In this document: positions 1 through 64,000 of the stretch, one piece after another
Position numbering within the stretch: position 1 is the stretch's first letter
How the letters are laid out: each line of letters begins with the position of its first letter
Source of the DNA: a virus
Taxonomy: Duplodnaviria; Heunggongvirae; Uroviricota; Caudoviricetes
Virus record (IMG/VR): IMGVR_UViG_3300024333_000003
Direction: 5' to 3' (one strand)
Length of the DNA: 64,000 bases
Notes under the pieces: generated by a model
Seen by the model: the letters and a program-made list of their open reading frames with translations, nothing else
Told to the model about the DNA's origin: nothing
Database searches by the model: none
Program-made: the position numbers and the translations under genes

Positions 1-25
1 ACGCGGATCTTCCGCGTGTTTTTTT
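1..25 (+). terminator. Rho-independent terminator hairpin (acgcgga-tct-tccgcgt) followed by a T-run
   Basis: 7-bp GC-rich stem plus TTTTTTT, seen directly at the window start. Confidence 0.5.
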
Positions 26-81
26 AAGGTATAAGAACTTTAGTCCGCAAGGACCATTTATATATTTAAGGAAAGGACTTT

Positions 82-486
82 ATGGATCACAAAGAAAACT
101 TTAAAAAAGCAACCGGCAAAGATTGGTATACGGTTCCAGTATGTCATGGTGATCAGGCATTTTGTTCTGATGAATATATGGCATATCTTGAGAATTTATT
201 AGATGCAAAAGAAACTCTTGCTCCAGTGTTACCAACTACTATAGTAAAAACATTGCCTCAACTTCCTAAAACTGTATATCGCTTGGTTAAAAAAATTGAT
301 CACACCGCTGGATGGTCAGAACAAGAAATTTATTGGTGTATACAAAAAAGGGCATGGTATACATTTGGATTGTGGATAACTGTACAAATGGAAAGTACCC
401 CAGCACGGATACAAAAATGGTGGAATATTTATACTGGCCAATTAAAACCAATTGAATTGGATATAATACAAACCACACATGGATAA
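82..486 (+). CDS. hypothetical protein
   Basis: 134-aa ORF, no recognisable motif. Confidence 0.4.
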   Translation: MDHKENFKKATGKDWYTVPVCHGDQAFCSDEYMAYLENLLDAKETLAPVLPTTIVKTLPQLPKTVYRLVKKIDHTAGWSEQEIYWCIQKRAWYTFGLWITVQMESTPARIQKWWNIYTGQLKPIELDIIQTTHG

Positions 487-787
487 GGAGTTAAATGATT
501 GGATAACTGATAAGACTAATATTAGTATTGCATCCGAACTGGATCTGATGTATATCGCTTGGAAACAACAACGGCCAACTGTTCAAGTGCGACGCACACT
601 TCGAAACTTACATGTATACACACCTGTAAACGAGCCAGATAGGATTTATAAGTTATCTACTAACATTATCACTATAATATCAATTTTTGATACTCAGACA
701 ATATCACAAATCCAATCGCGTAATAAATTTGCAAAAAAGTGTTATGAGGAGCTAATGTCAATTTTATATGGATCAAGAACTAGATAA
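479..787 (+). CDS. hypothetical protein, member of MDxELxxYI paralogue family
   Basis: N-terminus MDKELNDWITD shares a motif with ORFs at 768, 1223, 7513 and 19735; forms a tandem array. Confidence 0.45.
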   Translation: MDKELNDWITDKTNISIASELDLMYIAWKQQRPTVQVRRTLRNLHVYTPVNEPDRIYKLSTNIITIISIFDTQTISQIQSRNKFAKKCYEELMSILYGSRTR

Positions 788-1226
788 ATATATATGTGAA
801 CAATTTAATATTAAGTATCAAGCACTTGATATATTAGATTTATGGGAACTGTGTTTAAGACATATAGCAGATATAAGCACATATCGCAGAACACATAAAA
901 TCTTCGGCACCGTAATTCATACCTGTCATCATGGCTGTCGATCCAGAAGATATTTTTGGCATGGAACTATTCGTCCATGGCTCTACTACCAACATGCCTA
1001 TGAGCACCATATACACAGTGCGTTTGATGATGCTTTTAAGTTTAATGTATGGAGAGCAGACCCGAAATACAATAGGGATGTAGTTATAAAGGAGTGCTAT
1101 GCAATGCTGTTACGGTATATTATCCAACGTAAAAATCGTTATACAACCCCCATCCCAATTGCAGGAAATTATATTACTTATCATCATCACCCTGGCCTAA
1201 CCTCAATACATTCCAGAAAAAAATGA
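768..1226 (+). CDS. hypothetical protein, MDxELxxYI paralogue family
   Basis: N-terminus MDQELDKYICEQ; overlapping start/stop with its neighbours. Confidence 0.45.
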   Translation: MDQELDKYICEQFNIKYQALDILDLWELCLRHIADISTYRRTHKIFGTVIHTCHHGCRSRRYFWHGTIRPWLYYQHAYEHHIHSAFDDAFKFNVWRADPKYNRDVVIKECYAMLLRYIIQRKNRYTTPIPIAGNYITYHHHPGLTSIHSRKK

Positions 1227-1531
1227 AATTTATTGACGAAGAGTTGAATACATACATAGCCAAGGTATCGGGTTATAAAATCGACACTATGGTCGACGGC
1301 CTGCTTTTATATGCAAAATTAATGAAGTTTAAAGTTTGTTTTAGCGAAAATTATAAGGAACTGGCGGTTATTGCAAATGCAAACGACTTTACATGGTATT
1401 ATGCTGATGAAAACTTCTTGTATATGAGATATAATGAAAACACTCGTGTTCAAACAGTACCTATTTATATAGCCACAAAAGCCGTATATTCGGGAATTAT
1501 AAAATGCTTAGTACAACCCCCATCAAGATGA
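1223..1531 (+). CDS. hypothetical protein, MDxELxxYI paralogue family
   Basis: N-terminus MKFIDEELNTYIAK; ATGA start/stop overlap with the upstream ORF. Confidence 0.45.
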   Translation: MKFIDEELNTYIAKVSGYKIDTMVDGLLLYAKLMKFKVCFSENYKELAVIANANDFTWYYADENFLYMRYNENTRVQTVPIYIATKAVYSGIIKCLVQPPSR

Positions 1532-2742
1532 ACGCTGACAAACATTTGGTAATGGTTACGACTGACAATAATAATAAATATTACGATATGCATGATAATG
1601 ATGACGGTACATTTACCGCCACATGGGGGCGTATCGGTGTCACAACGTCTAATCAGACTTACCCGATAAAACAGTGGAATAGTAAGTTTAATGAAAAGGT
1701 AAAAAAGGGTTACACAGATCAATCGCATTTATTTATAAAACCAACTACTACTTCAAAACTACTTACAATTTCCGACGGAAATATTAATGCGCTCGTAACT
1801 CTGTTACAGGGTTACGCAAATAAATCGATCGATGATAATTATACGGTTGATGCAAAAGTTGTCACACAAGCACAAGTAAATGAAGCGCAAAAAATTATGA
1901 ACGAACTCACGATATTTGTGAATAAATGTTCGGTTGACGCAGATGAAGTCAATGAAAAATTAATACTGTTATACGGAGTTATTCCACGTCGTATGTCTAA
2001 TGTAAAAGATCATATTCTATACAAAGACACAAATCCACAAATGAAATTACGACTACAGAATTTTATAACCGCAGAGCAAGATACATTGGACGTTATGGCC
2101 GGTCAAGTGTCCGCACAGGCTGCAACTATACAAACCACTAAATCCAATTATACAATTTTGGACGCCATCGGTGTTGAATGCAAACTCGTTGAAGACAAAC
2201 AAACAGAGCAGAAAATTCTAAAGGCTATGGGTAACGACGCCAACAGACTTTTAACTGCTTATGAAATTGTGCATACTTCCTCAGCTGATAAGTATGCTAA
2301 AAATCTCGCGAGTTCCAAAAATAAAACCACAGAACTGTATTGGCATGGGTCACGTAATGAAAATTGGTGGAGTATATTGCAAACAGGATTACTGGTACGA
2401 CCTACGAACGCCGTAATAACTGGCAAGATGTTTGGGTACGGTATATATGGTGCGGACAAATTCCAAAAGTCATTTGGATATACGTCTGGTAATAATTCTT
2501 ATTGGGCACGTGGTAATCAAAACACGGCATTCTTAGGATTATTTGAATTTCATATGGGCAATACATTAACTGTACGACGTCACGAGCATTGGCAGTCTGA
2601 ATTAACTCATAAGAAATTACGTGAACGCGGAGATTATGATAGTCTTACCGCTCTAGGCGGGGCTGATCTAAGAAACAATGAGTTTATAGTATACCAGGAA
2701 GAACAACTAACTATTCGATATCTAATAAAGGTAAAAGGATGA
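1504..2742 (+). CDS. poly(ADP-ribose) polymerase with N-terminal WGR domain (PARP2/3-like architecture)
   Basis: WGRIGV...KQW WGR motif; catalytic block YWHGSRNENWWSILQTGLLV...ITGKMFGYGIYGADKFQKS (H-G-S, Y-G, Y); C-terminal NEFIVYQEEQLTIRYLIKV matching the PARP catalytic Glu region. Confidence 0.75.
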   Translation: MLSTTPIKMNADKHLVMVTTDNNNKYYDMHDNDDGTFTATWGRIGVTTSNQTYPIKQWNSKFNEKVKKGYTDQSHLFIKPTTTSKLLTISDGNINALVTLLQGYANKSIDDNYTVDAKVVTQAQVNEAQKIMNELTIFVNKCSVDADEVNEKLILLYGVIPRRMSNVKDHILYKDTNPQMKLRLQNFITAEQDTLDVMAGQVSAQAATIQTTKSNYTILDAIGVECKLVEDKQTEQKILKAMGNDANRLLTAYEIVHTSSADKYAKNLASSKNKTTELYWHGSRNENWWSILQTGLLVRPTNAVITGKMFGYGIYGADKFQKSFGYTSGNNSYWARGNQNTAFLGLFEFHMGNTLTVRRHEHWQSELTHKKLRERGDYDSLTALGGADLRNNEFIVYQEEQLTIRYLIKVKG

Positions 2743-3029
2743 AAAAGCTAACACCTGCATTACAAGTATTAGTCGATCAGAAAGTCCGAGAGAATGCGGA
2801 TAAAATTATCAACACTGTTATAAAGAAAAATGCTGATCGTATTTTAGCCGGCTTAAACGAATATTTACAAAGCGATGAATTTAAACGAAAACTGTTGGCT
2901 ACGGCGAAACTCGAAATTGACGACCGTATAGAAAACGAGAATTTGGATTCAATACTTACTCCAGCAAATTACAGGAAATTTATTGTTAACTTCCAAGATA
3001 CCGTCGCACGTATTCTCGGTGTAAAATGA
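2739..3029 (+). CDS. hypothetical protein
   Basis: 96-aa ORF, start overlaps the PARP stop (ATGA). Confidence 0.4.
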   Translation: MKKLTPALQVLVDQKVRENADKIINTVIKKNADRILAGLNEYLQSDEFKRKLLATAKLEIDDRIENENLDSILTPANYRKFIVNFQDTVARILGVK

Positions 3030-3196
3030 AATTCTTAAAACAAATCGTGGCGGTACTTATAGCCTTTATACCGACATGGTTATTCTTAATAGTAAAGGCC
3101 CTTTCAAGTCCAGAGGGATTTTGACAACAGTTGGTAATGTACTGCAATTGATTTTAATCCTTATCTGGTTTTCATTTATAATATGGGAAAAATAAT

Positions 3197-3550
3197 ATGT
3201 CAAACAAAGCTTTAGCAGCAGCACTCGCCACGTTACAACGTGCCGGGCAACTGAAACAAGTTGGAAGCGCTCTTTGTGTACCAGTGAATGATGAAGTTAT
3301 ACATGATACAGCACTGGAATTGATTGAAAAACAGGGGTTTGTTACTACCCTACAAATTAAAAAGCAGTTACGATCGACCGGTTACTTTGTAAAGCAATAT
3401 CAAATAAGTCAGGCGATGACCGATATGGTCGATAATGGTGAAGTATGTTTTACCAATGTCGATACACACGGAACTACGCATCGCTTATTTTTCGATGAAC
3501 AAACACCGGAACCGATAGCAGTAGCGGCTTATTACACAACAGTAAAATAA
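3197..3550 (+). CDS. hypothetical protein
   Basis: 117-aa ORF. Confidence 0.4.
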   Translation: MSNKALAAALATLQRAGQLKQVGSALCVPVNDEVIHDTALELIEKQGFVTTLQIKKQLRSTGYFVKQYQISQAMTDMVDNGEVCFTNVDTHGTTHRLFFDEQTPEPIAVAAYYTTVK

Positions 3551-3551
3551 C

Positions 3552-4400
3552 ATGTGGAGAGTAGCAATACTCTCCTTCAAGAAAGGTAATATGAAAAAAC
3601 TAAACATATCTAAGGTATTATTATACCTTGTAGCACAAATACAAAAACGATTTAAAGCTGCTGGATATAGCAAAGCCATTATTGGTTTATCTGGTGGGTT
3701 AGACAGTGCAACTGTCGCGGCATTAGCCGTTTTGGCATTAGGTCGGAAAAATGTTAGTTGTATTTATTTGCCGGCACTGGTCTCATCCGAGCGCTCTTTA
3801 AGGTTGGCAGAAGGTTTCTGTACAATTAATGAAGTATTTTTCAAGAGTAGCTCTATACAACCCATAGTCGATCGTTTTTCTGTCGAGTTGCCTATGAATT
3901 GTCTTTCGATTCCATATCAAAATTTACAGGCTCGCGTTCGCGGCGTTGTTCTTATGACTAAAGCAAATATTGATCATGGATTAGTTATTGCAACTGGCAA
4001 CAAATCCGAAAACTTAACAGGTTATTGTACATTATATGGTGACACTGTTGGCGCATTTGAGCCGCTAGGTGATTTATATAAAACCGAAGTAATTGAATTA
4101 GCGTGTTATATTAATAAAATGACTACGGTACAAATATTGAATGAAATTATAGAACGTCCCCCTACCGCCGAATTAGCACCAAATCAAACCGATGAAAAGG
4201 AATTGTTGCCATACGATAAGCTGGATCCGCTGCTAGATGGCTTATTAAAAGATACCTCACATAAGACGCTGGCGCGAAAACTTCGTATTGCATTAGCGGA
4301 TGTTGCGCGTATTGACCGAAGAATGAAAAACTCAGCGTTCAAGCGACGACAAACAGCACCAACTATAAAAATTCCTAAAAGGTGTTATGTCACCAGATAA
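3552..4400 (+). CDS. nadE: NH3-dependent NAD+ synthetase (PP-loop ATP pyrophosphatase)
   Basis: PP-loop IGLSGGLDSATVAALA; ~280 aa, consistent with NadE length and layout; true start may be the Met at 3591. Confidence 0.7.
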   Translation: MWRVAILSFKKGNMKKLNISKVLLYLVAQIQKRFKAAGYSKAIIGLSGGLDSATVAALAVLALGRKNVSCIYLPALVSSERSLRLAEGFCTINEVFFKSSSIQPIVDRFSVELPMNCLSIPYQNLQARVRGVVLMTKANIDHGLVIATGNKSENLTGYCTLYGDTVGAFEPLGDLYKTEVIELACYINKMTTVQILNEIIERPPTAELAPNQTDEKELLPYDKLDPLLDGLLKDTSHKTLARKLRIALADVARIDRRMKNSAFKRRQTAPTIKIPKRCYVTR

Positions 4401-4965
4401 AGAAAAATACTTAACTACCACCTATCCCAAACTCTTTCCACCAAGACATGATCCGCGTGAAAGCTTAATGGTATTTGGTTTTGAGTGTGGAGATGGGTGG
4501 TTTTGGATTATAGATCAGTTATGTGCCATGATACAATGGAAAATTGATCAAGAATTTGAAAATTATAACCGTAAAGTATCATATAATAAAATGATAGCCG
4601 ATGCCCAAGCTGGTAATACCGACGACTTGGACAAATATTTTGAATTCATTGCGGATTTAAAACAGCGTGCCGAACGCAAAGCAGCCGCTTTAAATGCAGG
4701 ATTAACGGATATTAAAGATGAAGACAAACCATATCAACCAGAAGTTATACAGGTAAAAGAGAAATATGGTACTTTACGGTTTTATATATCTGCCAGTTCA
4801 TCGGAGATACATAATTATATTGCGTTTGCCGAACATTTGTCTGCAACCACATGCGAATTCTGCGGTAGTCATGAAAACATCAAGACATCACAAGGCTGGA
4901 TGATAACCGCTTGTGATAAATGTATACAAAGTCACGAGTCATTAAAAAATAGGAGTTGGAAATGA
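4387..4965 (+). CDS. hypothetical protein with C-terminal CxxC...CxxC zinc ribbon
   Basis: CEFCGS...CDKC near the C-terminus. Confidence 0.4.
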   Translation: MSPDKEKYLTTTYPKLFPPRHDPRESLMVFGFECGDGWFWIIDQLCAMIQWKIDQEFENYNRKVSYNKMIADAQAGNTDDLDKYFEFIADLKQRAERKAAALNAGLTDIKDEDKPYQPEVIQVKEKYGTLRFYISASSSEIHNYIAFAEHLSATTCEFCGSHENIKTSQGWMITACDKCIQSHESLKNRSWK

Positions 4966-5330
4966 ACCCAAAATATTTAAAAATTACTTCATATATAGTA
5001 GGGAATACATTATTATTTATCGTAGAGGAACAAGGTGAATTATGGTATCATTTGAAGGGTTTTAAGTGTCCAAAGCAAAAGGTCGAATTCACGGACAAAG
5101 GATATGCTTGTATCGAACAGCATCCAAGCAAAACTGGTTGGCTCAGAGTTGGTTTGCGGGGTGATTCACGTTACAATGACTTTAGAATAGAAGCAGTCAA
5201 GAGTGATGATCTTCTCAACATGCAAAAACGTGTCCTAGCTGCACTCGAGGTAGCAGCACAGCATATAGCAACGATAAGTGATTCAGCTCCAACTACACAT
5301 TCACCTATTGTAAAAGAATTTAATGCTTAA
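4956..5330 (+). CDS. hypothetical protein
   Basis: 124-aa ORF. Confidence 0.35.
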   Translation: MEMNPKYLKITSYIVGNTLLFIVEEQGELWYHLKGFKCPKQKVEFTDKGYACIEQHPSKTGWLRVGLRGDSRYNDFRIEAVKSDDLLNMQKRVLAALEVAAQHIATISDSAPTTHSPIVKEFNA

Positions 5331-5739
5331 AGCCGTAAATCATTACTGGACTCGCGAAGAGGTAGCGAAAGATACAGAACATTTATACCTTTTTGGAGAA
5401 AATATTGCTGACGCAAAACCAGATCCAATTAGTAAGAAGATCTTTATCCCAACAACGACTCAGGCAGTTATACGTGGACTTAAGAACGCAATTGGGATCC
5501 CCACCAAAAAAACCCGTGGTACAAACAAAGATGCCTACTTTAACGATACTAATGCCGACTTTGAACTATTCAAGCGTGGAGTTGATGAAGCGATTGAGAA
5601 AGCCAAAAAAGACGGACGACCAATAAAGATCAGCGTATATGGACTAGGTACCGGAGCCGCCGCTGTAAGAGGTGCATTTAAAAATGGTACCGGGCGATTT
5701 TTTGATTACTTATATACACGGTTAGGAGAGCTAGACTAA
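5323..5739 (+). CDS. hypothetical protein
   Basis: 138-aa ORF. Confidence 0.35.
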   Translation: MLKAVNHYWTREEVAKDTEHLYLFGENIADAKPDPISKKIFIPTTTQAVIRGLKNAIGIPTKKTRGTNKDAYFNDTNADFELFKRGVDEAIEKAKKDGRPIKISVYGLGTGAAAVRGAFKNGTGRFFDYLYTRLGELD

Positions 5740-6334
5740 TGTTCAATATATTAGAGTTGTTAATAATTGTTCCTGCGCTGTCAGCAATAATTGTACTGAC
5801 GATACTTTCTTTGATTGACTGGAAATCAAACAACATCTGGTTTTGTGAAAAAATGGGTTGGCACAAGCCACCAGAACGAGTAGGATTTGACGGCTGTAGT
5901 ATGGAGGGTTTTTGCCCCAGGTGTGGAAAGCACGTGTTAAGGGATTCACAAGGGAATTGGTTTTGATCAGGAGATTGCCATAAAAGAACATTTTACATTA
6001 ACAATAGATTTATTTACCCTAGTATGGCTTACTATTGGTGTCATTTTGTGTTTAAACAATTTAATTAGCTGGTGGGTACTATTACTCATTGGCCTTTCAC
6101 ACGTTCACGCAAAATTGGATTTTCATATATGATACACAAATTCTTTTTATACATAACAAATAACTTGCCAACGTCCTGTCATGAAGAAGTTTTCGACACG
6201 ATATTTTTCATACTCAATTCGATTGCATTAGTTGTAGGTATTATTATACTAATCCTAGTAAATGAACCGCAATGGATAGCATTTCTTGTAATTGAGTATG
6301 ACTGGGCATTGGATAATATAAGGCATAATAGACT

Positions 6335-6724
6335 GTGATGTCTTGGTTCGAAGCTGGTGCCTATAAAGATCCTCGACAATTAAAAGGAGTCTGGATTCGT
6401 TTTAGTGCCGAATCCGATATAATGAAACGATTATATAAAACAAAACTACTCCGTTGGACCGATTATCCGTTATGGATGGCTATTGAAGAATATAACAAAG
6501 AACGCAATGAGTTGGGTGTTTATATATGGTGTAAAAATATTACTGATGTATTAAGAGGTAAATCCAGATATAATGTAATATTTATGTGGATTCCATATGA
6601 TCCGCATTTGTCTTGTGAGGGCGATCTTGGGAAAGGATTAATAAAAAGTGAAAACAAAAAAAGAACTAAAGCAACAGGCGTGGGTCGAACGAAAGCAAAA
6701 ACGAAATATCGAAAGAAAACTTAA
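6335..6724 (+). CDS. hypothetical protein with highly basic C-terminal tail
   Basis: C-terminal KKRTKATGVGRTKAKTKYRKKT. Confidence 0.35.
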   Translation: MMSWFEAGAYKDPRQLKGVWIRFSAESDIMKRLYKTKLLRWTDYPLWMAIEEYNKERNELGVYIWCKNITDVLRGKSRYNVIFMWIPYDPHLSCEGDLGKGLIKSENKKRTKATGVGRTKAKTKYRKKT

Positions 6725-6769
6725 ACGTAAGTCACGTAACCGCGCAATGCGCAGAAAGTTCGGATTGTA

Positions 6770-7138
6770 GTGTCCACGTCAGATCGTGAGTTATTAAGAA
6801 AATGTGATCGCTTGGCACAGTTTATGAGCGTTCAGCAAGAAATAATTAAACGTCATATAGATGAACATAAATGGTATAGACATATATCAGATACCACCGA
6901 AGCCGTCGCTGCTTTTAGCGATGAATACGGCTGGTTAATTCGCGAAGTGTGGTGCCGTTATACATGTCCAATTCGTAATCAATGCACACTTTCAAAAAGT
7001 GGAGCCAAAATGAGAGCGATTACTACACGATTATTCAGAATATGGTGTTGGGCATGGTACGCACATGATCGGGATGTACCCGGCCGATCCGTTGAAATAT
7101 GTGGTCGATGCGGAGCACATATTGTAGGAGATGCCTAA
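6770..7138 (+). CDS. hypothetical Cys-rich protein
   Basis: multiple Cys/His, C-terminal CGRCGAH. Confidence 0.35.
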   Translation: MSTSDRELLRKCDRLAQFMSVQQEIIKRHIDEHKWYRHISDTTEAVAAFSDEYGWLIREVWCRYTCPIRNQCTLSKSGAKMRAITTRLFRIWCWAWYAHDRDVPGRSVEICGRCGAHIVGDA

Positions 7139-7371
7139 TGTCTGGACTAAGATGCTGTGTTTATTGTGATCGTCCTCTTACCAACGAAAACAGTACAAAT
7201 GTCTGTACTGTCTGTACTGAAGTTCGTGATACTAATTTTAGGAATGCATTCGTATACACTAAGATTTTAATGCTTAATCTCACCGATGAGCAACGTCGAA
7301 GTATAATGCGTGATTACTGCATTCACTGCGGCACACCTAATTTACCCTGTTTTTGTTTAAACGATGAATAA
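7099..7371 (+). CDS. hypothetical zinc-ribbon protein
   Basis: CCVYCD...CTVCTEV...CIHCG. Confidence 0.35.
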   Translation: MWSMRSTYCRRCLMSGLRCCVYCDRPLTNENSTNVCTVCTEVRDTNFRNAFVYTKILMLNLTDEQRRSIMRDYCIHCGTPNLPCFCLNDE

Positions 7372-7512
7372 GGAGAAACACATGCAACAACTTTCACCCG
7401 AAGATGAAAAGAACATTCGAAATTATGTTGAGGAATTTGAACAACAAGGCAATGCCTCGAACGTATATCATTTACGCATGTTATTAAATGAAATAGACCG
7501 ATTAAGGGAACA

Positions 7513-7827
7513 ATGCCAGATCAAGAACTAGATACTTGGATTTGCCAGGCACTAAAACTTCCGAAAATGGAATTAGATTCTGACACCTTATTTAGTATAA
7601 TAAAATATTTTTTCCCCGCAGCAGATTTTTGTGCCGATGAAAAAACTATAAAAGAAGTTGGTGCCGCATATATAAGGCTATTGAATAGTGACAATGCTAG
7701 AGATTTAATTTTAATTGAAGAGCCCAATATCAAAAAAGTTAATCGAGCTTTATATATTGTTGTTATAGCAATAGCAAAAACTGTCGAACAAGGAAAAGAC
7801 ACAATTGAGGTCTTAAAATTTCTATGA
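7513..7827 (+). CDS. hypothetical protein, MDxELxxYI paralogue family
   Basis: N-terminus MPDQELDTWICQ. Confidence 0.4.
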   Translation: MPDQELDTWICQALKLPKMELDSDTLFSIIKYFFPAADFCADEKTIKEVGAAYIRLLNSDNARDLILIEEPNIKKVNRALYIVVIAIAKTVEQGKDTIEVLKFL

Positions 7828-7901
7828 AAATATCAAAAAAGCTGATCGCTGCCTGGTGGCCATTTTCCTTTGCCCTAAAAGCTATGGAGTCGCACTAAGA
7901 T

Positions 7902-8993
7902 ATGAGTACATTTATAGTACCGATTGTAACTATTAAAACTGTTATTAAACATCCAAACGCCGATTCATTAGATATACTATCGTTTGAAGAAGTATCTTGG
8001 CAATGCGTAGATAAAATTAATACACGCAAACCTGGCGACATGGTAGTATATATTCCAATTGATAGTGTAGTGGACGTCCGTCGGCCAGAATTTGAGTTCT
8101 TAAAATCAAAGGCTAAGGCTGACTATTCTTGTCGTATACGTACAATCAGATTGCGTGGCGAGATTAGCCAGGGGTTGGTTATTTCTATGCCCAGCGATAT
8201 GATAAAATGGCTGTGCGATAAAATTACTGGTCATAAAGACTGCGCACAAGGTATATCGTTTGATATACCAGGGCAGGATGTATCGGAGTATTATGGTATA
8301 AAAAAATATGAGCCACCACCAGAAAGTATACCTCCTTTATCGGCAGGTAATTATCCAAGTTGGTGTGAAAAAAGCGATGCTGAACGATATCAAAACTATA
8401 ATCGCACTATTGAGCCGTTTCGAGACCATGCATTTTATAAAACTATAAAAATGGATGGTGCCAGTATAACGGTATTTTATGATGCGGAAACAGAACATAG
8501 CGGAGTCTGCAGCCGAAACTGGGAAATTAAAGAAAATAGTGATATCACAAGACTTGACAACTATTGGCTTATCGCGAAGAAATATAATTTACTCCAAATC
8601 GTAAAAGATATTGCTATGGATAAGGGTATAAAGCGCCTTGCGTTGCAGGGAGAGATGTGTGGTCCAGGCGTTCAAGGAAATAAGATGGGACTTTCAGAAC
8701 TACAATTTTTTGCCTTTGATATGTATAATGGTGATATTGGTGAATTTATCGAATATCCTTTCTTCATTGCATTATGTCATTATTGGAAAATACCGACCGT
8801 CGAGATTTTAGAGGTTGGTACACTTGGGAAAGAACTCGATACTAATTTTGCGTATGTGTCACAATTGAAATATGATAATGATTTACCTGCCGAAGGTGTA
8901 GTATATGTAGCAGTTAATTCACAGCGTGTAGGTACGCTTGGTAGACTAAAATTTAAATTTATCAACCCAGAATTTTTATTAAAATATGATTGA
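7902..8993 (+). CDS. ATP-dependent RNA ligase with N-terminal tRNA-binding (Myf/CsaA-like OB) domain
   Basis: N-terminal HPNADSLD motif typical of the tRNA-binding OB domain; nucleotidyltransferase motif I KMDGAS (KxDG) in the central region. Confidence 0.55.
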   Translation: MSTFIVPIVTIKTVIKHPNADSLDILSFEEVSWQCVDKINTRKPGDMVVYIPIDSVVDVRRPEFEFLKSKAKADYSCRIRTIRLRGEISQGLVISMPSDMIKWLCDKITGHKDCAQGISFDIPGQDVSEYYGIKKYEPPPESIPPLSAGNYPSWCEKSDAERYQNYNRTIEPFRDHAFYKTIKMDGASITVFYDAETEHSGVCSRNWEIKENSDITRLDNYWLIAKKYNLLQIVKDIAMDKGIKRLALQGEMCGPGVQGNKMGLSELQFFAFDMYNGDIGEFIEYPFFIALCHYWKIPTVEILEVGTLGKELDTNFAYVSQLKYDNDLPAEGVVYVAVNSQRVGTLGRLKFKFINPEFLLKYD

Positions 8994-9600
8994 ACAAAAA
9001 TGGGGGCAAACCCCCACCGCTTCGGAGGAAAAACCGAAGAATATCGAAATAGTTAAAGATCCTGCATTTGTTGAAGTAGTTGCAGTAAATAGATTTTATT
9101 TTTACTCCGAAATTGGTAGGGCGGAGGTTTTACAATTAAACCGACGTTTATTCGAAGCTAGCAACCAGTTATTAATCGATGCGGCTGCACAAGAGCGCCC
9201 ACCCGCAGAAATTTATCTGCACATTAACAGTTACGGCGGAAGTATCTTTGCAGGGCTTGCGGCAATGGACGCGATATTGCATTCAAAAATTCCCGTAGTA
9301 ACCATTATCGACGGCTGTTGTGCGTCAGCGGCTACGTTTTTAAGCGTGGCCGGCAAACGTAGAATTATACGACCTAATGCTTATATGCTTATACATCAGT
9401 TATGGTCAGTAAGTTGGGGAAAATTTCGTGAGCTCGAAGATGATCATAAGAATAATAATAAACTTATGGACAAAATTCGTGAGATTTATGCAAAGTATAC
9501 AAAGATTCCCGCAGAAAAAATAAACGAAATATTAGATCATGATCTGTGGTTTGACGCAAAGACATGCCTAGATTATGGATTAGTGGACGAAATAATATGA
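8986..9600 (+). CDS. clpP: ClpP-family serine protease
   Basis: INSYGGSIFAGLA...GCCASAATF (catalytic Ser)...MLIHQ (His)...YGLVDEII (ClpP C-terminal block). Confidence 0.7.
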   Translation: MIEQKWGQTPTASEEKPKNIEIVKDPAFVEVVAVNRFYFYSEIGRAEVLQLNRRLFEASNQLLIDAAAQERPPAEIYLHINSYGGSIFAGLAAMDAILHSKIPVVTIIDGCCASAATFLSVAGKRRIIRPNAYMLIHQLWSVSWGKFRELEDDHKNNNKLMDKIREIYAKYTKIPAEKINEILDHDLWFDAKTCLDYGLVDEII

Positions 9601-9935
9601 GTTGCTGCATTGTGCCCACACTATGCGGGCACAATAATTTTACAAGGAGAAAAATGAATAAAAGACATTGGTTGTTTATATTTATTGTGATATTTTTATT
9701 ATTAACGGTGTCGGCAATTGCAGATTACAACAGTAATAATTACTGGGTAATCGATTTTCACGCTAACTTAGATACACCTGTGCTAGTAAGACCATTTTAT
9801 GCGAAAAGTGGACGTCTATATGGATTATATAGAGCATTTGATTGGCAGACCGGCAATATTATATACATTACAGTGTTTGAAGGGAACGGCGTTCATCAGA
9901 TGTGTGTTGCACCTATTACAAGAGCATCTAAATGA
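9564..9935 (+). CDS. hypothetical secreted/membrane protein
   Basis: hydrophobic N-terminal segment WLFIFIVIFLLLTVSAIA. Confidence 0.35.
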   Translation: MPRLWISGRNNMSCCIVPTLCGHNNFTRRKMNKRHWLFIFIVIFLLLTVSAIADYNSNNYWVIDFHANLDTPVLVRPFYAKSGRLYGLYRAFDWQTGNIIYITVFEGNGVHQMCVAPITRASK

Positions 9936-10159
9936 AATATCAAGCTGAGCATTACAACGACGTTTTACAACGGGCACAAGCCGCGGTGGTACATTTACAG
10001 GCGCAGCCTTTAGTAAATACCTGTGCTATGGAATTACAATCCATAATTAAAAAACATACTATTCAAGAAGCGGCTATCTGGATCCTGGCTATTCAACAAA
10101 CTCAAGGCGTATTAATGCGTAGTGCGTTAGATATAAAAGATGTTGAGGTAGTACAATAA
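9932..10159 (+). CDS. hypothetical protein
   Basis: 75-aa ORF in an operon-like array. Confidence 0.3.
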   Translation: MKYQAEHYNDVLQRAQAAVVHLQAQPLVNTCAMELQSIIKKHTIQEAAIWILAIQQTQGVLMRSALDIKDVEVVQ

Positions 10160-10470
10160 TGGAAGGTGTATTTATTACCATTGACTTTAATGATGTAAAA
10201 GATAAAAATGACCTACCAGTTAACGGAGTATTTGACTTCATCGATCGAGTAGTCAATTACAACTACAATCGGGTGGTTATTTTTATTTCGGACATCACAA
10301 AGAAAAAACAAATCGAAGATTGGTTAATTGAGCAACACTCACCAATGTTAATTCACATACAGATACAAGCTGTAATTGTAACCAATGTAATTCCTCAATC
10401 ACTGTTGTACATAAGTTCCAGAGCGTTGCGGTTCATTAACTGGGCTGACGCAGAAAGGTATTTGCTATGA
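10159..10470 (+). CDS. hypothetical protein
   Basis: 103-aa ORF. Confidence 0.3.
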   Translation: MEGVFITIDFNDVKDKNDLPVNGVFDFIDRVVNYNYNRVVIFISDITKKKQIEDWLIEQHSPMLIHIQIQAVIVTNVIPQSLLYISSRALRFINWADAERYLL

Positions 10471-10573
10471 CAAAAAATCCGGCTGTAATTGCTTTATTGG
10501 CGTTATTAGTCGTTGTGGCAGGGTATATTTTATTTAAAGCTATTGAATTTGTATTACCAATTATTCTTATAGT

Positions 10574-20437: not shown

Positions 20438-21054
20438 ATATAGGTATAGATTGCGACGGTATTATGTTTAATTGGGCTAAGGAATACTCACGTATCATAC
20501 GCAGTATTGGAGGGGAACGATATCCATTGATTACAAACGAAGTGGAAGAAGTCCTGTCATACGATTGGTCAGAATGGTATCCAGCCGATAAAAGTTTGTT
20601 GGATAAGGCCTGGAGAGTCATGACGGAAAAAGAACATTTTTGGGAACACGCCGAAGTGTTAAATCCGAGCCAAGTACAGTATATGTGTGAGCGACTGGAT
20701 AAAGATCCGTATATCAATGTTTATTTTATTACAGCTCGGGTACCGGCAAAAGGAGATACATTAATACGACAGACTATAAAAAGCTTAGAGCTCATAGGAT
20801 GGACGTCACCGCAGGTAATAGTATCATTTCGAAAAGGAGCAATCGCCAGAGCATTAGATTTGCGCTATTTTCTTGACGATCGCGCGGAGAATTGTGTTGA
20901 AGTAGCTATGTATCATGATTCTACTAAAGTATTCATCTTGGATAAACGGTATAATCGCATATTACAAGATAAATATTTTAAAATCACACGTATAAAGCGT
21001 TTAGAAGAGTTTACCGATCAAGTCATAAAAGAACTACATACACCAATGAACTGA
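20386..21054 (+). CDS. HAD-superfamily 5'(3')-deoxyribonucleotidase-like hydrolase
   Basis: N-terminal IGIDCDGIMFNW (DxDG motif I). Confidence 0.45.
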   Translation: MACKNKFLSEFKERMSVNIGIDCDGIMFNWAKEYSRIIRSIGGERYPLITNEVEEVLSYDWSEWYPADKSLLDKAWRVMTEKEHFWEHAEVLNPSQVQYMCERLDKDPYINVYFITARVPAKGDTLIRQTIKSLELIGWTSPQVIVSFRKGAIARALDLRYFLDDRAENCVEVAMYHDSTKVFILDKRYNRILQDKYFKITRIKRLEEFTDQVIKELHTPMN

Positions 21055-21060
21055 ATTTTA

Positions 21061-21070
21061 TGGTATAAGA
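21061..21070 (+). promoter_or_regulatory. extended -10 promoter element TGGTATAAGA at the 5' edge of the non-coding RNA locus
   Basis: same decamer recurs at 25511, 38693, 39360, and with variation at 52641 and 52773, each upstream of a gene start. Confidence 0.5.
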
Positions 21071-21316
21071 ATTGCACTGTACGTAGTTTAATATACATTA
21101 CGAGAGTCTCAAGTTTAACCCCGCACATCTACTAGGGATACGACTCCCCCGAAAGTTTTTGCCCTATCGAAAATACAAAAACTGTAAGATTGTGCGGTCC
21201 AGAAATCACTTGACTTTACATAAGAAATTATGTATATTTGTAAGTGGGGTCGTTGATACAGCGTTATCCCGTTAAGATAAAACCGCTGAATCTCTTATTA
21301 TCTCACTATTATTTTT

Positions 21317-21389
21317 GGGCCTATAGCGTAATTGGGAACGCAGTAGCTTTGCAAGCTAAAGACTCGGAGTTCAATTCTCCGTAGGTCCA
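21317..21389 (+). tRNA. tRNA-Ala: tRNA-Ala (anticodon UGC)
   Basis: manual fold: acceptor gggccta/taggtcc with a G3:U70 wobble (the Ala identity element); D-stem gcgt/acgc; anticodon loop ttTGCaa; T-arm cggag-ttcaatt-ctccg; discriminator A; no encoded CCA. Confidence 0.85.
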
Positions 21390-22096
21390 CTAAGCTGAGT
21401 CGGACGCAAGATCGTTATCTTATCTTACCTTACAAAGACAAAAAACACGGTCTTCAATCATTTATTCAGCTTCCAAGTTTAGGGGTCGAATCAATCATCG
21501 TTATCTTTCGCATAAGAACCCGAGCACAAAGTCCTGTGCTCAAGTCGATAATATCGACAGGTTAGGCAACCGGTGGTTAAACATTATCCCTTTAATTTAA
21601 AACAATCAACACTGAACCGTGGTAGAATAATGGGTAGTCTGCCCATAATACGTAGTGGCTGCGAAGATCAGCTGCTGGCAGTACAGTATACATGCGTAAA
21701 GGTAAAACGGCCAGAGTCGTACAACTCTGAGTCTCGTAAGAATCGGACAAATCGCTTATAGACAATCCTGAGGACTGTATCCGATTGGAGGTAGATTCCT
21801 CCCAGAATTCCACGCAAGTGGAACCATAATATATTAGGCCAAATATATGGTCTGTGCCTGAATAACGTAGGTATTTCCAAGGCTTATAGGTAATCAGTAG
21901 CCCTGTCGATTCATTGTTGATCTTATAAGGAGTCGTTATGAACACACTTTCCAAACAAGATATATTTGAAAGATCCGCCGCATGCTTATCGCATAATGTG
22001 GACTTCATTACATTACAGCCTTTTAAAGAAGATATGACAACACATGCTTATTCCTTAGAGGATACTGTAGTCTTTACACAATTTGTACCAATTAAT

Positions 22097-22167
22097 CCAA
22101 ATGCACATAAGGCGTAACCATAACATTGGTATCGCGGAAAATGTAGGTTCGAATCCTACCATTTGGG
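22097..22167 (+). ncRNA. tRNA-like element with canonical T-arm (gtagg-TTCGAAT-cctac) and acceptor-like pairing ccaaatg/catttgg but no regular D or anticodon arm; candidate Y-RNA-type tRNA mimic
   Basis: perfect GGTTCGAATCC T-arm and a 7-bp terminal stem; internal spacing is too short for a standard tRNA. Confidence 0.35.
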
Positions 22168-22775
22168 CTATCGGGTCGAATCGGCTTGGTTATCAATCTA
22201 AGAAAAAAGAACGCGGTAGAGTCCGCAACTAGCCTAGGAATGTAAAAGGCAATCTCCGAGCTCAATATTTATCCGGTAATTTTTAGAAAAGAATATAATA
22301 TCCTTGTTTTGCTTAAATGCAAGTAAGTGATACTTTAAAGAAATTAGAGTTTTTAAGATATTAAAATAGTTGTACGTGACAGTGGTTGCTTACTTGCGAC
22401 TGCTGAAGTCGGTAGTGACGTTCCGCGCTAGGCCGCAAAGCGACCGATGCTTCACTGGTGGAGGTGCCATTCTTAGCTACTGGGAATACACAGTAGTATG
22501 CGTTGCTATTCCGCCAAAAATAGAATAGCATTAGTTTTTCTTGAGGCCGAACAAAGTTGGTTATCATACTTGAATAAAATCAATGGTAATACCATAGCAT
22601 TCGCGAATATGTGAGTAGCGAGTGCGTGTTACTTATAACATAAATAATGTCGCCGGTTAGCGTAGAAACCGATGCCTTGTTATTGGAGCTGCAATCTAAT
22701 AATGCTGCTTGTCAAAAGCATCCGACTTTAAACATTGCCTCATTTTTTTACATCCTAATAGAAAGGGAGTCGAAC

Positions 22776-24437
22776 ATGAACAAGAAAACACCATACTCGC
22801 AAACTGCGAGACAATTAAATCCAAATACACCCGTACCACAATCACAACCAATTCCCGGCAAGACTATGGTACAAAACGCCGCCGGTGGGTACGTGTTTGA
22901 ACTGGATAAGTGGCAAAGACTAGACAGATTTTTAATACTTGGTAGCGAAAGCGGTAATTATTACATTGGCCCGCTAAAGATGACGCAAGATAACGCCAAG
23001 AACGTTGCCGCATGTATTAAAGAAGACGGCAAGCGTGTCGTAGATGTTACAGTGCAAATTTCCGATTCTGGAAGAGCCGCAAAGAACGATCCAGCCTTAT
23101 TTGTTTTGGCGATGTGTGCTGCGGCGGATGATATTGATACGCGTCAATATGCTTTGCAATCATTACAAAAAGTAGCTCGCACCGGAACTTATTTATTCCA
23201 CTTTGTTGAATACATTGACAAAATGCGCGGCTGGAGTCGTGGATTACGTACTGCCATCGGTAACTGGTATACCAATCGCAAGATTGAGTCACTAGCAGTA
23301 CAGCTGGCAAAATATCAATCTAGGGACGGCTGGTCGCATCGCGATGTGTTGCGTTTGGCGCATCCACACCCTGAGACCGAAGCACAGACTTTGGCATTTA
23401 AATGGGCTGTCGACCGTATCAAACAGCAAAAAGATAAGGATTCAAAGTATTTTAACATGGATGCTTATGAGCATGATATGTCCAAGTTAAAAGAATTGTT
23501 ACCACTTATCGGCGCTTACGAAGAAGTGAAAGCTACCGACAATAAGAAACGTATTGTCGAGCTTGTACAAGAATTTGAACTTCCGTTGGAATTAGTTCCT
23601 ACGGAAAAGCGCACAAAACAGGTTTATGATGTGATTATACCTAATTTAGGTATTACTGCATTGATCAGGCAGTTACCAACGCTAACAAATGCCGGAGTTC
23701 TTGGTGAAGTAGGATGTGACAATACAAAGTATATAGTGGAGCAATTCACTAATCCTGAAGTATTGAAGAAAGGTCGTGTCCATCCAATACAAGTTTTAAT
23801 AGCACAGGCAACATACGGTGGAGGAAAAAGTTTCCGTGGGACATCAACATGGAGCCCAGTTCGAAAGTTAGTGGATGCATTAGAAGATTGCTTTTATTTA
23901 TCTTTTGGTGCCGTTGAACCGACGGGAAAACGTATTTTAATAGGATTGGACATTTCAGGCTCAATGAGTATGGGGTCAGTAATTGGTTCTGAACAATTAC
24001 GCCCATGCCAAGTTACCGCAGCTATGTCGATGGTAACCATGCGCACTGAAAAGGATTATGTTATAAAGGGGTTCTCGACATCGTTTTGTGATCTCGGTAT
24101 CTCTCCAAAACAAGATCTAGCCACAGTAATGGCTAAAGTGGCCAACCAAAACTATGGTGGTACTGACTGTTCGTTACCGATGATATACGCCGAACAGCAC
24201 AAAATACCTATCGATGCTTTTGTGGTCTATACGGATAATGAAACTTGGGCTGGGCACGTACATCCAATCCAGGCACTGAAATCTTATCAGCAAAAGATGG
24301 GTATTCCTGCACGATTAATCAGTGTTGCCACATCGGCTACAAACGGAAGCATCGCAGACGATTCTGCTTACACCATGAACGTCGTAGGATTCGATGCATC
24401 TGCACCGAAGATTATAAGTGACTTTATTAGAGGTTAA
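22776..24437 (+). CDS. Ro60/Rsr-like protein (TROVE-type N-terminal region plus C-terminal vWA)
   Basis: ~550 aa; C-terminal MIDAS motif LIGLDISGSMSM; probable start at ATG 22776 with RBS gggag (the ORF track begins at 22647); lies immediately next to the tRNA/tRNA-like RNA locus, as rsr genes do. The TROVE part is inferred and not verified by motif. Confidence 0.5.
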   Translation: MNKKTPYSQTARQLNPNTPVPQSQPIPGKTMVQNAAGGYVFELDKWQRLDRFLILGSESGNYYIGPLKMTQDNAKNVAACIKEDGKRVVDVTVQISDSGRAAKNDPALFVLAMCAAADDIDTRQYALQSLQKVARTGTYLFHFVEYIDKMRGWSRGLRTAIGNWYTNRKIESLAVQLAKYQSRDGWSHRDVLRLAHPHPETEAQTLAFKWAVDRIKQQKDKDSKYFNMDAYEHDMSKLKELLPLIGAYEEVKATDNKKRIVELVQEFELPLELVPTEKRTKQVYDVIIPNLGITALIRQLPTLTNAGVLGEVGCDNTKYIVEQFTNPEVLKKGRVHPIQVLIAQATYGGGKSFRGTSTWSPVRKLVDALEDCFYLSFGAVEPTGKRILIGLDISGSMSMGSVIGSEQLRPCQVTAAMSMVTMRTEKDYVIKGFSTSFCDLGISPKQDLATVMAKVANQNYGGTDCSLPMIYAEQHKIPIDAFVVYTDNETWAGHVHPIQALKSYQQKMGIPARLISVATSATNGSIADDSAYTMNVVGFDASAPKIISDFIRG

Positions 24438-24446
24438 TTAATATTA

Positions 24447-24474
24447 GGGAGATAGGTCATCATCTCCCTTTTAC
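24447..24474 (+). terminator. Rho-independent terminator
   Basis: gggagat-aggtcatc-atctccc hairpin plus TTTT. Confidence 0.55.
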
Positions 24475-24643
24475 TTATGCAAGTAAAGATATTAGTAACT
24501 GGCGAAAAATATGGATTTAAATTTGGAGACATTGCTTATGTTTCCAAGACAAAAATTATTGGGGATACAACTATGTTTGGAGTTAAAGCCCCAAAGCAGG
24601 GAGTCGGAATAATCTGGTTTAACCAGCGGGAGATCGAAATAAT

Positions 24644-24862
24644 TTGAGAGTTTATGATATATATCTAAAATCCGGCGCTATAATCCCTATTTCTTTTGAC
24701 GGGGGTAGCAACCAATTGCTAACCTTCATAGACCAATATATGACGCAAATTTCAGGCCCACTAGAATATTTTGAATTTACCTCAATGGACGCAAATAAAG
24801 TTTTTATTATATGGGATCAAATAGCCGCAATAGTAGAAGTAAAAGAGATTACAGAATCGTAA
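24644..24862 (+). CDS. hypothetical protein
   Basis: 72-aa ORF. Confidence 0.3.
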   Translation: MRVYDIYLKSGAIIPISFDGGSNQLLTFIDQYMTQISGPLEYFEFTSMDANKVFIIWDQIAAIVEVKEITES

Positions 24863-25472
24863 TCTCTTTTTTTAACCGCTTGACAGCTTCTAAGTTTTCT
24901 TCTAATTTTGGTCGCAGCGTCATACAGAGTTTTTCACATTGATGAAAATTATTCCAAAACACTGGAGCGCGCTCTGGTATTAAATAAGGATATTTGTTCT
25001 TTTCTTTTAATGCACGATATATAGTTACTTCAGTATCATTTATAACTTGCGTTAAATCTTTGAATACATTACCATAATCAGTATTTAATAAAAAAAAGTC
25101 GGAGGATAAACTACCCTCTAGATTATGATGCCATTTATTTCCCGCATAGCATCGATGTGATGCATCAAAATCCGCAATTAATTTTATTAGTTTTTCTTCA
25201 TCAAGTGGCCAAACATGTGCACTTAATTTTATATAGTGTGGGGTTTCAGGATATTTGCTTTTAAACCATTTCATTCCCTCGACTATCATAGCCAATTCAC
25301 GCGAATGCGGTTTAGTTCCGGCTATGCGTACATTGCATACAAAATTTTTGTCTGTTCCGGCATATATAATACCCACTTGTGGTTGTAGGGTTTTGTAAGT
25401 TTGTAGCACACCCAAAAGAACCGGCAAGTGGTCTTCGTTGTTATAACACGTAATTAACACGTTTATCTTCAT
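24849..25472 (-). CDS. GT2-like glycosyltransferase-domain protein
   Basis: N-terminal INVLITCYNNEDHLPVLL resembles the GT2 IPtYNe motif; only 207 aa. Confidence 0.35.
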   Translation of the reverse strand: MKINVLITCYNNEDHLPVLLGVLQTYKTLQPQVGIIYAGTDKNFVCNVRIAGTKPHSRELAMIVEGMKWFKSKYPETPHYIKLSAHVWPLDEEKLIKLIADFDASHRCYAGNKWHHNLEGSLSSDFFLLNTDYGNVFKDLTQVINDTEVTIYRALKEKNKYPYLIPERAPVFWNNFHQCEKLCMTLRPKLEENLEAVKRLKKEITIL

Positions 25473-25510
25473 ATAATAAATATACGCAAAAAATATCGAA
25501 AAATCAAATG

Positions 25511-25520
25511 TGGTATAAGA
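25511..25520 (+). promoter_or_regulatory. TGGTATAAGA extended -10 element 4 nt upstream of ATG 25525 (leaderless configuration)
   Basis: motif recurrence; the -10 hexamer ends 5 nt before the ATG. Confidence 0.45.
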
Positions 25521-25524
25521 GCAT

Positions 25525-25893
25525 ATGTATCCTATTTATTTAACAGTATATGGAATTGATTTTACACCACGTCAAAATGAAGCTCATTTGACGCTGGCCT
25601 ATGATATGGGCTTGCTGGAAAGTGCTTATTCGGGTGATGCCAATCCTCCGGTATATGCAGGTGTGTATTATAAAAGTATACCTGGATTTCAGTTACGTTA
25701 TGACAATATTACTTATCCAAAACAAGCTAAATTAAATGCAGACTGGAAGAAATACAAAGTTAAATTAATTAAAAAACTCACTTTCGCAATGAAGTCGGAA
25801 AATCTTAATACAAAAGAAATGGTGTTATTAAAAAAAGTCATTTCAGAATTAAATAAACGTCCTAAAAAATTATTATTATACAGCACATCATGA
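25525..25893 (+). CDS. hypothetical protein
   Basis: 122-aa ORF. Confidence 0.4.
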   Translation: MYPIYLTVYGIDFTPRQNEAHLTLAYDMGLLESAYSGDANPPVYAGVYYKSIPGFQLRYDNITYPKQAKLNADWKKYKVKLIKKLTFAMKSENLNTKEMVLLKKVISELNKRPKKLLLYSTS

Positions 25894-26348
25894 CCACACA
25901 AGAGGCAGATAATTCTTTTACGCAACAAAGTGTTGCACTTACAAATCACAAGAATCATATCTCGAACAGGGATCGATGGCAATTGTTTCGATCCAACCAA
26001 ACAGTTTACCGCCGTATTCGGACGCGTGCCGATCATTTCATAGTACGGTCCGAGACTGGTCCTTATATACATAATAAACAAAATTATTACATCTCGGGCC
26101 AGGAGATAAAAAGCATAAATATCAAGAAAAAAATTATCCCCGTGGTACGAGAACATACGTTGCAAAATATTTTTGAAGATTTGTCCAGAATTTATTCTTT
26201 CGCAATACCAGATCAACACTGGATATCTTATAGTATCTGTATACAACTTGCGCGACAATTGGATGAGATAACTATAATAGATTTGCTTGAAACCACTATA
26301 TTTACTACATACAGAGAAGACGATCACACAATAACATTAGAAATATGA
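25890..26348 (+). CDS. hypothetical protein
   Basis: 152-aa ORF with ATGA coupling. Confidence 0.35.
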   Translation: MTTQEADNSFTQQSVALTNHKNHISNRDRWQLFRSNQTVYRRIRTRADHFIVRSETGPYIHNKQNYYISGQEIKSINIKKKIIPVVREHTLQNIFEDLSRIYSFAIPDQHWISYSICIQLARQLDEITIIDLLETTIFTTYREDDHTITLEI

Positions 26349-26815
26349 AACGAAGAAAATATATTGATTACGAATCATACGATGCCAATGCGCTGACTAC
26401 AGCGATTAGGGAATTAACTGCAGAAAAAGCAGAGATTTCACGAGAATTACAGCGTGCAGAAGAAGCACAAAAACTTCAAGCTCTTGATATAAATACTTTG
26501 GTGGGAAAGGCTTTTTCCATTCCTGATGATATTGACCCAAACAATGTAAAATCGATCTCATATATACTCATAACGAGTACTGATCCGGATGCCGAAATTA
26601 CGTCATATAGCGATATTGCTAATGGTCTGCAAATAACAGAGTATTTTAAAGACGACGGCAGCTTAAATTATATGGAGATGTGCACGCCTCCGTCAAATCC
26701 AGATATGTACTATATCGATGGTGATAAACTTGCAGAAAGCACCGAGATCACCATAGACGAATTCAAGATGAAGTACGAAAAATTTAAAAGTTTTGTTGAA
26801 AAAAACTTAAGTTGA
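26345..26815 (+). CDS. hypothetical acidic protein
   Basis: 156-aa ORF with ATGA coupling. Confidence 0.35.
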   Translation: MKRRKYIDYESYDANALTTAIRELTAEKAEISRELQRAEEAQKLQALDINTLVGKAFSIPDDIDPNNVKSISYILITSTDPDAEITSYSDIANGLQITEYFKDDGSLNYMEMCTPPSNPDMYYIDGDKLAESTEITIDEFKMKYEKFKSFVEKNLS

Positions 26816-26861
26816 CTTAATAGAAAAATTTTCGTATATTAAAGCTTCAATTAGGAGCTAT

Positions 26862-28979
26862 ATGTTTAAACTTACACTTTCGGTCTCTAAGACCCAAATT
26901 AAAACAAAAACAGAAGGTACGTTAGTTACAGAATTTTTAACACAAGAATTTGATGTAAATAACGATACGAATTTAAAAGAACTTTTCACAACTAGATTGT
27001 ATAGCACCAATTATTGGGAAAGCGGTAAATGTAGTAAACGTAATTTTTCTGGATTATACGGCATAACAGTAGATATTGATAACGGCAAATCAATAGATGC
27101 GGCAAAAGAGATATTTAAAAATTACAATTATATCATACACACTAGCACCAGCCATCGTGCTGACCTCGAGAAAAAAGGTGGTATACAAGATCGATTTAGA
27201 ATTATCTTGCCAGGCAATCCTGATAAATATCCAAAGTTTAAAGATTTAAGTAAAGCTTCTGCGCTATATGCACTTATTATCAAGAAATACCCGTTTGTGG
27301 ACAGCGCATGCGCAGAACCAGCCAGAAAATATTTTCCATTTCTAAATACAACCTATCCGCAATTACTTGAGATTCATATCAATGACACCGGATTATATTA
27401 TGAGGTAGATGATGGTGAATTAGTAGATATGCTTATTCAAATGGAGGCCGCACGAAAACTACATAAAAATAAAAATGCGGTATTGGGCGATCCAAATAGA
27501 AAATATATTACCTGGGAAACAGAAGTAGTATTGAAGGACAAAATTACTAAAGTACGCATACGCGACATTGAAGAAGCAACACACAGTATATATTGCCCGT
27601 TTTGTGATGATATAAATTCGGCAGGTCCCTCTGCACACATAACATTTAATATAGAGGGGTTTCCGATTCTTGTGTGCGATCACTGTGAAAGCGTGCATGA
27701 AGGCAACGAAGGAAAATATTATTTACCTCTAAGTGAAAAATATAATAATCTTTTATATATTGAAGATAAGCTATATTGTATCAAAGAAACCCAAAAAAGT
27801 ATAAACCTAGTAAAGATGCCAATAGCTTACATCAATCATTTGGCGCCCGATGATTCGCGTCGCTTGCAAAACTGGCTATCAAAAAATCGATTGTTCGCTG
27901 CAGAAGATTTTAAATTACAGAAGTTGTATAATGGCTATACCGAAAAATTAAATTGGTCGTATGTTGATGGTGGGACAACCTTGGAAATTAATGTACCGCC
28001 GGTTCCAGTTCAGATACAAGATAATGATTATATTAATAACTGGATAAACAGTATGATAATAGAGCCAGAATATAACGAGTTCTTTAAAGATTACTTGGCG
28101 GTATTTGCATATCATAATCATGGAAAGGTGCCGGTACTAGTTTTAACCGGTCCACGTGGGTCAGGTAAAACTACAGTGGCTGAATTCATGTCTAACTTTT
28201 TCCGCGATTGTCACGCTGATTGGGATGGCAATAATAGTCAATTTACAAGTTACTTTGAAAAGAGATTATTGTTAGTTGACGAAGCTATCAACAATAAGAA
28301 GGAACAATATGTAAAATTAAAGGCTATAACCGGTCGCAGCGATCTTCGAGTAAATAAAAAGCACAAAGCAGAGTATCAAGTAGCTAATAATGTATGTGTT
28401 GTACTACTAACGAATGAAAGCGTTCCTATGTACTTAATTGAACATGAATGCCCGACTGAAGCATCTGAAAATCAATTCTTTATGTATCATTTAGAGAAAC
28501 GTAAAGGTCCTATGAATGCAATGATTGGCACCGAATTAAAAGAACGCGCCGGTCATTATATTCGTACAGAACTTCGAAGACGTTATGAGGCTTGGCGATC
28601 ACGTGGAGACTTACGCAATAATAGATACGCAATACCTGTGCCAATTACAGATTTATTGCGGAGCCAGTTTGAAAATTCACGCACAGCCTTAGATTATGAA
28701 TGTGACCAGGTATTCTTGGCTTGCATCAACGGTGTAGTACGTAAAGACCGAATGGGTCAACCTATTGAAACTATAGGGCCATTTGATACCGTGAGCACTG
28801 CGGATCTTCGACATTTGATTGACGCTGTAGGAGTTACAAATTCCAATGTTAAAAGTTTTCGGGAACGTATGCAACAATATGGTTATTTGAAATTAAAACG
28901 AACACATAAAAACGGACTGGATGCTTGGGAAATAGATCCAGGTGGATTAATAAAACTTCAAAAACAAAAAGGAACATAA
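26862..28979 (+). CDS. DNA primase-helicase (D5/P4-type SF3 helicase with N-terminal primase-like region and zinc finger)
   Basis: Walker A VLVLTGPRGSGKTT, Walker B LLLVDEA, zinc motif CPFCDD...CDHCES; RBS aggag upstream. Confidence 0.5.
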   Translation: MFKLTLSVSKTQIKTKTEGTLVTEFLTQEFDVNNDTNLKELFTTRLYSTNYWESGKCSKRNFSGLYGITVDIDNGKSIDAAKEIFKNYNYIIHTSTSHRADLEKKGGIQDRFRIILPGNPDKYPKFKDLSKASALYALIIKKYPFVDSACAEPARKYFPFLNTTYPQLLEIHINDTGLYYEVDDGELVDMLIQMEAARKLHKNKNAVLGDPNRKYITWETEVVLKDKITKVRIRDIEEATHSIYCPFCDDINSAGPSAHITFNIEGFPILVCDHCESVHEGNEGKYYLPLSEKYNNLLYIEDKLYCIKETQKSINLVKMPIAYINHLAPDDSRRLQNWLSKNRLFAAEDFKLQKLYNGYTEKLNWSYVDGGTTLEINVPPVPVQIQDNDYINNWINSMIIEPEYNEFFKDYLAVFAYHNHGKVPVLVLTGPRGSGKTTVAEFMSNFFRDCHADWDGNNSQFTSYFEKRLLLVDEAINNKKEQYVKLKAITGRSDLRVNKKHKAEYQVANNVCVVLLTNESVPMYLIEHECPTEASENQFFMYHLEKRKGPMNAMIGTELKERAGHYIRTELRRRYEAWRSRGDLRNNRYAIPVPITDLLRSQFENSRTALDYECDQVFLACINGVVRKDRMGQPIETIGPFDTVSTADLRHLIDAVGVTNSNVKSFRERMQQYGYLKLKRTHKNGLDAWEIDPGGLIKLQKQKGT

Positions 28980-28986
28980 ATAAAGA

Positions 28987-31167
28987 ATGGATCAACAAAA
29001 TCCATATTCAGCAGATATTGCTAATTCTTTACATTTAGCAAGAGAATTAGCAATTGATGCTGGTAATCCAACAATAGAGAGTGAACACATTCTCTTAGCC
29101 ATTATACAACTAAAAACAGCTGGCTATAGTTTTTTAGCGAAACAGCTATCTGTGCCAACCTTGCAGATTGCTCTTAGAAAGATAATTAATCAGAACTCAT
29201 CTTCAGTGACGGTAGAAGGTAACATCTTGTTATCTAAACCAGTTTCACAGGCTTTACTACAGTTACGACGTTTTGCTAATGCAGACAGCAAAGATTTTTT
29301 ACTTGCGCTAGCGGCGCAAGCTGGTTGTACAGCACAATTAGTATTGGAACGACACGGATTTAATGTGCGTACCAATGTTTCAACAACCGAGCCTAAAACT
29401 AATGCTGAGCCCACTGATAATGCAACACCCGCATTAGACGCATTTTCCATCGATTTAACAAAACTTGCATCAGAGGCAAAACTTGATCCGGTAGTAAATA
29501 GGATGAAGGAAATAAATCGTATAACGGAAATTTTAGGGCGTCGTAAGAAGAATAATCCTATTCTTGTCGGTGAGCCGGGGGTCGGAAAATCTGCGATTGT
29601 CGAGGGGCTAGCTTTAAAATTGGCAAAAGGCGAAGTAGCCCACTCGTTGCAGGGAAAGCGCATTGTCTCTTTAAATATGGCATCTATCGTGGCGGGCACT
29701 AAGCTGAGAGGTCAATTTGAGGAAAGACTAAAAGCCGTTATTGACGAACTTCAAAAGAATAAAGATATAATAGTTTTTATAGACGAAGTTCATACTTTGA
29801 TTGGATCAGGTGGACCCGAAGGTACCGGAGATGCGGCTAACATGCTTAAACCTGCGTTAGCACGCGGCGAAATACAGTGTATTGGTTCAACTACGTACGA
29901 TGATTATCGTAAGTATATTGAACGCGATCCGGCGCTTGAACGTCGATTTCAAAAACTCACTGTAAATCCACCTACAATAGAAGAAACTATAACTATTTTA
30001 AATCAAATAACACCGCTTTACGAGGAATATCATAAAGTAAAATATGCTGAAGGATTAACCAACATGATTGTTAATCTCAGCGATCGTTATATCACTGACA
30101 GATATTTACCTGATAAAGCTATTGATATATTTGATGAAGCAGGTAGTGTTGCGCACATATCTGAACAATCCGAAGTTACTGAAGAGACAGTACGTAAAGT
30201 GGTATCTACGATGACTGGCGTACCGATGACTTCTATCGGGCAATCGGAACGGGATCGCTTAAAGGATTTGGAAAGCAATCTAAATAAAGTTGTTGTTGGG
30301 CAAGAAGAAGCAATAGCTATGTTAGTAAAAGCAGTCAAACGCGCACGAACAGGCGTACAAAATGTAAAAAAACCATTCAGTGCGTTACTACTAGGTCCAA
30401 CTGGTGTTGGTAAGACAGAGACAGCAAAACAACTTGCTAAATGTTTATTTGATTCCGAAGATGCTTTGCTACGTGTGGATATGAGTGAACTGTCTGAAGC
30501 TCATTCTATATCTAAATTAATAGGATCACCTCCTGGCTATGTTGGTTATGATGAAGGCGGCCAATTAACTGAACGCGTGCGACAAAAACCATATTCTATT
30601 GTATTGTTAGATGAAGTGGAAAAAGCACACCATGATGTGTTTAACGTGTTTCTACAAGTTTTTGACGACGGTATTTTAACAGATGGACGTGGAAAAAATG
30701 TTAACTTTAAAAATACAATTCTTCTAATGACCTCTAATATAGGTACGGTAGAAGCAGCTAAATCTAAACTCGGATTTAGCAACGATAATGATAAAAAGTC
30801 CAAAGACGCAAAACGCAACGAAGCGTTAAAAACCCATTTTCGTCCAGAATTTTTGAACAGAATCGATGAGATAGTACATTATAATGATTTATCTCAAGAG
30901 GCTGTAAAGAAAATTTTAGAGTTATATTTAAAACAAATGAGTGTACAAGTAATTTTATCCCCAGAAGCAACTGATTATCTAGTTGCTAATGGCTATTCTA
31001 AGGAATATGGAGCTCGTCCTCTACGCAGACTTGTACAAAATAAAATCGAATCCCCAATAGCTGATCTATTAATAGATTCTCCGGAACTAGATTTATTCGA
31101 TGCAGCTGTTGTTGAAGACACGATTAAAGTTACACCACAAATTATAGTAAAAGAACAGGAAATATAA
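28987..31167 (+). CDS. ClpA/ClpC-type AAA+ unfoldase (two AAA modules plus Clp_N repeats)
   Basis: N-domain repeats; Walker A GEPGVGKSAIVEGLA (D1) and LLLGPTGVGKTETAKQLA (D2); sensor/arginine blocks GARPLRR. Confidence 0.75.
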   Translation: MDQQNPYSADIANSLHLARELAIDAGNPTIESEHILLAIIQLKTAGYSFLAKQLSVPTLQIALRKIINQNSSSVTVEGNILLSKPVSQALLQLRRFANADSKDFLLALAAQAGCTAQLVLERHGFNVRTNVSTTEPKTNAEPTDNATPALDAFSIDLTKLASEAKLDPVVNRMKEINRITEILGRRKKNNPILVGEPGVGKSAIVEGLALKLAKGEVAHSLQGKRIVSLNMASIVAGTKLRGQFEERLKAVIDELQKNKDIIVFIDEVHTLIGSGGPEGTGDAANMLKPALARGEIQCIGSTTYDDYRKYIERDPALERRFQKLTVNPPTIEETITILNQITPLYEEYHKVKYAEGLTNMIVNLSDRYITDRYLPDKAIDIFDEAGSVAHISEQSEVTEETVRKVVSTMTGVPMTSIGQSERDRLKDLESNLNKVVVGQEEAIAMLVKAVKRARTGVQNVKKPFSALLLGPTGVGKTETAKQLAKCLFDSEDALLRVDMSELSEAHSISKLIGSPPGYVGYDEGGQLTERVRQKPYSIVLLDEVEKAHHDVFNVFLQVFDDGILTDGRGKNVNFKNTILLMTSNIGTVEAAKSKLGFSNDNDKKSKDAKRNEALKTHFRPEFLNRIDEIVHYNDLSQEAVKKILELYLKQMSVQVILSPEATDYLVANGYSKEYGARPLRRLVQNKIESPIADLLIDSPELDLFDAAVVEDTIKVTPQIIVKEQEI

Positions 31168-32138
31168 TGAAACTGTTTTTATTTGACGTACGTGAATTAG
31201 CAGCAGGTTCACAATTCATTCTACAACCCGGGGACGCTGGTATTGGAATCCATTTAAAGGAAGATAACCAGACGATCTCGATGCAACCCGGCGTACCCGA
31301 ACATCGTATTATACATTCTAAAGGCGTGGTAGTTTTTGGTATACCCAGGCTACTAAAGCAGGATCAACGTAATTCAACTACTTCAGTTGCAATGCAGGTG
31401 TATAATTTTGTAAAACAATTACCTGATTGGGATCCTAATTATGTATATAGACCGGTGTTTGATGTCACAGTAGATGATGCAATAGCTTTGGCATTAATGG
31501 ATAAGAAACACAGACAAAAATTACTGTTATCCGGAACAAAATTATCAGCATTATTAACTGAATTAAACGAATGGACTGCGAATAGATACAATTTTGTAAA
31601 AACCAGCAATCCAAGACTCTTAAATTATTTATTAAAAATACATCCATATCCTTTCTACGATTATGTCGGGAAATCTCGAACTGAGTTATGCGAATTATCT
31701 CTTCTGGATCTTACAGAGGCAGTTGTAAAAGATTTCGATAATATCGAGCCGGTGCTTCGTACTTATCCCGATGAATTGAAGTATGATATATTACATGAAA
31801 ATGACCGTTCTGTACTTATTCGATCAAAAACCGATCGCTATGGCGCAGACGATCTTATAGCACAGCAGTTATTTGAATTTCGTCCAAACGTGGTTCGTGT
31901 GATTATTGCACGTAAAATCAAAAACACAACAAAGCACTTTATAACAATTTGCAACTCAAATATTTATAACTCTGACTTAAATGTATATAATTACGTAGAC
32001 ACCAAAGAATTAAATATCGGTGAGAAAAAAGTCAGCGGCGAACCCGAGTGGAAAAATTTAAAGGTCACTGCTTTGGGGCCCAGAAAAGGAACTGCATTGG
32101 CCTTAGATATTGTATGGCAACATGCACAGATAAAATAA
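31167..32138 (+). CDS. hypothetical protein
   Basis: 323-aa ORF. Confidence 0.4.
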   Translation: MKLFLFDVRELAAGSQFILQPGDAGIGIHLKEDNQTISMQPGVPEHRIIHSKGVVVFGIPRLLKQDQRNSTTSVAMQVYNFVKQLPDWDPNYVYRPVFDVTVDDAIALALMDKKHRQKLLLSGTKLSALLTELNEWTANRYNFVKTSNPRLLNYLLKIHPYPFYDYVGKSRTELCELSLLDLTEAVVKDFDNIEPVLRTYPDELKYDILHENDRSVLIRSKTDRYGADDLIAQQLFEFRPNVVRVIIARKIKNTTKHFITICNSNIYNSDLNVYNYVDTKELNIGEKKVSGEPEWKNLKVTALGPRKGTALALDIVWQHAQIK

Positions 32139-32521
32139 ATTACTGGTTATTAGATTGGGCAAATATTACACGTGGTACACCGGATATACTAAGTCAAGGA
32201 CACTCTGAACATGATGCTAAAACTTTGACATCTACGCAACTGTTAACAACAGAACCAGATTTTAATTTTTTAGCGCGTTTTGTAATAAGTCCCAATGAGA
32301 TAGAACAATTTCCAACAGAATTTCATATTGACGATGTCTTAAATAATAGACTTTCTATCGATCTAATTAAAGGAGCCAAACATTTTTTTCTACTTGGTGA
32401 TCGATATGAAATTGTCGGAAAATTGTCAAATAGTATCAATAGTTATTTTAAGATTCAAAATATAATGGGGTTCCACGTTGTCTTAATTAAGACATTTAGG
32501 TTAGGGGCTCCACTAGATTAA
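32048..32521 (+). CDS. hypothetical protein
   Basis: 157-aa ORF overlapping the previous ORF in another frame; lower confidence. Confidence 0.3.
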   Translation: MEKFKGHCFGAQKRNCIGLRYCMATCTDKINYWLLDWANITRGTPDILSQGHSEHDAKTLTSTQLLTTEPDFNFLARFVISPNEIEQFPTEFHIDDVLNNRLSIDLIKGAKHFFLLGDRYEIVGKLSNSINSYFKIQNIMGFHVVLIKTFRLGAPLD

Positions 32522-32522
32522 A

Positions 32523-32553
32523 ATAGGGTACGTTGTACCCTATTTTTTTTTAT
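32523..32553. terminator. bidirectional Rho-independent terminator between convergent genes
   Basis: atagggtac-gtt-gtaccctat hairpin flanked by A-run and T-run. Confidence 0.65.
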
Positions 32554-32557
32554 TATC

Positions 32558-35500
32558 TTAATAAAATTGCTTCTTTTCAGGATCTAGTTCTTGTCCGAAA
32601 GAGGTACCTTGTAAATAAGCCGGCATTGGATCCGTGCCTTTTAAATTAGTTTCGTAACCCATCGCAGCCCCCTCCTGAATGGTTTGTTTTAATCTGTTGG
32701 TTGTTAAGCGACTTAACCAATCTTCTGACTCCAATGGCAAGACATCAATACTTTTGAAGAATGGTGTATATGCTATTAATGGTTTTCCATTTAAAGCCAA
32801 TTCACGGTTTATTTTTTTCACCGCTGTAACAGGTACTGTATCACCACGTAGCCAGGTTACTGGAGTATCGGTCGGTATATCAGTTATTTCTGCAAAATTA
32901 CTAGTTCCTCTTATTACCGTCTCGATTGATTTTCGTGCAAACTTTTTATCATATATATTGTTTATTTCATCGGCCGTGTATAATTGCGCTGTCAAATGAT
33001 CCTTTAATTGCGAAAGCTCTTGCGGTTTTATACTACCCATGGTTAGTGCATCACCCTTCTTTATAGTTTGCCCAACAGAAACTTTAATTGTCAATCCGTG
33101 TGGTATATAATATCGTTTGTCTTGAATATACAAATCATGACCGCCGGCTGGATTCGGTAAAATAGATTTTACAATTCCCGCCTCTTCTGCTAACACTGCT
33201 TTATCTACGACGGTTTGAGGAACATATAATAATTCCTTCAAACGAGGGAATCCGGCCAAAATACCTCCTTTAGTACCAGCTACTCCGCCTGTATGAAATG
33301 TCTGCAATGTTAGTTGTGTGGAACGCTCGGTGATAGCTTCTGCGTCTAATATACCAACATTTTCGCCGATACGTGGCGGGGTTCCGTTGGCCATTAGTCC
33401 ATAACATTTAATGCATACACCGCCATCCGATTCACACAATAAAGGAGAACGTACCGGAAGTAACTCAATCTTTTTACGTCTTGCCTTGTTAATTAAATCT
33501 ACATCAACTAATTCATTACGTACACCTACACCACCAATTGTTTTTGCCAAATATCTGTCAAATATTTCTTTACTGTCAATAGCTATTTCTATATATTCTG
33601 GTGTGCCGCAATCATCTTCTACTACTAATAAGTTTTTGGTATTGAATAACAACTCTTTATTTAGTCCACCGCTTTCCTGAGTATTGATAGATTTATCTAC
33701 AACGCCTTTTCTAGCGCCATAAGATTGATTCCAATAATCGAACGTATCTACTCCTTCTGACCACGATTTTTTTATCGGAAATGGAATAGGATTACCGTGA
33801 ACGTCTTCTACTACACCAGGCATTGATAATATTTGTGTTATTTGCCCAGCTTTATTAGTACTTCCACTTCGTAGCATATCATAGAATCTATTTTTATCTT
33901 TTAATTCCTTATCTTGTTCGTGCTGTATTTCTTTTTTTGCGGCCATATATAATTCTATACGCTTTTCCGCAGGTGTTTTAGAAGTAATTTGTTTCTCGTA
34001 CTTATTTAATATTCTATCTCTAAATGAGCGATCAATAGCTAAATCTGTTATTGAAAGGGTGCTTCCACGATCTATGGCATATTGTCTTCCAACGTTTTTA
34101 AAATGATCCATAATTTTTCCAAATTCGTTAGGATGATTTTTGTACAACACGTCAATTAGATTTTTTACATATTTAGAATCAAATTCTTGTTTATAATCCT
34201 GCAATTCTTTTGGTAGGGCGCTATTAACTAGTAATTTTCCTAGCGTTATAGTTTTACCATGCATTATAAATTGATCTTGCATATCTAATCCAGCACGTAA
34301 TGCATCCTTTGCTGTTTTAAATGTTCTACGAGTATTTTTACCTGGAACTGTTAAAAAATATAATCCAAGCTGATAATCCTGACTCAGCTGATGCATATGT
34401 TCTTTATCACCTGCTTTATGTAGATTTTTACTTGGCAACATATCTTTGGCTTCATTTACTGCTGCCTCTGATACCGGAACATGTATGCTTGCAGTATCTC
34501 CATCGAAGTCCATATTTAATCCTTTTACAATTAATGGATTGACTCGGATACTCATACCGTCAAAACGTTCCGGATAAAAAGCTTGCACATTATGTTTATG
34601 TAATGAAGGTGCACGATTCATTAATACCGGACGTTCTTTTATTACTACATTTAAAGCTTGATCCGCGATAGGAGACCATTCTCGATATTGTTTTATCGCT
34701 TCTATCGGTTTATAGCCCTGTCGAACTAATTCACGTATAACAAATGGCTTCATAATACTACGAAGCATTGGTTCAGGTAAACCGATCTGATCGATACCTA
34801 TAGATGGTTCTACAGTTACTGTTGATCGCGCAGATAAATCTTGTCGACGGCCCCAAACTTTATTCTGTATGAAACCTTCTTTTGGAGAATCTCCCGCCAA
34901 CGTCTTTAACAATCCTTCATATTTTTCACGAGTATAGGTTATTGGATCAATTAACCCATCCAGCGCGCGCAGGCCTTGATATAAAGCAACGCGGTTGGTT
35001 TTGTTAAATTCTGTAGGGTCAACACCAGATTTTTTAATTTCCTTCAGCTGATTATTTATAAGTGAAATATTATGGTAATGCTTATTTACAGGCGATACCT
35101 GTAAATCTCCCGATGGTAATGGATAGATCGGTCTGAAAATCGGGGGCAACACTGGGATAGCCTTCATAATGTAAGCTTCTTCTGGAGCCAACTTAAAATC
35201 TTTAAGCACTTGTAAATATCTAACTCTTTTATTTAACATATTTACTTGAGTCGGCCCCGCGGTCTGTAGGGCTTTGCGAGTTTTTAACAGCTCTTTGGGC
35301 ACATCTATATTTCTTAGTAACTTATGTATTAATTTTGTTCCAGTTAAGCCGTCGATTTGTAGCTCTTCTCTCATAACCTGATCATATTGTCGACCATTTA
35401 ATCCTATTAATGATTGTATAGCTGATTCAAATATAGGATTGGGCATAGGTTCAGCTAATAGCATATGATTCCAATTTGTACCTTTTAGTCCACCACCAGT

Positions 35501-38500
35501 TAACTTTGGATCAAAAAGACCTCCTTCTATTTCTGCGAGATCTTTTCCACGCAACATATGTCCCGCATCTTTTATTTCTCCAGAACTCCACGTCAAAACG
35601 TCTTTTGTCGTAGCCGGAAATAACTTCATTTTGTAACCATTTTTAGATACATTAATACCGGCAGCCTTCATATATGATAACATTTTATCGAATACAAAGT
35701 TTTTTTGCGGCCTTGGTGGAGGAAAGCCTAATTGAAGATTACGCCAGTACTCATCGTTTTTCTGAGATTTCACCGCCGCAAATTCAAATAAATTCTGTCT
35801 GGCACCGTGCGCCAGTAATGCGTATGTTTGTAGAGGATCTATTGATTGCCCACCCTCTTCTCCCTTTGCAGGTTGTTCGTTTGCATCATATGTTCCAGGG
35901 ATATCACGACTCTTAAATTTATGCTCTACTATGTGTAATAGTTTGAGATAATATTTTACACCCCAGAATACAGGGGCCTTTGTCATCGGTTTGCCATCTT
36001 TGGTGTATAAAATTTCTTCGGCGGGGATCTTATTATTTTTCAGTTCCCCTATAATATTCTTTAAGTAATCTTCGCCAGAGAAGTTTTTTACAATATATGG
36101 TTTCCCAGTTTTATAAGCTATTTTTCCTGCAGCGGTCTCAAGCATCTGACCCATATTCATACGACCCACTACACCATGAGGGTTGAATAAAATATCTATA
36201 CGTGTGCCATCTTTTGTATATGGAGCTTCGTCATCTGATATAATTTTTGTTACTATACCTTTGTCTCCATAACGTGCAGCTAATTTGTCACCAACGACTA
36301 AAGGTTGTTCTTCATAAATCCACACTATAATAGAATTACCTATTCTACGAACATATTTTATAATGCCTTCATGTTCTCCATCCCATATTAAAGAACGATC
36401 ACGATATGGATTAGATATTACTTTGTGCATCTGTTTTAATATTTTTTCGGTATCCGTCAATTCCACGCGAGAAAGATATGCTATCAGTACCTCGCCTGGG
36501 AGAACGCGTTCACCCTCTTTTATTACACCAGTTTCATCAAGTTTTGCAAGGTTTATGTTGTTAATTTTTTCTGGAAAATACGAAACAAATTTTTGTTTAT
36601 CTAATATACCGGTCGCGCTTGTTTGCAGACTTTTCTTTAATATTACTGTTGATGTTAATTTATTGGCTAATGATTCGGTCACAACTATACCGTCTTCAAA
36701 ATTATATCCATACCATGGCATATAAGCCACAGTAGCATTGATGCCATAAGCATAATTACCAGATGCATCTGTAAAATTATTTTTTGCCAGTACATCAAAA
36801 GGTTTTATACGATCTCCTGGCTTTACTAGCGGGGTCGATTGTAAGAAACTATCTTGGTTAAGCGGAAAATCATTATATAAACCAATTTTATGTTTTTCAC
36901 CTGCATCTGTTTTTATAGTAATGTAATCTTTATCTACAGCAGTAACTACGCCTTTGCCCACATCATCCCTGATTCTTGTAGTGGCGATCATACCAAGTAT
37001 TTCGTCCATTGTACGCCCGCTCGGAGCCTGTACTTTTACTAATGGGCTTTCTGCATTTTTTAATGGTACCGCCTGACTTGCCATTTTTGCCGCAACTGCA
37101 GCGCGGTTTCCTGAATTTGTGCCCAGAAATGGTATTAAATTTGTTGTCCAGCCAAACATAGATGTTGGATCAAGCAAGTAAGCATCTACTTCCGATTTTG
37201 GCACTTCATCGACTTGCCCGCGATACATTATTTTTATTTGATCGTGCTGAGCTCTCCCTTTTTCATGTTGATCCGGATATCCAATTTTCATGTCATAAAA
37301 CTCGATTGGAGTAACTTCTTTCTGTGTGCCATTTGGCATTATGATAGTAGTAGTTAAATCTTTACCGCGTTTTCTTACTCCTAATCCTAGACTTAAAGTA
37401 ACGCCGACTTTATGACCTTCGGGAGTATGCAATGGATCTAAATATCCTAGATGCGTTGGATGTACATCACGTGTTTTAAAAGTTATTGAATGTTCGGATT
37501 GTATGGCACCAGTACCGGTTACGGTTGTCTTTCTCCATTCCGAGGCCATCTCCACTGGATTAGTTTGAGGAGAAGGATTACTCAAGTCACCTGTTGTGAA
37601 AAATTTTCGTATTGGTTCCGTATAAGTATCAGTAGAAATAATTTCTCGTATGTTCTTTTTATTATCTGTGCGATAACGCAAATTTTTGACTACATCCTTT
37701 GTTGTTTTAGAAAAGTATTCTTCTAATTGTTCGTCTACCGTGTATAATTGTTTAAACAACAATGAATCACGCTCATCTTCAGGAGTCTCACCTTTCATAA
37801 CTTTTAATAATTTAGTTGCGCTGGCCAGTAGGGCGGTCGGTGATACTCGATCATACGAATCACCTAATGTTATTTTTGTTACCTCCGGATCCATTCTAGT
37901 ATCGTCAAAATATGTACGTATATTTTCTAACGCTTCGTTATATCCTAATCGTTGCCGTCTTAATTTCTCATATAATAACGGTATTTCTTTTTCTGCTTCA
38001 TTTATTCCCGCCGCCTTGTTTTTGTCAAACAGCTCTTGCCCCCACGCCTTTATCATTTCTTGCTGCGTAGTACCTAAGGCATTTAATAATGTATAAAGAT
38101 GAAAACGTTGTTTTGCTACATAAAGATAAAATACACCTTCAGCCGGATCCAATTCCATTTTAAAATTATAACCGACAGCAAGATTAAAGAACGATTCCAT
38201 TTCACCATTTTCTTTTTGTCGTGTATAAACTCCGGGCTTTAGACGAAATTGATTTATAGTAGTATATTCGTTACCACCTATGATCATTGAAAATCTGTCG
38301 GTAAGTTTTGGAATATTTGCTATCTTCATATCTTTTATTTCATCTATAATCATGTTTGTTTGATTATCTCGCAAACGGAACGAAGCATAAACAGGTATTT
38401 GCCAGGTTTTTCCAAGTAACTTAGTCTCTTTTTGGGCTGGTAAATCCCGGTCGTCCAGCACATCTTTTATCTTTGGCGATCCGATTAGTTCCAAGGTATG

Positions 38501-38638
38501 ATGTGTGCCGATAACAGGAAATTGTCTTTTTATAGATTGTTGTAAAGCATTTTGAATGAATTCATTTTGACGCGCCGGATTCAGTTTGTTTTCTGCGCTA
38601 CCACGTGATTCAGCATGTACTGGTATGGATAATGGCAT
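32558..38638 (-). CDS. DNA-directed RNA polymerase, fused beta-beta' subunit (single 2026-aa polypeptide)
   Basis: beta-type block AARYGDKGIVTKIISDDEAPYTKDGTRIDILFNPHGVVGRMNMGQMLE (cf. RpoB GRHGNKGV...NPLGVPSRMN) followed, in the same ORF, by beta' catalytic block GLNMDFDGDTASIHVPVS (NADFDGD); RBS aggag upstream. Confidence 0.8.
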   Translation of the reverse strand: MPLSIPVHAESRGSAENKLNPARQNEFIQNALQQSIKRQFPVIGTHHTLELIGSPKIKDVLDDRDLPAQKETKLLGKTWQIPVYASFRLRDNQTNMIIDEIKDMKIANIPKLTDRFSMIIGGNEYTTINQFRLKPGVYTRQKENGEMESFFNLAVGYNFKMELDPAEGVFYLYVAKQRFHLYTLLNALGTTQQEMIKAWGQELFDKNKAAGINEAEKEIPLLYEKLRRQRLGYNEALENIRTYFDDTRMDPEVTKITLGDSYDRVSPTALLASATKLLKVMKGETPEDERDSLLFKQLYTVDEQLEEYFSKTTKDVVKNLRYRTDNKKNIREIISTDTYTEPIRKFFTTGDLSNPSPQTNPVEMASEWRKTTVTGTGAIQSEHSITFKTRDVHPTHLGYLDPLHTPEGHKVGVTLSLGLGVRKRGKDLTTTIIMPNGTQKEVTPIEFYDMKIGYPDQHEKGRAQHDQIKIMYRGQVDEVPKSEVDAYLLDPTSMFGWTTNLIPFLGTNSGNRAAVAAKMASQAVPLKNAESPLVKVQAPSGRTMDEILGMIATTRIRDDVGKGVVTAVDKDYITIKTDAGEKHKIGLYNDFPLNQDSFLQSTPLVKPGDRIKPFDVLAKNNFTDASGNYAYGINATVAYMPWYGYNFEDGIVVTESLANKLTSTVILKKSLQTSATGILDKQKFVSYFPEKINNINLAKLDETGVIKEGERVLPGEVLIAYLSRVELTDTEKILKQMHKVISNPYRDRSLIWDGEHEGIIKYVRRIGNSIIVWIYEEQPLVVGDKLAARYGDKGIVTKIISDDEAPYTKDGTRIDILFNPHGVVGRMNMGQMLETAAGKIAYKTGKPYIVKNFSGEDYLKNIIGELKNNKIPAEEILYTKDGKPMTKAPVFWGVKYYLKLLHIVEHKFKSRDIPGTYDANEQPAKGEEGGQSIDPLQTYALLAHGARQNLFEFAAVKSQKNDEYWRNLQLGFPPPRPQKNFVFDKMLSYMKAAGINVSKNGYKMKLFPATTKDVLTWSSGEIKDAGHMLRGKDLAEIEGGLFDPKLTGGGLKGTNWNHMLLAEPMPNPIFESAIQSLIGLNGRQYDQVMREELQIDGLTGTKLIHKLLRNIDVPKELLKTRKALQTAGPTQVNMLNKRVRYLQVLKDFKLAPEEAYIMKAIPVLPPIFRPIYPLPSGDLQVSPVNKHYHNISLINNQLKEIKKSGVDPTEFNKTNRVALYQGLRALDGLIDPITYTREKYEGLLKTLAGDSPKEGFIQNKVWGRRQDLSARSTVTVEPSIGIDQIGLPEPMLRSIMKPFVIRELVRQGYKPIEAIKQYREWSPIADQALNVVIKERPVLMNRAPSLHKHNVQAFYPERFDGMSIRVNPLIVKGLNMDFDGDTASIHVPVSEAAVNEAKDMLPSKNLHKAGDKEHMHQLSQDYQLGLYFLTVPGKNTRRTFKTAKDALRAGLDMQDQFIMHGKTITLGKLLVNSALPKELQDYKQEFDSKYVKNLIDVLYKNHPNEFGKIMDHFKNVGRQYAIDRGSTLSITDLAIDRSFRDRILNKYEKQITSKTPAEKRIELYMAAKKEIQHEQDKELKDKNRFYDMLRSGSTNKAGQITQILSMPGVVEDVHGNPIPFPIKKSWSEGVDTFDYWNQSYGARKGVVDKSINTQESGGLNKELLFNTKNLLVVEDDCGTPEYIEIAIDSKEIFDRYLAKTIGGVGVRNELVDVDLINKARRKKIELLPVRSPLLCESDGGVCIKCYGLMANGTPPRIGENVGILDAEAITERSTQLTLQTFHTGGVAGTKGGILAGFPRLKELLYVPQTVVDKAVLAEEAGIVKSILPNPAGGHDLYIQDKRYYIPHGLTIKVSVGQTIKKGDALTMGSIKPQELSQLKDHLTAQLYTADEINNIYDKKFARKSIETVIRGTSNFAEITDIPTDTPVTWLRGDTVPVTAVKKINRELALNGKPLIAYTPFFKSIDVLPLESEDWLSRLTTNRLKQTIQEGAAMGYETNLKGTDPMPAYLQGTSFGQELDPEKKQFY

Positions 38639-38692
38639 AATATTCTCCTAATAGTATATTATAATATATATATAAAACAAAATCAAGTCTTT

Positions 38693-38702
38693 TGGTATAA
38701 GA
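38693..38702 (+). promoter_or_regulatory. TGGTATAAGA extended -10 element upstream of ORF 38745
   Basis: motif recurrence. Confidence 0.45.
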
Positions 38703-38744
38703 ATATGTGAGAACTATACGGTAATTACGAAAGCAAGGTGATAA

Positions 38745-39164
38745 ATGGCTGAATCCACTAATAACGTCCCCAAGACTATAGATGAGTGGGTTGATCTTGT
38801 CTGTGAAAAAGGGGACAGCAAATTGACGCGGGAATGTATAGCTGGATGTTTTAAAGATTGCGGAGCAATAATTAATTATGCGGAACTTGCAAGGCGTATT
38901 ATTAAGATACGTGACGCGATCAAACAACAAGAAGCTTATAAATCTGCGGCTACGTTTAGTTGGGCATTAACCAACATAGAACAATATGTAGATGACAAGA
39001 ATAAAAATAATAAACCTATTACTTCCGACTTGATAGTTGCTTTTTTAAAGAACACACAACACGGAAGGGCTCAGGTAAATCCTATGAAGGATATTTTTAA
39101 TTCTGCTTGCTCTACTGACAAAAAAGCTCCTTTGGGACCGGGCTCAAAAGATCCCACGACGTAA
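38745..39164 (+). CDS. hypothetical protein
   Basis: 139-aa ORF. Confidence 0.4.
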   Translation: MAESTNNVPKTIDEWVDLVCEKGDSKLTRECIAGCFKDCGAIINYAELARRIIKIRDAIKQQEAYKSAATFSWALTNIEQYVDDKNKNNKPITSDLIVAFLKNTQHGRAQVNPMKDIFNSACSTDKKAPLGPGSKDPTT

Positions 39165-39359
39165 TAACTTCGTCAACTATTCAGTCGACTGACATCTGCT
39201 CATCAGCGACGCTGTACAGTGTTCCAATCCGGATCGCTGTCCACTCACCTCTTAGAGTATAGGAGGTCACCATGGATACCTATTATATCCTTGATGGTGG
39301 ATGGAGACCGTAATTTCGGTTAGAAAGGACAGTAATAAGTATTTACTGTTCTTTTTTTT

Positions 39360-39369
39360 TGGTATAAGA
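39360..39369 (+). promoter_or_regulatory. TGGTATAAGA extended -10 element
   Basis: sits inside the annotated ORF 39301..39936, which argues for the downstream ATG 39394 as the real start. Confidence 0.45.
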
Positions 39370-39393
39370 TTTAATGTCTTAGGACATTTTACT

Positions 39394-64000: not shown

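What the first reader, a model, noticed from the sequence alone, without database searches (positions are those of the whole stretch)
21061..24437. Ro60-like protein gene adjacent to a 1.6-kb promoter-driven small-RNA locus with tRNA-Ala and tRNA-mimic elements (Rsr/Y-RNA-type module)
The 21061..22646 interval has no credible ORF. It begins with the recurring TGGTATAAGA promoter motif and contains a bona fide tRNA-Ala(UGC) (21317..21389) with the G3:U70 identity pair. It also carries several tRNA-like fragments, including a perfect T-arm gtaggTTCGAATcctac with an acceptor-like 7-bp stem (22097..22167), repeated GGGTCGAATC motifs (21483, 22173), and hairpins (for example gagcaca/tgtgctc at 21521). 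A TROVE/vWA-sized protein with a C-terminal MIDAS follows directly. This is the genomic signature of bacterial rsr loci, where Y RNAs such as YrlA have tRNA-like domains and are encoded next to rsr, frequently together with RNA ligase genes. Here the RNA ligases (16092, 7902) and Pnkp (18874) are nearby.
Basis: partly seen in the sequence, partly recalled or inferred. Interest (0 to 1): 0.8.

Follow-up and report, generated by a model that had tools for sequence, protein, structure and literature searches.

The report
Phage Ro60 gene with five Y-RNAs
An uncultivated giant phage carries a Ro60 RNA-binding protein gene preceded by a tRNA-Ala gene and five tandem small-RNA genes of the Y-RNA type, a known bacterial and phage RNA quality-control module rather than a new kind of system.

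Summary
22776-24437 encodes a full-length Ro60 (TROVE + Ro60-vWA; closest solved structure D. radiodurans Rsr). tRNA-Ala(UGC) at 21317-21389 is real. Between a conserved sigma-70-type promoter (21210-21238) and the Ro60 start lie five same-strand units: U1 21242-21308, U2 21392-21472, U3 21478-21594, U4 22168-22279, U5 22539-22749. All share one architecture: terminal helix, bulged C, G:U pair, internal loop, second helix, UUAUC. This matches the Ro60-binding module of Y RNAs (GNCGAA... YUAY).

A covariance model trained only on relatives ranks exactly these five as the top hits in the 64-kb window. In 67 bacterial rsr loci it gives 79 hits, all on the rsr strand, and 78 lie within 1.4 kb of rsr. 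Covariation is strong: 34 units, 92.6% paired, 14 of 16 pairs with double changes.

Corrections:
- The interval is not ORF-free. A conserved 59-aa gene lies at 21938-22117.
- The GGGTCGAATC repeats are Ro60-binding motifs, not tRNA fragments.
- No unit here has the YrlA tRNA-like domain, and Rfam YrlA gives no hit.
- The 22097-22167 tRNA-like element is separate and probably a processing signal.

Expression and Ro60 binding are untested. This is a new member of a known kind.

The parts
21061..21070 (+). TGGTATAAGA, a phage promoter-like motif (extended -10 type) just after the stop codon of the upstream gene
   Evidence: Four exact + strand copies in the window (21061, 25511, 38693, 39360). 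TTTTATGGTATAAGA is conserved at the same place in 6 of 7 syntenic loci. Function is inferred.
21121..21197 (+). Conserved structured leader RNA. It has an outer stem CCGCACA/UGUGCGG and an invariant core CUAGGR..CGACUCCYCCGAA (21132-21153). Role unknown.
   Evidence: MAFFT/RNAalifold on 7 loci: 15 pairs, 10 with compensatory changes. No Rfam hit.
21210..21238 (+). Sigma-70-type promoter TTGACT-17 nt-TATATT. The predicted transcription start is about 21242-21245, at the first base pairs of U1.
   Evidence: Best promoter match in the region, 10 of 12. TTGAC(A/T)-17-TATA(T/C/G)T lies in the same position in front of a Y-type unit in L001, L006, L007 and L008.
21242..21308 (+). U1, a 67-nt Y-RNA-like long hairpin (YrlB-like). 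Helix 1 is AGUGGGGU/AUCUCACU, the bulged C is 21251, helix 2 is ACAGCG/CGCUG, and the inner hairpin is UUAUC-CCGUUAA-GAUAA. A U-rich tail follows up to the tRNA.
   Evidence: R2 63 bits, E 8e-13. MFE z -2.9. RNAalifold on 7 orthologues gives 20 pairs. The U1-type model R1 also hits 14 places upstream or just downstream of bacterial rsr.
21317..21389 (+). tRNA-Ala(UGC) with G3:U70; no encoded CCA
   Evidence: ARAGORN. Rfam tRNA 65.1 bits. tRNA-Ala(UGC) is conserved directly after a Y-type unit in L001, L005, L006, L007 and L008.
21392..21472 (+). U2, an 81-nt Y-RNA-like unit. Helix 1 is AAGCUGAGU/AUUCAGCUU (9 bp), the bulged C is 21401, and helix 2 is AAGAUCG/CGGUCUU. It starts 2 nt after the tRNA-Ala discriminator base.
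   Evidence: R2 38.3 bits, E 8.6e-7. MFE z -4.0. The partner score was reached by 0 of 200 shuffles. RNAalifold on 7 sequences: 13 pairs, 8 compensatory.
21478..21594 (+). U3, a 117-nt Y-RNA-like unit in the position of the YrlA-like type. Helix 1 is AGGGGU/AUCCCU, the bulged C is 21487, the motif is GUCGAAUC, and helix 2 is AUCAUCG/CGGUGGU. The interior hairpin GAGCACA-AAGUCC-UGUGCUC replaces the T arm seen in relatives.
   Evidence: R2 18.9 bits with filters off and 29.2 bits with default filters. MFE z -3.7. RNAalifold on 6 orthologues recovers both helices. The orthologues L001, L005, L007 (two copies) and L008 carry a UUCGAWY T-loop hairpin.
21597..21937 (+). A stretch of about 330 nt absent from relatives, closed by an imperfect 15-bp stem (21605-21619/21907-21921). 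Nature unknown.
   Evidence: In relatives the small ORF follows U3 directly. MFE z -2.4. No Rfam hit. One exact 29-mer probe from this stretch found nothing in IMG/VR.
21938..22117 (+). Conserved small protein gene (59 aa) with Shine-Dalgarno AAGGAG. Function unknown.
   Evidence: ORF list. Homologues in L001, L003, L005, L007 and L008 share the LDF(I/V)T(M/L)KP(L/F) core. No PHROG hit.
22097..22167 (+). tRNA-like element with a 7-bp acceptor stem, a T arm (GUAGG-UUCGAAU-CCUAC) and a central hairpin, but no D arm. It overlaps the stop codon of the small ORF and abuts U4. It is probably an RNase P/RNase Z processing signal.
   Evidence: Rfam tRNA 23.4 bits, below the gathering score of 29. Not called by ARAGORN. 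Fold z -2.75. T-arm elements lie directly before the U4 orthologues in L005 and L006.
22168..22279 (+). U4, a 112-nt Y-RNA-like unit. Helix 1 is UAUCGGGU/AUCCGGUA, the bulged C is 22177, the motif is GUCGAAUC, and helix 2 is GGCUUGG/CCGAGCU. The interior is highly conserved, and a U-run follows.
   Evidence: R2 32.9 bits, E 1.8e-5; this unit type was not in the training set. RNAalifold on 4 orthologues: 23 pairs, 7 compensatory.
22455..22529 (+). 'X element'. It consists of CUGGUGGAGGUG, an inner hairpin, and a hairpin GCUAUUC/GAAUAGC with the conserved loop CGCCAAAAAU. Function unknown.
   Evidence: Conserved in L001/L002, L003, L005 and partly L006, with a covarying stem. Absent from the bacterial loci.
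22539..22749 (+). U5, a Y-RNA-like unit of about 207 nt. Helix 1 is UGAGGC/GCCUCA, the bulged C is 22548, the motif is GCCGAACA, and helix 2 is AAGUUGG/CCGACUU. Seven U residues (22743-22749) follow, 26 nt before the Ro60 start codon.
   Evidence: R2 22.3 bits, E 0.007; this unit type was not in the training set. MFE z -2.7. RNAalifold on 7 orthologues: 23 pairs, 12 compensatory.
22776..24437 (+). Ro60/Rsr orthologue (553 aa) with a TROVE ring and a vWA domain carrying MIDAS. Shine-Dalgarno AAGGGAG at 22763-22769.
   Evidence: Pfam. PDB 2NVO, 1YVP and 9NEN. 74% identity to orthologues in syntenic phage contigs that start at the equivalent ATG.
16092..19734 (+). Upstream RNA-repair gene block: Rnl1-type ligase 16092-17165, Nudix 17562-17981, RlaP nucleotidyltransferase 18170-18886, Pnkp kinase-phosphatase 18874-19734. 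A second, Rnl2-type ligase lies at 7902-8993.
   Evidence: Pfam. The same gene order occurs in L003, L005, L006, L007 and L008.

Best explanation
The stretch 21210-24437 is a phage version of the bacterial rsr/Y-RNA module.

Proposed transcription (inferred). A host-type promoter at 21210-21238, and possibly the phage-type TGGTATAAGA motif at 21061, drives one long transcript. It carries, in order: U1, tRNA-Ala, U2, U3, a small protein gene, a tRNA-like element, U4, a further structured element, U5 and the Ro60 gene.

Proposed processing (inferred). Host tRNA-processing enzymes cut at tRNA-Ala and at the D-armless tRNA-like element: RNase P at the 5' side and RNase Z or a similar activity at the 3' side. 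U1 ends 8 nt before tRNA-Ala, U2 starts 2 nt after it, and U4 starts right after the tRNA-like element. Those cuts would therefore release Y-type RNAs with ends flush with their terminal helices.

Proposed function (inferred). Each unit presents the same Ro60-binding module: a terminal helix, a bulged C, an almost invariant G:U pair, an internal loop starting G-N-C-G-(A-A), and a second helix closed by S-G before UUAUC. The interiors differ between units but are conserved between phages. By analogy with D. radiodurans and Thermus phage phiLo, these interiors would tether phage Ro60 to different partners, such as host PNPase. The aim would be to degrade or handle structured or damaged RNA during infection, alongside the neighbouring RNA-repair enzymes. 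U5 sits 26 nt before the Ro60 start codon and ends in a U-run, so it may also act as a leaky terminator or an autoregulatory leader.

Shown here: the sequence and structure conservation, the family relationship, the Ro60 identity and the tRNA. Inferred: transcription, the cleavage sites, Ro60 binding and the partners.
For: - Ro60 identity.
- Motif clustering: 4 of 4 GTCG-N9-14-GTTATC matches in the 64 kb lie in 21249-22194 on the + strand, against 0.52 expected.
- Recurrence: 41 units with the same architecture occur in 8 syntenic phage loci.
- Structure found without my choice of partner: RNAalifold on plain MAFFT alignments recovers helix 1 and helix 2 for every unit type, with compensatory changes. 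On the pooled short-unit alignment it recovers helix 1 only.
- Model-fitted alignment of 34 units: 92.6% of cells paired against 37-47% when partners are slid, 14 of 16 pairs with double changes, and G:U after the bulge in 33 of 34.
- Model R2, trained only on relatives' short units, ranks U1, U2, U4, U5 and U3 as the top five hits in the whole window on both strands. The next hits are plain terminator hairpins.
- R2 on 67 bacterial rsr loci: 79 hits in 46 loci, all on the rsr strand. 69 lie 27-1370 nt upstream and 9 lie within 540 nt downstream.
- The Rfam nematode sbRNA (Y-RNA homologue) model RF01656 passes its gathering score on two bacterial units that R1 and R2 also hit.
- Mycobacteriophage Catera has the same flanking architecture around an Rfam YrlA match: GGC[C]GAGAG ... 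GUCGGUUACC ... CCGGUGGAC ... CCAUGU-helix.
- Literature: the GNCGAAN0-1G and YUAY motifs; Y RNAs within 4 kb of Ro60 on the same strand, in 254 bacteria and 22 phages; the D. radiodurans Yrn2-tRNA-Asp-Yrn1 polycistron; RNase P cleavage of M. smegmatis YrlA (PMC4201824). Thermus phage phiLo Ro60 binds two upstream Y-like RNAs and host PNPase (PMC12135203).
- The promoter is conserved in front of units in relatives.
Against: - There are no expression, end-mapping or binding data.
- Rfam YrlA, Y_RNA and sbRNA models give no hit in the window at E <= 10.
- Only three of the five units have the full GNCGAA (U1 has GUCGUU, U2 has GUCGGA), and none has the trailing G of the published motif.
- No unit in this window has the T/AS/D tRNA-like domain said to be present in at least one Y RNA per species. 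The T arm of U3 is degenerate.
- Taken one at a time, several terminal helices are not better than the best random partner (shuffle fractions of 0.14-0.24 for U1 and U3). The case rests on recurrence and covariation.
- RNase P cleavage at 22097 would cut the small ORF's mRNA before its stop codon, which is awkward for the processing model.
- R2 scores the Catera YrlB-like RNA at only 13.7 bits (E 0.86).
Confidence: 0.8

Rival explanations
1. The units are cis-acting elements of the precursor or of the Ro60 mRNA, not stable trans-acting Y RNAs. They would act as processing, stability or termination signals between tRNA genes, with a Ro60-binding autoregulatory leader in front of Ro60.
For: - Many units end in U-runs, and the R2 consensus ends UUUuUU.
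- In relatives, some units are followed directly by a new promoter.
- U5 ends 26 nt before the Ro60 start codon. In bacteria, hits lie as close as 27 nt to rsr.
- In L009 the units sit between genes of a 30-tRNA array.
Against: - The same module occurs in bacterial loci that have no tRNAs nearby, such as L013, L014 and L029.
- Unit interiors are conserved and type-specific, which a plain terminator does not need.
- In every tested species, RNAs of this architecture accumulate and bind Ro60 (PMC4201824; PMC12135203).
- The two roles do not exclude each other.
Confidence: 0.1
2. The region is a decayed phage tRNA array. The tRNA-like pieces and repeats would be pseudogene debris around one surviving tRNA-Ala, with no function of their own.
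For: - Relatives carry more tRNAs in the same gap: L007 has Ala, Ala, Met; L008 has Ala, Ala, Arg; L009 has 30 tRNAs around Ro60.
- The 22097-22167 element scores as a sub-threshold tRNA.
- Many bacterial rsr loci adjoin long tRNA arrays.
Against: - The five units do not fold as cloverleaves and are not hit by the tRNA model.
- Both helices are kept by compensatory changes across loci with 52-74% Ro60 identity.
- The motif is confined to Ro60 neighbourhoods, including loci without tRNA arrays.
Confidence: 0.03
3. The units bind a partner other than Ro60, for example the neighbouring RlaP, Pnkp or ligase proteins, or a host factor. Their linkage to Ro60 would then be indirect.
For: - The RNA-repair genes are syntenic with the array in all close relatives.
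- No binding data exist for this phage.
Against: - In the 67 bacterial loci the hits track rsr itself, on the same strand with a median distance of 366 nt.
- The conserved part is the bulged-C helix. Published structures and footprints assign this helix to Ro60 (summarised in PMC4201824 and PMC12135203).
Confidence: 0.05

Closest known systems
Bacterial and phage YrlA/YrlB Y RNAs (Chen et al. 2014, PMC4201824; Rfam RF02553 YrlA)
   Same: - Encoded within 4 kb of Ro60/Rsr on the same strand, several per locus.
- A G-N-C-G-(A-A) motif near the 5' end and Y-U-A-Y about 15-20 nt later, opening the variable part.
- A stem formed by the two ends.
- Mycobacteriophage Catera shows the same flanks around its Rfam YrlA match.
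- U1 resembles the 'long hairpin' YrlB class.
   Different: - No unit in this window has the T arm, acceptor-like stem-loop and D arm domain, and RF02553 gives no hit.
- The trailing G of GNCGAAN0-1G is absent.
- Both strands of the bulged helix are conserved here. For Salmonella and M. smegmatis only the 5' strand was reported as recognisable.
- There are five units rather than two.
Deinococcus radiodurans rsr locus (Yrn1, Yrn2, RNAs a, b and d, and tRNA-Asp)
   Same: - Several small RNAs lie upstream of rsr.
[quoted passage not shown]
- Both strands of the metazoan-like Ro60-binding helix are retained (PMC4201824).
   Different: - This is a phage genome.
- The tRNA is Ala(UGC), and there is an additional D-armless tRNA-like element.
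- A small protein gene is embedded in the array.
- The array lies next to Rnl/Pnkp/RlaP genes rather than being a stress-induced chromosomal locus.
Thermus phage phiLo Ro60 with Yrl1 and Yrl2 (PMC12135203)
   Same: - A phage-encoded Ro60 with Y-like RNAs immediately upstream, identified through the CGAA motif in a stem-bulge-stem.
- Binding to Ro60 and to host PNPase has been shown experimentally.
   Different: - Two RNAs rather than five.
- In the passages read, no tRNA or tRNA-like punctuation is described.
- I did not compare the sequences directly, and that phage did not appear among the tblastn hits.
Metazoan Y RNAs and nematode stem-bulge RNAs (Rfam RF00019, RF01656)
   Same: - A terminal helix with a bulged C followed by G:U and A:U pairs. 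My recollection of hY1 is GGUC[C]GA/UU-GAC. Here the helix is GGC[C]GA/UU-GCC or GGU[C]GA/UU-AUC.
- A U-rich 3' end.
- RF01656 passes its gathering score on two bacterial members of the family.
   Different: - No Rfam hit of either model in this window.
- Bacterial-type promoter and processing instead of RNA polymerase III.
- The UUAUC element and second helix are specific to the prokaryotic and phage units.
TROVE genes inside tRNA gene clusters (archaea: 20 of 29 clusters, PMC6333295; phage tRNA arrays)
   Same: - Ro60 is linked to same-strand tRNA genes. In relative L009, Ro60 lies inside a 30-tRNA array.
- 21 of 80 bacterial rsr loci have 5 or more same-strand tRNAs within 4 kb.
   Different: This window keeps only one tRNA and one tRNA-like remnant. 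The published observation concerns gene content and does not describe the interleaved Y-type RNAs.

Membership tests
Prokaryotic Y RNA (YrlA/YrlB sense of Chen et al. 2014) | Encoded within about 4 kb of a Ro60/Rsr gene on the same strand | tested here: met
   All five units lie 27-1534 nt upstream of the Ro60 start on the + strand.
Prokaryotic Y RNA (YrlA/YrlB sense of Chen et al. 2014) | GNCGAAN0-1G motif near the 5' end | tested here: inconclusive
   GNCG is present in all five. GNCGAA is present in U3, U4 (GUCGAA) and U5 (GCCGAA). U1 has GUCGUU and U2 has GUCGGA. The trailing G is not present in any.
Prokaryotic Y RNA (YrlA/YrlB sense of Chen et al. 2014) | Stem formed by the 5' and 3' ends that carries the motif, with a large internal loop or variable module beyond it | tested here: met
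   Helix 1, bulged C, G:U, internal loop and helix 2 are found in all five. Covariation.
Prokaryotic Y RNA (YrlA/YrlB sense of Chen et al. 2014) | YUAY starting the variable loop about 15-20 nt after the motif | tested here: met
   UUAU(C) occurs in all five units and in 40 of 41 units in the relatives.
Prokaryotic Y RNA (YrlA/YrlB sense of Chen et al. 2014) | At least one Y RNA per species has a tRNA-like domain (T arm, acceptor-like stem-loop, D arm) | tested here: not met
   No unit in the window has it. U3 has a 7-bp hairpin with the loop AAGUCC where its orthologues have a UUCGAWY T loop. The tRNA-like 22097-22167 lies outside the units.
Prokaryotic Y RNA (YrlA/YrlB sense of Chen et al. 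2014) | Accumulates as a discrete small RNA and is bound by Ro60 | not testable with these tools
   Needs RNA sequencing or Northern blots, and immunoprecipitation or gel-shift assays.
Rfam YrlA (RF02553) | Covariance-model score at or above the gathering score of 69 bits | tested here: not met
   No hit at E <= 10 in 20900-22900, nor in relative L007. The positive control, mycobacteriophage Catera, reaches 36.1 bits on its tRNA-like part.
Rfam Y_RNA (RF00019) and nematode sbRNA (RF01656) | Covariance-model match | tested here: not met
   No hit in the window at E <= 10. RF01656 does pass its gathering score on two bacterial units of the same R1/R2 family.
Ro60/Rsr protein | TROVE HEAT-repeat ring plus C-terminal vWA domain with MIDAS | tested here: met
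   Pfam PF05731 and PF25045. Full-length match to 2NVO, 1YVP and 9NEN. D392, S394 and S396 are invariant.
tRNA (element 22097-22167) | Cloverleaf with D arm and anticodon arm; Rfam tRNA at 29 bits or more | tested here: not met
   23.4 bits, with only the acceptor stem and T arm aligned. ARAGORN is negative. There is no D arm, and the central hairpin has a 6-nt loop.
tRNA (21317-21389) | Cloverleaf, anticodon and alanine identity pair G3:U70 | tested here: met
   sequence.

The most novel reading that the evidence does not exclude
Y-type RNA modules would be an integral, punctuating part of 'back-up' tRNA arrays in phages and bacteria. They are co-transcribed with the tRNAs and released by the same RNase P/Z cuts. 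In this phage, five paralogous Y RNAs would direct one Ro60 to five different partners, such as host PNPase, other nucleases, or the phage Pnkp, ligase and RlaP repair enzymes. The purpose would be to triage tRNAs damaged by host anticodon nucleases. U5 would in addition feed back on Ro60 synthesis as a Ro60-binding leader or terminator.
Probability: 0.15. Interest if true: 0.6.

Novelty: new member of a known kind. Interest (0 to 1): 0.35.

Why it matters
Ro60/Y-RNA particles are well studied in animals because Ro60 is a lupus and Sjogren autoantigen, but their function is best understood in one bacterium. Phage versions have only begun to be examined.

- This locus adds a clean, compact example. 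One Ro60 gene is paired with five structurally defined candidate Y RNAs in a 215-kb phage, next to RNA ligases, Pnkp and RlaP. It is a good test bed for asking whether different Y RNAs give Ro60 different partners during infection.
- The covariance model built here captures the Ro60-binding module itself (helix, bulged C, G:U, loop, helix, UUAUC). It finds units next to rsr in 46 of 67 bacterial loci, often in arrays of up to 5 (4 at 21 bits or more). Rfam's YrlA model misses these in the window and in relative L007, because it scores the tRNA-like domain. A curated family for this module would improve annotation.
- None of this changes the concept, so the value is incremental.

Tried and rejected
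- Rfam at gathering and at lenient thresholds on the window and relatives found only tRNAs. YrlA, Y_RNA and sbRNA gave nothing in the window.
- DNA search against cultured phages found no match. The phage has no sequenced close relative in that collection.
- Reading the GGGTCGAATC repeats as T-loop relics was rejected. They sit at the 5' strand of a covarying bulged helix.
- Treating the tRNA-like 22097-22167 plus U4 as one permuted YrlA was rejected. The element has normal, non-permuted tRNA topology and lies wholly 5' of U4's terminal helix.
- My first pooled helix-1 count used partners chosen by complementarity and is partly circular. It was replaced as main evidence by the MAFFT-only RNAalifold runs and the model-based tests.
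- A pooled MAFFT alignment of short units did not keep helix 2 in register, so the iterative covariance-model route was used instead.
- The roughly 330-nt insert (21597-21937) was tested as a sixth unit or a mobile element. There was no R2 hit, no Rfam hit, and no match for the one exact 29-mer probe in IMG/VR. It is left unexplained.
- Self-cleaving ribozymes were considered as processing devices. The only hint was a sub-threshold Pistol match in L001, at a non-homologous place, so the idea was dropped.
- Two review papers on bacterial Y RNAs and the Burroughs and Aravind RNA-repair paper were not available.
- Structure prediction, fold search and the representative-protein search were not used. 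The Ro60 assignment was already unambiguous.

Full report
**1. What is in the sequence**

The window is AT-rich, about 37% G+C. Its Ro60 protein occurs on public contigs of up to 215 kb, so it comes from an uncultivated jumbo phage. No cultured phage matches at the DNA level.

ARAGORN and Rfam find one tRNA in the whole window: tRNA-Ala(UGC) at 21317-21389, scoring 65.1 bits. Its G3:U70 pair can be read from the sequence.

The ORF 22776-24437 is a full-length Ro60:
- Pfam TROVE 3.6e-38 and Ro60-vWA 1.5e-54.
- End-to-end matches to D. radiodurans Rsr 2NVO (1.4e-119), Xenopus Ro60 1YVP and human RO60 9NEN.
- The MIDAS residues D392, S394 and S396 are invariant in an alignment with 11 homologues.

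There is an Rnl1-type ligase at 16092, a second ligase at 7902, and Pnkp at 18874, plus RlaP at 18170 and Nudix at 17562.

The tRNA-like element at 22097-22167 exists but is not a tRNA. It scores 23.4 bits against a gathering score of 29, with only the acceptor stem and T arm aligned. It has no D arm, and ARAGORN is negative.

One statement is wrong: the interval is not free of genes. 21938-22117 encodes a 59-aa protein behind a strong Shine-Dalgarno sequence. Homologues lie at the equivalent place in five relatives.

**2. The repeated motif and the five units**

It occurs four times in the 64 kb, all on the + strand between 21249 and 22194, against 0.52 expected. A slightly relaxed form adds a fifth copy at 22545.

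I fetched syntenic loci encoding Ro60 proteins 52-74% identical to this one. Each has the same long gap in front of Ro60, and each gap holds about five to eight copies of the motif, two in the distant L009.

Every copy has a partner downstream that forms a 5-9-bp helix with three constant features:
- The C of GYCG is bulged out.
- The following G pairs with a U.
- The 3' strand reads (A/U)UU just before the helix.

Best partners score 12.7 on average, against 9.7 +/- 1.8 for shuffled downstream sequence. A second helix of 6-8 bp follows an asymmetric internal loop and ends just before UUAUC. In total, 41 units in 8 loci fit this plan.

In the window the units are:

| Unit | Coordinates | Length |
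|---|---|---|
| U1 | 21242-21308 | 67 nt |
| U2 | 21392-21472 | 81 nt |
| U3 | 21478-21594 | 117 nt |
| U4 | 22168-22279 | 112 nt |
| U5 | 22539-22745, plus a run of seven U | 207 nt |

Each folds into this shape on its own, with z-scores from -1.9 to -4.0.

**3. Is the structure real?**

My first pooled count was impressive: 83.7% paired and 105 double-change cells, against 42 in shuffles. However, the partners had been chosen by complementarity, so I looked for independent tests.

- *Plain alignments.* RNAalifold on plain MAFFT alignments of orthologous units recovers helix 1 and helix 2 for all five types, with compensatory changes. On a pooled alignment of 18 short units it still finds helix 1.
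- *First model.* A covariance model of the U1 type (R1) hits only the gap in front of Ro60 in the relatives.
- *Second model.* The 15 hits from relatives alone were realigned. They show 86.9% pairing, against 32-49% when partners are slid, and 12 of 16 pairs have double changes. They were used to build a general model, R2.
- *Blind test on the window.* Searched with filters off over the whole window and both strands, R2 ranks U1 (63 bits), U2 (38.3), U4 (32.9), U5 (22.3) and U3 (18.9) as its five best hits. The U3, U4 and U5 types were not in the training set. The next hits are plain terminator hairpins that match only helix 1 and the U-run.
- *Full alignment.* An alignment of 34 units from the window and relatives gives 92.6% pairing, 14 of 16 pairs with double changes, and a G:U pair after the bulged C in 33 of 34.

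**4. What family is it?**

The published signature of bacterial Y RNAs has four parts (PMC4201824):
- A GNCGAAN0-1G motif near the 5' end, likened to the GGUCCGA contacted by Xenopus Ro60.
- A stem formed by the two ends.
- YUAY opening the variable part.
- A location within 4 kb of Ro60 on the same strand.

The units fit this. The exceptions are that only U3, U4 and U5 have the AA, and none has the trailing G.

The link to bacteria was tested directly. I fetched 80 bacterial rsr loci and searched 67 of them with R2. There were 79 hits in 46 loci, and every one is on the rsr strand. Of these, 69 lie 27-1370 nt upstream of rsr (median 366), 9 lie within 540 nt downstream, and one is elsewhere. 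The small U1-type hairpin alone is found in 13 bacterial loci (14 hits) from several phyla.

Two of these bacterial units are also hit above the gathering score by Rfam's nematode stem-bulge RNA model. That model describes a family of Y-RNA homologues.

In mycobacteriophage Catera, an Rfam YrlA match lies in front of the Ro gene (36 bits, on the tRNA-like part). It is flanked by the same architecture: GGC[C]GAGAG, then GUCGGUUACC, then CCGGUGGAC, then CCAUGU and the closing helix. A second RNA just downstream reads GGC[C]GAAGG ... GUCGGUUAUC.

I therefore file the five units as Y-type RNAs.

**5. Where the window departs from the textbook**

Rfam does contain YrlA (RF02553), but it gives no hit in the window or in relative L007. 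The reason is that no unit here carries the T arm, acceptor-like stem-loop and D arm domain.

The U3 orthologues in relatives have a UUCGAWY T-loop hairpin and a second hairpin with a conserved AUGGAAGAG loop. The window's U3 instead has a 7-bp hairpin with loop AAGUCC. So the defining feature 'one tRNA-mimicking Y RNA per species' is not met in this window.

The tRNA-like features lie between the units. tRNA-Ala sits between U1 and U2, and the D-armless element sits directly before U4. The spacing is tight and conserved:
- U1 ends 8 nt before the tRNA, and in relatives the gap is 1-9 nt.
- U2 starts 2 nt after the discriminator base.
- U4 starts at the base after the tRNA-like element.

In relatives a tRNA or a tRNA-like element precedes the corresponding units in the same way.

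This points to processing by the tRNA-maturation enzymes, which is an inference. There are published precedents: D. radiodurans makes Yrn2, tRNA-Asp and Yrn1 from one precursor, and RNase P cuts M. smegmatis YrlA (PMC4201824).

**6. Transcription signals**

The best sigma-70-type match in the region is TTGACT-17-TATATT at 21210-21238. It ends 3-6 nt before the first base pairs of U1. The same promoter, with the same spacing, precedes units in L001, L006, L007 and L008.

It is conserved at this position in relatives, in front of a conserved structured leader.

Several units end in U-runs. U5 ends with seven U residues, 26 nt before the Ro60 start codon, so Ro60 expression must involve read-through. 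U5 may double as a regulatory leader, which is an inference.

**7. Likely function**

Two experimentally studied systems guide the inference:
- In D. radiodurans, Y RNA tethers Rsr to PNPase for the decay of structured RNA (PMC4201824).
- In Thermus phage phiLo, a phage Ro60 binds two upstream Y-like RNAs and host PNPase (PMC12135203).

Jumbo phages with a TROVE protein among RNA-repair genes have also been noted (PMC7824862). In Salmonella the rsr-yrlBA-rtcBA operon responds to cleaved tRNAs (PMC7790460).

The most likely role here is the same kind of RNP. One common Ro60-binding module is combined with five different, conserved interiors that could recruit different partners. The particle would work beside Pnkp, the two ligases and RlaP during infection. 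Nothing about binding or partners is shown by my data.

**8. Comparison and novelty**

Phage Ro60 genes with adjacent Y RNAs, polycistronic Y RNA-tRNA precursors, and TROVE genes in tRNA clusters (archaea, PMC6333295) are all on record. Arrays of four or five units also occur in the bacterial loci I sampled, for example L014 and L017.

This is therefore a new member of a known kind. It has minor peculiarities: five units, loss of the tRNA-like domain, an embedded small gene, and a tRNA-like punctuation element.

The practical by-product is a model of the Ro60-binding module. It finds units that Rfam's YrlA model did not detect in the window or in L007.

**9. Limits**

- All evidence is comparative.
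- E-values from my models are rough because calibration was short.
- The model-fitted alignments lean towards the structure, although the slid controls and the MAFFT-only runs argue against an artefact.
- The bacterial loci are mostly metagenome-assembled genomes, and some may be integrated elements.
- The host of the phage is unknown.

Noticed in passing
L011-L090 (bacterial rsr loci), e.g. L012 608-3358, L017 391-3475, L036 1293-3343: Many bacterial rsr genes closest to this phage's Ro60 lie at the end of long same-strand tRNA arrays. Of 80 loci, 21 have 5 or more tRNAs within 4 kb and 16 have 10 or more; 347 of 349 tRNAs are on the rsr strand. Y-type units lie between the array and rsr. A TROVE-tRNA cluster link was reported for archaea (PMC6333295). 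The cyanobacterial long-array paper (PMC8421152) does not mention Ro60.
   Followed up: partly
L029 3728-3794 and 3815-3883: Rfam's nematode stem-bulge RNA model RF01656 passes its gathering score (46.8 and 47.5 bits against 38) on two tandem units upstream of rsr in a Saccharibacteria genome. My phage-derived models hit the same places.
   Followed up: partly
window 21055-21205: Conserved leader in front of the array. It consists of TTTTATGGTATAAGA, a hairpin, an invariant CUAGGR..CGACUCCYCCGAA core (21132-21153) and covarying stems. It is present in all 7 syntenic loci and has no Rfam match.
   Followed up: partly
window 21061, 25511, 38693, 39360: Four exact + strand copies of TGGTATAAGA, each at the start of an intergenic or leader region. 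This is probably a phage promoter of the extended -10 type.
   Followed up: partly
window 21597-21937: A stretch of about 330 nt between U3 and the small ORF that is absent from all relatives. It is closed by an imperfect 15-bp stem, and its fold z-score is -2.4. It has no Rfam hit, no R2 hit, and one exact 29-mer probe from it found nothing in IMG/VR.
   Followed up: partly
window 22455-22529: Conserved element between U4 and U5. It comprises CUGGUGGAGGUG, an inner hairpin, and a hairpin whose stem covaries between phages while its loop CGCCAAAAAU is constant. The upstream UGGUGG could pair with the loop, as a pseudoknot or an alternative fold. It is found only in the close phage relatives.
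   Followed up: partly
window 21938-22117 and 22097-22167: The stop codon of the conserved 59-aa gene lies inside the tRNA-like element. RNase P cleavage there would leave the mRNA without a stop codon. The protein has no Pfam or PHROG assignment.
   Followed up: partly
window 22647-22775: The public gene call for this Ro60 (596 aa, from ATG 22647) overlaps unit U5. The start at 22776, behind AAGGGAG, matches the orthologues (552-557 aa).
   Followed up: yes
L005 4758-4942; L007 4712-4915; L008 about 4640-4762: Long tRNA-like elements in relatives. They have a 7-8-bp closing stem with a T arm next to its 3' strand, and roughly 125-170 nt of conserved sequence (UCUGCAGA ... CUUUGGGCUUACUG) where the D and anticodon arms would be. 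They are not called as tRNA or tmRNA.
   Followed up: no
L009 1-13665: In a more distant phage (Ro60 52% identical) the Ro60 gene sits inside an array of 30 tRNA genes. Y-type units are interspersed among the tRNAs at 2693-2861, 4580-4681, 5657-5758 and 12156-12230.
   Followed up: partly
window 32518-32549 and 53559-53591: Symmetric GGGU...ACCC hairpins flanked by A-runs and U-runs that score on both strands. They are probably bidirectional intrinsic terminators at strand-switch points.
   Followed up: no
window 8986-9600, 13213-13920, 28987-31167: The same phage region also encodes a ClpP-like protease, a PP2C phosphatase and a ClpB-like double AAA+ ATPase.
   Followed up: no

Follow-up and report, generated by a model that had tools for sequence, protein, structure and literature searches.

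We find that one long gene on the minus strand (32558-38638) of the window, by which we mean the whole 64-kb stretch of DNA analysed here, encodes the β and β′ subunits of a bacterial-type RNA polymerase (RNAP) as a single fused chain. The ORF is intact, with an ATG start, 2026 aa and a stop codon, and an AGGAG ribosome-binding site precedes the start by 7 nt. Pfam places Rpb2_3 (aa 357-417) and Rpb2_6 (aa 563-926, E 5e-61) in the β part, followed in the same frame by Rpb1_1, Rpb1_2, Rpb1_3, Rpb1_4 and Rpb1_5 across aa 1116-1812 in the β′ part. An earlier note had read β and β′ as fused in a single 2026-aa frame and had asked for an alignment to RpoB and RpoC; performing it, we covered first β and then β′ from end to end, and the ORF, the domain order and the alignments all agree with that reading. 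The β module (aa 1-1002; 35633-38638, minus strand) matches E. coli β 46-254, 431-918 and 1045-1337 in BLASTP, and neither βSI1 nor βSI2 is present. The β′ module (aa 1003-2026; 32561-35632, minus strand) matches E. coli β′ 141-939 and 1129-1346 and is devoid of SI3 and the N-terminal zinc ribbon. Its closest solved structure in a PDB phmmer search is B. subtilis β′ (E 2e-104), and the PHROG matches include the β′-like 25354 (E 1e-108) and the β-like 24349 (E 1e-79). Mapping on the E. coli subunits by BLASTP and MAFFT revealed deletions only, with no insertion of at least 8 aa. The E. coli pair sums to 2749 aa (1342 + 1407), so the phage chain is 723 aa (26%) shorter, in line with the deficit of about 700 aa given in the earlier note. 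From these sequence data, it is highly probable that the phage makes its own DNA-dependent RNA polymerase of the cellular type (two-barrel, multisubunit family), with the 2026-aa protein as its single-chain catalytic core.

Judged by alignment, the set of nucleotide-addition elements is complete. The β active-site lysine motif, GDKLAARYGDKG (aa 783-794; 36257-36292, minus strand), aligns to E. coli β 1064-1075, and a second β motif, NPHGVVGRMNMGQ, is found at aa 819-831 (36146-36184, minus strand). The chain therefore holds the double-psi β-barrel lysines and the NPxGVxxRMNxGQ signature of the bacterial-type (COG0085/COG0086) β subunit. On the β′ side we find the catalytic Mg2+-binding loop NMDFDGD (aa 1375-1381; 34496-34516, minus strand), the bridge helix beginning YGARKGVVDKS (aa 1640-1664; 33647-33721, minus strand; aligned to E. 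coli β′ 765-812), and the trigger loop TERSTQLTLQTFHTGGVAG (aa 1770-1788; 33275-33331, minus strand), which is free of the SI3 insertion. The motif blocks quoted earlier, the last of them NMDFDGD...HVPVS from aa 1375, were all located. The second zinc site, Zn2, consists of C1677, C1735, C1742 and C1745 (33398-33616, minus strand), aligned to E. coli β′ C814/C888/C895/C898; the protein has no cysteines other than these four. The β′ zinc ribbon is lost. At its site (aa 1046-1058; 35465-35503, minus strand), the sequence LTGGGLKGTNWNH stands where E. coli β′ has C70-C88 with the ribbon cysteines C70/C72/C85/C88. This 32-aa deletion occurs in every family member of the alignment excerpt, including Vibrio phage D69, and a Rhizobium phage β′ encoded by its own gene retains the CxC...CxxC ribbon. 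A conserved single chain 26% below the E. coli pair thus reveals SI1, SI2, SI3 and the β′ zinc ribbon as dispensable parts. Homologs bear up to four inteins placed exactly in catalytic motifs, a location typical of essential enzymes, with hotspots near query residues 788 (β lysine motif), 1381 (Mg2+ loop) and 1780 (trigger loop).

The two modules meet at aa 995-1010, INVSKNGY/KMKLFPAT (35609-35656, minus strand), as located from the family alignment, an AlphaFold2 model and IMG/VR loci. In the family alignment, β′ follows the β C-terminus directly, without a linker, and has lost about 17 residues from its N-terminus. In the AlphaFold2 model, which spans aa 880-1330 (mean pLDDT 85), adjacent strands flank the junction, and this suggests that the strands on its two sides form a β-hairpin turn. 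Searching Foldseek with the junction-segment model, we obtained bacterial β′ chains as the top matches. The joining point is the place in the clamp at which the two termini, C-terminal for β and N-terminal for β′, are neighbours in bacterial RNAP as well.

Cellular-type RNAPs normally have separate β and β′ subunits that assemble on an α-dimer scaffold. Natural rpoB-rpoC fusions are known in Helicobacter and its relatives and in Wolbachia, and an E. coli β-β′ tether has been engineered; there, as here, the β C-terminus is covalently tied to the β′ N-terminus, which shows that an active enzyme can have this topology. The cellular fusions, however, are full-size chromosomal proteins, about 2800-2900 aa long, that act together with α2 and ω, whereas the present chain has 2026 aa, is phage-borne, and has neither a zinc ribbon nor any added linker. 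Among phage enzymes, the phiKZ/AR9-type vRNAP and nvRNAP are likewise two-barrel polymerases homologous to β/β′, free of α and ω and insensitive to rifampicin (PMC7598289, PMC7824862). They differ in being built from 4-5 highly diverged polypeptides, with β and β′ each divided into two or three, in having no σ and in forming two paralogous sets, while the query is a single chain with high similarity to the bacterial subunits and only weak PHROG matches to that type (E 1e-28 to 1e-8). The crAss-like gp66, YonO and P23-45 TMP-RNAP also carry both barrels on one polypeptide, and some of them are virion-packaged. That branch is YonO/RdRP-like with no detectable similarity to COG0085/COG0086 (PMC7481178), unlike the query, which can be aligned to bacterial β and β′ over its whole length.

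The multisubunit-RNAP-encoding Caudovirales (mReC) of Weinheimer & Aylward 2020 (PMC7481178) are, like the query phage, metagenomic tailed phages, some above 200 kb, with a compact bacterial-type β/β′ bearing an NADxDGD motif. The present contig shares with them COG-type β/β′ and the Caudovirales hallmark genes portal and endolysin. Within the portion of that source compared here, by lengths and gene identifiers, a common size class (β ~1000 aa plus β′ ~905 aa) comes near the two halves of our chain, but the rows of Supplementary Data 2 give β and β′ different gene ids, where we find one ORF; the paper applies the word 'fused' to crAssphage only. The earlier description of a compact, well-conserved fused ββ′ in a phage holds, but its claim that such a protein is unusual needs qualifying: the fused family is large, known almost exclusively from metagenomes, and the cultured phages Arash, D69, D181 and D148 share the junction. 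Bacterial-like β/β′ genes in phages have themselves been published since 2020 as mReC, though as separate genes in the rows compared. We found no description of the fully fused phage form in the papers searched. The fused polymerase is the mark of a very large phage lineage that has hardly been studied. It bears on the debate on where phage β/β′ genes originated, and its compactness makes it a candidate for structural studies and orthogonal transcription systems.

The informative relatives are Arash, which grows on Salmonella, and the D69-type phages D69, D181 and D148 of Vibrio. They have the same β-β′ junction, the same β′ zinc-ribbon loss and a homologous portal, and like the query phage all are tailed, with genomes of about 180-215 kb. 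Arash gp206 and D69 gp261 align across the query junction, and D69 has lost the β′ zinc ribbon by the same deletion. Identity to the query is 28-30% over 94-95% of the protein for the D69-type enzymes and 30% over aa 20-1449 for Arash gp206. In these phages, however, β′ is interrupted behind the catalytic barrel (query aa ~1449), so that one gene encodes a 1525-aa β+β′N and another a β′C of roughly 606 aa. The split point is comparable to that between β′N and β′C in phiKZ; the query is unbroken through aa 1449. Neither the GenBank annotation of the Arash/D69-type phages nor the Arash paper describes the fusion. In a neighbor-joining tree, which is not robust, the split Arash-type forms make up one clade nested within the fully fused forms. 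Read this way, the Arash-type split in this family seems to derive from an ancestral fused state, and evolution may have run from fused to split, contrary to the usual assumption. As these relatives can be cultured, the predictions below are directly testable.

Scanning the 106-nt intergenic region upstream of the polymerase gene, we find a σ70-type promoter-like site, the near-consensus TTGATT-N17-TATAAT (38658-38686, minus strand), 20-30 nt 5′ of the ribosome-binding site. The same motif class, which was defined post hoc on the same data, is intergenic in five of its six occurrences in the window and also precedes tRNA and primase-helicase genes. A generic σ70 scan of the window showed no enrichment of promoter-like sites (71 found, 74.5 expected). 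In the gap that separates the 3′ end of the polymerase gene from the convergent upstream gene, the terminator scan detected a palindromic hairpin of 12 bp with A and T runs on its flanks (32520-32546), likely a bidirectional terminator. The polymerase gene thus appears to be a monocistronic unit with promoter-like and terminator-like sites.

The surfaces that receive σ in bacteria are retained. The β flap-tip helix, the docking site of σ region 4, has its counterpart at aa 728-740 (36419-36457, minus strand; aligned to E. coli β 880-925). The β′ clamp helices, the coiled coil after the lid and the docking platform of σ region 2, are kept at full length at aa 1181-1228 (34955-35098, minus strand; aligned to E. 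coli β′ 245-335) and are helical in the AlphaFold2 model. The σ70-family factor of Arash is conserved in D69, D181 and D148. Searching for σ, α and ω homologs, we found none in the 64-kb window, out of a genome of ~215 kb, or in the flanks of five relatives. The IMG/VR contigs with an Arash-type σ showed zero overlap with the 80 fused-RNAP contigs, and so within the fused clade σ dependence is argued solely from the retained docking surfaces. Because these surfaces are kept and the cultured relatives encode a σ70-family factor, we lean slightly towards σ-dependent promoter recognition, in which a phage σ encoded beyond the window would direct the enzyme to TTGAyT-N17-TATAwT-like promoters. We hold it rather probable, by analogy with the phiKZ/AR9 phage RNAPs, that the enzyme needs neither an α-dimer scaffold nor ω, since tethering would make the 1:1 assembly of both barrels automatic and so probably render them dispensable. 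The counterpart of the rifampicin pocket (aa 350-375; 37514-37591, minus strand) is altered in the alignment at positions equivalent to E. coli D516 (P), H526 (E) and S531 (T). As the pocket is changed, the enzyme is predicted to be rifampicin-insensitive, which would allow phage transcription independent of the host β/β′.

The enzyme could either travel in the virion and be injected to serve early transcription, or be made after infection for the middle and late genes. It is quite possible, though we rate it a little under even, that the polymerase enters the cell with the DNA and a phage σ, starts early transcription and perhaps serves later phases too, a role likened to that of N4 vRNAP, phiKZ vRNAP and crAss-like gp66. 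Mass spectrometry of Arash virions speaks for this role: gp206 (β+β′N, with the top spectral count of 3516) and gp216 (β′C) are among the most abundant proteins, and σ gp10 is present as well (PMC10585845). The same preparation, however, held ribonucleotide reductases, RNA ligases and helicases, and its authors allow for carry-over of abundant intracellular proteins (PMC10585845); moreover, the homology of our protein to Arash is only ~30%. Arash has one RNAP gene set. The portal annotated there, gp204, is the gene immediately upstream of gp206. In the relatives D69 and L010 the RNAP gene likewise adjoins a portal homolog, which in L009 is ~6.6 kb off, so that the polymerase gene of Arash, D69 and L010 follows the portal within the structural module. 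In the window, by contrast, it lies 17 kb from the portal gene, apart from the structural block and within a block of RNA-repair and replication genes, although it shares the minus strand with the portal/structural block while its immediate neighbours are on the plus strand.

That location, and the occurrence of the promoter-like motif 5′ of tRNA and primase-helicase genes, weigh against virion delivery and fit a second possibility, which we entertain somewhat more tentatively: early transcription of the gene would be the work of host RNAP acting at the σ70-type promoter, after which the single-chain enzyme would take charge of middle and late transcription. The near-consensus site, the monocistronic layout with a terminator-like hairpin, and the replication/RNA-repair genes whose intergenic regions share the motif are all consistent with such a non-virion polymerase. 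Yet a phage holoenzyme with a σ70-family factor could equally read the motif, the gene of the relatives sits in the structural module, and their protein was detected in Arash virion preparations. Taken together as one proposal, an α/ω-independent, self-assembling single chain without the zinc ribbon that is packaged with σ and injected, so that the phages of a large ~150-215-kb tailed lineage can dispense with host RNAP from the first minute, seems unlikely on balance. If true, virion-delivered transcription would have been solved independently a fourth time, the other cases being N4, phiKZ and crAss-like phages, and the chain would be the smallest single-polypeptide RNAP core of the 'cellular-type' found in nature.

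That the contig is instead cellular, from a reduced endosymbiont or a Helicobacter- or Wolbachia-like genome with a fused rpoBC, is very improbable. Some bacteria do have such fused genes, the polymerase sequence is clearly bacterial-type, and one homolog carries a Brocadiales MAG label. But the window holds a portal protein gene (55573-57534, minus strand; a PHROG portal match with 29% identity, E 2e-84, to gp204 of the isolated phage Arash), which identifies the contig as phage, along with an endolysin and HNH homing endonucleases. Its coding density is 92%, with small, packed genes and many small overlapping ORFs. The polymerase neighbours encode a Lon-like protease, a D5-type primase-helicase, an AAA ATPase and HNH endonucleases, a phage context rather than a ribosomal-protein/rpoBC operon. 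No ribosomal-protein gene was found, near the polymerase gene or elsewhere, among the ORFs scanned with Pfam and PHROGs (most of those of at least 150 aa and a few smaller), and no rRNA gene in the 64 kb. At 80-81% identity the relatives are viral contigs of IMG/VR, whereas the nearest matches in GTDB species genomes reach just 26-32% identity. The earlier note's view of a phage-borne polymerase with no adjacent ribosomal-protein genes is borne out, and the endosymbiont that it named as the refuting outcome is excluded by portal and endolysin, dense small genes, viral relatives and remote GTDB matches.

Metagenomic long ORFs are occasionally chimeric, but the idea that the fusion is a frameshift or mis-assembly artefact, or the gene a decaying relic without active enzyme, has nothing specific in its favour and a negligible probability, and is refuted by the conservation data. 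The identical protein (P0001) occurs on 12 independent contigs from JGI, ENA and Logan, the longest of 215 kb, so it is neither an assembly nor a frameshift artefact. The in-frame junction is kept in 113 of the best 120 clusters at 90% identity and in nearly all of the best 150 clusters at 50% identity, and the best 80 IMG/VR contigs all match contiguously across it. With every catalytic residue intact as well, the fused polymerase is real and probably functional. Against its 80%-identical relatives, the gene is under strong purifying selection (pN 0.125, pS 0.72; dN/dS roughly 0.05), and over the junction pN is 0.085.

The RNAP gene (32558-38638, minus strand) is one unbroken ORF of 2026 codons that begins with ATG, and an AGGAG ribosome-binding site lies 7 nt 5′ of it on the same strand. 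Performing Pfam searches, we found the β domains Rpb2_3 (aa 357-417) and Rpb2_6 (aa 563-926; E 5e-61) followed, in the same frame, by the β′ domains Rpb1_1, Rpb1_2 (E 1e-24), Rpb1_3, Rpb1_4 and Rpb1_5 (E 2e-22), spanning aa 1116-1812. The reading of β and β′ as a single 2026-aa frame, made earlier from the sequence alone, thus holds. All the catalytic motifs named in that earlier note were found in the translated protein, and its deficit of about 700 aa relative to E. coli β plus β′ (1342 + 1407 aa) was measured as 723 aa. The gene has the G+C content of the adjoining genes (0.37) and forms a stand-alone unit in the window. A 12-bp hairpin with A and T runs at its flanks (32520-32546) lies between the RNAP gene and its convergent neighbour. 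Only two small ORFs separate the 3′ end of the gene from the gene of a Lon-like ATP-dependent protease (726 aa; 28987-31167, plus strand; PHROG 4871, E 2e-234).

We aligned the chain to RpoB and RpoC, as had been proposed, and both halves mapped onto the E. coli subunits. By BLASTP, query aa 29-234, 276-750 and 758-997 (numbered along the fused chain) matched E. coli β 46-254, 431-918 and 1045-1337, while query aa 1070-1785 and 1787-2001 matched β′ 141-939 and 1129-1346. A MAFFT alignment of 38 family members, the enzyme of Vibrio phage D69 and E. coli ββ′ showed that the query departs from E. coli by deletions only, with no insertion of 8 aa or more. Lost from β are βSI2 (β 935-1046) and a segment (β 228-419) that holds most of βSI1 along with some of the lobe; lost from β′ is SI3 (β′ 945-1103). 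A few smaller loops and the outermost ends are missing too. A further deletion of 32 aa takes away the zinc ribbon at the N-terminus of β′ (E. coli C70-C88). The enzymes of Salmonella phage Arash and the D69 group share this loss. A Rhizobium phage β′ encoded by a separate gene keeps the ribbon; among the phage enzymes compared, ribbon loss therefore goes with the fused family.

In the family alignment, the junction is direct and without a linker: the C-terminal helix of β (...FDKMLSYMKAAGINVSKNGY) leads into the N-terminal strand of β′ (KMKLFPATTKDVLTWSSGEIK), and β′ has lost ~17 residues from its start. An AlphaFold2 model limited to aa 880-1330, built from 52 homologs, reached a mean pLDDT of 85 and a pTM of 0.75. 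Two short adjacent strands flank the junction in this model, within blocks of mean pLDDT ~90 or higher, and we read them as a tight β-hairpin. Foldseek of the same model against the PDB returned N-terminal parts of bacterial β′ as the top matches (probability 1.0).

The alignment further showed conservation of the β catalytic motifs GDKLAARYGDKG and NPHGVVGRMNMGQ, the β′ NMDFDGD motif, the bridge helix (YGARKGVVDKS...) and the trigger loop (TQLTLQTFHTGG). The Zn2 ligands C1677, C1735, C1742 and C1745 are also conserved, and they are the only four cysteines of the 2026-aa protein. At the sequence level, every element that a two-barrel polymerase needs for templated RNA synthesis is thereby shown to be present in the chain. 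The enzyme is homologous to bacterial β plus β′ and is predicted to work like them, with polymerase activity; relative to the canonical bacterial family, it lacks two features, the zinc ribbon and separate subunits. The covalent tether at the clamp would take over some of the role that the α dimer has in assembly. The rifampicin pocket is changed, with P, E and T aligned to the classical resistance positions D516, H526 and S531 of E. coli, respectively, which suggests that the fused RNAP would be rifampicin resistant. Such a pocket might confer independence from inhibitors, and perhaps also from phage-encoded modifiers, aimed at the host RNAP. As a separate observation, the Arash structural protein gp7 (7425-8105 of the Arash locus) weakly resembles aa ~1671-1796 of the fused chain, in its β′ part, from Zn2 to the trigger loop (window 33251-33625; E 8e-5, 26% identity); this resemblance may be due to chance.

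The fusion is a family trait. We compared the best 120 homologous clusters at 90% identity, which span 100% to 31% identity to the query. The length was 1950-2250 aa in 76 of the 120, greater in 33 (2300-3540 aa) owing to insertions, and about 8 ended at query aa ~1449. Twelve contigs, of up to 215 kb, carry the identical protein. When the β′ half was searched against 1.84 billion representatives of 50%-identity clusters, almost all of the best 150 were ~2000 aa or longer, and the β′ match fell at their residues ~1000-2000. A scan of IMG/VR with the junction segment gave 370 or more relatives; in each of the best 80, on contigs of up to 202 kb, the alignment ran through the junction without a break. 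Against two 80%-identical relatives, the whole gene gave a pN of 0.125 and a saturated pS of 0.72, and the junction (aa 950-1080) gave a pN of 0.085. The RNAP gene is under strong purifying selection. A compact, well-conserved phage ββ′ had been called unusual; the conserved fusion is real, but it is not a one-off: family members are plentiful in public data, and some relatives have been isolated.

The insertions in long homologs (P0006, P0010, P0051, P0055, P0058, P0100 and others) fall at query aa ~407, 585, 788, 1250, 1381 and 1780. Those at ~407, 788, 1381 and 1780 lie within or beside the TPEG, GDK..GDKG, DFDGD and trigger-loop motifs, respectively. We take the insertions for inteins, with as many as four in one protein, because the proteins that bear them carry Pfam LAGLIDADG, intein-splicing and Hom_end domains. 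Inteins at catalytic motifs are the usual pattern for essential enzymes.

The assignment of the gene to a phage stood up well. Coding sequence takes up 92% of the window, in 82 ORFs that are mostly small and often overlap; there are also one tRNA and two HNH homing-endonuclease-like genes. The window carries a portal protein gene (55573-57534, minus strand; PHROG 16240; 29% identity, E 2e-84 to Arash gp204) and an amidase endolysin gene (59435-59962), and relatives at 80-81% identity are IMG/VR viral contigs. The absence of adjacent ribosomal genes, remarked on before, extends to all ORFs scanned in the 64 kb, none of which is an rRNA or ribosomal-protein gene. A GTDB scan (one genome per species) returned nothing but cellular rpoBC at 26-32% identity, and so gave no clue to the host; megablast of 12 kb around the RNAP gene found no match among GenBank phages. 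Origin from a reduced endosymbiont is ruled out by the portal, the endolysin, the viral relatives at 80-81% and the GTDB ceiling of 32%.

By tblastn, the best GenBank phage matches were Vibrio phages D69, D181 and D148 (187 kb; 28% identity over 94-95%) and Salmonella phage Arash (181 kb). These phages encode a 1525-1527-aa protein that comprises β and, of β′, the N-terminal portion up to and including the catalytic barrel, with the same junction as the fused RNAP. Unlike in the fused RNAP, the remaining β′ is on a separate protein of ~606 aa. In a neighbour-joining tree rooted on E. coli, which is not robust, the split forms make one clade nested among fully fused forms, which suggests that the β′ fission is derived.

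Initiation would be σ-dependent, because the σ-docking elements are kept and the cultured relatives have a σ70-family factor. In bacterial RNAP, the β flap-tip helix docks σ region 4 and the β′ clamp helices dock σ region 2; both are kept at full length in the alignment. The Arash σ is retained in D69, D181 and D148 at 44% identity, and the Arash and D69 proteins both match Pfam Sigma70_r3. The earlier note had proposed searching the genome for α, ω and σ-like factors, and none was found in the window, which makes up less than a third of that genome. The tblastn of Arash σ factor gp10, with normal and very relaxed settings, gave noise only in the window and five related loci, and no σ70, RpoA or RpoZ domain was detected by Pfam (E up to 1) in ten unannotated window ORFs. 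Two IMG/VR scans with σ alignments retrieved 11 and then 17 contigs, none of them among the 80 fused-RNAP contigs.

The 106-nt intergenic region upstream of the RNAP gene holds a promoter-like TTGATT-N17-TATAAT (38686-38658, minus strand). Of six TTGAyT-N14-19-TAwAwT sites in the window, five lie within the intergenic 8%; these precede the tRNA, an ORF on the minus strand and the genes for a primase-helicase, a glycosyltransferase and the RNAP. The motif is suggestive only, because it was defined after inspecting those same regions and a generic σ70 promoter scan of the window showed no enrichment over shuffles, and it would be equally compatible with a host or a phage holoenzyme. We also noted a recurring intergenic motif, TTGAyTT or TTGCwT, ~17 nt, (C)GTATATT, at 21210, 25507(-), 26812, 38686(-), 42342, 43588, 53606 and 62451(-). 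This is a candidate promoter class common to the tRNA, primase-helicase, HNH, glycosyltransferase and RNAP genes.

The relatives and the window suggest different times of use for the RNAP. We place delivery in the virion just under an even chance, by analogy with Arash and from portal synteny, the RNAP gene lying directly 3′ of the portal gene in Arash, D69 and a metagenomic relative (L010). Arash gp206 gave the most spectra in the virion proteome, which also contained gp216 and the σ factor gp10; ribonucleotide reductases, RNA ligases and helicases were present in that preparation as well, and carry-over of abundant proteins is conceded by the authors to be possible (PMC10585845). Synthesis of the RNAP after infection, to which the gene position and the promoter-like site in the window point, is a tentative reading that we put slightly lower.

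The multisubunit-RNAP-encoding Caudovirales (mReC) are tailed phages with deep-branching β/β′ (PMC7481178). In the metagenomic-phage rows of their Supplementary Data 2 covered here, β and β′ are different genes throughout, of ~1000 or ~1365 aa and ~905 or ~1005 aa, respectively, and several contigs have two sets (~1365 + 1005 aa and ~1000 + 905 aa). Such pairs recall the virion and non-virion RNAPs of phiKZ-like phages. In contrast to these published enzymes, as far as those rows go, the fused RNAP is one gene; the text of that paper uses 'fused' for crAssphage only (PMC7481178). The fused phage RNAP differs from the Helicobacter and Wolbachia fusions in size, context and ribbon loss, from the phiKZ and AR9 enzymes in its undivided, little-diverged chain, and from the single-chain crAss and YonO enzymes in being alignable with cellular subunits end to end. 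A full-text search, covering few subscription journals, found no description of a fully fused phage ββ′, and the jumbo-phage comparative literature checked made no mention of the architecture. As far as we found, the single-chain form is undescribed and unstudied, for all the abundance of the family in public data. The concept has precedents, since β-β′ tethering and phage-borne β/β′ genes are both known. The finding can be tested, and it is of use to phage biology and to work on how RNAPs are built and have evolved.

Several other genes in the window deserve mention. An RNA-repair cluster (16092-24437) encodes a T4 Rnl1-like RNA ligase, RlaP and a PNKP kinase/phosphatase, and includes tRNA-Ala(TGC) (21317-21390) and a Ro60/TROVE+vWA protein gene (22647-24437). 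The ~1.2-kb gap between these two (21391-22646) is largely non-coding. Rfam on the whole window matched tRNA-Ala only, with no Y RNA beside the Ro60 gene, near which a divergent Y-like RNA could lie. A PARP catalytic and WGR domain protein (412 aa) is encoded ~0.8 kb upstream of an NAD synthase gene, and the pair (1504-4400, plus strand) may be an NAD-linked counter-defence or host-modification module. A ClpP-like protease gene is at 8986-9600 (plus strand). A reverse transcriptase (RVT_1, 338 aa; 45903-46919, plus strand) is followed by 521 non-coding nt, and another is near the RNAP gene of a 47%-identical relative (L009, 7463-8392). A diversity-generating retroelement is unsupported, as a repeat search gave no template/variable repeat pair. 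Tandem paralogous HNH/'D5-like regulator' endonuclease genes (42362-43306 and 43623-44600, plus strand) share four diverged copies of a 48-nt module. A perfect 168-nt direct repeat (63341-63508 and 63833-64000, 492 nt apart) spans the 5′ end of the gene at 62702-63889 (minus strand) and reaches the window edge; it may reflect a repeat within the protein or stem from the assembly. An 826-aa protein (49726-52206, plus strand) has no PHROG match; it combines a vault repeat with a Major Vault Protein shoulder domain (E 9e-27), which seems unusual in a phage.
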